From Nemertoderma westbladi (taxonomy: Eukaryota > Animalia > Xenacoelomorpha): 64,000 nucleotides of DNA. Each line of letters begins with the position of its first letter. Position 1 is the stretch's first letter. The translations under genes were made by a program, and so were the position numbers. The notes under the pieces were generated by a model. The model had not been told where the DNA came from and searched no databases. It saw only the letters and a list, made by a program, of their open reading frames with translations. Where the stretch lies: positions 24,110 through 88,109 of the forward strand of contig JAUCBJ010000795.1 in the NCBI GenBank assembly GCA_032718475.1. The letters run 5' to 3'. Shown here in pieces: positions 1 through 64,000 of the stretch.

Positions 1-1
1 T

Positions 2-361
2 AATTAAGTTTGAATTAACATTATCATCGGGATTAATAGAACTAAATATGTTGCCAGTAGCTTTATAATCAGAATCTGAAATGTCCTCGCTATTTTCAGA
101 ACAGAATATATCAAGGTCATCATTAGATACAGGGTAAAAAGGAAATATACCTGCGTAACAAAAATTACAAAAATGTATTAGATTGTTCCCAGAGTTATTT
201 GAAAAATCCTGGGCATCTAAGAATGAACCACATTGTCGATGGTAGTGCGTATTGCATAAGTTACAGAGGAATACTAGATCAAAATGATAAAATTTAGAAA
301 AACAGAAACCACAATTACAGTCAACACGGTCAGGGGGTGGGTTGTATCGCTGGCCGGACAT
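2..361 (-). CDS. N-terminus of CR1-type LINE ORF2 with a PHD finger; runs off the window start
   Basis: Manual translation from ATG 361: MSGQRYNPPPDRVDCNCGFC..LCNLCNTHYHRQC..HFCNFCYAGIFPF.. gives C4HC3 spacing followed by IFPF, as in the PHD that precedes the endonuclease in invertebrate CR1-clade ORF2. Open to the window edge and downstream of ORF1 on the same strand. Confidence 0.75.
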   Translation of the reverse strand, partial: MSGQRYNPPPDRVDCNCGFCFSKFYHFDLVFLCNLCNTHYHRQCGSFLDAQDFSNNSGNNLIHFCNFCYAGIFPFYPVSNDDLDIFCSENSEDISDSDYKATGNIFSSINPDDNVNSNLI

Positions 362-790
362 GCAATTTGTACAGGGACTTACTTGCCTAGACTAGGAGGA
401 CTTCGGTGTTTAGATTAGGTTCCCCAGCAGATTGGTAGGTAATAAACATTATTACCTTAATAATAGGTAATCTACTTGGTGGATATCATAAGTTGATAAA
501 TGGTTCGGTATTAAAGAAGAAAATGATATGAAAATATGATAGGAAATGTTATAATGAGATGATATAAAGAAATGTATTAATAATTCGATATACCAAATAA
601 TATAACCAAGAAATATGATTAGTAAAGTTTATGAATAAGAATAATTTGACCGGGAACTTACATAAAATAAACTGAAATAAATGGTATGGGCTCCCTACCA
701 GTCACCGAATAATTTGAATTTCTTTCATTCTGAAATGTTTATGAAGCTTTATAGTTTTATCTTTGTTAATGGTACGAGAAAATTAGGAAA

Positions 791-1705
791 CTACTCGGAG
801 GGCTCCTCTTCTTCGACCACAGCTATAGGCGAGTAGTAGGATCCCGGCATCCGACCATTGGAGGTGGGGACAATGGGACGAGCGGGAGTGTTGGTCGAGG
901 GAACAGTGGGCCCAGTCGGGGAAGTGGAGGGGTTCCCGAGTAGCGAATCTACGGGAGCAGAGCTGGCAGGAGGTGGAAGGAAGAGGCAATTTACATCTCG
1001 ATCAGTCCCGATACGCATCGGCTTGTCTCCATTGCAGACGCGGGCAAATACGACGCCGTTGCGGGTATAAAACGAGTGGATTCGTGCCGCGCGATGTAGA
1101 GCGCGCAGCGATTTAACGAGCAGTGCACGACTCGCAATAAGGTGTTCAGTGATCGCGATCGGCTTAGCGAGATTCTTTTTATTCTGGAGAGCGCAGACGC
1201 GCTGACTGTGTCCGTAGCACCGGATGATCATGGTGCGGGCGCGGGGTTTAAGAGGTTTAGATCCATTAACCGAGTTCGGAGGGCGGACCGCGTTTCCTAA
1301 TCGGTGGAAGACGTCAACGTCGTTGATCGACAATTTAAGTGGAGTAAGAACATCTGCGATGAGACTGGCCCTCTCGTTGGCGGAGTTGTTCTCCTCCGGT
1401 AGGTTGTGGACCAGGATGTTGTGACGGCGTTGGTAGACCTGCAACTCCTCATTTTCTACTAGGAGCGTGGTATTCTTTCGTTGAAATGACTCATTGTGCT
1501 TAATAAGGATCGCGTTATCAGACTCTAGATTGGAAATACGAGCAGTATTAGTTACGATTGCCTGACGTGCCTCCTTGAGTTCGTATCTAAACTCATCCTG
1601 TAGCTCACGGAGCTCCCTGATTTCCTTCTGCAGCTCATCTTGGCCTGCGTGTAGGTCGTCCAGGCGGCGGAGGATTGCCTCACCAACATCCTTCCAGTTG
1701 GGCAT
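791..1705 (-). CDS. Non-LTR retrotransposon (CR1/L2-type) ORF1: coiled coil, RRM-like domain and CTD
   Basis: 304 aa with a heptad-rich N-terminus, then NILVHNLPE..FHRLG..RTMIIR..ITEHL..YTRNGVVF, motifs typical of L1-like (transposase_22) ORF1p. Confidence 0.85.
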   Translation of the reverse strand: MPNWKDVGEAILRRLDDLHAGQDELQKEIRELRELQDEFRYELKEARQAIVTNTARISNLESDNAILIKHNESFQRKNTTLLVENEELQVYQRRHNILVHNLPEENNSANERASLIADVLTPLKLSINDVDVFHRLGNAVRPPNSVNGSKPLKPRARTMIIRCYGHSQRVCALQNKKNLAKPIAITEHLIASRALLVKSLRALHRAARIHSFYTRNGVVFARVCNGDKPMRIGTDRDVNCLFLPPPASSAPVDSLLGNPSTSPTGPTVPSTNTPARPIVPTSNGRMPGSYYSPIAVVEEEEPSE

Positions 1706-2022
1706 TCCGGACGGGGAGATTTGGAATATTAGCGAGTGATTAAAATATCGATAACGCTGTCTACCGGGGTAGTTTCTCGGTCTGAGTAAAAGTCCACTAG
1801 TCAGGCGAGCAGTACTAAGTATGCATTAGGACAGCACAGTACAGTATCAATAACACTTTCACGTTTATTATTAGATTCGATTCGATTATAGAGTTTGTAA
1901 TAATAATAAATGAATTGTTGTGGGGTGAGTGACGGTTAATTTAAATATATAATGTAATAAATATGACAATATGATAATGCTCTCCATAGCGAAAAATGTA
2001 AACCGTCCCTACTGGGGCTCGA

Positions 2023-2066
2023 ACCCGGTACCTAGGTTTCAAACTTCCGGTTATCATCGGCCGGGT
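2023..2066 (-). ncRNA. Hammerhead motif copy with a mutated core (CCGATGA)
   Basis: Same layout as 2169-2214 but with a U4-to-C change; probably inactive. Confidence 0.6.
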
Positions 2067-2168
2067 GTGTTTTGCTTTGTTGTACTTTCCTTTTAGTGAT
2101 TAGTTGGCCTAAATATGATATTCCACTCCATAGCGAAATCTTCATCCGATCTGGTAGCTCAGTACGCA

Positions 2169-2214
2169 AACCCGGCTGATGATAACCGGAAGTTTGAAAC
2201 CTAGGTACCGGGTT
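2169..2214 (+). ncRNA. Minimal type I hammerhead ribozyme motif
   Basis: AACCCGG-CTGATGA-TAAC CGGAA GTTT-GAAA-C CTAG G-TA-CCGGGTT: 7-bp stem I, canonical core, short stem II, 1-bp stem III with a palindromic CTAG loop, and a GUA cleavage triplet (cut after 2207). Confidence 0.75.
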
Positions 2215-2448
2215 CGAGCCCCAATAGGGTCGGTTGATATTTTTCGCTATGGAGAGCATTATCATATTGTCCTATTTATTAGATTATAGAGTTTGATCCA
2301 GTAGCTCTCAACGCAGTGTAACCACTACACCCCGGTTCAGGAGGTTAAGTAGTCGTCCCGCCGACGTTTAAATACCAAGATAGTGCAATCAGATAGATCA
2401 CGAACAGCATGTGGGATCATATTAAACAGTCGTGGTCCTTAAACATAA

Positions 2449-4560
2449 TAATAATAATAATAAATGATATTTGTATTTGGTGTTGCAGGCGCCCTTAGGG
2501 AGTATTTACACTCTTATCAGGGCGCCTGCAGCTGCCGCACTAATCTAATTTACAATTACCGGTAAACAAAAGGGTTTTCAGTTCGCGTCTAAATGAGTCA
2601 TAGGTCATCATGGATTCAGTTGATCGGGTCGATGGCGGTAGTTTATTCCACAAACGAGGGGCAAACGAGTAGAAGCTCTTCGATGCTAGGGTGTTTTTCA
2701 CAAGTGGGACAGAAAGCTTTGAGAGATTGCTGGATCGCAACGTACGGGTATCCTCAAGGATAGATATTTCATTGCGCAAATAAGTCGGGGCAGTCCCGGA
2801 CAGACATTTAAATGTGATACAAGCAAGCTTATAATTAATCCGTGATTCAATGGGCAGCCAGTGAAGGGATTTCAGCATTGCCGTTGCCGAGGTGTACTTG
2901 TATTGTCCATTGATAACACAATATCGCGGAGAATGAGTAACCAATCTTGCAGCGCTGTTTTGTATCATTTGTAGACGTTTAACTACTGATTTAGCGGATG
3001 TTTTAAGGACAGCGTTTGAATAGTCGATTCTGCTGGTTATGAATGCGTGGACTAGGGTTTCTAGAGCTGAAGTTGTAAGGTAAGCCCGAATTTTATACAA
3101 AGACCGGATATAATATTTCGATTTCGCTGCTGTTGCTACTATCTGATCTTTAAATTTCAATTCACTATCAAACACAACTCCGAGAGATTTAACCTTATCA
3201 GAGAAATCTATCTTAACGTTTCTGTATACAATTGTTCTGGCATTCAGAGGTATCTTCATTCTTTGTTGTTTCGTGCCATATACAATCAGTTCAGTTTTAT
3301 CTGGGTTAATTTGTAGGTGATTAACGTCCATCCAATCAGCAACAATATGTAGCACAGCAGTGATACGAGTCTTCAGGGTCTCTATATCTTCAGCATATCC
3401 AGTCACAAAGAATTGTGTGTCATCAGCATAGTTGCACCTTTCACTCCTAATGCATCCACACGCCAGAACAGGTCAGTCATATACGCATTATAAAGTGCTG
3501 GCCCAAGGATACTTCCCTGAGGCACGCCGGTTTAAAGCAATGTTTTATCAGATGTACTCTCATCAATTTTCACGCATTGTTGTCTGTCAGATAAATAGGA
3601 CTCAAAGAGATTAAGTGCAGCACCAGTGAACCCAAATTCTTTACTGAGCTTAAATATAAGGTTTTTGTGATGGACAGTGTCGAACGCCGCACTCAAATCA
3701 ATATAGGAGCACAAAGTAACTTGTTGATTTTCTATTCCCTTAAGAAATTTATTTAGAAGAAATAGATTAGCAGTTTCAGTGGAATGGTGCCGTCTGTAAC
3801 CAGACTGTGTCTGGTGAAAAGCTAGCTGTGGTGTAGCTCTATAAAGTATCACTTTCTCAACTACCTTAGATAAGAAACTAAGGTTTGACACTGGTCGATA
3901 ATTTTTTAATATCTCAGCATCCAACTCCGGTTTCTTTAAGAGAGGTCTTACGATAGACAGTTTAAGAAAGGCTGGGAATTCCGCATCTGCTAAAACCATG
4001 TTTATATACATCGTTAAGGGCTGAATAACAACGGGAATTACTGATTTAAATAAAGGCGTTGGCATACAGTCCAGTTCGCAAGTTGCATTTGACATCTTCC
4101 TTATGAGTTGAGCTAAGTCTTCCTCTTGAAAAGGCTGAAATTCACAAAAGTCTGTTTTATACAATTATTACATCGACTGCTCGTATTGAATGTCAACATA
4201 ATAGTGTTAATTTTTTCAGTGAAAAAATGTGAGAACTTTGTTGCTAACTCAGCACTATTGCCATGCTTAGTCGGTAAAACAAGGTTTCCTCCCTTTCCCA
4301 ATAACCTTTTAAACTGTTTCCACAGAAGTTTTGAGTTAGTCGAATTGGTATTAATATAATCGCAGTAAAACGCCCTTGTAGAATCGCGAAGCAATTTCGC
4401 TAGGTCCGACTTTGCTATATTTAAATTAACTTTGTTCTGCTCAGTCAGTTCTTTGTGAAACGCAAGTTCACACCGTCTCTTCTTCTTCCGTTTAGTCTGG
4501 ATCCCCTCCATATCTTCCTCCCTGATTTTCGAGTGTTTAGTGTTGATCTTTACAATCTTC
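2449..4560 (-). mobile_element. 5'-truncated, frameshifted L2-clade LINE (RT plus C-terminus)
   Basis: ORF pieces 4113-4511, 3532-4164 (NYRPVSNLSFLSKVVEK, DLSAAFDTV), YADDTQ at ~3410-3432, and 2540-3406 (LKSLHWLPIESRINYKL). 3' stem-loop tgcaggcgccct..agggcgcctgca at ~2484-2530 and a (TTA)n tail. Confidence 0.9.
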
Positions 4561-4713
4561 TCGCAGAAGCTATTATTGTAGAGAGATATAATGCGGCCGA
4601 TATTTAGGAGACTGGGTATTACACGAAAAGTTAAAAAATAATTCCGAAAATTACACGTTTATTAGATTTAATTATTAGATGTCGATTTTATCGTTGATGA
4701 GGAATTCGTTAGA

Positions 4714-5076
4714 TTGGGCACCACGCAGCAAACTTCGCCCACGTCCAATCTTCGCCGGAGCAATATTCGCCCTCAAAATGAGCAACTATCACCTGGCGGA
4801 AACCTTCGCCCGCATGCAATCTTTACCCACTAAACAATTACTGTTTTGGTTAGAAAAGCCGTCTCTGTAACCTGCTCCTTTCCCTCAATTAGTAACAACA
4901 TCGTTTATTGTTTTGGTTAGAAAACCCCGTCTAAAAACCCGTTTATTTTCAGCCTGCTGCATTCCCTCAATTGGTAACTAAAATGGTTACTAACACAAAT
5001 CTTATTGGGCGAAGATTGCCTTGCGGGCGAAGGTTACCCCCGGTGAAGGTTCGACGCGGCCAAAGGGTGCACCCAA
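4714..5076. mobile_element. MITE-like element with imperfect TIRs and subterminal cttcgccc/gggcgaag repeats
   Basis: Left ttgggcacc.. with repeated cttcgccc; right repeated gggcgaag..ggtgcacccaa. Confidence 0.55.
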
Positions 5077-5079
5077 CCG

Positions 5080-5160
5080 AACCATACGCTCTCGGATTTT
5101 CCAAACATATGTAATGATATAGCGTTCACGCCTTCTTTCTAAATATAATAATGGTGTAAG
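5080..5160 (-). mobile_element. Short CR1 ORF2 C-terminal relic
   Basis: LYLERRRERYIITYVWKI resembles the CR1 C-terminal motif. Confidence 0.5.
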
Positions 5161-5598
5161 GGAACTCCTCCAGTAAAGGTCACTAGAGGGACATCTTTCG
5201 TCGGGTGTGTGAGATATTTGAAAGACCATTATCCGATCCCTTAGGCGCTTCCCTAGTACAACTGTCGAATGTCTACCTCCCTACCCACGCGACTTCCGGT
5301 TTCGCTCAGGGAACCTGCTGTCGGTCAACCAGTGGCCTGTCGAGGATATGTGTTAGACCCCGGAATCAGTGTAACAAATAAGAGGGTTGAAAAGATAAGA
5401 ACCTAATCCACCAATGTTTTCTCTTTGGATACCATACCCGCACTTTGGATCTCGAGAGTCTAGAAATTCTTCGCTGGCCTTGAATCTGGACGCACTTAAA
5501 TCCAGGGGTTCGTAGGTCTAATAAGTCGAGTCGTTCTAAACGCGAATATATAATTATTGCAAATACCTTTCAAAGAAACCTGAATGTAAATATATTAG

Positions 5599-5896
5599 TA
5601 GGGATGTGAGTCAGAAAATGTTTGGAAATTTCCGGAAATTTCCTATAATCTTTCCGGAAATTTCCTCTTTTACTTTTACTTTTACTTTTACTCTTTTAAT
5701 TTATTTAGCACATTCTGAAAACATATAGTAAAACACAAGTAGAGTAAACATTACTAGTAAACAGTAGAAACATAAGGGATTCTTAGATGTGTTTAGGTGG
5801 TTCGTTGTCTTGTCTCTTGTGGTCGTAACTACGGATGAAATATACTTTTCCGGAAATTTCCTTGAATAACATAATTCAGGAAATCTCACATCCATA
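5599..5896. mobile_element. hAT-type MITE
   Basis: TIR tagggatgtgag / ctcacatccata, subterminal ttccggaaattt repeats, and an 8-bp TSD tatattag / tatattaa (7 of 8 match). Confidence 0.65.
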
Positions 5897-8726
5897 TATA
5901 TTAAACGTGGAAATTAGAAATTTGAAGCATGTTCCTGTTTATATCGGTATAAAAACATCTGATCAAAAAATGCAAGAAACGAAAGTTAAAAAAATACAAT
6001 TTCATAGGATACAAAAATATTTACTGTTTTTCACACGAACTTTTTGTTTTGCATTTAGGCCTATTTTGGGAAAAATAAGTGGTAAATTCAAAATAGCTAT
6101 GTTCGGTTTCACTTCGGTTCCGGTTCGGCTCCTCCGTAGTTCGGCCGATCTTTATATTTGGGATCGTGGTGGGGTGGGGGGCCTGGGGCCTCGGCCCCTC
6201 CCCCCCCCCCCCCCCCCCCCCCCCATTCCTAAATACGGCCCTGCCTATTCATGGACGAACAGCTATTACTAACTGTGGCAAATATGTAACCTCACCAGGG
6301 CTACTCTCTCCAGAAAGAGAATTCAATTTTATTACTCAAGTAATGGAGCCGCAAAAATACCACTGACAGGTTTATTTTCAATTACTTAACTTATGTACTA
6401 AAATAAAATAAACGAGAGAAATTAAACCCCAATGAACCCTAATCCGGCCTGCCTTGGTTAAACTTTCACCAAAGCCCTATTCTGAGTTAGAACCCCCACT
6501 GCATCGGTCCCAAAACATGCCCTGTACTTCCCTTTTATAAGTAGAAACTCCCTCATTCTGTCATCATCCACTAGTTCCCAACACGCGTGCTACACCATAG
6601 CGCGGTCTGTCATACTAGCTGTAGGCTAGTGGGTACCGGTACTGCATAAGCAGTAGATAATTAACGCAGTCAGATTAGCGAACTGATCATAATATTAAAG
6701 CTAAAATCAGTCTTTCACGGTACAATTACTGCATTATTATAGCGAAAAGTATAAAACAAAGCAGAATCAAAGATTACAGCAACATTCAACAACAAAATCA
6801 CATGACTTACTTCAAAGTAAATTATTATACTACTACTACTACTAGGTCGAGCGAACTCGGACATTAGGCCTATTATTATATAAATAATTAATTAATAAAT
6901 AGAATTAAATTATATAAATAAATAAGAATAACAACAATAAGCAAGAAGAATGAGTCACCAATAGTAAAGCAAAATCCTACTTTCATTGGACCTCCCTAAA
7001 TAGCTAAACCAATGAAAAAGCCGGATTATTGCCCTACTCGCTACTTTTCGCCTAGTGTTATTAACGTACCATATATGGATATGAAAGTGCTCTTTTGGGC
7101 TTCTAATAGACCCCTATACGAGCCATTTACGCAACAGTAAATTATTATAAAGGGATTAGTGTGGCTATACATTTTACTACCAAATTCTGTCGTGGTGGCA
7201 TTTGGCATTCCTATTAAATATACACCGTAAATACACTGTGCATAAATACTACTCCTCCATTTCTTAACCATTTTTTGAAATTTTTTCTTCATATGAAAGG
7301 TAATTTCATAAGATAATTCGATAATTATTACGATTTTATATGAATACTAAGTACGTACTGTATAGCTTAAATTTCCTTCCAAATAGCACTAATATATTTC
7401 ATATATAACAAAAACGTAAAAAATTCGGGGCTGTTTCTTAATTTCTAAATAATGGGCAATTACCAACGAAATGCGTACATACAATTAATTGCCTAGGCAT
7501 TTTAACACACGTAGAGGACTAAAATTGCCATTTATAATGAGCAGATCATTTTTAAATATTTTCCAATGGATTCAGCGCCCCAGAAAACCTGTATTGAAAA
7601 AAGATTAACCGAAAATTTCAAATTTTTGGAAAATTGTTCTGCTTGAAATTTTGGTGCTACAAATAACAACCCCAGTAGAATTTTTCGAAATTTTTTATTT
7701 TCGGTCGGATTCATACTAGTGAAATTAAAATCTAAATATAATTTTAGTTCGGTGGTGTAGGCCTACTTCCTTCATGTCAGACACTATTAACCAACCAGAC
7801 CCCATACAGTTAATTTTGTGCGGGAAGGTTTGAATTTTGAGGTGATTATCTCAGCTAGAATGACATTTTTTCGTACGAAAAATACTACTCCTCCATTTCT
7901 TAACCATTTTTTGCAATTTTTTCTTCATATGAAAGGTAATTTCATAAGCTTTAACAAATTCTCCATATTTTGAATGAAAAATTAGAAATAACATGGGTTT
8001 TTTCAGTTTTTAAAAAATTTCGAATTTTTTTTCAAAATTGCCAATTATCAGAAATAGAAAACGAAAATACAAAAAGTGCATGAAAAATATGATGTAAATG
8101 AACTGCTGGTTCCAGAAAATGTGGTATCGGAAAATAAAAATGGAAAATATGAAGGCGTAGGGCCTAGTCTTATTAGTGAAATTTTTAAAATCTTCATTAC
8201 GTGCTGCGCGAAGGCCCCACTTCTATAAATAGTTTGTGCTCATTGTTTATAGAGTAAAGAAATATAAAGTATATCGATATCGCCGATATCACCGATAACA
8301 AAATTTATAAGTTCCGTGTTTATAGACTGAAGTTTAGCTTTGTTGGCCCTGGAATGTCATTGTCTCGTTTCCAATTCCGTATTCACATTGGTGGTTCCAT
8401 CTGTAACGGCATTGTGGAAGTGTCTGTGACTTCCACCACAACCACACATCGACTATATTCATCTTGTTTATGCGACAATTCATCATTTAGCGATGCGATA
8501 TAATTTGCGAAGGGAGATGAGCGATAGTCGCTATCTATGCTGTGTCTCTTTCGTCGATCTCTTGGTGTTTCTCTGTCTAAAGTTTGAATTTTCGGGATTT
8601 GGTAGGCCTTTTACTTCTTCTATATTATTTTAAGTATTTTACTGCAATCGTTTATATTATATCAGAAAAATATTAATATATATAAATTATTTTTATTACA
8701 ATTTATTTAAATATAATATATTATAA

Positions 8727-9990
8727 ACTACTACTAGGTCGAGCGAACTCGGACAGTGGAAATGAGATCCTTCCAGGCTTCCCGATTCTCCAACTACTAC
8801 TAGGTCGAGCGAACTCGGACAGTGGAAATGAGATCCTTCCAGGCTTCCCGATTCTCCATAGTTGTCGCAATTGCGTTTCTCCCAAGTTCAGTATCCCTTT
8901 CAAGTTGATCTATATATGTTATAGCCAGTCGTCCACGACTACGCTTTCCATGTGTTGGTTGCCAGACAAGTAGATCTGGTATGACCTCGTCTTTACTTCG
9001 CCAACAGTGCCCACTGAATCTTAATCTGCGTTAACGGGTGGTGGTTGATACAGGTGGTATTGTGTACCATAAATCTCGGCGTTTGTCATGTTTTGTCTCC
9101 AGCTGACGTTTAGGGCAGCGCCATTAGTAGTCTTGTGTGCAACCATCAATTCGGCATTCAAGTGATTTAGTCAGTGTCCAGGTCTCACCCCCGTATAAAA
9201 ATACTCTTACCACTGTGGCTCCCACTTATGCGTTCTTGTAATGTGAATCCCAGATCTCCACCCTTTGTGGCCGTCCTCATTGAGTAATCAAGTACAATTA
9301 CAAATAGTATTGGTGCTAATGTGTCACCTTGCAGTACGCCAGCCAGGACTGAGAAGAACTCAATTTCACCATCTGATGAGAGTACCTGAGCTTCTGTGTC
9401 ACAATATAATAATCGAATGCAAGCCACAATTACCTCTGGTATTCCATAAGCTCTTAGAATTTCCGGCATTTTACCTCTATGGATTGAGTCGAAGGCCTTC
9501 TTGAAGTCCACAAAAGTCATGACTGCGGGGAGATTCTTTGACTTAATTCCCTCAATCAGTCTCCGTAGCGGAAGTATCTGAGCTATTGTTGATCTATTTT
9601 GTCGAAATCCGTTTTGGCTCTTACGCAGTAGTTTCTCTGTGAGGCCTAATCCTATATAGAATCATTTTGTTATGTATTTTGGCAGCTACCACAAGCAGGC
9701 AGATTTTAGCAGCTACCACAAGCAGACAGATCCCACGATAGTTTGTTGGTATACCGTGGTCTCCTTTCTTGGGGAGGGGCTTTAGTTGACCTTTAGTCCA
9801 AATTGGTGGTGGTTTTTCCCCTTTCAGCATCTGGTTGGAAACATTCAATAATGGTCTGTTTAGCACTCCGGTTTTCCTTACCTTCGCTGGGATTTCATAT
9901 AATCCACTCGCTTTATTATTGGACATGCTTTTAATGCTTCTTTGGAGTTCGACAGGTGTGAAGTCCCCTGTTTCTATAGGTAGTGTTACT
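8727..9990 (-). mobile_element. RTE family 1 fragment, internally deleted (FADD region lost)
   Basis: NYRGICLL, FVDFKKAFDSIHR, GVLQGDTLAP and a (TAG)n tail. Carries a 27-bp ICLLVVAAK duplication and a deletion junction at ~9222. Confidence 0.9.
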
Positions 9991-11446
9991 TTGGCTCTTA
10001 CGCAGAAGTTTCTCTATGTGAGGCAAGCAAAATCCTACTTTCATTGGACCTCACTAAATAGCTAAACCAATGAAAAAGCCGGATTATTGGCCTACTCGCT
10101 ACTTTTCGCCTAGTGTTATTAACGTACCATATATGGATATGAAAGTGCTCTTTTGGGCTTCTAATAGACCCCTACACGAGCGATTTACGTAACAGTAAAT
10201 TATTATAAAGGGATTAGTGTGGCTACACATTTTACTACCAAATTCTGTCGTGGTGGCATTTGGCATTCCTATTAAATATACACCGTAAATACACTGTGCA
10301 TTGGGTATGAATATAAGTATTGTGCCCAAGTAAATGCACCCGAAATGTCCCCTTATTCCTAATATGACCAAATAACTGTTAGTTCTTATACTTCCCCCAT
10401 TTCTTATGATAACTATTACGATTTTATATGAATACTAAGTACGTACTGTATAGCTTAAATTTCCTTCCAAATAGCACTAATATCTTTCATATATAACAAA
10501 AACGTAAAAAATTCGGGGCTGTTTCTTAATTTCTAATTTCTTTTTCTAATTAATTTTCTAATTTATAATTTCTAAATATTCATAACTTTTGTTATGGAAA
10601 TCCATAAAGAATCAAGCGTTGATGGTGCAAAATTACTGCAAAGACTAACGGTTTGTTGGTTTGAATCATTAATTTAATTTAATTCATTAAGGAAATTACC
10701 CTGGGTTGCCAGGGTAATATGTTCTAGAATAACGCAAAAAAATGAAGAGAGCTGCTGAGCTGAAGGTTTAAGAAGACGGTTGAACCGAGCCCGAATATCA
10801 CGTCAGGCAAACGAGACTTACCGCTGCGCCGGTACTTCACTTTCCGTTCACTAGTACCCAAGGTATTGTTCGTGGTAATTTCCTGCACATTTAAGGCCCG
10901 GGTTCTTACCTTGAATCAATCCTCGCGCCCACGCGCTCTGGCCCTTCGCGATTTCAGGTACGGCCCGCCCCCCCTACTCCACTCTGCATACTCCTACTCC
11001 ACTTCCTCTCCACTCCGATTTTCGCGTTTTTAGAATATTCGGTGACGGTTCTATTTAAACACTATTCTGTGAACACTGTAGATATTTTTTTATTATATTT
11101 TAATATTTTACATATATTTATCAACTAAATTAAATTCACCTTGCTAAATTAAGACGTAAACATACAATTGCTATTTTCACTTAATTAACAGCTTTAATTT
11201 CTTTGCATTTCAGTTATTATTTTTTGAAGATTTTGCAGATCTATTTTTAGACATCTTTTATTTAATAACTATCTGAACTGATTACATAATATTAAAGCTA
11301 AAATCAGTCTTTCACGGTACAATTACTGCATTATTATAGCGAAAATTCGTAAAAAATTCGGGGCTGTTTCTTAATTTCTAAATAATGGGCAATTACCAAC
11401 TAAATGCGTACATACAATTGCCTAGGCATTTTAACACACGTAGAGG

Positions 11447-11638
11447 ACTCAATTTCACCATCTGATGAGAGTACCTGAGCTTCTGTGTCACAATATAATA
11501 ATCGAATGCAAGCCACAATTACCTCTGGTATTCCATAAGCTCTTAGAATTTCCGGCATTTTACCTCTATGGATTGAGTCGAAGGCCTTCTTGAAGTCCAC
11601 AAAAGTCATGACTGCGGGGAGATTCTTTGACTTAATTC
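11447..11638 (-). mobile_element. ~190-bp RTE RT piece copied from ~9358-9548
   Basis: Shares the private KMPEIL variant with the 9185 copy; other copies read KMLEIL. Confidence 0.8.
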
Positions 11639-13597
11639 TCAGTAAATACACTGTGCATTGGGTATGAATATAAGTATTGTGCCCAAGTAAATGCACCCGA
11701 AATGTCCCCTTATTCCTAATGTGACCAAATAACTGTTAGTTCTTATACTTCCCCCATTTCTTATGATAACTATTACGATTTTATATGAATACTAAGTACG
11801 TACTGTATAGCTTAAATTTCCTTCCAAATAGCACTAATATCTTTCATATATAACAAAAACGTAAAAAATTCGGGGCTGTTTCTTAATTTCTAATTTCTTT
11901 TTCTAATTAATTTTCTAATTTATAATTTCTAAATATTCATAACTTTTGTTATGGAAATCCATAAAGAATCAAGCGTTGATGGTGCAAAATTACCGCAAAG
12001 ACTAACGGTTTGTTGGTTTGAATCATTAATTTAATTTAATTCATTAAGGAAATTACCCTGGGTTGCCAGGGTAATATGTTCTAGAATAACGCAAAAAAAT
12101 GAAGAGAGCTGCTGAGCTGAAGGTTTAAGAAGACGGTTGAACCGAGCCCGAATATCACGTCAGGCAAACGAGACTTACCGCTGCGCCGGTACTTCACTTT
12201 CCGTTCACTAGTACCCAAGGTATTGTTCGTGGTAATTTCCTGCACATTTAAGGCCCGGGTTCTTACCTTGAATCAATCCTCGCGCCCACGCGCTCTGGCC
12301 CTTCGCGATTTCAGGTACGGCCCGCCCCCCCTACTCCACTCTGCTCGCTTCCTCTCCACTCCGATTTTCGCGTTTTTAGAATATTCGGTGACGGTTCTAT
12401 TTAAACACTATTCTGTGAACACTGTAGATATTTTTTTATTATATTTTAATATTTTACATATATTTATCAACTAAATTAAATTCACCTTGCTAAATTAAGA
12501 CGTAAACATACAATTGCTATTTTCACTTAATTAACAGCTTTAATTTCTTTGCATTTCAGTTATTATTTTTTGAAGATTTTGCAGATCTATTTTTAGACAT
12601 CTTTTATTTAATAACTATCTGAACTGATTACATAATATTAAAGCTAAAATCAGTCTTTCACGGTACAATTACTGCATTATTATAGCGAAAATTCGTAAAA
12701 AATTCGGGGCTGTTTCTTAATTTCTAAATAATGGGCAATTACCAACTAAATGCGTACATACAATTGCCTAGGCATTTTAACACACGTAGAGGACTAAAAT
12801 TGCCATTTATAATGATCAGATCATTTTTAAATATTTTCCAATGGATTCAGCGCCCCAGAAAACCTGTATTGAAAAAAGATTAACCGAAAATTTCAATTTT
12901 TTTGAAAATTGTTCTACTTGAAATTTTGGTGCTACAAATAACAACCCCAGTAGAATTTTTCGAAATTTTTTATTTTCGGTCGGATTCATACTAGTGAAAT
13001 CAAAATCTAAATATAATTTTAGTTCGGTGGTGTAGGCCTACTTCCTTCATGTCAGACACTATTAACCAAACAGACCCCGTACAGGTAATTTTGAATTTTG
13101 AGGTGAATATCTCAGCTAGAATGACATTTTTTCGTACGAAAAATACTACTCCTCCATTTCTTAACCATTTTTTGCAATTTTTTATTCATATGAAAGGTAA
13201 TTTCATAAGCTTCAACAAATTCTCCATATTTTGAATGAAAAATTAGAAATAACATGGGTTTTTTAAATTTTTAAAAAATTTCGAATTTTTTTTTCAAAAT
13301 TGCCAATTATCAGAAATAGAAAACGAAAATACAAAAAGTGCATGAAAAATATGATGTAAATGAACTGCTGGTTCCAGAAAATGTGGTATTGGAAAATAAA
13401 AATGGAAAATATGAAGGCGTAGGGCCTAGTCTTATTAGTGAAATTTTTAAAATCTTCATTACGTGCTGCGCGAAGGCCCCACTTCTATAAATAGTTTGTG
13501 CTCATTGTTCAATAGAAAGTATATCGATATCACCGATAACAAAATTTATAAGTTCCGTGTTTATAGACTGAAGTTGAGCTTTGTTGGCCCTGGAATG

Positions 13598-16500
13598 TGT
13601 TGGATATCCCTTTCCGATGTAGCAATGTAAAACTAATCAGTTATGAGTTACTTCCAACACGCTTAGTATTGTATAATAATAAAGTAGTCTGACTACAGTA
13701 TTACTGCATTAGGTCAAGCAACGCACTGACACAACACAACTATTGTATAATGCGGTACCGGTATATAATTACTGTAGTCTGTAGCCATGTGTTACACGGT
13801 AACAGGCCTACATAAACTGGCATGGCCTATATTCTGTGTAGCATGGCTTTACCTGTTAATAGTAGATCCTAACAATACTCCCCCTGGGAAATATTCAGTT
13901 CAAAAGAACAAATATATGTTTATTATATGGTCTACGTTATATGGTCTTAATCCTCATTTTAGTCCATATTAGTTTTCGAGTCAAAACCATAGTAATCAGT
14001 TTTCTTGCGGATCCGTATTGGGTATCGTGTTCCAGCGTCACTTTGAGTTTGATCCGACCTCGACTCCGAACTAGGTTCGACAGTATGTCTCATTTGTCCT
14101 CGTTCTTGGGTTTCCACTGTATCGTCTCTTGCGCCCAAGTGGTTTTCCGCCGTAACCTCTCTTGCTCCCATGTTCACATCAGCCGAGGTTTCAATTGTCT
14201 TGGTACCTCCATTTTTGTTATCAACTCGTTTTGGCTGAAAAATGTCTTTGTTACTCTCTCCCCCTTGGCCTACAAAAGGGCTGAATCGTTTCCTCAGGTG
14301 ATCAAGATGGCGTCTGAATATGGTTCCACATATTTCCACTGTAGCGACTCTTGAACCAAAAAGTCCTTGATATATCGCGGGTAACCATTTTTCAGTAGGT
14401 TTACGACGAGAAAAGTTTCGTACCCAGATCGCTTCCCCTTTGATATAGTTTCCACTGGTAGTGATTATCTTTGGATCTTCAGGGAATTTCAGTAGGCGAT
14501 GTAAACGTGTTTTAATGTTTCGACCTCCAAAAATCATTTCAGCTGGAGTCTGACCGTTTTCTTTAATGGTGCTGTGGTCAGCTAAGAGAAATATGGCAAT
14601 CTTTTCTTTCAGAGGTATCTTTGAATTGGACAGTTTCTTAAAAGTTGTTTTAAAGGATTGCACTAATCGCTCAGCAGCGCCGTTGCTGTTTGGTTTATAT
14701 GGAGCAGAGGGCCATAAAGCAACTCCATTTTCCTTGCAGAAACGTGATAGTTCAGCTGCTCGAAACTGTGGTCCATTGTCTGCTGTAACAATTTTTGGAA
14801 CAGAAAAATCAGCAAAAAACTGTCGGCAAGATTGTATAACAGTCTCTGCAGTGGGATTCTTTGTCACCAGTTCAACACGAGACCATTTAGTTTTCGCACA
14901 TATTAATCCTAACAATGTTTGTCCCTCGTATTCGCCGAAATCGAGGTGGATTCGCTCGAAAGGCTCGGTTGGTTCGGGCATTGGTTTCAGAGGAACATGG
15001 ACTTCCTTAGAATACTGCTGGCATTGTTCACAGGATTTGGTGTATAAGTCGATGTCTTTAGCAATGTTCAACCACCAAACTGTATCTTTTGCTAAACCAG
15101 TCATCCTTTGTTTCCCAATATGCCCTTCATGCAGAATTTCGAGAACATTATTTTGAAGGTGCTCTGGAATCAGTACAGCCATTCCACGGAAAATTGTCCC
15201 ATTATGGACAGTTAATTCATTCCGGATGTGTTTATACGGACGTAGTTCAGGTGAGTTAGAGGTATTTCCTGATGCTAGTTCGAGAACTAACTTTTGAAGA
15301 ATAACATCCTTCTCAGTAGCATCTTTGATGCCTATGCGGTTGAACTTAAACAATTCCGCTGTAGCTTGCTCCATATGTATGTCTGTAATCTTAATATCAA
15401 CCATACCATCGATCTCTTCTTTTGGCTTAGAAAGCCTTGTGAAACAGTCAACAGGGTTGTCTTCTGATTTAATGAATTTTGGTGTGAAATTGTAATTTGA
15501 CATTTCAACAGACCAGTGCTGTAGTCTGGATAGTGCCATTGATGGTAATTTCGCAGAAGGTGCTAGGATATGTTTCAATGGTAAGTTGTCAGTTATTAAA
15601 ATAAAATGTCTTCCCAGAATATAAGATCTGAATTTCCGAACAGCAAATATGATTCCAAGGGCTTCCCGGTCGATTTGAGAGTAATTACGCTGAAATTTAT
15701 TTAGCGATGCAGATGTGAAAGACACTGGGGTTAAACAGTTGTCATCCTGTTTTTGGAGTAGTACAGCAGACACGGCGGTCGGTGATGCGTCAGTAATTAT
15801 CGTGGTTTCCTTTTTTGTATCAAAAAATGTCAGTAGTGTTGACTTTGCTATTTCAGCTTTGATTCTGTTGAATGCTTGGTTTGTTGTATCGTTCCATATG
15901 AATTCTGCATCCTTTGAAAGTAGACTGTACATTGGTTGTGCTATCTCAGCAAATGATGGGACAAATTTATGCAAGTAGTTGAATAATCCAAGTACTGATT
16001 GGAGTTCTTTGACGTTCTCCGGTGGTTGAAGAGCAGCAATTGTATCTATCTTTTTGGGGTCTGGGCGAATACCATCTTTAGAAATTAGATGTCCGCAGAA
16101 CTCGACTGTATTTTGAAAAAACTTACATTTCTCCATACGCAATGTCAACCCAAAGTGGCGAAGGGCAGATAAAACAGACTTGAGGTTTTCAATATGCTCT
16201 GCTTTGTTCTTCTCAGTAATAACACATTCATCCATGTATGTGGCGCTTTTAGTGTTATGCAAGGCTTCGTATATTCCCCTGAGACATTTAGTTCCTGAAC
16301 TTTTTACTCCATATGGAACTCTAGTCGGAATTAGTAGTCCTAATGGTGTGTTTAGCGTAGTAATTAGCTCAGCTTCTTTAACTAATGGGAACTGGTGGTA
16401 TGCTTCCTTCAAGTCAAGGATCGTAAATTCCTGTCCTCCAGAAATTTTGTTTGTGATTTCATCTAAGGTTGATAACTGGAAAGTATCTTCAATGAGAAAT

Positions 16501-18956
16501 GGATTTATTGTGGATTTGTAATCACCACACACACGAATTTTATTGTTTCGCAATGAAACAACCAATGGGGTTGCCCATTTTATTTCCTCATTGGGTTCAG
16601 GTTTGCGTAGAATACCACGTTTCAGGTCGTTTTCCAGAATCTGAATGACTTCGTCTTTGTACCCAAATGCTATTTGACAGCAACTTAGGAATCTTGGTTT
16701 GGCTTCATCTGACAATGCTAATGTTGCAGGCTGTCCCTTGAATTTCCCAAGACCCGTAAAGACATCCTTGAATTCTAATTTCAAGTTATTCAAAGTATCA
16801 CTGAATTGTACATTGTTTCCAATGTGTACCATCGTTTTTTTATCACTTGTACCTGTAAAATTGTCACGAAGGCAATCAACTCCGCAGTTTAGCCTGTCTA
16901 TCCAGTATTTTCCGAAAAGTGGAAGGCCTTGTAATGCTTTGTCAATTATGAGCAAAGGCAAACTATGTTCAGTGATGCCTAATTTGGGTATATTAACTGT
17001 TACTTTACTAATACCCTTTACATTCTGTATTCCATCACAAAATCCTTTTAATATTGTATCTGTTTCTTCTAAGCTTTCACATGGGAATAGTTCCTGGAAT
17101 TGCTTAAAAGATATTACTGAGTGTCTAGCTCCTGAATCTAGTTCGCATTTAACAATCTTACCATTTATTTCTGGTGTGCAAGTCATTGGAGCAACTTTTT
17201 CCAGCAAATTTATTGGGTTTACCGTAATTGTAGTTACCAGATTCATGTAATGTATGAAATCGTCATCATACTCTTCCCCATCAACATCGCTGTCTTCTGT
17301 AACCTGTAATTGTTTCATTTTCTGGCTTGTAGTTCCAGATTTATATGGGTTTGTAGTACCCGATTTATTGAGACGCGAATGTCCTGTGTTATTTGGGGTT
17401 TTTTTGTTTGCTTTCATGCAAGCGGCTTGTATATGCCCTGAAGCCCCACAGGAATTACATTTTACTGTTTCTGGTAATTTGCATGTGGTAATTTTGTGTC
17501 CATTCCTATTACAGCGGTAACACACAATATGCGTTGTATTTGTATCTTTAGCTTTTATGCGGTACCTGGACTGTAACTGTAGTTTGTGGGTCTCTACTGA
17601 TATACCATCCACCTCACGCTTTGCATTTTCTCGTGCCTCTTCATAGTTTGTTGCTATGTCAACAGCTGCAATAAAAGTGTCTGGTTTCTGTCTCATTAAC
17701 TCTGTGGCTATGTATTCATCCTTGACCCCTGCTAAAAATTGCTCTTTTAGTCTACCATCAAGGGTAGCTCCAAATTCACAGTAACGTGAAGCTGCTTTGA
17801 TTGATTTAGAAAATTCGGCTATGCTTTCATGTTGTTTCTGCTGCAATCTGATGAATTTACGTATTTCTGCTTCTTTATTTATTTTATGATTGAAGTATGT
17901 ATCCACTGCTGTAATAATATCTGTGTAATTTGCTGTAAGTATGTCTGTAGGGTAGATTAGATCCATAGCAATTTCGAGTAGGTCTGTGCCACAATTCGCA
18001 AGGAATAATTTACGCTTTTCAGCTTCTAAATTTGCGTCATTATTGAAAGTTGTCGAATCAATTATTACCGCTAGCATGGTTTTATAAACTGGCCATTTGT
18101 CTGTAGACATTTTAAAAGGCTTGAATAGTTTGGCATACTTTGTAGAAACTGCCATAGTTTGTAGTGTAAGTTGAATTTTGAAATTGAACACGTACCGGTA
18201 GTATGTAGAGGCGTATGCAGTTTAGTATTCAGTTAATTCGCAGATTGACTACTGTACTGCAGAATTGTAGATTGTAGATAATTGCCTTATCCTAGTGTGT
18301 AGGCAATCGTTAAAACTCGCGGATTGACTGCTGTAAGTGCTGTAATGCAGTCCTTTCACTCCCGTAGGTAACCGTACCTGCAGTGTAATCTGCTTACCTG
18401 GTAGGTTGGCGTCCGAATTATAGAACAACGGCGTATAACGTGTTCAATTTAAACGTAATTTCTGAAATACCGGTACTGGTATGTTGTAGACATTTGTATG
18501 CATTAGTAGTTCGGCGTAGGTGTAGGCATGTAGGCCTAATGCTGAACTTCTGTAATTACTGAATGCTGTAATCTACGTTGTAGGCCTACATGAAGCTGTA
18601 GGTAAGCATAGGTACTTCAAAACCTGTCTGCTTGTGTAACCGCGTGTATGTGTTCAATATTTTCCATCGCAGCGCCAATTGTTGGATATCCCTTTCCGAT
18701 GTAGCAATGTAAAACTAATCAGTTATGAGTTACTTCCAACACGCTTAGTATCGTATAATAAAAAAGTAGTCTGACTACAGTATTACTGCATTAGGTCAAG
18801 CAACGCGCTGACACAACACAACTATTGTATAATGCGGTACCGGTATATAATTACTGTAGTCTGTAGCAATGTGTTACACGGTAACAGGCCTACATAAACT
18901 GGCATGGCCTATATTCTGTGTAGCATGGCTTTACCTGTTAATAGTAGATCCTAACA
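13598..18956 (-). mobile_element. Full-length Gypsy (Mag-like) LTR retrotransposon
   Basis: 277-bp LTRs (TG..CA) at 13598-13874 and 18680-18956 with ~4 mismatches. TSD gaatg at 13593-13597 and 18957-18961. PBS TGGCGCTGCGA (tRNA-Ser-like) next to the right LTR; PPT AGGGGGAG next to the left LTR. Confidence 0.97.
13959..18191 (-). CDS. Gypsy gag-pol polyprotein: 2x CCHC, protease, RT, RNase H, integrase
   Basis: CYRCNRNGHKITTC and CNSCGASGHIQAAC; LDSGA; VCGDYK, LDLKEAYHQ, YMDE; TDAS..NYSQIDREALG; H-H-C-C; HLDFG, ADNGPQF, AAERLV. Confidence 0.95.
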   Translation of the reverse strand: MFNFKIQLTLQTMAVSTKYAKLFKPFKMSTDKWPVYKTMLAVIIDSTTFNNDANLEAEKRKLFLANCGTDLLEIAMDLIYPTDILTANYTDIITAVDTYFNHKINKEAEIRKFIRLQQKQHESIAEFSKSIKAASRYCEFGATLDGRLKEQFLAGVKDEYIATELMRQKPDTFIAAVDIATNYEEARENAKREVDGISVETHKLQLQSRYRIKAKDTNTTHIVCYRCNRNGHKITTCKLPETVKCNSCGASGHIQAACMKANKKTPNNTGHSRLNKSGTTNPYKSGTTSQKMKQLQVTEDSDVDGEEYDDDFIHYMNLVTTITVNPINLLEKVAPMTCTPEINGKIVKCELDSGARHSVISFKQFQELFPCESLEETDTILKGFCDGIQNVKGISKVTVNIPKLGITEHSLPLLIIDKALQGLPLFGKYWIDRLNCGVDCLRDNFTGTSDKKTMVHIGNNVQFSDTLNNLKLEFKDVFTGLGKFKGQPATLALSDEAKPRFLSCCQIAFGYKDEVIQILENDLKRGILRKPEPNEEIKWATPLVVSLRNNKIRVCGDYKSTINPFLIEDTFQLSTLDEITNKISGGQEFTILDLKEAYHQFPLVKEAELITTLNTPLGLLIPTRVPYGVKSSGTKCLRGIYEALHNTKSATYMDECVITEKNKAEHIENLKSVLSALRHFGLTLRMEKCKFFQNTVEFCGHLISKDGIRPDPKKIDTIAALQPPENVKELQSVLGLFNYLHKFVPSFAEIAQPMYSLLSKDAEFIWNDTTNQAFNRIKAEIAKSTLLTFFDTKKETTIITDASPTAVSAVLLQKQDDNCLTPVSFTSASLNKFQRNYSQIDREALGIIFAVRKFRSYILGRHFILITDNLPLKHILAPSAKLPSMALSRLQHWSVEMSNYNFTPKFIKSEDNPVDCFTRLSKPKEEIDGMVDIKITDIHMEQATAELFKFNRIGIKDATEKDVILQKLVLELASGNTSNSPELRPYKHIRNELTVHNGTIFRGMAVLIPEHLQNNVLEILHEGHIGKQRMTGLAKDTVWWLNIAKDIDLYTKSCEQCQQYSKEVHVPLKPMPEPTEPFERIHLDFGEYEGQTLLGLICAKTKWSRVELVTKNPTAETVIQSCRQFFADFSVPKIVTADNGPQFRAAELSRFCKENGVALWPSAPYKPNSNGAAERLVQSFKTTFKKLSNSKIPLKEKIAIFLLADHSTIKENGQTPAEMIFGGRNIKTRLHRLLKFPEDPKIITTSGNYIKGEAIWVRNFSRRKPTEKWLPAIYQGLFGSRVATVEICGTIFRRHLDHLRKRFSPFVGQGGESNKDIFQPKRVDNKNGGTKTIETSADVNMGAREVTAENHLGARDDTVETQERGQMRHTVEPSSESRSDQTQSDAGTRYPIRIRKKTDYYGFDSKTNMD

Positions 18957-21900
18957 GAATGTCATTGTCTCGTTTCCAATTCCGTATTCACATTGGTGGT
19001 TCCATCTGTAACGGCATTGTGGAAGTGTCTGAGACTTCCACCACAACCACATATCGACTATATTCATCTTGTTTATGCGACAATTCTTCATTTAGCGATG
19101 CGATATAATTAGCGAAGGGAGATGAGCGATAGTCGCTATCTATGCTGTGTCTCTTTCGTCGATCTCTTGGTGTTTCTCTGTCTAAAGTTTGAATTTTCGC
19201 GATTTGGTAGGCCTTTTAGTTGAAATTTTAATTGAAAATTTAAATTTTTTTGAAAATTGTTCTACTTGAAATTTTGGTGCTACAAATAACAACCCCAGTA
19301 GAATTTTTCGAAATTTTTTATTTTCGGTCGGATTCATACTAGTGAAATCAAAATCTAAATATAATTTTAGTTCGGTGGTGTAGGCCTACTTCCTTCATGT
19401 CAGACACTATTAACCAAACAGACCCCGTACAGGTAATTTTGAATTTTGAGGTGAATATCTCAGCTAGAATGACATTTTTTCGTACGAAAAATACTACTCC
19501 TCCATTTCTTAACCATTTTTTGCAATTTTTTATTCATATGAAAGGTAATTTCATAAGCTTCAACAAATTCTCCATATTTTGAATGAAAAATTAGAAATAA
19601 CGTGGGTTTTTTAAATTTTTAAAAAATTTCGAATTTTTTTTTCAAAATTGCCAATTATCAGAAATAGAAAACGAAAATACAAAAAGTGCATGAAAAATAT
19701 GATGTAAATGAACTGCTGGTTCCAGAAAATGTGGTATCGGAAAATAAAAATGGAAAATATGAAGGCGTAGGGCCTAGTCTTATTAGTGTAATTTTTAAAA
19801 TCTTCATTACGTGCTGCGCGAAGGCCCCACTTCTATAAATAGTTTGTGCTCATTGTTTATAGAGTAAAGAAATATAAAGTATATCGATATCGCCGATATC
19901 ACCGATAACAAAATTTATAAGTTCCGTGTTTATAGACTGAAGTTTAGCTTTGTTGGCCCTAGAATGTCATTGTCTCGTTTCCAATTCCGTATTCACATTG
20001 GTGGTTGCATCTGTAACGGCATTGTGTCTGTGACTTCCACCACATAAAATAATATATATAATATATAATATAAAATATATAATAATAAAGAAAAAGGTAA
20101 TATTTTTTGAGTAATTTACAAACTTTCGTTATGGAAATCCATAAAGAATCAAGCATTGATGGTGCAAAATTACCGCAAAGACTAACGGTTTGTGGGTTTG
20201 AATCATTAATTTAATTTAATTCATTAAGGAAATTACCCTGGGTTGCCAGGGTAATATGTTCTAGAATAACGCAAAAAAATGAAGAGAGCTGCTGAGCTGA
20301 CGGTTTAAGAAGACGGTTGAACCGAGCCCGAATTTCACATCAGGCAAACGAGACTTGCCGCTGCGCCGGTACTTCACTTCCCATAATGGGCAATTAGGAC
20401 ATTAGGCTCGGAACTCGGACATTAGGCCTATTATTATATAAATAATTAATTAATTAATATAATTAAATTATATAAATACATAAGAATAACAACAATAAGC
20501 AAGAAGGATGAGTCACCAATAGTAAAGCAAAATCCTACTTTCATTGGACCTCACTAAATAGCTAAACCAATGAAAAAGCCGGATTATTGCCCTACTCGCT
20601 ACTTTTCACTTGGGGTTATTAACGTACCATATATGGATATGAAAGTGCTCTTTTGGGCTTCTAATAGACCCCTATACGAGCGATTTACGTAACAGTAAAT
20701 TATTATAAAGGGATTAGTGTGGCTATACATTTTACTACCAAATTCTGTCGTGCGGGCATTTGGCATTCCTTATTAAATATACACCGTAAATACACTGTGC
20801 ATTGGGTATGAATATAAGTATTGTGCCCAAGTAAATGCACCCGAAATGTCCCCTTATTCCTAATATGACCAAATAACTGTTAGTTCTTATACTTCCCCCC
20901 ATTAACCTATATCTACCTAAATCTAAATCTACCTATAATTTAACGTTCAAATGGCGTTGAAAAACGAAAAATTTATAACAAATAAACGCTAGAATCTGAC
21001 GTTAGTAAAAGGCGTAAAAGTTAGTCGAACGTTCGTTTGGCCGCTTTTGTGACGTTAAAATTTCCCCAAAAACAACGTTGAATTTTACGTAAATATAATA
21101 TATTCCAACGTTATCTTTAACCGTTGAATTTGCAGTATATTAATCGTTAAACCAACTTCAGTTAATCAACAAAACTGACGTTAGATATCCACATTCCAAC
21201 GTTTATTTAATCAGGGATTTTCAGTTTTTCAGGCCACTAGGTAAATCTCACGTTACCAATAGTCAACCAGTCACCAATAGTCAAGCAAAATCCTACTTTC
21301 ATTGGACCTCACTAAATAGCTAAACCAATGAAAAAGCCGGATTATTGCCCTACTCGCTACTTTTCGCCTAGTGTTATTAACGTACCATATATGGATATGA
21401 AAGTGCTCTTTTGGGTTTCTAATAGACCCCTATACGAGCCATTTACGTAACAGTAAATTATTATAAAGGGATTAGTGTGGCTATACATTTTACTACCAAA
21501 TTCTGTCGTGGTGGCATTTGGCATTCCTATTAAATATACACCGTAAATACACTGTGCATAAATACTACTCCTCCATTTCTTAACCATTTTTTGAAATTTT
21601 TTCTTCATATGAAAGGTAATTTCATAAGATAATTCGATAATTATTACGATTTTATATGAATACTAAGTACGTACTGTATAGCTTAAATTTCCTTCCAAAT
21701 AGCACTAATATATTTCATATATAACAAAAACGTAAAAAATTCGGGGCTGTTTCTTAATTTCTAAATAATGGGCAATTACCAACTAAATGCGTACATACAA
21801 TTTCCTAGGCATTTTAACACACGTAGAGGACTAAAATTGCCATTTATAATGAGCAGATCATTTTTAAATATTTTCCAATGGATTCAGCGCCCCAGAAAAC

Positions 21901-22957
21901 CTGTATTGAAAAAAGATTAACCGAAAATTTCAAATTTTTTGAAAATTGTTCTACTTGAAATTTTGGTGCTACAAATAACAACACGTAGGCCTACTTCCTA
22001 CATATCAAGACACTATTAACTAAACAGACCCCATACAGGTAATTTTGTGCGGGAAGGTTTGAATTTTGAGGTGATTATCTCAGCTAGAATGACATTTTTT
22101 CGTACGAAAAATACTACTCCTCCATTTCTTAACCATTTTGTGCAATTTTTTCTTCATATGAAAGGTAATTTCATAAGCTTCAACAAATTCTCCATATTTT
22201 GAATGAAAAATTAGAAATAACATGGGTTTTTTCAGTTTTTAAAAAAATTTCGAATTTTTTTTCAAAATTGCCAATTATCAGAAATAGAAAACGAAAATAC
22301 AAAAAGTGCATGAAAAATATGATGTAAATGAATATGCTGGTTCCAGAAAATGTGGTATCGGAAAATAAAAATGGAAAATATGAAGGCGTAGGGCCTAGTC
22401 TTATTAGTGAAATTTTTAAAATCTTCATTACGTGCTGCGCGAAGGCCCCACTTCTATAAATAGTTTGTGCTCATTGTTTATAGAGTAAAGAAATATAAAG
22501 TATATCGATATCGCCGATATCACCGATAACAAAATTTATAAGTTCCGTGTTTATAGACTGAAGTTTAGCTTTGTTGGCCCTGGAATGTCATTGTCTCGTT
22601 TCCAATTCCATATTCACATTGGTGGTTCCATCTGTAACAGCATTGTGGAAGTGTCTGTGACTTCCACCACAACCACACATCGACTATATTCATCTTGTTT
22701 ATGCGACAATTCATCATTTAGCGATGCGATATAATTTGCGAAGGGAGATGAGCGATAGTCGCTATCTATGCTGTGTCTCTTTCGTCGATCTCTTGGTGTT
22801 TCTCTGTCTAAAGTTTGAATTTTCGGGATTTGGTAGGCCTTTTACTTCTTCTATATTATTTTAAGTATTTTACTGCAATCGTTTATATTATATCAGAAAA
22901 ATATTAATATATATAAATTATTTTTATTACAATTTATTTAAATATAATATATTATAA

Positions 22958-24220
22958 ACTACTACTAGGTCGAGCGAACTCGGACAGTGGAAATGAGATC
23001 CTTCCAGGCTTCCCGATTCTCCAACTACTACTAGGTCGAGCGAACTCGGACAGTGGAAATGAGATCCTTCCAGGCTTCCCGATTCTCCATAGTTGTCGCA
23101 ATTGCGTTTCTCCCAAGTTCAGTATCCCTTTCAAGTTGATCTATATATGTTATGGCCAGTCGTCCACGACTACGCTTTCCATGTGTTGGTTGCCAGACAA
23201 GTAGATCTGGTATGACCTCGTCTTTACTTCGCCAACAGTGCCCACTGAATCTTAATCTGCGTTAACGGGTGGTGGTTGATACAGGTGGTATTGTGTACCA
23301 TAAATCTCGGCGTTTGTCATGTTTTGTCTCCAGCTGACGTTTAGGGCAGCGCCATTAGTAGTCTTGTGTGCAACCATCAATTCGGCATTCAAGTGATTTA
23401 GTCAGTGTCCAGGTCTCACCCCCGTATAAAAATACTCTTACCACTGTGGCTCCCACTTATGCGTTCTTGTAATGTGAATCCCAGATCTCCACCCTTTGTG
23501 GCCGTCCTCATTGAGTAATCAAGTACAATTACAAATAGTATTGGTGCTAATGTGTCACCTTGCAGTACGCCAGCCAGGACTGAGAAGAACTCAATTTCAC
23601 CATCTGATGAGAGTACCTGAGCTTCTGTGTCACAATATAATAATCGAATGCAAGCCACAATTACCTCTGGTATTCCATAAGCTCTTAGAATTTCCAGCAT
23701 TTTACCTCTATGGATTGAGTCGAAGGCCTTCTTGAAGTCCACAAAAGTCATGACTGCGGGGAGATTCTTTGACTTAATTCCCTCAATCAGTCTCCGTAGC
23801 GGAAGTATCTGAGCTATTGTTGATCTATTTTGTCGAAATCCGTTTTGGCTCTTACGCAGTAGTTTCTCTGTGAGGCCTAATCCTATATAGAATCATTTTG
23901 TTATGTATTTTGGCAGCTACCACAAGCAGGCAGATTTTAGCAGCTACCACAAGCAGACAGATCCCACGATAGTTTGTTGGTATACCGTGGTCTCCTTTCT
24001 TGGGGAGGGGCTTTAGTTGACCTTTAGTCCAAATTGGTGGTGGTTTTTCCCCTTTCAGCATCTGGTTGGAAACATTCAATAATGGTCTGTTTAGCACTCC
24101 GGTTTTCCTTACCTTCGCTGGGATTTCATATAATCCACTCGCTTTATTATTGGACATGCTTTTAATGCTTCTTTGGAGTTCGACAGGTGTGAAGTCCCCT
24201 GTTTCTATAGGTAGTGTTAC
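22958..24220 (-). mobile_element. Duplicate of the RTE fragment at 8727-9990
   Basis: Same deletion, same 27-bp duplication and same doubled 3' unit; offset 14231 bp. Confidence 0.9.
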
Positions 24221-27200
24221 TTTGGCTCTTACGCAGAAGTTTCTCTATGTGAGGCAAGCAAAATCCTACTTTCATTGGACCTCACTAAATAGCTAAACCA
24301 ATGAAAAAGCCGGATTATTGGCCTACTCGCTACTTTTCGCCTAGTGTTATTAACGTACCATATATGGATATGAAAGTGCTCTTTTGGGCTTCTAATAGAC
24401 CCCTATACGAGCGATTTACGTAACAGTAAATTATTATAAAGGGATTAGTGTGGCTACACATTTTACTACCAAATTCTGTCGTGGTGGCATTTGGCATTCC
24501 TATTAAATATACACCGTAAATACACTGTGCATTGGGTATGAATATAAGTATTGTGCCCAAGTAAATGCACCCGAAATGTCCCCTTATTCCTAATATGACC
24601 AAATAACTGTTAGTTCTTATACTTCCCCCATTTCTTATGATAACTATTACGATTTTATATGAATACTAAGTACGTACTGTATAGCTTAAATTTCCTTCCA
24701 AATAGCACTAATATCTTTCATATATAACAAAAACGTAAAAAATTCGGGGCTGTTTCTTAATTTCTAATTTCTAATTTCTTTTTCTAATTAATTTTCTAAT
24801 TTATAATTTCTAAATATTCATAACTTTTGTTATGGAAATCCATAAAGAATCAAGCGTTGATGGTGCAAAATTACCGCAAAGACTAACGGTTTGTTGGTTT
24901 GAATCATTAATTTAATTTAATTCATTAAGGAAATTACCCTGGGTTGCCAGGGTAATATGTTCTAGAATAACGCAAAAAAATGAAGAGAGCTGCTGAGCTG
25001 AAGGTTTAAGAAGACGGTTGAACCGAGCCCGAATATCACGTCAGGCAAACGAGACTTACCGCTGCGCCGGTACTTCACTTTCCGTTCACTAGTACCCAAG
25101 GTATTGTTCGTGGTAATTTCCTGCACATTTAAGGCCCGGGTTCTTACCTTGAATCAATCCTCGCGCCCACGAGCTCTGGCCCTTCGCGATTTCAGGTACG
25201 GCCCGCCCCCCCTACTCCACTCTGCTCGCTTCCTCTCCACTCCGATTTTCGCGTTTTTAGAATATTCGGTGACGGTTCTATTTAAACACTATTCTGTGAA
25301 CACTGTAGATATTTTTTTATTATTATTTTAATATTTTACATATATTTATCAACTAAATTAAATTCACCTTGCTAAATTAAGACGTAAACATACAATTGCT
25401 ATTTTCACTTAATTAACAGCTTTAATTTCTTTGCATTTCAGTTATTATTTTTTGAAGATTTTGCAGATCTATTTTTAGACATCTTTTATTTAATAACTAT
25501 CTGAACTGATTACATAATATTAAAGCTAAAATCAGTCTTTCACGGTACAATTACTGCATTATTATAGCGAAAATTCGTAAAAAATTCGGGGCTGTTTCTT
25601 AATTTCTAAATAATGGGCAATTACCAACTAAATGCGTACATACAATTGCCTAGGCATTTTAACACACGTAGAGGACTAAAATTGCCATTTATAATGATCA
25701 GATCATTTTTAAATATTTTCCAATGGATTCAGCGCCCCAGAAAACCTGTATTGAAAAAAGATTAACCGAAAATTTCAATTTTTTTGAAAATTGTTCTACT
25801 TGAAATTTTGGTGCTACAAATAACAACCCCAGTAGAATTTTTCGAAATTTTTTATTTTCGGTCGGATTCATACTAGTGAAATCAAAATCTAAATATAATT
25901 TTAGTTCGGTGGTGTAGGCCTACTTCCTTCATGTCAGACACTATTAACCAAACAGACCCCGTACAGGTAATTTTGAATTTTGAGGTGAATATCTCAGCTA
26001 GAATGACATTTTTTCGTACGAAAAATACTACTCCTCCATTTCTTAACCATTTTTTGCAATTTTTTATTCATATGAAAGGTAATTTCATAAGCTTCAACAA
26101 ATTCTCCATATTTTGAATGAAAAATTAGAAATAACATGGGTTTTTTAAATTTTTAAAAAATTTCGAATTTTTTTTTCAAAATTGCCAATTATCAGAAATA
26201 GAAAACGAAAATACAAAAAGTGCATGAAAAATATGATGTAAATGAACTGCTGGTTCCAGAAAATGTGGTATCGGAAAATAAAAATAGAAAATATGAAGGC
26301 GTAGGGCCTAGTCTTATTAGTGCAATTTTTAAAATCTTCATTACGTGCTGCGCGAAGGCCCCACTTCTATAAATAGTTTGTGCTCATTGTTTATAGAGTA
26401 AAGAAATATAAAGTATATCGATATCGCCGATATCACCGATAACAAAATTTATATAAGTTCCGTGTTTATAGACTGAAGTTTAGCTTTGTTGGCCCTGGAA
26501 TGTCATTGTCTCGTTTCCAATTCCGTATTCACATTGGTGGTTGCATCTGTAACGGCATTGTGTCTGTGACTTCCACCACATAAAATAATATATATAATAT
26601 ATAATATAAAATATATAATAATAAAGAAAAAGGTAATATTTTTTGAGTAATTTACAAACTTTCGTTATGGAAATCCATAAAGAATCAAGCGTTGATGGTG
26701 CAAAATTACTGCAAAGACTAACGGTTTGTGGGTTTGAATCATTAATTTAATTTAATTCATTAAGGAAATTACCCTGGGTTGCCAGGGTAATATGTTCTAG
26801 AATAACGCAAAAAAATGAAGAGAGCTGCTGAGCTGACGGTTTAAGAAGACGGTTGAACCGAGCCCGAATTTCACGTCAGGCAAACGAGACTTGCCGCTGC
26901 GCCGGTACTTCACTTCCCATAATGGGCAATTAGGACATTAGGCTCGGAACTCGGACATTAGGCCTATTATTATATAAATAATTAATTAATTAATATAATT
27001 AAATTATATAAATAAATAAGAATAACAACAATAGGTAAGAAGAATGAGTCACCAATAGTAAAGCAAAATCCTACTTTCATTGGACCTCCCTAAATAGCTA
27101 AACCAATGAAAAAGCCGGATTATTGCCCTACTCGCTACTTTTCGCCTAGTGTTATTAACGTACCATATATGGATATGAAAGTGCTCTTTTGGGCTTCTAA

Positions 27201-28840
27201 TAGACCCCTATACGAGCCATTTACGCAACAGTAAATTATTATAAAGGGATTAGTGTGGCTATACATTTTACTACCAAATTCTGTCGTGGTGGCATTTGGC
27301 ATTCCTATTAAATATACACCGTAAATACACTGTGCATTGGGTATGAATATAAGTATTGTGCCCAAGTAAATGCACCCGAAATGTCCCCTTATTCCTAATA
27401 TGACCAAATAACTGTTAGTTTTTATACTTCCCCCCATTTCTTATGATAATTATTACGATTTTATATGAATACTAAGTACGTACTGTATAGCTTAAATTTC
27501 CTTCCAAATAGCACTAATATCTTTCATATATAACAAAAACGTAAAAAATTCGGGGCCTATTTCTTAATTTCTAAATAATGGGCAATTACCAACTAAATGC
27601 GTACATACAATTTCCTAGGCATTTTAACACACGTAGAGGACTAAAATTCCCATTTATGATGATCAGATCATTTTTAAATATTTTCCAATGGATTCAGCGC
27701 CCCAGAAAACCTGTATTGAAAAAATATTAACCCAAAATTTCAAATTTTTTGAAAATTGTTCTACTTGAAATTTTGGTGCTACAAATATTAACTCCAGTAG
27801 AATTTTTCGAAATTTTTTATTTTCGGTCGGATTCATTCATACTAGTGAAATCAAAATCTAAATATAATTTTAGTTCGGTGGTGTAGGCCTACTTCCTTCA
27901 TGTCAGACACTATTAACCAAACAGACCCCGTACAGGTAATTTTGAATTTTGAGGTGAATATCCTCAGCTAGAATGACATTTTTTCTTACGAAAAATACTA
28001 CTCCTCCATTTCTTAACCATTTTTTGCAATTTTTTCTTCATATGAAAGGTAATTTCATAAGCTTCAACAAATTCTCCATATTTTGAATGAAAAATTAGAA
28101 ATAACATGGGTTTTTTAAGTTTTTAAAAAATTTCAAATTTTTTTTTCCAAATTGCCAATTATCAGAAATAGAAAACGAAAATACAAAAAGTGCATGAAAA
28201 ATATGATGTAAATGAACTGCTGGTTCCAGAAAATGTGGTATCGGAAGATAAAAATGGAAAATATGAAGGCGTAGGGCCTAGTCTTATTAGTGAAATTTTT
28301 AATATCTTCATTACGTGCTGCGCGAAGGCCCCACTTCTATAAATAGTTTGTGCTCATTGTTTATAGAGTAAAGAAATATAAAGTATATCGATATCGCCGA
28401 TATCACCGATAACAAAATTTATAAGTTCCGTGTTTATAGACTGAAGTTTAGCTTTGTTGGCCCTGGAATGTCATTGTCTCGTTTCCAATTCCGTATTCAC
28501 ATTGGTGGTTCCATCTGTAACGGCATTGTGGAAGTGTCTGTGACTTCCACCACAACCACACATCGACTATATTCATCTTGTTTATGCGACAATTCCTCAT
28601 TTAGCGATGCGATATAATTTGCGAAGGGAGATGAGCGATAGTCGCTATCTATGCTGTGTCTCTTTCGTCGATCTCTTGGTGTTTCTCTGTCTAAAGTTTG
28701 AATTTTCGGGATTTGGTAGGCCTTTTACTTCTTCTATATTATTTTAAGTATTTTACTGCAATCGTTTATGTTATATCAGAAAAATATTAATATATATAAA
28801 TTATTTTTATTACAATTTATTTAAATATAATATATTATAA

Positions 28841-30145
28841 ACTACTACTACTACTACTACTAGGTCGAGCGAACTCGGACAGTGGAAATGAGATCCTTCC
28901 AGGCTTCCCGATTCTCCATAGTTGTCGCAATTTCGTTTCTCTCAAGTTCAGTATCCCTTTCAAGTTGATCTATATATGTTATGGCCAGTCGTCCACGACT
29001 ACGCTTTCCATGTGTTGGTTGCCAGAGAAGTAGATCTGGTATGACCTCGTCTTTACTTCACCAGCAGTGCCCACTGAATCTTAATCTGCGTTCATGGAGG
29101 GTGGTTGATACAGATGGTATTGTACCATAAAGCTCGGCGTTTGTCATGTTTTGTCTCCAGCTGACGTCTAGGGCAGCCATTAGTAGTCTTGTGTGCAACC
29201 ATCAATTCGGAATTCAAGTGATTTAGTCAGTGTCCAGGTCTCACCCCCGTATAAAAATACTCTTACCACTGTGGCTCCCACTTATGCGTTCTTGTAATGT
29301 GAATCCCAGATATCCACCCTTTGTGGCCGTCCTCATTGAGTAATCCAGTACAATTACAAATAGTATTGGTGCTAATGTGTCACCTTGCAGTACGCCAGCC
29401 AGGACTGAGAAGAACTCAATTTCACCAACTGATGAGAGTACCTGCGCTTCTGTGTCACAATATAATAATCGAATGCAAGCCACAATTACCTCTGGTATTC
29501 CATAAGCTCTTAGAATTTCCAGCATTTTACCTCTATGGATTGAGTCGAAGGCCTTCTCGAAGTCCACAAAAGTCATGACTGCGGGGAGATTCTTTGACTT
29601 AATTCCCTCAATCAGTCTCCGTAGCGGAAGTATCTGAGCTATTGTTGATCTATTTTGTCGAAATTCGTTTTGGCTCTTACGCAGTAGTTTCTCTATGTGA
29701 GGCCTAATCCTATATAGAATCATTTTGTTATGTATTTTGGCAGCTACCACAAGCAGGCAGATTTTAGCAGCTACCACAAGCAGACAGATCCCACGATAGT
29801 TTGTTGGTATACCGTGGTCTCCTTTCTTGGGGAGGGGCTTTAGTTGACCTTTAGTCCAAATTGGTGGTGGATTTTCCCCTTTCAGCATCTGGTTGGAAAC
29901 ATTCAATAATGGTCTGTTTAGCACTCCTGTTTTCCATACCTTCGCTGGGATTTCATATAATCCACTCGCTTTATTATTGGACATGCTTTTAATGCTTCTT
30001 TGGAGTTCGGCAGGTGTGAACTCCCCTGTTTCTATAAGTAGTGTCTTGTCATATAATTTACTTGTAGGGCTGACCGCGATGTTTGGTGCTGCCCAAGCAA
30101 GTTGCTGAAGTGATCAATCCATTTCCCATCACATTCTTCAGGACT
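28841..30145 (-). mobile_element. RTE family 1 fragment, third paralogue; longer 5' side and a single 3' unit
   Basis: ORF 29241-29984 has RT motifs and shares the deletion and the ICLLVVAAK duplication. Confidence 0.9.
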
Positions 30146-30489
30146 ATTATATATATATTATTACATATACTAATACAATTAATACTTAATATAATTATTT
30201 CTAATAAAAATATATATAATTATACAATTAGTTTTTTCTTGTGCAGAAGGCTTTGATTGTTTAGTTGTAGGCCTATATAGCAACTATACGTAGGCCACTC
30301 TGCATACAACCGTTCACCCTGTGTTATAACAATCGAAGTGATAGTATTAGTCGCGGAATTCAAGTATTATTAATCGTAATATTATATTAAATAATATTAA
30401 ATTAATATAAATTATATTCATATTAATATACAATTTTCCGGAGGAAAAATCATTAAAAAATCATACAAAATTATTCACTTCTAATTTAT

Positions 30490-31887
30490 CCAAATAGAAT
30501 TACAGAGAATGTGAGAAGTTTAATTTAACCAATAGAATTACAGAGAATGTGATAAGTTTAATTTAACCAATAGAATTACAGATAATGTGAGAAGTTTAAT
30601 TTAACCAATAGAATTACAGAGAATGTGAGAAGTTTAATTTAAATAATAGAATTACAGAGAACATGAGAAGTTTAATTTAACCAATAGAATTACAGAGAAT
30701 GTAAGAAGTTTAATTTAACAAATAGAATTACAGAGAATGTGAGAAGTTTAATTTAACAAATAGAATTACAGAGAATGTGAGAAGTTTAATTTAACCAATA
30801 GAATTACAGAGAATGTGAGAAGTTTAATTTAACCAATAGAATTACAGAGAATGTGAGAAGTTTAATTAAACCAATAGAATTACAGATAATGTGAGAAGTT
30901 TAATTAAACCAATAGAATTACAGAGAATGTGAGAAGTTTAATTTAACCAATAGAATTACAGATAATGTGGGAAGTTTAATTTAACCAATAGAATTACAGA
31001 GAATGTGAGAAGTTTAATTTAAATAATAGAATTACAGAGAACGTGAGAAGTTTAATTTAACCAATAGAATTACAGAGAATGTAAGAAGTTTAATTTAACC
31101 AATAGAATTACAGAGAATGTGAGAAGTTTAATTTAACCCATAGAATTACAGATAATGTGAGAAGTTTAATTTGACCAATAGAATTACAGAGAATGTAAGA
31201 AGTTTAATTTAACCAATAGAATTACAGAGAATGTAAGAAGTTTAATTTAACCAATAGAATTACAGAGAATGTGAGAAGTTTAATTTAACCAATAGAATTA
31301 CAGAGAATGTAAGAAGTTTAATTTAACCAATAGAATTACAGAGAATGTGAGAAGTTTAATTTAACCAATAGAATTACAGAGAATGTGAGAAGTTTAATTT
31401 AACCAATAGAATTACAGATAATGTGAGAAGTTTAATTTAACCAATAGAATTACAGAGAATGTGAGAAGTTTAATTTAACCAATAGAATTACAGAGAATGT
31501 GAGAAGTTTAATTTAACCAATAGAATTACAGAGAATGTGAGAAGTTTAATTTAACCAATAGAATTACAGAGAATGTGAGAAGTTTAATTTAACCAATAGG
31601 ATTACAGAGAATGTGAGAAGTTTAATTAAACCAATAGAATTACAGAGAATGTGAGAAGTTTAATTTAACCAATAGAATTACAGAGAATGTGAGAAGTTTA
31701 ATTTAACCAATAGAATTACAGAGAATGTGAGAAGTTTAATTTAACCAATAGAATTACAGAGAATGTGAGAAGTTTAATTTAACCAATAGAATTACAGAGA
31801 ATGTGAGAAGTTTAATTTAACCAATAGAATTACAGAGAACGTGAGAAGTTTAATTTAACCAATAGGATTACAGAGAATGTGAGAAGT
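30490..31887. repeat. 38-bp tandem satellite, about 36-37 units
   Basis: Unit ccaatagaattacagagaatgtgagaagtttaatttaa, with no spacers. Confidence 0.97.
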
Positions 31888-32023
31888 AAGTACTAAACGT
31901 TAATCTACATTATTATTTTAATTGTGTTAGATTGTTATTTTAATTTTTTGAATAAATTGACATTTTTCATGAAATACAGATTACTTTTTTCCCTTATTTT
32001 CAATAAATTCGCTGTTAGAGTAT

Positions 32024-32293
32024 TTAGGAGTGGTTGAAAGGTCTACCAAAACCCGTGCCTGTTTTCCCACAACCGCAAACTCTGGAAAGTTGACCGGGTA
32101 GTTTTCTAACTCTTGTCATACAGTTTTCATAATAGTCCCTTTGTATGCATCTTCTATAGCAGTAGAATCCAACAACCATAGCTAAAACTAATGCCACGAG
32201 ACAAATCATCACGCCAGTTTGGTTTAGTTTACCGTTAACAATCCAGGTGGTGTTTGCTGTTGACGTATTGCCGACTTCGTTAGTTGATGTCAT
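32024..32293 (-). CDS. Small single-pass (type III-like) membrane protein, ~89 aa
   Basis: From ATG 32293: S/T-rich N-terminus with NTS, NTT and NQT sequons, a TM segment VMICLVALVLAMVVGFYCY, and a basic Cys-containing tail. Lies in unique sequence. Confidence 0.55.
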   Translation of the reverse strand: MTSTNEVGNTSTANTTWIVNGKLNQTGVMICLVALVLAMVVGFYCYRRCIQRDYYENCMTRVRKLPGQLSRVCGCGKTGTGFGRPFNHS

Positions 32294-33546
32294 GTTATTT
32301 CTTCGAATAATTTTGGAGGATGGTTTTTTTCTCGGCAGAATGAAGTCCAATTAATAGCTATAATGCACTATTGCACTATTTATGGTAACTTGACTACGCT
32401 ATAAACTTTGAAATGATTAACTAATTAATTATTTTACATTCGAATTGAATTGGGGTCAAGCTAACTTAGTTAACTTAGCTAACTTAAGTTAACTTTTTAA
32501 CCAAATCGTTACATAAATTCCAACAATGGAAGAAAAGTAAACGTTTACTTTCGGTATTTAATAACATGATAGTTGCTTCCATAATGTTCATAGTCTCATC
32601 AGCTTTGGGTTAAAGTATATCTTTTATATATTCGAAAGTGATTTGGTTATTAAAATGATGAAGCCATAACGTTTTGGACGGAGTTATTCCTTGTATCACT
32701 TTTTGGTTGCGTAGTTTATTACATTGTTACCTTATATGCTTTAGTGTAAATCTTATAAAGTCATACAACTACTCAAACTAATTATTAAAAAATGGCTGGA
32801 AATTCTCGCAAAAATTGAAATTTATATGCTTGTCAGATATGGGAGGGGCGGGATATGGCGGGATTGTAATGTTTCGGATTAGGTAAACAACATGAGGGTT
32901 TATGTTACAACAGTTTACATGTATGGTTGTTGTGATTTGTTTTGTCATCTGAAAGCACTTCATCAGTAATAGAGACATATATCAAGATCAACATGGCAAC
33001 ACTTGATTCTTGGTAGTTGGTTTGATTTATTTTATATAAAACAGCAGTAATGTTTATCTTTATTACCGGTAAATAATATCTGCCATTCGCAAAACAATAT
33101 CCTCTACAGAGGAAGGCTAAAAAACAACCTAATATACCAGATACATGGTTTTGGAGAAATAAAACGTGTTAGCTGTTTTTGATGCAAAAAAAGATACACA
33201 TTTGCCAGCCAGATCCTTCAAGTGAAGCAACAGGCAGCTAAGTTACATTAAGCTACATTAAGTCGTATCTTTAAATATAAATAACATTGTGCTCACCCAA
33301 AGCTATGAATAATAATAATAATAATAATGCATTCGCGCTCAGTAGTAACAACACATTTTATAGTTGGGTTGCTTGGCGCGGCAGTACTGTGGTGTGGGTT
33401 GCTAGGGTAATATGTTCCAGAATAACGAAAAAAAATGAAGAGAGCTGCTGAGCTGAAGGTTTAAGAAGACGGTTTAACCGATCCCGAATATCACGTCAGG
33501 CAAACGAGACTTACCGCTGCGCCGGTACTTCACTTTCCGTTCACTA

Positions 33547-35604
33547 CTACTACTACTACTAGGATCGGCATGCTGCATTGCAGCTGCGTTTTTAAAAATG
33601 CTGTGCCGGCATGTCGACAAAATTGCGCCGCCACAACTCCCTATCACCCATGACATTTGCTAGATCATTCGCATCTTTAAGGCCAGTGTCATTTAAGATG
33701 CATCATTCAAGAAAGTCATGGGCTGTCAACCATGCTTATTCACTCCATGAGGCTGCCAAAGTACAAGATTATGCACTGGCTGTCCTCACGGCGAAAGCAA
33801 TGTCCTGCAAAGCGGAGGCGATTTTGTTCTAGTGTCAAGCTTGGGGGAACCAATGAGACACCTCCAATGTTATATAGTGTCTGGTTGGAGATGTGTACAT
33901 TGTACCTGACACAATGAACCCGGCGTATCATTCTTGTGAATGTGCCATCCAGAGATTTGGTGTCCTCAGCAGTTAGAGCCCAGCATGGACACCCATAGAG
34001 GAGTAATGGAGTACTGGCAAGGCAGATTTCGTTGTTCTACTAGCACGCAGACTAAGTCTTACCTTGGCCACAATAAGGCGGTGATCACTGGAGAAGGGTC
34101 GAAGTGTAAACGCATTACAGTCTTTTATAGAGCTCCTGTATTTCCTACGAAACTGAATATGGTATATCTGGGACTTGTGACCACTGGGTCCACTATGAGT
34201 CCATAGCTTTCCAGTTCGCTTCTTGAACTGAGTTCCAGCCGAAAACAATCCATTTCCAGAGATAAAATCCTGAAGATGGACAGAATTTAGGTTAACACTA
34301 TTGCTATAGACCCAGGGCGATATAGGTGATTGATGCAGACTTGCATTAAAGTCTCCCAGGAATGTTAAGAATGCATGCTGATCCTCTCCAAGAGTAGCTG
34401 CTTGTAGATTCTGGTAGAAATTTTCCACCTCCTCTACAGGGGCAACACTAGTTGGAGAGTAGCACACAATCAGAACCACCTTAGGAATCTTCTTAGCCAG
34501 TCTTCCAGAACATGAGAAGTGGCAACGGATGATGCGGTTGGAGATTTGGTCTATTTTGTTCAATGCTGCATGTGCAGTTGGATTCATCAATAGACCAATT
34601 CCACCATTGCCACTATCATCTGATGACGCGAGGGCGAGTCTCCAACCGCCCCCCATGTCCTTAATCAGAACCTCATCAGTCTGTCCAGTTTGCATTCGGT
34701 GCTCTTGAACACCCACTGCGCTAAGAGAAAGCTTATCTGCCAATACAGTCAGCTCACCTTGTCGCATTGGGGACCCGAGTGTTAGGGTGTTTACTGAGGC
34801 TAGTCTTGTGACTTGCCTCAGATTCACCAATGGCTTTGTTGGTCGGGGTGGAACATGAGAGTAGCCTCCAACTCCAGAATCCCTCTCCCCATCACAATCT
34901 GGCCTTCCTGGTGACCCAGGGTTTGGGCCAGAAAGGTCATCAGAAAAGGGACTCAAAGAATTGTTGGCTGCTCTCTCTCCAGTAGGGGGTGAGACAGGCA
35001 GCCGGTCAGGAGTTAACTGACGCCTGTGAGGCCGATTGTGTCCGGTAATTCCACTGGCCTCTTGTGGCCGGACCTCCGCATTGCTAATGTAATCCATAGT
35101 GGGGGTTGGGGGGTGCTTTTTTGCCGAGTCAGCTCTCGGGGCAAATACCACACCCTGGTTTGCCATTCCACAGGGTGGGTGTCGCAGTGGAGTCAGATAT
35201 GAGGCCCATCACCCATATCTACTCTGGCGCACATGACCCACCATTGGCTGTGCAGCTCATCTGCTGGGTCATGCCCTGTACCCCTGCTTCCAGATACAGG
35301 TTGCAGTGAAGTGCACTCAGAGTGGACATGAGAACACTCTACTCCTAACCAGCCATTGGTAGATCACCATCTGCCTGGCCAGGCCATATACTCCTGCAGC
35401 CAAGTATATGGGTCCTTAATCCAGGACCAACTGCGTCCTTATCACAGAACGATGGGGGTCCTAGTTACAGGACCAGATTTGCCCTAGTAAGAGGGTCTAT
35501 GCAGCTACAGATGGCACCTCCTTTATGCTGCATGGAGGTGGCAAGTTTCTTGATCAATGACCTAAAATACCTGACCTGACCTGACGCTTCGTTCACTTCG
35601 GACC
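33547..35604 (-). mobile_element. RTE family 2 element with 5' UTR, AP endonuclease, internal deletion of RT and a (TAG)n tail
   Basis: ORF 33973-35166 (SVNTLTL, GVQEHR, CYSPT, LGDFNA, SDHRL); C-terminal RLRFAGHCFR. TSD ttccgttcacta at 33535-33546 and 35605-35616. Confidence 0.9.
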
Positions 35605-35769
35605 TTCCGTTCACTAGTACCCAAGGTATTGTCCGTGGTAATTTCCTGCACATTTAAGGCCCGGGTTCTTACCTTGAATCAATCCTCGCGCCCACGCGTT
35701 CATTTATATGAAGATAAAATTACACGAAATAATAATTGTCGCTGTGACCATAGAATCAATTATTTTTAT

Positions 35770-36320
35770 CTGCGCTCAGTAGTAACAACACATTTTATAC
35801 TTGGGTTGCATGGCGCGGCATTACTGTGGTGTGGGTTGCCAGGGTAATATGTTCTAGAATAACGAAAAAAAAAATGAAGAGAGGTGCTGAGCTGAAGGTT
35901 TAAGAAGACGGTTGAACCGAGCCCGAATATCACGTCAGGCAAACGAGACTTACCGCTGCGCCGGTACTTCACTTTCCGTTCACTAGTACCCAAGGTATTG
36001 TCCGTGGTAATTTCCTGCACATTTAAGGCCCGGGTTCTTACCTTGAATCAATCCTCGCGCCCACGCGCTCCGGCCCTTTGCGATTTCAGGTACGGCCCGC
36101 CCCCCCTACTCCACTCTGCTCGCTTCCTCTCCAGTCCGATTTTCGCGTTTTTAGAATATTCGGTGACGGTTCTATTTAAAGATTATTCTGTGAACACTGT
36201 AGATATTTCTTTATTATATTTTAATATTTTACATTTATTTATCAAATAAATTAAATTCACCTTGCTAAATTTATACATAAACAAACAATGGCTATTTTCA
36301 CTTAATTAACAGCTTTAATT
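35770..36320. repeat. Dispersed non-coding repeat (also at 33335-35700, split by the RTE, and at ~10700, 12060, 20240, 24940, 26775)
   Basis: Near-identical gggtaatatgttctagaataacg..cttccgttcactagtacccaagg.. blocks. Confidence 0.8.
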
Positions 36321-36339
36321 TTTTCCGTAATTATTTGAC

Positions 36340-36520
36340 CCTCCCTGAGACGGCTGCATTCCTAATGGTGGTGGGAAACCGCCTCCGACCAGCCACCCAG
36401 GAGCCACGCTTTCTCCTCCAACGCCTCCTCATTGCCTTTCAGATCGGCAACACAGACTCCATCCTGGGTATCACGGACATAACCGTTCCGTACAGGAATA
36501 TTGATCCGTGAATAACTGTA
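36340..36520 (+). mobile_element. 3' relic of a CRE-like (restriction-like endonuclease) non-LTR element
   Basis: Translates RFLLQRLLIAFQIGNTDSILG, resembling the FxxQRLSxAxQRGNAxxxLG C-terminus of these elements. Confidence 0.55.
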
Positions 36521-37744
36521 ACATAACAATTATTAATAATAATTGTAACATGGGTTAACTTTCGTTTATTGTTTTGGTTCCCTCAACACGCCGCTACCCA
36601 AGGGCCAATTTAGACAACACTTTGGGGGGTGTATGGGAATTTTACCGAGTATAATATTATTTTACCGATCATATGTAAGTAAAACTTGATTGATTGATAT
36701 TACCAATTAATAGGAACTACTCTTTCAAATTGTACCATTTTTTGGACATTTGCATCAATAATTAGAACCAGTAGTAGTAAGCATACAGGATACTGCAGGC
36801 CTTCGTTATAATGAGTCTGGTCTGGTTTTATTTTTTTCAAACTGTTATAGTATGTTACACAACTTAATGAATTATCTTAATCTACTATGCACAGCCCAGC
36901 CCACAATAGAGTATCTTAATAGTTTATCTTAAAATACAGCCCACAATAGAGTATTCCTATCGACAGTGATTACTGTTATGTTACATACTATTTGGTTTAT
37001 TGTAATCCTATCATTTTTTTAAAAACGTTTCAAAATTTCCCATCTTTCCCAATCCGATTCCTTTTGCAATTGATCAGAAAAGTTACATCAGGAAAAAGTA
37101 GTTATTTGTTGTGAAGAATTAGCACTATAAAAAACAAAGAAACAAAGCAATAAATTACAGCTTTGACGCTAGAGGGCTTAAAATAATTTTGTTAAATTTT
37201 GAATACAATCGAAATTTGAGTCGCCCTCTAGCGCACACTAGCGAAAATGTGATGGATGGATGGAATGAATTGAACGTACCGGTAGTGGGCTATAATGCAA
37301 TCATAGATACAGTGGGGACTGGAACACGTCGAATTGTTAGCTTACTTCGCAACAAGAATTGATTTAAACATTGCGAAACGATTATTGGTGATGAAAAACT
37401 ATGCGTGCAACTTTTGTTATTAAAACATAAATAAAATGTAATAATAAAATATATAATAATATTTTTTTAAATATTTTTTATTAAAATGGTAATATTTTTT
37501 GTGTAATTTACAAACTTTTGTTATGGAAATCCATAAAGAATCAAGCGTTGATGGTGCAAAATTACCGCAAAGACTAACGGTTTGTGGGTTTGAATCATTA
37601 ATTTAATTTAATTCATTAAGGAAAATTGGCAGGTTATAGTGGCTGTGTTTTCTAACCAAAACAATAAATTAAACTTAATATGACTTCCGGTCAATTTGAT
37701 CCTCTATCTGAGAATCAAAGTATTAAACGTTTTGTCCTACTACT

Positions 37745-38081
37745 TGGAGTATGTCACCTACATAACATTGGAGGTGTCTCATTGGTTCCCCCAAGCTTGA
37801 CACTAGAACAAAATCGCCTCCGCTTTGCAGGACATTGCTTTCGCCGTGAGGACCAACCAGTGCATAATCTTGTACTTTGGCAGCCTCATGGAGTGAATAA
37901 GCATGGTGGACAGCCCATGACTTTTTTGAGACGCATCTTAAAGGACACTGGCCTTGAAGATGCGGATGATCTAGCAAATGTCATGGGTGATAGGGAGTTG
38001 TGGCGGTGCAATTTTGTCGATAAGCCGGCACAGCATTCTTAAAAATGCAGCTGCAATGCAGCATGCCGATCCTAGTAGTAG
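37745..38081 (+). mobile_element. RTE family 2 3' fragment
   Basis: RLRFAGHCFRREDQPVHNLVLWQP; ends gatccTAGTAGTAG; homologous to 33547-33880. Confidence 0.85.
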
Positions 38082-38089
38082 TCCTACTG

Positions 38090-39375
38090 TACTACTAGGC
38101 TTCCCGATTCTCCAACTACTACTAGGTCGAGCGAACTCGGACAGTGGAAATGAGATCCTTCCAGGCTTCCCGATTCTCCATAGTTGTCGCAATTTCGTTT
38201 CTCCCAAGTTCAGTATCCCTTTCAAGTTGATCTATATATGTCATGGCCGGGTCGTCCACGACTACGCTTTCCATGGGTTGGTTGCCAGAGAAGTAGATCT
38301 GGTATGACCTCATCTTTACTTCGCCAGCAGTGCCCACTGAATCTTAATTTGCGTTCACGGAGGGTGGTTGATACAGGTGGTATTGTACCATAAAGCTCGG
38401 CGTTTATCATGTGTTGTCTCCAGCTGATGTTTAGGGCTGCCCTCAGTAGTCTTGTGTAGCAACCATCAACTCGTTGTTCAAGTGATTTAGTCAGTGTCCA
38501 GGTCTCACCCCCGTATAAAAATACACTTTGCACTGTGGCTCGAAAGAACTTAGTCTTCAGGTGCCTGGAGAGATCTGATTTCCAGATTGTATCCATTTTT
38601 GATAGAGCTCCCCAAGCCTTTGCTTTCCTAACTTCTATGTCCTTTTTGCTACTCTCTATCCATGATCCAAGGTACTGGAAGTCATCGACCTTCCTTAGTT
38701 GATTATTATCAATGATTGTCAAGTTTCCATCAACATTAAAGGTCATAAATTCGGTCTGGGTAGCATTTATATGCAATCCAACCTCCTTAGCATCCCTCTC
38801 CACTTTATTTACTAGAAGCTGTGCATCTGCTAGCGTATTAGAGAGCAGGGCGATGTCATCCGCAAAGTCGGTGTCTGTGACTGTAGTTGCCGGATATCTA
38901 CTACTTCTGCGTTCTTGAAGTGTGAATCCCAGATCTTCACCCTTTGTGGCCGTCCTCATTGCGTAATCCAGCACAATTACAAATAGTAATGGTGCTAATG
39001 TGTCACCTTGTAGTACGCCAGTCAAGGTTTGAGAAAAACTCAGTTTCACTATCTGGTGAGAGTATCTGTGCTTCTGTGTCACAATATAACAATCCAATGC
39101 CAGCAACAATTACTTCTGGTATTCCATAAGCTCTTAGGATTTCAAGCATTTTACCTCTATGGATGGAGTCGATTGCCTTCTTGAAGTCCACAAAAGTCAT
39201 GACTGCGGGGAGATTCTTCGACATATTTCCTTCAATAAGTCTCCGTAGTGCAAGTATCTAAGCTATTATTGATCTATTTGGTCTAAATCCGTTTTGGCTC
39301 TTACGCAGTAGTTTCTCTATGTGAGGCCTAATCCTATATAGAATCATTTTATTGTATATTTTGGCAGCTACAACG
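38090..39375 (-). mobile_element. RTE family 1 3' half (RT with FADD), frameshifted
   Basis: ORFs 38222-39109 (DFADDIALL, FQYLGS, LRFSGHCWR) and 39003-39224. Confidence 0.92.
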
Positions 39376-39939
39376 AGAGAAAGCCGCCCCAATATTAGAT
39401 TATAACAACAACATTTCCATTGGGTAAGAAAGTGGAGAAGAGCCAGGCCCGACTCTTAATTTTTTACTTTATATTATGCGCTCAATTTTCACTCATCTCG
39501 TCATGAACACAACATGTATGTAAACTTTTTATAAATTTGTTGGCTATGCGTTTGCGGCTGTTTGGGCGGGGTGTGGTAGGCCTACACTTTTCACACTGAA
39601 ACATTTTGGTTGTGAAATGTTCAGGGCACAGCGATCAGAGATATTTCATATACATTTTATTATGAGAGGAAGAAGAACATACAACGTTATTTACTATATT
39701 ATATATAACGAAATAATTGTTTTCGGGTTTGGAAGCCTCCCCAAATAGTTGATATACGATTATATTTAAAATTATTTCCATGGTCATGGTCATTCACCCG
39801 TCTTTAATTAGAAATTTGTTTGCATGAAAGACAGTTTAGTTTGGTTTTTACTGATTCATTATCTCTTATCTGACTGGGGTAATAATAAAGGATAGGATAA
39901 ATGGAAGTAAAGTGTGACAGTAACAATTATTTCCCTGAC

Positions 39940-42900
39940 TGTCGTAAAATTTATACTGTATGTATAACTTTAATTGTGTATAAGTATACCCTACTTATTC
40001 AGTTAGTCTGTAGTTGCTACCGTAATTGTGCACCGGAAGTTCCGGTACCTCTTCTGCTGTATGTATAGGCCTTTTTCTGCCGTTCAGTTGACAATGTCAG
40101 TCAATCTGCATGTGTGCTGTGCACTTCTTCAATGTTAATTACTACCTCTTACTATTTTAAATGTACGTTTTATATGACTATGAAGAGAATTAACATTTCT
40201 TTTCCCAACGAAACACAACGCAAACCATGGGATTAACATTCCTCAAGACATTACCGTAAACGCCCCCATTGCATTCCTCGACATTTTGGTGCCTGGACCC
40301 GGATAGTGAAAGCGTCACTAATTCGATGTCGGATACGTGGGAATCGCTACATCAACGCCGAAAAGGCCACCGTGGCTTGGCGAGGCGACTGATTAACGAA
40401 ATCGAGGAGCTTATCAGACCTGATGCTCAGGTACCGGTAGCGGTAGGCCTATCCAAAAGGTATATGCAATTATGTGCACAACGTGATAAATTAGGGAAAC
40501 TTGACGAGGAAATAGAACTTCTAATCAATACCGATACCGAATCGGATTTGGAACGCGAGCTAGCCGTAGCCTCGGATTTTATGGGAGACATTTGCGACAT
40601 CCTACAACGTGTGGAAAGTCGAATGCACGTCTCCTCATCCAACGTCAATTCCAACACGTCGGCTGCAAATACAACGGGTTTTTCAGCCAATCTTCGCAAC
40701 GGTATGGAGTTCCACCAGAAACTTCCACAACTAAAACTTCCATTGTTTGATGGCACCGCGTTAGAATGGCCCAACTTTTGGGACCGTTTTCAGAATTCAG
40801 TCCACAACCGACCCGATTTATCCGGAGGAAATAAATTCGATTATTTAAAGGGCCAACTGAAGGGAGAAGCCTTGCAATTAATTTCGGAATTTCAACTAAC
40901 CGATGAGGATTACGAGGAAGCGATTGTGTTGCTAAAGGAAACATATGGTAAACCGCATCTGATTCTGCAGGCACGTATGCATGCAATCTTTGATTTGGAG
41001 AAACCCGCTGCAACATCGACCGATTTATCCTCATTTCGAGCAAAATACGAGGCTCATATAAGAGGTATTCAGAATTTGAATAACGATATCGAACATTCTG
41101 GTTATGTATACGCAGCAATAATCCTCAGAAAACTACCAGCCATAGTTCGTAGTAACATTAATCGCGCATCTAAGGTAACTACATGGAATCTTCCGGAACT
41201 ACGGGTAGCGTTACAAGAAGAAATCGAACAGTTGAAAGCACTCGAGAAGGAGGCCAAACTACCCACATTAAAATCGGGACAGAATGGATCGAAATCGAAT
41301 GACAAAAGTAAACATTTTAAATCGTTTAATGATAATCAATCTAGTGATTATGGTATAACCAAACCCGAAGGAACTGTTGGTTCATTCGCCACTGGGGGAA
41401 ACGTTTCCAGGTGGAATTGTTATTTATGTAAAGGTAAACATCCCGTTATTAATTGCGATAAATATATTACGGGTGAAAGTCGGAACCAACGTTCTCACGA
41501 ATTGGGTTTGTGTACAAATTGTCTCCGACCAAAGCATACAGCCTTACAATGTCGGAGTTCCGAACGATGTCGATCGTGCAATCGCCGTCATCACACGGCA
41601 TTACATTTTCATAAAACTACGAATAACCCTAACCCATCCGATTCTACAGTCGCAACTATATTGGATCAATCCTCTGCAAACTGCAACGTTGATATTAGCG
41701 GAGCTACATTGATGACCACTACGAGTCCTCAATTCGGTGGCAGTACAGTTCTTCCCACTGCTATCGTACCGATTATCTACGGTGATAATCGAGCTTACGA
41801 AATTCGAGCGTTAATGGACCCCGGTTCACAGCGTACATTACTTACTCGTAAAGTTGCCAATGACCTACAATTAACTGTATGTGGTCACATAAACATGAGG
41901 TTGGATGGAATTAACAAACTTGGTATCTATAAGGATTACGATATCGTAGAATTCGTTGTATCGACAGAAATTGGATTGAAACGTCTACATGCCGCTGTCG
42001 TAGACGAGTTCTCAGTCCACATATACATGCCTCAACGAACTCATATTGTCAATAAATTACTAGAACGTGGCGTTAAGCTGGCGGATACTAGCAGCGATTC
42101 CAATAATGATTTCTCACTACTAATCGGGTCAGACCAATGCTTTAACTTTATTCCAATTGGTGAAACGATTGACGGACTGTATATTATTCCTTCCTTATTT
42201 GGTAATCTGTTGGCCGGTAAAATTGAACCTAACGGGGATTCAGATAATTACAACGCCATTTCCACGTTATTAATCGGCTCCAATGACGGAGCATACGAAG
42301 ACAGCGTCGACGATTTAATTAAGAAACTATGGTCATTGGATTCAATTGGAATCCAATACGAGAATATAGATGACTCGGAGGATGCTATTCTTCAGGAGTT
42401 CCAGAATGGTATCAAATTCGAAAACGGCAAATACCATGCAAGGTTACCATGGAAACGCGAACATCCCACGCTTCCAACTAATTATAATCTCGCTAAACGG
42501 CGGTTGGATAGTCTCCTGTCACGCTTATCAGACAAACCCAACCTATTACTTAACTACGGGCAAATCATCGGAGACCAATTAAGCCGAGGGTTTATTGAAA
42601 CAGTTGAACCCGATCAACCCCCTGAACATATTGTGCACTATTTAGCACATCATTCGGTTGCTAAACCGCAGTCTTCGACGACACCCATTCGTGTAGTTTT
42701 TGATTGTTCGGCTAGAGGTAGTAGAAATAGCCCTAGCCTTAATGATTGTTTACATTCTGGTCCAAACCTTAACCATGAAATGGGAAATTTATTATTGCGT
42801 TTTCGTTTATATAAATTTGTAGCACTATCCGATATAGAAAAAGCTTTTTTGCAAATTAGACTCCATACTATTGATAGGGATGCACTCCGATTTTTATGGT

Positions 42901-45900
42901 TTAAAAACCCAACTGATATTAATAGTGCATCACAAATATATCGTTTCAAAGTTGTTCTTTTCGGTGCTACTTCTAGTTCATTTTTACTAAACGCTACATT
43001 ACGTCATCACATAGAAAGTTTTTCAGAAACTGATTTAGCAGAATATGTGCCTATTTTATTACGTAACCTTTACGTTGACAATTTAATGTGTGGCAGTAAC
43101 TCAGTTAGCGAAATTATTGATATGTATCATAATAGTCGCAAAATTATTGAAAGTGGTGGTTTTCCTTTGAGGGAATGGCAGTCTAATTGTATCGAATTAC
43201 AAGAAATTATCTCTGGTGACAAACTTGGACCTAAAAAACCAGATAATATTACGAGTATTTTTGGTTTATCTTGGAATATTGATTTAGATATTTTACAGTA
43301 TCCTAATCGTGTTATAACTATCGATAATTCTAATATAACTAAACGTACTGTACTTAGCGATTCGTCTACGGTGTATGACCCATGCGGTTTTATCATCCCA
43401 GTGACTATATCTAGTAGAATTTTTATTCAATCGTTATGGAAACAAAATTATGCATGGGATGATAAATTACCTGACAATTTGTGTGCAAAGTGGAGTAAAA
43501 TTGTTAACGATATTAATTTATCCCTGAGCTATACTGTGCAACGTTATTTACCTGTAGGAGATAATTGTGATCTACACGTTTTTTGTGACGCATCACTTAC
43601 AGCCTATGGGGCTGTTGTTTATTGTGTATCCAGTACGGATTCAAATATAATAATGGCTAAAGCAAAAGTTACCCCTGTAAATTGTAAAGAAAATAAAGCT
43701 AACAATTTGAAAATTGTGAGTAAAAGGTCACCGACATTGCCCCAACTTGAACTTACAGCGATAACTGTAGGTGCCAGATTGATGTTATACTGCAAAAATT
43801 CTTATGCAAATAATGTCATTGTAAATAAACTGTGTTTGTGGTCAGATAGTACTATCGCTCTAACGTGGCTAAATAAAGTAGATATAAATAGTCAATATGT
43901 GCGCAGTCGAGTGAATGCAGTAAATAAACTGCTTCCCAATGGAAATTTTTATCATTTACCTACGGATGACAATCCTAGCGATCTTCTGTCTCGTGGAGTC
44001 TCAGCGAAAATACTGCTGAACTCAACTTTATGGAGAAAGGGACCTGATTGGTTAACAAACCATGATTCCTGGCCTGACCAATCCGTCATTAGTAATTCCA
44101 AATGTTATTGTGCTGAAGAGTCAATGCGTGATTCAACCTTGATTACAACTGTGACAACAAGCCTTGGTGATGAGACTATAAATTTCCAAGCCCTACTAGT
44201 TAAGAATAACTATCGTTCTTATGTAAATATTCTTTCTTATGTGTTAAAGTTTATCCGAAAGGTGAAATCTTCTATTAAAAGGCGTAGTAAGAGTGGCGAA
44301 AAACCATCTGATAAATTTCCAATTAATTTTCCGAAAGATATACCTTCGTTACAAGTAAGCGATATCGTAAGCACTGAATTGAAATTAATTCGAAATGCTC
44401 AGCGAGAAACATACTCAAAGGAGTATTCATATCTCGAGACCAAGAGAGGACCAATACCGCACTTAGTCAGACAACTTAATCTCTGTTTAGTAAATACTAT
44501 TATACGTTGCAGTGGACGTATAACATATTCCTCATTGCCTTGGGAGTGTAAACTACCGATTTTACTTCCATCGAAACATTTCCTAACCGAACTTATTATT
44601 TCCGATTCACATTCCAGATTACACGCAGGTATTGCAGAAACTATTGTTGATATAAGACAACGGTATTGGATACCACGTATCCGACAACGTGTTGGATCAG
44701 TTATTCGCCATTGTGTACCATGCAGGAAGGTACAAGGAAGCCCCTATATACCTCCAATCCTTCCTCCTCTTCCTAAGTATCGTTTAGAAACATCACGTCC
44801 ATTTACAATTTGTGGAGTTGATTATACCGGCCACCTATTCGTCCGCGATACTGATGAAAAATATAAGGTCTACATTGCATTATTTACGTGCCCTGCAACT
44901 CGTGCAGTACACTTAGAACTAGTAAACGATAATTCAGCAGAGAGTTTTCTGTTTGCATTTCGTAGATTCATAAGCCGTCGTGGCACCCCGAAACGAATGA
45001 TAAGCGATAATTCTTCCACTTTCGTAGCGTCTAGCAATATCTTAGTGGAACTTCATGGCCATAATAGGATTAAATCGTTCCTCTTAAGAATGAAAATTGA
45101 CTGGCAATTCATCCCAGTTGGCGCCCCCTGGTTTGGTGGATTTTGGGAAAGACTCATTGGGATTACAAAGACAACTTTAAAGAAAGTTCTTGGTTGTAAT
45201 CTTATAACTCGTGATGAATTGCAAACCGTGTTAACAGAAATTGAAGCTTTAATTAATGACCGTCCATTGACCTATGTACATTCCGGAGCAGACGATACTA
45301 TTCCAATAAGTCCATCTCAACTTATTTGTGGATATAGAGTAACCACTTTGAGTCAAATTACCAATGAATCGATAGATGAAATGAAAGATGATGAAACTTA
45401 TTTGGAGAATGGTGATGGTTTAACACGACGACAAGAATGGTTACAAACAATATTAAGTTCATTTGCCAATCGATGGAGAATGGAATATCTTACAAGTTTG
45501 CGCGAATATCATCGTTGGTCTACAACTAAGAATCTGGTTATCCCTAACATTGGAGAGGTTGTTATCGTTAAGCCAATTAAAGGCAACGTACCACGTATGC
45601 AATGGCCTCTTGGACTTATAACCGCAATTCACCCTGGGATTGATGGCAACATCAGATGCGTCACTGTGAAAACTGGTGCAGGTTATTCGAAACGTCCCAT
45701 TAAGAGACTCTATCCTTTAGAGTGTAAGATGAAGGATATCAAAGATATCATTCCTCGTTCAATATCGACAGAAATACAAGTAAATGAAACTGAAAGTAAA
45801 CCTATAGTAAGTAAACGTGAAAGTGCGATTCGTGCGAAAGAATGTATTACCAAATATTACGATGATGAGAGCGAAACCGAAAGTGATTGAGATAAAATAT

Positions 45901-46441
45901 AAAATTAACAAGAATAAATTTATTTTGAAAATTTAATTTGGGATTATTTTTTTGTTATTTATCTGTAATATCAAATATACTATACAGTACGTTATATGGT
46001 GATATTATCTTTTTTATATGCTTTATTTTGATGAAATATTGTTAATTAGTTTATATTGTAACAAGTACATGTTATGCCATTGTCAACTTAGTGGCGGGAG
46101 TGTGTCGTAAAATTTATACTGTATGTATAACTTTAATTGTGTATAAGTATACCCTACTTATTCAGTTAGTCTGTAGTTGCTACCGTAATTGTGCACCGGA
46201 AGTTCCGGTACCTCTTCTGCTGTATGTATAGGCCTTTTTCTGCCGTTCAGTTGACAATGTCAGTCAATCTGCATGTGTGCTGTGCACTTCTTCAATGTTA
46301 ATTACTACCTCTTACTATTTTAAATGTACGTTTTATATGACTATGAAGAGAATTAACATTTCTTTTCCCAACGAAACACAACGCAAACCATGGGATTAAC
46401 ATTCCTCAAGACATTACCGTAAACGCCCCCATTTCTCGACA
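39940..46441 (+). mobile_element. Full-length BEL/Pao LTR retrotransposon
   Basis: LTRs 39940-40283 and 46103-46441 (TGTCG..CGACA), apparently identical except near the 3' end. TSD ctgac at 39935-39939 and 46442-46446. PBS TGGTGCCTGGACCCGGAT (tRNA-His-like); PPT gtggcgggagtg. Confidence 0.97.
40326..45890 (+). CDS. BEL/Pao gag-pol polyprotein (DUF1759 gag, Cys-His knuckles, protease, RT, RNase H, integrase)
   Basis: Likely start MSDTW at 40326. LPLFDG..WPNFW; LMDPGSQ; SDIEKAF; LYVDN; FCDAS; GVDYTG, SDN, GGFWERL; no stop codons. Confidence 0.95.
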   Translation: MSDTWESLHQRRKGHRGLARRLINEIEELIRPDAQVPVAVGLSKRYMQLCAQRDKLGKLDEEIELLINTDTESDLERELAVASDFMGDICDILQRVESRMHVSSSNVNSNTSAANTTGFSANLRNGMEFHQKLPQLKLPLFDGTALEWPNFWDRFQNSVHNRPDLSGGNKFDYLKGQLKGEALQLISEFQLTDEDYEEAIVLLKETYGKPHLILQARMHAIFDLEKPAATSTDLSSFRAKYEAHIRGIQNLNNDIEHSGYVYAAIILRKLPAIVRSNINRASKVTTWNLPELRVALQEEIEQLKALEKEAKLPTLKSGQNGSKSNDKSKHFKSFNDNQSSDYGITKPEGTVGSFATGGNVSRWNCYLCKGKHPVINCDKYITGESRNQRSHELGLCTNCLRPKHTALQCRSSERCRSCNRRHHTALHFHKTTNNPNPSDSTVATILDQSSANCNVDISGATLMTTTSPQFGGSTVLPTAIVPIIYGDNRAYEIRALMDPGSQRTLLTRKVANDLQLTVCGHINMRLDGINKLGIYKDYDIVEFVVSTEIGLKRLHAAVVDEFSVHIYMPQRTHIVNKLLERGVKLADTSSDSNNDFSLLIGSDQCFNFIPIGETIDGLYIIPSLFGNLLAGKIEPNGDSDNYNAISTLLIGSNDGAYEDSVDDLIKKLWSLDSIGIQYENIDDSEDAILQEFQNGIKFENGKYHARLPWKREHPTLPTNYNLAKRRLDSLLSRLSDKPNLLLNYGQIIGDQLSRGFIETVEPDQPPEHIVHYLAHHSVAKPQSSTTPIRVVFDCSARGSRNSPSLNDCLHSGPNLNHEMGNLLLRFRLYKFVALSDIEKAFLQIRLHTIDRDALRFLWFKNPTDINSASQIYRFKVVLFGATSSSFLLNATLRHHIESFSETDLAEYVPILLRNLYVDNLMCGSNSVSEIIDMYHNSRKIIESGGFPLREWQSNCIELQEIISGDKLGPKKPDNITSIFGLSWNIDLDILQYPNRVITIDNSNITKRTVLSDSSTVYDPCGFIIPVTISSRIFIQSLWKQNYAWDDKLPDNLCAKWSKIVNDINLSLSYTVQRYLPVGDNCDLHVFCDASLTAYGAVVYCVSSTDSNIIMAKAKVTPVNCKENKANNLKIVSKRSPTLPQLELTAITVGARLMLYCKNSYANNVIVNKLCLWSDSTIALTWLNKVDINSQYVRSRVNAVNKLLPNGNFYHLPTDDNPSDLLSRGVSAKILLNSTLWRKGPDWLTNHDSWPDQSVISNSKCYCAEESMRDSTLITTVTTSLGDETINFQALLVKNNYRSYVNILSYVLKFIRKVKSSIKRRSKSGEKPSDKFPINFPKDIPSLQVSDIVSTELKLIRNAQRETYSKEYSYLETKRGPIPHLVRQLNLCLVNTIIRCSGRITYSSLPWECKLPILLPSKHFLTELIISDSHSRLHAGIAETIVDIRQRYWIPRIRQRVGSVIRHCVPCRKVQGSPYIPPILPPLPKYRLETSRPFTICGVDYTGHLFVRDTDEKYKVYIALFTCPATRAVHLELVNDNSAESFLFAFRRFISRRGTPKRMISDNSSTFVASSNILVELHGHNRIKSFLLRMKIDWQFIPVGAPWFGGFWERLIGITKTTLKKVLGCNLITRDELQTVLTEIEALINDRPLTYVHSGADDTIPISPSQLICGYRVTTLSQITNESIDEMKDDETYLENGDGLTRRQEWLQTILSSFANRWRMEYLTSLREYHRWSTTKNLVIPNIGEVVIVKPIKGNVPRMQWPLGLITAIHPGIDGNIRCVTVKTGAGYSKRPIKRLYPLECKMKDIKDIIPRSISTEIQVNETESKPIVSKRESAIRAKECITKYYDDESETESD

Positions 46442-47383
46442 CTGACAACCTAGCATGTCTTAAGTATATGATATCTCAAAGGGGGAAGTTTGGATTCACT
46501 GCATAAATGCAGTTCACCAAACTTCCCCCGAATGCACACTGTAACTTCCCCCTTCCCCCAAATATCCACTGTTGAATTAATTTGAAGCGATATAATAAGT
46601 ACAAAATTGTGCGAGTTTTTAATTGTGTGGTCCAATTGTTATTTGATTTCTATTTATTATTTAAAGTGCATTTAATATCACACTGGTTTTTAGAATATTA
46701 TACTATACAACCTTATGTTTTATTAATTTACCCAATCGAAGCCTCATAAGGGCCGGTTATTTGTACGCATATCCCCTAATGCGCTCAGTAAGGTTCAAAC
46801 AACATATTAATATGAAAATAAAGTATCTGCAAAGAAAATAACCCAATACTATATAATTTGACCTTATTAAAAAATTTGCACTTTTGCACACTTATTTGTA
46901 CAAATGCACTATAGCAGATCGTAATGGTGGCTCTTATTTAACAAACTTATGTTTATCCTCTACCGATCTACGATGGTGTATGATCAAGTGTCAGTCGCTA
47001 AAAGTGTCAAAAATCCAATTTAATAAATCTGGATTTGCGATTTTGGACCATATTCATGGACATTTTAAGTCACTTTATAGACATAAAAAGTTAAACAATG
47101 TTACGATTATAGTTAGAAATCATTCCAAACTACATTTTAATCCAAAAAATTTCATTCTACGATGAATAGAACTGGAAATAATAGTGTTTGAAATATCTAA
47201 AAAATGTTCACTATTTAAGTGCATTTTGCACTAAGTGCACATAAGTCTTTACCCAAGTTGTATCCTATTTCACACACTACAATCTATCCTCTATCCAATG
47301 AAAAAAGTTTCAGATTAAACGGCCCTGTAGAACCGAAGTTATTTATGTTTAAAAATAGTCACTCGAAAATTTCAAATTCTCTT

Positions 47384-47456
47384 GGTCACATAGTCTAGTG
47401 GTTATCAATCACGTTAATGAAACCTAAGTTCGCGGGTTCGAAATCCAATATTGACC
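47384..47456 (+). pseudogene. Degenerate tRNA-derived sequence (tRNA pseudogene or SINE head)
   Basis: ggtca..tgacc ends, A-box TAGTCTAGTGG and B-box GGTTCGAAATCC; the anticodon arm pairs poorly. Confidence 0.5.
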
Positions 47457-48899
47457 TGACCATTCTTAATTTTTTTGCAAAAAAATTATTTTTATTTTTT
47501 CACTAAAATCGCTCTAACTTCGGTTCTGGTGGTCCAAATTCAATAAAATTGGTATATTCTTTGCCGTAATTTTTTTCTTAATCTTTTGAGAAGGGGTTAT
47601 TTTTGGCCCCAAAAAAATTAAAAAAAGGGCCAAAATAACGCGATATTTTTCGACCCTTAAAATTCGTAATTTTAATTATATATGTTAAGATAAAAGATAG
47701 CGGAGTTAATTTGATACTTTTTACAGGTACTTTTGGCGCAATACGCTAAATTATAATGGAATAGCGATTTGTTAGAAAAAAAATTTTTTCGTCCCTTTTT
47801 ATAAATATTATATTTCACACGATCGCCTGCCGCTCCAGTTTTATAATACCTCCGGCGCTGTGATTAACGCTGTTAGATATATAATTTAACGCACTATAAG
47901 TCTGTGTAAACAAATCTCCCGTAAGTTAAGTAGTTTTCGAGCTAGACGATTTCCCGCGAAGCAAGTTTGAAGCGCGAAATTATAATTTTGGCCCTCATTT
48001 TTTTAATATCATCCTTGGAGCAAAACCGATAGCATATTTGAATTCCCCGTATGGATATTGACTGTATAGAATGTACCTTAACCAACTAAAGTTAAAAATA
48101 AAAATTATTCGATAAAAACTACTTTACAAATTCTGGCCCTTTTTGGCCCCTATTGCCGACATATTTTTTGTACCCCCATTCGATAGGAACGTAGCCCTAA
48201 TGGTCTTCTACGAGTTTCATAAAAGAATTAGTGGATTTCTACCCGCGTTGTCGAATTAAACATTTCGGAAATAAGTTTTCCAAAAAAGACGGACAAAAAC
48301 GTACAAATTTACAGCCCCTTTTTCCACCCGAAATTTTAATAAATATCTTACCCCCATTCGATACGAAGGTAGTACCACTCTTCCCCTTTCTAACCGCGTT
48401 ACTTTCGTCCCCGTACGATTAATATTAGCCGAGTTATAGCGGATCCCGCAAAGTCATTTTGTCCGTTTTTTCAACTTTGACGGACATTTTCGGAAAAAAG
48501 GCGTGGTAATCTTTTTTGAAAAAAAAAACGAATTCACTAATTAATCCCTTCTATCGTATCCCGGCGTCGGCTAAGCAATAACCTAGGGTTTTTTCGAGCC
48601 ACTGTAGAGCGCCTTTCAAAAATTTTTTGAAAAAGTCGAAAAAATGACGGTTTTTTGTCCGCCGTGTCCGTCGAAGGGTTAGATTTAATAATGTTAGAGT
48701 TGCTAATATCTTAGAATTCCGAGCCGCTCCCCTGGTGAGAAAATAAAAAAATTTGGTCTGTTCCTTCATCGAAAAGTCCCCCAGAATCCCAAGTTAACCT
48801 ATATAGTTAGCGATGGCCTGCGGCTTTAGGAGCGGCCGCGGTATTCACCTCCCTCATAGCGGCCGCGGCGGTGTTGCGTCAAATGGAGAAATATTTATC

Positions 48900-49185
48900 C
48901 CACCAAGCAGACAGATCCCACGATAGTTTGTTGGTATACCGAGGTCTCCTTTCTTGGGGAGAGGCTTTAGTTGACCTTTAGTCCAAATTGGTGGTGGCTT
49001 TTCCCCTTTTAACATCCGGTTGCAAACATTCAATAATGGTCTATTTAGCACTCCGGTTTTCCATACCTCCCCTGGGATTTCATCTAATCCACTCACTTTA
49101 ATATTGGACATGCTTTTAATGCTTCTTTGGAGTTCGGCGGTTTTAAGTCCCCTGTTTCTATAGGTAGTGTCTTGTCATATATTTA
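48900..49185 (-). mobile_element. RTE family 1 internal fragment
   Basis: SGLDEIPGEVWK..PLPKKGDL..NYRGICLL. Confidence 0.85.
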
Positions 49186-51304
49186 ATAAATAAATACCGT
49201 TAGTTGAACTAATGTTTGTTAAATAACTATTTAAATCTACGCGGTCAGAAGTACCGCTATCCGGGCGGGGGTGACTCAGGTAGTTGAGTTGACTTGGGTG
49301 GGGTTTTAGTTTTGATTTTGGACATTGGATACAAACTATGGAGACTTTGAATCGGACATTATTTGTTATTAAACGGCCCCATACACAAGTCCATATATTG
49401 GGGGTATACTTTAAATTGTAGTTATTTAAAATTTAAAAAATCGCTTCTCTGGCGTTACTAATTTCCAGTATATAATCCAAAAGGTATTCAGCTGCTACAC
49501 AAATGAGAGATAAGTTCATCCAACCTGAGAGTGAGTTACTGATGGGGAGACTGTCATCTCGGGAGGACGGACTAGAGTACCAGACACTACTGCTAGCATA
49601 GCCTACACATTATTGCTATACCGTCAAGAGTAACAATGGACACGCCGACATTTATTTCGTTTGATCAAATGAAGTCATACAAACTTTACTGTTAAATGTG
49701 AAGTTGGTAAATTTGGTAAAATAAAAAGTCAGAAATGTGTGCGAATGTGAGTACGTAACTCTCGACACTTTATAGTTATCAACCTAATAATTTAGTTATT
49801 AATGCTGTAATATAATAATTGAGGTCATAATAAAACTCCAACATCAAATTCCTAAGCAACTCGTTGATTTCATAAATAACGAAGTATGAAACGATGTGTT
49901 ACTAACTCCCGCCTGTTCACCTATAATTGGGGTCACCTATCGGTCGCCACACACTGAACCCTAATCTCCATGGCACACAAGTACCCTTAGTTAACTTAAT
50001 CCTGTACATACGAGGCCCTTTTATAATTATCTACCTGTTAACCGCTTTTTAAACGGTGATTTTGAGCGCAAATAATGTTGCCGACTTGATTGAATGCCTC
50101 GACAGTCGGGAAATTTTCCGCTCCGTATCTCCGATGGGTTGAGAGGCACCCCGAATTGGGCCACACCCGTCGTTGCTATTCCAGTGAATCGAACTAACAG
50201 TTGCGGCAAGAGAAAACGCACATTATTAATCTGTTCGATTTCTATAACTTATTGATTATATACAATAAATTGCGAATAATATTTCTTAACCGTTATTACT
50301 ATTGTCAAACATTTGTAAGGAAGTTGTCAGCATATTTGTTACGTTTACTGAACATGTTCCATACCGGGCCTAGACGCTAGACCAGGAGTCAGGAGCTGTA
50401 GGGAAAATCACGGTGGTGGATCTATTAGTAAGCCTACCCTTAAAAAAAATTAAATGTGAAAATAAAATTGAGCTACTATTGCCACCCCATTACCAATTAT
50501 TACATTACCAGGCAGCCCCAGACAGCCAGCCAGCATAATTTCTTTGGTTGTACTATCTATTTTTAGAAATATTTTATTTAATAACTATTTACATCATTGT
50601 GTGCAAAGTAGCACTTTGCAGCGTTGCGACTCGAGTTTATTTATCAATTTATGTACCGAGTGAGCGCAGCGAGGGAGGTTTCCTTTACATAAATAAACAA
50701 GGGTCTTTAACGCTGAAAAGTGTCCTTTGCAAGCATTAATGATGTATGTACAGTAATTTTGTTACATTATGTCAACTTATCAGCGTTCGGTATGTGAAGA
50801 AAGGATTTTATGGATGCTCATTTGAACATTTTGATCAAGTACAATAAAGTAAAATAAGTGAAAATAAATGAAAATTATTAACAGGTACCGGTACTACATT
50901 TATATCTAATTAAAGTTTATTGTTGTTATCTCCTGCATGGATGCGATAAATCTTTGATCCATCGTCGACTGAAGCAAACTGAGTCACCGTCTGTGTCCGT
51001 TCAGTTTTACTGAACACTGTCGCCATTTTATTTGCTTATTTTCTCTAAAATGTCTTTAGGACGTTTCGCCATAATGGATTACAGTACACGTTAAACAATT
51101 TATTTACATAGTAGCTAGTCCCGTCTCTGCAAACTGGACGCACGCATTATGCAAACACGGGCTGATTATTAAATAAAGCAGCACGCATTAATATAAATGG
51201 AAGTAATACATTCTGGAATACGGTAATTTAACTTGTTTTTCCAGTTTATTGATTACTTTGCAGCGTTACGAGAAATTCAGCATAACTCTGTTAATTTATT
51301 AGTA

Positions 51305-51977
51305 TACTACTACTAGGTCGAGCGAACTCGGACAGTGGAAATGAGATCCTCTTCCAGGCTTCCCGATTCTCCAACTACTACTAGGTCGAGCGAACTCGGA
51401 CAGTGGAAATGAGATCCTTCCAGGCTTCCCGATTCTCCAACTACTACTAGGTCGAGCGAACTCGGACAGTGTAAATGAGATCTATCAAGGCTTCCCGATT
51501 CTCCATAGTTGTCGCAATTTCGTTTCTCCTAAGTTCAGTATCCCTTTCAAGTTGATCTATATATTTTATGGCCGGTCGTCCACGACTACGCATTCCATGA
51601 GTTGGTTGCCAGAGAAGTAGATCTGGTATGACCTCGTCTTTACTTCGCCAGCAGTGCCCACTGAATCTTAATCTGCGTTCACGGAGGGTGGTTGATACAG
51701 GTGGTATTGTACCATAAAGCTCGGCGTTTGTCATGTGTTGTCTCCAGCTGATGTTTAGGGCTGCCCTTAGTAGTCTTGTGTTGTGTAGCAACCATCAATT
51801 CGTTGTTCAAGTGATTTAGTCAGTGTCCAGGTCTCACCCCTGTATAAAAATACACTTTCCACTGTGGCTCGAAAGAACTTAGTCTTCAGGTGCCTGGAGA
51901 GATCTGATTTCCAGGTGGTATCCATTTTTGATAGAGCTACCCAAACCTTTGCTTTCCTAACTTCTATGTCCTTTTTG
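51305..51977 (-). mobile_element. RTE family 1 3' fragment with a triplicated terminal unit
   Basis: ORFs 51447-51791 and 51767-52021; terminal units start at ~51306, 51374 and 51440. Confidence 0.9.
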
Positions 51978-53864
51978 CCCCTTTTTGCCTTATGTCTTTT
52001 TTTAGTTTCAAGAAAGTTCAATGTTAGAAAGAATGGACAATCTTCAGTGGTACAATTATCTTATCAATCTTCAGGGACAACTGAAAACGTTTTCGTAGTT
52101 TCAAAATACATTTTTTAAGCAGGGCATACCAACTTCAATTACACAAGAGATCGGTTGGTGTTTGTTCGCGTATACGTAACCCCAAAAGTGTTTTGACTAT
52201 TCTACCTTAAAACAATTCGAGTGTACTAAAATTGTTGGCTAGTTAACCTTCACAACAACCGGCCCATGTGAAGAATACCAGACTTTCTGCCGCTATATTT
52301 CACTTTGCAGTTACCCCCATGTGAAGAATACCAGGTTTTCTCCAAAAAACACAGGTTATAGAAGGGCTGAATCTAACCAAAACAATAAACGAATTAGTAT
52401 ATGTACAGATTATAAAACAGAAATAAGCGCTATAAAACACTTAATAAAGATAAACTTAAAAATATAAAAAATCTTCATATTATATAAAATTCCAATAAAA
52501 AGTCGACCGAAAAGTGAAATGTGGTATTCTTAACGTTTTTTTAATGCAAACGGCAATTACGTATTTCGAAAGAAAAAAATAGAAAACTCCATAGACAGTT
52601 TCTTCAGATTAACATTATTAAAAACTAGATTAAACTAGAACTCTTCGGTAAAAATAGACCCAAATATACATAATCAGTAAATTGTTTTACTATTATTGAA
52701 TCGCTTACTTGCTACCGTAATTGAACAAAAAGTAATTTAATACACCAATTTTTTGTGCATTATTAGTATAATTTGTAAAATTCCAAGAAAACCATCGGTT
52801 TCAGATGCTCTAAATCATATTTACTAAATTATCGCAAAGTAATACAATACTTGTGGGTGCTCTTTGGTGTACCCCACTTATTGTTATAATCGCATGGAAT
52901 TTAAGACAATTTTGTTATGGCCTACATACATTTACTTTAGCTTTAAGCTTTATTCACAGTACAGTAACGAAAGATTTACATACAAAGTCATGCATATATA
53001 TATATATTTATTATGGGTCTAATGGTATATGAGTGAATGAATGCAATTTAATGTCATGGGGCAACTTGCCCCCAGCCAACAATGGCTTATAAGACATAAC
53101 GAGAACACGAACACCTATATAACTAACAGATAAGCACAGATATAAAATGGTGTGATGTGTCAACATTATAAACAATATAAACTACAATACTTCTACCAAA
53201 TTTAAGATACAGAAATTACATAGTCGTTCTTCAACATTTTTATTTAGATACCTTTACCTACCTCAATATTAACTATTAAGTGGCAACAGACGAGAACGAA
53301 ACTCAGCAAATATACATTACTACTGTAGGCTGCTTCCTTATTTAATACATGAGATATTATATTATATTATTATATATATTATATATATAATATATATATA
53401 TATATTATTTATATTATATATATTATATAATACATGAGAACATAATATTCCTCAGTGTTAAAGGAGCATTTAAAATTACGGTAGGTTCTTTACTTAGGTT
53501 TTTCGGACAACTTTTTAAGCCACTCACCACTGAAATAAACATCACAATCACTAGAAAAATTAGATAAATTACCCTGAGACTTAGCTAAAAATTACGTTGT
53601 TCCATAACCTGCTGTTTCCCCTGGAGAGGGATGAATTTTTTTGCGTCTAGTTCCCCCCCCCCCCCCCCCCCCCCCCCCCTCTATCTGAAAACTTCAGTAC
53701 TGCCGTAATACTGAAACCTAATAAGAGAATAAGTAATAGGTCATAGGCAAAAATAGATAGGCAATAGGCCTATCGGTACGAATACTGTAACTGAAGCATG
53801 GCAACTTACCAAAGCGTAGTTAATATAAAATATTTGGTGCTGGGATAATTTTTTTTGGTTGACA

Positions 53865-54130
53865 AGTGATTATTTTTGGGGATGAATAATTGTTTTTGGG
53901 GGATGAATAATTGTTTTTGGGGGTAGAATAATTGTTTTTGGGGGTAGAATAATTGTTTTTGGGGGTAGAATAATTGTTTTTGGGGGTATAATATTTTTTT
54001 AGGGGGATGAATAATCGTTTTTGGGGAATCAATAATTGTTTTTGGGGGATGAATAATTGTTTTTGGGGATGAATAATTGTTTTTGGAGAGAGGGATATTC
54101 AAAATTGGGGGATGCGAATTGGTGCTACAA
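53865..54130. repeat. ~21-bp minisatellite (gaataattgtttttggggga/t) within a dispersed element
   Basis: Tandem units followed by gggatattcaaaattgggggatgcg; a second copy lies at 63650-64000. Confidence 0.85.
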
Positions 54131-55303
54131 AAAAATATATTTGGTGCAAAATAATTAATTTTGGTGTTAAATCATCAAATTTGGGGTGGCATTCAATTAG
54201 TGGCGAAAAATTAGATAAATTACAGTGAAACTTAGCTAAAAATTACCTTGTTCCATAACCAACCAAATCAAAAATTGCACGAACTTCCCTACACCAACCT
54301 ATGCTATTGGAGTATTCATTCAATGTGAAAAAGCTTCTTAGCAACCCGTGTGTCATCCATACAAATGAGTTTGTTCCATAACCTTACCATGGATATATAA
54401 TTCCGCTGTCGACTACAAGCTCAACCCATTTCCCCTTCAACAGCTAAATTCGGGGTATATTTATGTACCTCTAGAAAATACCGAGAAACCTGTAGTTTGT
54501 TGCACCCTATGCGCAGCCTCAGTTTTATTTTAACATAGCCCCAAATCCCAGAACCATAGATATTTAATATACTGCGAATAGTGGGAGTGGCTTAGTTATA
54601 TAAAAAGTTGAAATTATGACAAAAGTATACAGACTTGACAAAATCTTTTTCTTTGCAACATGGATTTTACATAGCAAGAAGGTAACAATTACAGTGGTGA
54701 GATTTTTCCAAAACCTTGTGAAAACAGACTTTAGTCCAATGACTATATGGATTGACCGAACTGAACTATGCATTCTACATAGTTACCAATTTAGTTTCCA
54801 GAACAAACTGGAGTTTGTCTAATCAGTTTAATCAGTTATTTTATTATTTGGCTGTCACAATATAGGAAGCTTCTGAATTATTGTCGACCTCAAAAACCCT
54901 TTTCCCAAAATAACAATTATAGTTTTAAAACTAAAACAAATAAATACATTACATCAAAAATACGAAAATCCCAGTACACATTTGTTTTGGAAGATGGCAT
55001 TTTTGTAATTTATACACATATTTTTTCTCGAAACCTATTAGTCACTCACAAAACACTTTTAGCATTTTTCTCACAATTTTTCGCGGAGCCACTAATCATA
55101 ACTAATTATTAAACACAACATAAATTCAATCATAAAGTCACAACTTTTTTGTACTGATTATTTTTAAAATAATAATTATCACCCTAAACCAATAATAGGT
55201 ATGTTTTACAATCTTCAATATGATACAACCAAACAAAGGTAAACTGTCTTGAGTAATAGCATTTAGCAACATATCTGTCAGTAATTAATGTACTGTTATA
55301 TCT

Positions 55304-55715
55304 TTACAGAAAGATTAAAAGAAACTCCAATACAATCATTGGAACATACGTGATCGATCCATTTGGGATAGCGCTTGTTGTGGTTGTGGTTGTAGTCGAT
55401 GCATCCATCTTCCACACTTCTAGGGTGCACTGCTGCTCAGAACAACAATGATTTTGGCAAACATCATATATTGCTGTGGTCCCATCTAACACGCTGTCAA
55501 CGACTTTACTCAATGTAACCATCATTTCGTTTTCGTAGCCTACCCAATCTTTATTCAGGAGCTCATTACATTCCTCTTCTGGTAGAGGATCGCACTGACC
55601 TTGTTTTCTGTAACAAATTCTGTGAACTACATTCGCAGTAAGTGTCGCATGAGAGGCGCTGTGACGTACAGATGGTTATGTGGAAAGATAAGAAGACGAT
55701 ATAGAAAATTATCAT
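55304..55715 (-). pseudogene. Secreted, GPI-anchored Cys-rich (Ly6/uPAR-like) protein with one frameshift
   Basis: ATG 55715: MIIFYIVFLSFHITICTSQRLSCDTYCECSSQ, frameshift near 55615, then CYRKQGQCDPLPEEECN..VCQNHCCSEQQC..STTTTTTTS..VPMIVLEFLLIFL*. Signal peptide, ~10 Cys, S/T stalk and hydrophobic tail. Confidence 0.6.
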
Positions 55716-58142
55716 TATTGTTGGTTCGCAAGTCTTCCCACCAACATGTTATCCTGTGGCTGCTGATCTTTCAACAACATATTTTTAAACAGGTTTCTCT
55801 ATTTCTAATCGCATGCGGTCTCATTAAGATATGTAGAAATATTACAGTGGGGGTTACCCAGTTGCCAACTATACCTCTGGAAACAGTTTATAGGTAGAAT
55901 TGAATTATATTATATAGATATATCACAATTAAATGCTCGGTGAAGTAAGTAAGTACAGTAGTATTTGAATGTAAGCAAATACAATATATATATAGAATGA
56001 TATCATACTGACAGTACTGGTAGTGTGTCTTCTGTTTTTGTTACATGCGCTACAGCTTTACATTATATCACATATATACAGTAGGTCGCAATATATTGGG
56101 GTGTCTTACGATTACCTTCATACCTTCAGCCACTCATCTGGCATCATTGCCTCCTTCTGGTGTGGTGGCAGTGCTGTTTCGTCCCATACGCCTTCCATCC
56201 GTTTCGTCTTCCACTCCACTCACACCTACCAGCACACTACTAACCTAACCAGCTAACCATGGCATTTACCTGAAGCACCCTGAAGCCCCCTAAACTCGTA
56301 CCTCTCGACAAGAGCAATTCCATAAACTCTTTTGAAGTGTGACGCCACACCTCGCAGTGTGTCACTCTCGCGCTAACCCCCTCTGGAGTTTAACTGACGT
56401 CTCAGATACTGCCACACCACCCTACAAAAGGTAGCCAACCTTGTGCTGATGCTCGGCCAGATAGGGGGAAAACACTACCCACCCCACCATAATTGTCCAG
56501 AGTTCTATAATACGCGACTTCACTTCCCTCTTGTCTGATGGCAAGCAATCTGTCAATTCAATACGCCAAAATGAAATTTGTTCACGTGCTGCGCGAAGTG
56601 TTTTTTGGCAAGCACTCTAAAATTATTTTAACAAGTTGTTAAAAGTGGGTAGGGGTTTTTTTGAACCAAATTTCATGAAATCCATTGAGAAATCACAAAA
56701 TATGGATAGGGGATAACCAATGGGAAAAAAAAGGAGATACCAGTACTGAAAATAGCGGGAACATTTGAAATATATTGTTCTTAAACTTTAAATGCGTTTA
56801 TCTCGGAATTGTATTTTTCACATTCAAAATACTACTACTCAGCCATTTCTTAACCAATTTTCGAAATTTTTTTTTTGTTTGATTTCTTTTCGGGTTTTGA
56901 TCAAAAGTTATCGGTTAGAATTTTGAATTGTGCCATATTAATTTCTTGAAATTAGTTAATATCTATTAAGTAATAATTAATATTAGTTAATAATATTTAA
57001 AAAATATTTAAGACCTAAATAAAAAATGTAACCGATAAGTTTTGTGGAGCCGAGGATGCTGATTCAGAAAAACCAAGTTTCGAAAATTTTCGCCCAAAAT
57101 TGTGAGACTAGTAGTGTTTTTAGTGAAATTAACAATTTCGCCGGTGGCCGCGAGAGGGCGACGCAAATTTGAGAATTTTTTTTTTAAACCCAATCTTTGG
57201 CCATATGTTAATCCCCCGAAAGGTATAAAATATACAAAACTACAAACAAGGAGAAATTATAGCCATTTGCAAAAAAGGTCCATAGGGGGGTGTACCCCCC
57301 CCCCCCCTTAAGTACTTCGCAAAAAGTATCTATGTATGTAGTTTTATTCCAAAATTGTAACATTACGAAATGATTGTACATATATTATAAGTGATAGAAA
57401 CTGCACAAGTTAAATTAGTTGCTGTATAAAAAAATAAATGTAAAAATGACATAAATTATTTTATAAATAAGTTAGCTTATATTTATGGTGGCGTTTGGAG
57501 CTATGTTAATTGTTTATAGCTATTAGTTTCTTTAATAGCTATACCCCGACTACCGGTAGGTAATGCAGTAGGCCTATCTGACTGTCAGGCAAATACCACA
57601 TATTGTTTACGTGGTAAACAATGACGGCGTTAAGTAATGTCCACTAACGGGACATTAACTACTAACACCAAATACAATACTAAATGTACAGGCCAATACA
57701 ATATTGTTAAAATGTTAATGTCCTCAAAAGTTGTGAAGTGCTAAATAACAACTCGCTATTAATACAAACGGCGTTGAGTAATGTTACAATTTTGTAATAA
57801 AAACTGTAAAACAATGAATGGGGTATCTAGAGAGATACCAACATCAGCAATGAGTGCAATATATATTGGGGCGACAGGAATCCGCATTACAACAATGTAA
57901 TTAATGTTCCTAGCTTGCATAGAAACACAGATGTAGTTCTGTGTTAATCCCTTGTAATTAAATTATGAAATCAATATTGTAATGTGTGTTTGTATGCAGC
58001 AATGGAGTCATATACTCTATGTGAAAACCTTTCGAGATTGTTAATGGACATGTTGTTTTATTGCATAAATGATGTAAATAGAAATACATGTAATGTAGCG
58101 CTGTTAATTTAAGATGATATCCATTAATAAGGATATTATTAT

Positions 58143-60565
58143 TACTACTACTACTACTACTAGGCTACCCAAGCCTTTGCTTTCCTAACTTCTATGTCCT
58201 TTTTGCTACTCTCTATCCATGATCCAAGGTACTGGAAGTCGTCAACCTTCCGTAGTTGATTATTGTCAATGGTTGTCAAGTTTCCATCAACATTAAAGGT
58301 CATGAATTCGGTCTTGGTAGCATTTATATGCAATCCAACCTCCTTAGCAACCCTCTCCACTTTATTTAGTAGAAGCTGTGCCTCTGCTAGGGTATTAGAG
58401 AGCAGGCCGATGTCATCCGCAAAGTCGGTGTCTGTGACTGTAGTTGCCGGATATCTACTACTTCTGCGTTCTTGAAGTGTGAATGCCAGATCTTCACCCT
58501 TTGTGGCTGTCCTCATTGCGTAATCTAGCACAATTACAAATAGTAATGGTGCTAATGTGTCACCTTGCAGTACCCCAGCCAGGATTGAGAAAAACTCAGT
58601 TTCACCATCTGGTGAGAGTACCTTCGCTTCTGTGTCACAATATAACAATCCAATGCCAGCAACAATTACTTCTGATATTCCATAAGCTCTTAGGATTTCA
58701 AGCATTTTACCTCTATGGATGGAGTCGATTGCCTTCTTGAAGTCCACAAAAGTCATGACTGCGGGGAGATTCTTCGACTTACTTCCTTCAATCAGTCTCC
58801 GTAGTGCAAGTATCTGAGCTAATGTTGATCTACTTGGTCGAAATCCGTTTTGGCTCTTACGCAGTAGTTTCTCTATGTGAGGCCTAATCCTATATAGAAT
58901 CATTTTATTGTATATTTTGGCAGGTACCACAAGCAGACAGATCCCACGATAGTTTGTTGGTATACCGAGGTCTCCTTTTTTAGGGAGAGGCTTTAGTTGA
59001 CCTTTAGTCCAAATTGGTGGTGGCTTTTCCCCTTTTAACATCCGTTTGCAAACATTCAATAATGGTCTGTTTAGCACTCCTGTTTTCCATACCTCTGCTG
59101 GGATTTCATCTAATCCACTCACTTTATTATTGGACATGCTTTTAATGCTTCTTTGGAGTTCGGCAGGTGTGAAGTCCCCCGTTTCTATAGGTAGTGTCTT
59201 ATCATATATTTTCCTTGTAGGGCTGACCTCGATGATTGGTGGCTGCCCAAGCAAGCTGCTGAAGTGATTTTTCCACTTCCCAACACGTTCTTCAGGACTA
59301 TCGGCATTGAGGCGCCCCTTTGCACAACTTCTCCGACCAGATACCTCATTTACAGTTTGCCAGGTAAGTCTTGATTGTTGCTGTATGTGAGCAGTTGTAA
59401 TTGCTTCAATTTTATCCTGTATGTACTTTTCCTGGCTGATGTTGAAGCCAATTTAAGAGCGTCCTTAGTTTTCTGTTGTTGGTTGTTCGTTTTTAACTTT
59501 TAACTGTAGGCTATCTTAAGATCTTACAAGTAACCTCAGAGTTTTGCCATGGCACATACTGTTTTCGTTTGGGTTTCTGGGGGATATGCCTCTTAGCTGA
59601 TTCCTTGTGGGCTGTTATTATATTCTGGTATATTGAATTGGTGGGTTGGTCTTCATCCATTGACTGAAGTGCTTCAAAGCGGTTTTGAACTTCTACTGTA
59701 TAAGCATCCTTTACTGCATTGTCAGTTCTGAGTTTCTCCCAGTCATAGTTGATTTGCTTGCTTGTCCTGGGTTTGCTGGCTCTCAATCTGAGTCTGATCT
59801 CTGCAGTCACAATACTGTGGTCCGAACCAATTAGGTTGAACGAGCTGTATGCCTCGCAGTTGATCATGCTGTTTCTCCACTTTTTGTTTATAAGGATGTA
59901 ATCAGTTGTGCTTTGGTTCCATTAGGATATTGAAAGGTCCATAGCTTCCCCTTACTCTTTTCGAATGTGTTGTTTGTTGGTATCAATTCACATTCTTCCA
60001 TTAGGTATAAAAGTAAGTACCCATTTCTGTTAGAACTGGTGTTATAGGTGTAACCCTTGATGTCTTCTGGGACACCAGCAATAACTTTAACATTGTGTTT
60101 CGGAATGTCCTTTATAAGTCCAGTCAGATCTTCATAAAACTTGACTGCTTGTTCTGGCTCTGAGGCATTGGTTGGACTGTAGCAACATATAACTGTTGTC
60201 TTGGGATTCCCATCAAATGTTGCGATCATAACCCTGGAATTTATAGATTCGATGTTGTTTAGGGTCTTAAGTGCAAATGGGCTTAGCAGAATTCCTACTC
60301 CACCAATTGATGCATTGGCCGAGTTTCTTACTGCTGAGCTTGTTACTAACGTCCATCCATTTCCAATGTCATTGTACTTCATGGCAGTTTCTTCATGACA
60401 AATCCGATGTTTTTGGATGCAGATGATGTCGATGTTATATTCCATTGCCAGAGCAACCATATCACCCTGTTTGCTATGTGCTTTCAGCGTGCGTGAGTTC
60501 ATTGTAACAATCTTTAGTGTCGTTTTACATTTCAACAGGTTGGTTCTTCTTTCTTCTCTGTCTTC
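58143..60565 (-). mobile_element. RTE family 1 copy with endonuclease and RT, frameshifted; 3'-truncated but carrying a tail
   Basis: ORFs 59888-60535 (EN: CYSPTN), 59511-59867 (SDHS) and 58160-59254 (RT: FADD). (TAG)n follows KAKAWVA directly. Confidence 0.92.
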
Positions 60566-60589
60566 TTAATAATATTATTATTAATTATA

Positions 60590-61760
60590 TTTATTTATTT
60601 ATCAAGCACATTAATAAACCGACAACACCTTACCGGCAGGTGTGTTAGTACCAAAGTTTGTAAAAAACTAAAAAGCAACAAGACCTAAACGTTGCATGAA
60701 TCAGTGATCAGCTGACAGCAGCCAGCTGATCGGTAGATTTCACCCCCCAGCTGAAGGCATTCTCAGGAGGCCAAGCCAGGAAATGTAGAGAGAAATTTAC
60801 AGAGGCATACAGAACGAGTATTGAAATGAAGAGTCTGTAGGGAACTAACCACTGGGAAGCAGCACCACAAACTTACACCAATCACGTTTCTGCTTGTTGC
60901 TGACGGGCTTGCGTATTTGAATGTAATACAATTCAACAATTCAATTCACGCCATTTAGTCAGCGGACGTGTATTGGGTTCGCCGCGGTGCGTCATGATGT
61001 GGTTGTGCACAGTCTTACACTTTTCGCTCCCATCTATTGCCGTCACACCCTGGTGCTGTCTAACGCGTTCAAACAAGTGTTGGATGGTGTGTCCAACACA
61101 TTCCCCCTTAGAAGAGGGACAAGGGAAAGAGTAAACGACATTAGACGCAAGGATATCCGGGACGGGATGTTAGAGATGGGTGTGACTGGCGTAGTTTACA
61201 CGAAGTGAAAACAAACCGAACTGGCCGTGTGCAAGACCTGGGTAATAAGTCCACGCAACTTTCGAACAAACAGATCAGTTGCCCGACGTCAGTACTCGAA
61301 CTTACAGATAATAGGCTTGTAATCATCAGCAGCTGCCTGGTCCACCGGGGCACTGACCTTAGTGGGGACAACTGTTGGTGCTCGCCCCAGAACCACTGCC
61401 TGCACGCCCCCTAGCGGCTTAAACTGCAGCTAGGTCATGCTCAACCACAGCATCAGTATATTGGTTATTATGTATATCCCCAATTTAGCGGTATAGAGTT
61501 GAGAACAATCCCCACCCTTACTGGCATTAAAGATGCGATGGAATATACCACGAACTACACCGCGTTAGTAAGACCCAGGGGCATTGGGAACGAGCCCAGT
61601 ATCTGTAGGCTTGCGATACCACGCCGCTGAAAGAGCATAGTCAACCCGAGTGACAACCAAATCAAGAAAAGACAAGCGGCCCTCCACCTCCATCTCAAGG
61701 GTAAACTTGAGATTGTGATGGAGGGCATTGACTTCTCTCAGTTTCTCAGTGGGGTCGTTA
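60590..61760 (-). mobile_element. Degenerate Penelope-like element (RT C-terminus plus GIY-YIG)
   Basis: Manual translation: ~61600-61747 VNALHHNLKFTLEMEVEGRLSFLDLVVTR..WYRKPTDTG; ~61050-61148 SNVVYSFPCPSSKGECVGHTIQHLFERVRQH. An inverted piece (TDTGLVLNATVCAPESYK) lies on + at 61780-61809 and 62421-62444. Confidence 0.85.
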
Positions 61761-61809
61761 CTACTTACGCACAGACGTTACAGATACTGGGCTCGTCCTT
61801 AACGCTACT

Positions 61810-62406
61810 AAATATATAATGTAAATAGGACAATATGATAATGCTCTCCATAGCGAAAAATATCAACCGACCCTGTTGGGGCTCGAACCCGGTACCTAGG
61901 TTTCAAACTTCTGGTTATCATCAGCCGGGTGAGTGTACTGAGCTACCAGGCCGGATGAATATTTCGTTATGGAGTGGAAGATCATATTAAGGCCATACAA
62001 TCACTCAAAGTAAAGTACAACTTCCGTTATTCCCGTGCTCTGCCAGAAATGGCAACCATGCCTCAAAGAATAACTATTATACAGTGTTGTAGAAACCACT
62101 GTAACCCCGTATGCCTGGCCCAGGCTGTTAGTTAATGATAATAAGTGAATTGTTGTGGGGTGAGTGACGCGGTGAATTAAATATATAATGTAAATAGGAC
62201 AATATGATAATGCTCTCCATAGCGAAAAATATCAACCGACCCTGTTGGGGCTCGAACCCGGTACCTAGTTTGAAACCTAGGTACCGGGTTCGAGCCCCAA
62301 CAGGGTCGGTTGATATTTTTCGCTATGGAAAGCATTATCATATTGTCCTATTTACATTATATATTTAATTCACCGCGTCACTCACCCCACAACAATTCAC
62401 TTATTA
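61810..62406. mobile_element. Second tRNA-like/hammerhead element insertion: partial tandem plus terminal inversion
   Basis: TSD tccttaacgctact at 61796-61809 and 62407-62420. Minus units 61810-62021 and 62135-62268; plus unit 62268-62406. Confidence 0.88.
61887..61930 (-). ncRNA. Minimal type I hammerhead ribozyme motif
   Basis: ACCCGG-CTGATGA-TAAC CAGAA GTTT-GAAA-C CTAG G-TA-CCGGGT. The only change versus 2170-2213 is in loop II. Confidence 0.75.
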
Positions 62407-63649
62407 TCCTTAACGCTACTGTATGTGCCCCTGAGTCTTACAAATCACTTAATTAACAGCTTTGATTATTTAATACTAGTAAAAAATCGCTTCCGGCGTT
62501 ACGAATTTCCAGTATATAATCCAAAAGGTATTCAGCTGCTACACAAATGAGAGATAAGTTCATCCAACCTAAGAGAGAGTTACTGATGGGGAGACTGTCA
62601 TCTCAAGGAGGACGGAGTACTTTAGTAGTTGGTTTGATTTATTTTATATAAAACAGCAGTAATGTTTATCTTTAGTACCGGTAAATAATATCTGCCATTC
62701 GCAAAACAATATCCTCTACAGAGGAAGGCTAAAAAAACAACCTAATATACCAGATACATGGATAATAAAAAACGTGTTTGCTGTTTTTGATGCAAAAACG
62801 AAACACATTTGAGGCGCAGATGTATTGAACAATACCTACCATGTGTACTGTTGGCCTACTGTAATGTTTTTAACATATTTCCCATTATTTTCACGCCTTT
62901 ATATTGCCCCAGGTAGGCAATACAGGAATTTTTGATGTTTCCAAAGACCCAAGATCCAAATATAAAGACCTGCCATAATAATTGTAACATGTGTTAACTC
63001 TCGTTTATTGTTGTGGTTCCCTCAACACGCCGCTACCCAAGGGCCAATTGAGACAACACTTTGGGGGGTGTATGTGAATTTTACCGAGTATAATATTATT
63101 TTACCGATCATATGTAAGTACAACTTGATTGATTGATATTACCAATTAATAGGAACTACTCTTTCAAATTGTACCATTTATGAAAAAAGCTTATATTTCG
63201 AGGTGATATATAAAAATTATAATTTTATAATTAGAAAGTTGCAATTTGTACAATCTTTGTTTCTATATGTGCAGTAAGAAAGGACCTTTGTTATGTACAT
63301 TTACATTTACAGATAAATTTTCATTAGAATAATGCGAGCGTAGCGGCGAGCATAGGGAATTTTGCATCAATAATTAGAACCAGTAGTAGTAAGCATACAG
63401 GATACTGCAGGCCTTCGTTATAATGAGTCTGGTCTGGTTTTATTTTTTCAAACTGTTAGTATGTGACACAACTTAATGAATTATCTTAATCTACTATACA
63501 GCCCAGCCCACAATAGAGTATCTTATTTTCACTTAATTAACAGCTTTAATTTCTTTGCATTTCAGTTATTATTTTTGCAGATTATAACATCAAAAATGTC
63601 TAAAATACATGTTAAAGTAACCACGAACAACTGACGACTTAATGCAATT

Positions 63650-64000
63650 TTTTGGGGAGAATATAGTGTTTGGGGGGATGAAAAATTGTATTTTGGGGGT
63701 AGAATTGATTTTGGGGGTAGAATCTTGTTTTGGGGGTGAAGATAACGATTTTTGGGGAATTAATAATGTTTTTGGGGGAGATGATCGTTTTTGGGGGATG
63801 AATAATGTTTTTGGGGGATGAATAATGTTTTTTGGGGAATCATAATTGTTTTTGGGGGATGAATTTGTTTTTGGGGTTGAAATTGTTTTTGGGGGATGAA
63901 TAATTGTGTTTGGGGGTTATTATTTGTTTTTGGGGGTGTATGTTTTGGGTGAGGGGATATTCAAATTGGGGGATGCGATTGGTGCTACCAAATTATAGTT
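63650..64000. repeat. Second copy of the G-rich ~21-bp minisatellite element
   Basis: Same units and same downstream gggatattcaaattgggggatgcgattggtgctac as at 53865-54130. Confidence 0.8.

Follow-up and report, generated by a model that had tools for sequence, protein, structure and literature searches.

The closest described relatives of the element analysed here are the animal non-LTR retrozymes (PMC7229834; 10.64898/2026.07.22.740005). These resemble it in having a non-coding unit of 170-400 nt, a type I hammerhead with a short palindromic helix III, a self-paired RNA, a head-to-tail junction and a proposed dependence on Penelope elements. The published accounts available to us describe no tRNA body or Pol III promoter in retrozymes, whereas this element has a tRNA cassette, and retrozymes are reported as long arrays whereas its copies are dispersed composite insertions. 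Penelope-like elements and the hammerheads of their pLTRs (PMC4209133, PMC8557442, PMC11167929) share with it the partial tandem, the inverted 5′-truncated copy, the tail at one end and a hammerhead near the 3′ end. The present element differs from them in having no ORF, a short helix II without G10.1-C11.1, and the tRNA cassette. A tRNA-related Pol III promoter together with a hammerhead is found in the high-copy Sm-alpha and Sj-alpha repeats of Schistosoma, whose monomers, once cut, can no longer propagate by themselves (PMC6765202, PMC2770079), as those of this element would. [quoted passage not shown] In Pr77/L1TcRz of Trypanosoma cruzi a promoter and a self-cleaving ribozyme share letters, but the ribozyme is HDV-like and cuts 5′ of the promoter, which stays whole; it belongs to a LINE family, and the portion of the paper available to us describes no tRNA body (PMC3383444). 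Helenus, Ajax and Cassandra carry a small-RNA-derived Pol III cassette in a non-autonomous non-SINE retroelement. They differ in being LTR elements, and in the accessible part of the source ribozymes appear only in the reference list (PMC10886601). How hammerheads come to recur in the repeats of animals, and by which polymerase animal retrozymes are transcribed, are open questions in the literature consulted.

The window is the whole stretch of 64,000 nt of Nemertoderma westbladi DNA that was analysed. It contains an element that would function in the manner of a non-LTR retrozyme mobilised by Penelope machinery, which is a known kind. Pol III promoters combined with a hammerhead are also known, from Sm-alpha. 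What appears to be new is a hammerhead placed between tRNA-type boxes with a shared T-stem strand. We found no description of a hammerhead nested in a tRNA body in the openly readable literature, which agrees with the statement of the first-pass annotation that the layout is unlike described families; Repbase, Dfam and the consensus tables of the preprint could contain the family. We favour, with modest confidence, the reading that this is an abundant non-coding 369-nt retroelement mobilised in trans by Penelope enzymes, with a hammerhead inside a tRNA-like cassette and a cut predicted between the boxes, probably only as a dimer.

Five pieces of the element lie in two insertions within the window. 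Insertion 1 is bounded by identical 14-nt target-site duplications at 1884-1897 and 2282-2295. Copy B (1898-2070, minus strand) is 5′-truncated, has a 3′ tail ending in (TTA)n and carries a core broken by U4 to C (CCGATGA); it is the only one of the three window copies covering the core to be so affected. It stands head-to-head with copy A (2079-2281, plus strand), which is also 5′-truncated and whose 3′ end stops about 55 nt before the tailed end. On one side this insertion is flanked by a broken LINE RT region, at its 3′ end (791-1825, minus strand), and on the other by a coiled-coil ORF1-like frame (2540-4658, minus strand). Insertion 2 has identical 14-nt duplications at 61796-61809 and 62407-62420. 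Copy C (61810-62130, minus strand) has a tail-less 3′ end, a complete tRNA/hammerhead cassette (A-box 61945-61937, hammerhead 61929-61888) and the 5′ region. Copy D (62131-62271, minus strand) comprises the 3′ part and tail, begins inside stem III and is joined head-to-tail with C. Together they form a partial tandem of about 1.25 units, the period of which gives the unit length of 369 nt. A full unit on the minus strand runs from predicted cut to predicted cut between 62261 and 61893, starting with the B-box half and finishing with the A-box half. The C/D tandem is head-to-head with the inverted, 5′-truncated copy E (62268-62406, plus strand), the ~40-nt tail of which (62367-62406) adjoins the right duplication.

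In both insertions each outer end is therefore a 3′ end of the element, one tailed and the other tail-less, the difference being ~40 nt at insertion 2 and ~55 nt at insertion 1. An inverted 5′-truncated copy is present in two of two. The unit is non-coding, with two overlapping ORFs of 76-78 aa that have no Pfam match. Copy C contains at least 178 nt of family sequence upstream of the cassette, which places the cassette in the middle of the unit. The 109-nt stretch 62022-62130 is unique in the window, but it is family sequence, with a summed contig depth of ~1e5, and the tail junction at 62131 is spanned by many contigs away from the contig ends. Copies D and E start at most ~20 nt upstream of the predicted cut, and this may be chance. 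The target duplications and insertion anatomy bear out the earlier description of a non-autonomous mobile retroelement of the Penelope/retrozyme kind, with a hammerhead between tRNA-type boxes. Three other parts of that description are replaced: a size of ~250 nt, a tRNA-like 5′ head where we find a mid-unit cassette, and two copies where there are five pieces, one with a broken core. It did not include the unit of 369 nt, the duplicated target sites, the Penelope-type anatomy or the defined tRNA positions of the ribozyme.

Published features of Penelope-like insertions are a partial tandem, an inverted truncated copy and, at one end, a tail of 30-40 bp (PMC8557442); for Penelope, both strands of the target have been described as being extended, with the RT starting at two sites (PMC11167929). 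The anatomy of the present insertions matches the Penelope type and not that of SINEs or LINEs. Mobilisation by Penelope machinery is likely because the anatomy at both of the two loci matches these published features, although the tail difference of insertion 1 exceeds the published 30-40. By analogy, a Penelope RT/GIY-YIG protein very probably starts synthesis at two sites, priming on both strands of the target, so that an RT/endonuclease supplied in trans would make the insertions. No GIY-YIG match to such a partner was obtained in 46 of the 123 ORFs of the window.

The cassette is described here for copy A, on the plus strand. The 5′ arm of a long hairpin (2112-2147) is followed by the acceptor 5′ strand (2148-2154, tRNA positions 1-7), which makes six of seven pairs with the acceptor 3′ strand (2225-2231, positions 66-72). 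The A-box TAGCTCAGT (2155-2163) comprises the first nine of the 11 letters of the box. The B-box GGTTCGAGCC (2211-2220; 2211-2221 within the T-arm) is in the expected order, 56 nt away from start to start. The whole type I hammerhead motif occupies 2171-2212. It consists of the stem I 5′ strand (2171-2175), the core box CUGAUGA (CTGATGA in the DNA, 2176-2182), stem-loop II (2183-2195; U.U at 10.1/11.1, three base pairs and a 5-nt loop), and GAAA (2196-2199), stem III and GUA within 2196-2207. The cleavage triplet GTA/GUA is at 2205-2207, with the cut predicted after 2207, and the palindromic stem III is the 8-nt self-complementary ACCTAGGT. Nucleotides 2208-2212 form the stem I 3′ strand and are also the T-stem 5′ strand of the T-arm (2208-2224); the B-box, from 2211, overlaps stem I, as had been claimed. 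A T5 run resembling a Pol III terminator (2240-2244) is present in all five copies. It lies ~8 nt beyond the acceptor stem, where a tRNA gene would have one, and the tail is ~100 nt further on.

The core elements CUGANGA, GAAA and UH are intact in copies A and C. Stem I has 5 bp, stem II 3 bp and stem III 2 bp, rising to 8 bp in a dimer. The hammerhead had been called minimal, but it is not of the helix-III-less type, and its stem II has 3 bp after a U.U mismatch. The G10.1-C11.1 pair, which is usual but not absolute, is missing; its place is taken by U.U, or by A-U in one contig of run X4 (see below), and U10.1.U11.1 is found in natural hammerheads (PMC3088659). The cloverleaf is not retained, since the D-stem is lost and the T-stem has three of five pairs.

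These motifs lie where the first-pass annotation put them (A-box at 2155, B-box at 2211) and are rare in shuffled sequence. A hammerhead descriptor finds two sites in the 64 kb, 2172-2211 (plus) and 61928-61889 (minus). In 200 dinucleotide shuffles it finds a mean of 0.035, with at least one site in 6 of the 200. The second site confirms the copy noted near 61887-61930, which differs only in loop II. An A-box/B-box pattern, built on a consensus from general knowledge, has four sites in the window compared with a shuffle mean of 0.07. Two of these are the two hammerhead copies, and the remaining two have the same B-box with a looser 9-mer upstream, in a fold-back. The long hairpin is also real (z = -5.56; none of 200 shuffles was equally stable). 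Of the database searches proposed earlier, the one for a hammerhead matched only Hammerhead_HH9 in Rfam. With a 141-nt query this match scored 16.4 bits (E 0.092), far below the gathering score of 52. No tRNA was returned by Rfam on the same query or by ARAGORN in the whole window. The whole-window Rfam matches to mir-2518 and OppA are hairpin artefacts.

A pattern of the core plus the B-box, with no A-box required, matched 4 viral and at least 120 metagenome loci. Among the 124 loci listed, 62 are intron-bearing tRNA calls, mostly Phe, and none has the A-box, a paired hammerhead and the B-box together outside tRNA genes, in collections poor in animal DNA. Viral contigs searched for sister families gave no match with A-box patterns or with the family's own 24-mer. 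We aligned 33 distinct tRNA genes from the pattern matches to set the register of the cassette, which informs on geometry only and not on descent; an archaeal-type tRNA-Phe donor was rejected on the same ground, the genes having been selected by the pattern. The A-box begins at tRNA position 8. CCCGG and CUGAUGA occupy the sites of the 5′ strand of the anticodon stem and the 7-nt anticodon loop. AGGTA, which includes the cut triplet and of which 2203-2207 is in register with the variable loop, is followed by CCGGG, a T-loop of 7 nt, a further 5 nt and the 3′ strand of the acceptor, all at exactly the distances of a tRNA. Towards the 5′ end the distances deviate by a few nt, this subfamily being shorter and a sibling subfamily longer. 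The sibling appears to carry 9 extra nt that complete the A-box, judging from loose contig ends, with consensus agreement of ~0.5, plus one clean contig from run X6. The loose letters at 61936/2170, considered as a 5′-truncation hot spot right after the A-box, were read instead as this 9-nt longer subfamily. Stem I makes five of five pairs in the element and the T-stem three of five, where the 33 real tRNA genes have 5 T-stem pairs and a mean of 3.1 for the would-be stem I. When a sequence model was built from 12 unselected tRNAs, its seven matches included all five copies, with E values of only 0.2-0.9 and no gaps from the variable loop onward.

The resemblance of the hammerhead U-turn to an anticodon loop is already known (10.1101/2022.01.19.477025). 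One possible origin, which we put forward tentatively and think rather doubtful, is that the hammerhead arose from a tRNA gene, such that the same 85 letters would be a Pol III promoter in DNA and a promoter-splitting ribozyme in RNA. The anticodon loop would have become the CUGANGA core and the variable loop the cleavage triplet; the T-stem strand would have taken a new partner to form stem I, and stem II would have come from a single short insertion. A live copy that Penelope enzymes could spread would then be restored only by circles or multimers. An origin of stem II by tandem duplication is unsupported, as 171 of 5,000 shuffles score as well.

Elsewhere in the window, 47384-47456 (plus strand) is a 73-nt tRNA-like relic with acceptor pairing, an A-box, a B-box and a T7 run. 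It is present as a single copy inside a ~200-nt hairpin (47320-47535) and has no meaningful Rfam match. Its sequence looks like the cassette without stem II. The 3′ half matches 2196-2226 at 25 of 31 letters, scoring 42 compared with at most 26 for 14 intronless tRNAs in a post hoc comparison; the whole body scores 44.5 against at most 40 for tRNAs, and is no clear outlier. Intron-bearing tRNA-Phe-type genes among the pattern loci have all the core letters in order, with no proper stem II, and in three of them (L120, L067 and L051) the would-be stem I makes four of four pairs. tRNA genes are a source of false hammerhead matches. Two metagenome contigs (L064:701-746 and L080:701-748, both minus strand) contain plain type I hammerhead-like sequences with stems I and II paired and no A-box upstream.

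In the minimum-energy fold of copy A the acceptor helix and T-hairpin are kept and the cut site is buried. The hammerhead fold of the monomer lies 10.1 kcal/mol above the minimum for copy A and 5.1 kcal/mol for C. A double hammerhead formed through the 8-nt palindrome has -61.2 (A) and -63.0 (C), compared with -64.2 (A) and -56.0 (C) for two free monomers, and is therefore better for C only. The best dimers reach -79.3 (A) and -71.1 (C), so that the double hammerhead is 8-18 kcal/mol worse. On these energies cleavage is plausible, although the prediction is for weak or regulated activity. On balance we incline to the view that at least some copies would cleave after GUA via the palindromic stem III. 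Penelope hammerheads have been reported to cut poorly in vitro (PMC4209133), and one of nine predicted retrozyme dimers cleaved (10.64898/2026.07.22.740005). For insertion of a lizard Penelope in vitro, hammerhead cleavage was dispensable (PMC11167929).

The element is abundant in sequencing runs from three studies of one organism, one of which is possibly the source of the window itself. A 376-nt unit matched 1,003-1,788 contigs per run in X1-X3. Over the two contig sets together the range was 677-1,788 per run in X1-X3, with 79 in X4; X5, from another organism, gave two contigs at a depth of 3-4 and was left out. Summed depth on the unit was up to 4.5e5 compared with tens for long single contigs, which is not a copy number; we infer that the copies number in the thousands. 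Strand switches account for 13 of 15 joints in one contig listing and for 8 of the 15 joints listed in another, which has 19 further. They recur across independent runs, and part of them may reflect the element's own complementarity.

Variants were listed from 2138 to 2232, with X6 (5 contigs) excluded. Fourteen sites reach 5% in X1, X3 or X4, and one more from a second contig set brings the number of variable sites to 15. Within the 42-nt hammerhead the variants at 5% or above fall at N7, at 10.1, at two loop II sites and at one site in stem I. The N7 variant reaches 47% in X4. U to A at 10.1 (42% in X4, from one contig) creates the A-U pair mentioned above, and a C to U variant in stem I at 5-14% retains a U.G pair. 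The commonest loop II variant makes up 48-74% of the depth and weakens the competing anticodon-like hairpin; it is carried by copy C, whose folding penalty is half that of A. At most one of the five hammerhead variants falls in the 34 constrained sites (P = 0.003), and the same test over all 95 sites gives P = 0.008; both tests are post hoc and count only contigs of 80% likeness, and the sites are not independent. None of the 15 variable sites falls in the 11 core letters (P 0.13). The core alone is therefore not significantly more conserved than its surroundings, the 3′ flank being nearly invariant too. The refuting condition named earlier, a core no better conserved than its flanks, thus has a mixed outcome: the core letters by themselves do not pass, but variants are placed non-randomly within the hammerhead. 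It is likely, in our judgement, that the hammerhead fold is under selection. In the acceptor, the pair 2149/2230 reads A-U in copy A and G-U in C, the majority letters (unphased) give G-C, and variants at 2150 and 2225 convert wobble to Watson-Crick pairs. G at 2230, at 17-27% of depth, disrupts one acceptor pair.

The odds that the A- and B-boxes recruit Pol III are about even. If they do, Pol III would make mostly an RNA of ~100 nt that stops at the T5 and is without a tail. Because the T5 run precedes the tail by ~100 nt, Pol III cannot simply produce the transposition template. A template reaching across the T5 is required for the D+C insertion, and so read-through of the T5, Pol II transcripts of tandems, or a circle must supply it. 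The cut-to-cut monomer would have its promoter halves in the wrong order, and a whole promoter would be restored only across the junction, in a circle or in a multimer copied over more than one unit. The insertion of 1.25 units fits the copying of more than one unit from such a circle or multimer. Ligation of retrozymes to circles by RtcB has been reported (PMC7229834).

Other readings of the data were weighed against this one. The hammerhead could be an inert, accidental look-alike in a tRNA-derived Penelope passenger whose RNA acts via a tRNA-like or rod-like fold, CUGANGA being a mere anticodon loop and GUH a variable loop. The mimicry by tRNA genes, at 62 of the 124 listed loci, speaks for this, as do the minimum-energy fold of copy A with its retained acceptor stem and T-hairpin and its buried cut site, a weak stem II and a core that is by itself not significantly conserved. 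We nevertheless consider it quite unlikely. Stem I is perfect, in contrast to the decayed T-stem and D-stem, the 8-nt palindrome lies across helix III as in dimer-type hammerheads, and the variants avoid constrained sites, the commonest of them weakening the anticodon-like hairpin.

It is also unlikely, we think, that the element is an ordinary Penelope-derived retrozyme in which the tRNA part is a dead or structural relic, with tandems transcribed by Pol II read-through and no role for Pol III. In such a case a pLTR hammerhead would have been swapped into a tRNA by template switching at the shared CUGA and AGGU. Retrozymes reportedly derive from pLTRs (10.64898/2026.07.22.740005), the letters around stem III are similar to the Rfam HH9 consensus, the A-box of this subfamily is without its last two letters, and the T5 precedes the tail. 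Moreover GCTC of the A-box is able to pair with GAGC of the B-box, and this pairing could preserve both boxes for structure alone. Yet the box order, spacing, acceptor stem and the T-run right behind are all kept, the sibling subfamily appears to carry a full A-box, and the G10.1-C11.1 pair and long helix II reported as typical of pLTR hammerheads (PMC4209133) are missing. Far less probable than either is a conventional tRNA-SINE moved by a LINE of the window, with fold-backs arising from twin priming or assembly error. The A- and B-boxes, the target duplications, the (TTA)n end and the many LINE RT fragments in the window would suit it. Against this, the cassette is not a 5′ head, each insertion has a 3′ end on either side, the two overlapping in sequence, neither 62010-62140 nor 1851-2400 matches any LINE of the window, and the strand-switch joints recur in independent runs. 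To our knowledge, twin priming does not yield two 3′ ends with overlapping sequence.

Under the favoured reading, that of a Penelope-mobilised element with a hammerhead inside its tRNA-like cassette, the same letters serve, position for position, in the ribozyme and in a tRNA-type promoter. Should the RNA cleave, it would offer a natural path, open to testing, by which a tRNA can become a hammerhead, and a promoter that splits itself and would tie spread to RNA circles or multimers. Should it not cleave, the element would be a Penelope passenger that carries a tRNA, and would caution that hammerhead descriptors can be mimicked by tRNA genes. At the level of single insertions, the two loci add clear evidence for the use of Penelope machinery by small hammerhead repeats.

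The window as a whole is rich in repeats, with LINE, Gypsy and BEL/Pao ORFs. A Gypsy-like open frame of 1,420 aa with RT, RNase H and integrase domains lies at 13959-18221 (minus strand), and one of 1,876 aa of the BEL/Pao type (DUF1759, Peptidase_A17, DUF5641) at 40260-45890 (plus strand). Near-identical blocks of hundreds to thousands of bases, including RT fragments, are repeated five to six times within ~6950-13560 and 19430-28520. A repeat with a GGTTCAA motif occurs at 10786, 12143, 20323, 25024, 26859 and 35918 (minus strand). There is a 38-bp satellite of 37 copies with 96% identity at 30482-31887, and two arrays of a related 20-21-bp G/T-rich minisatellite are found at 53869-54086 and 63648-63936.
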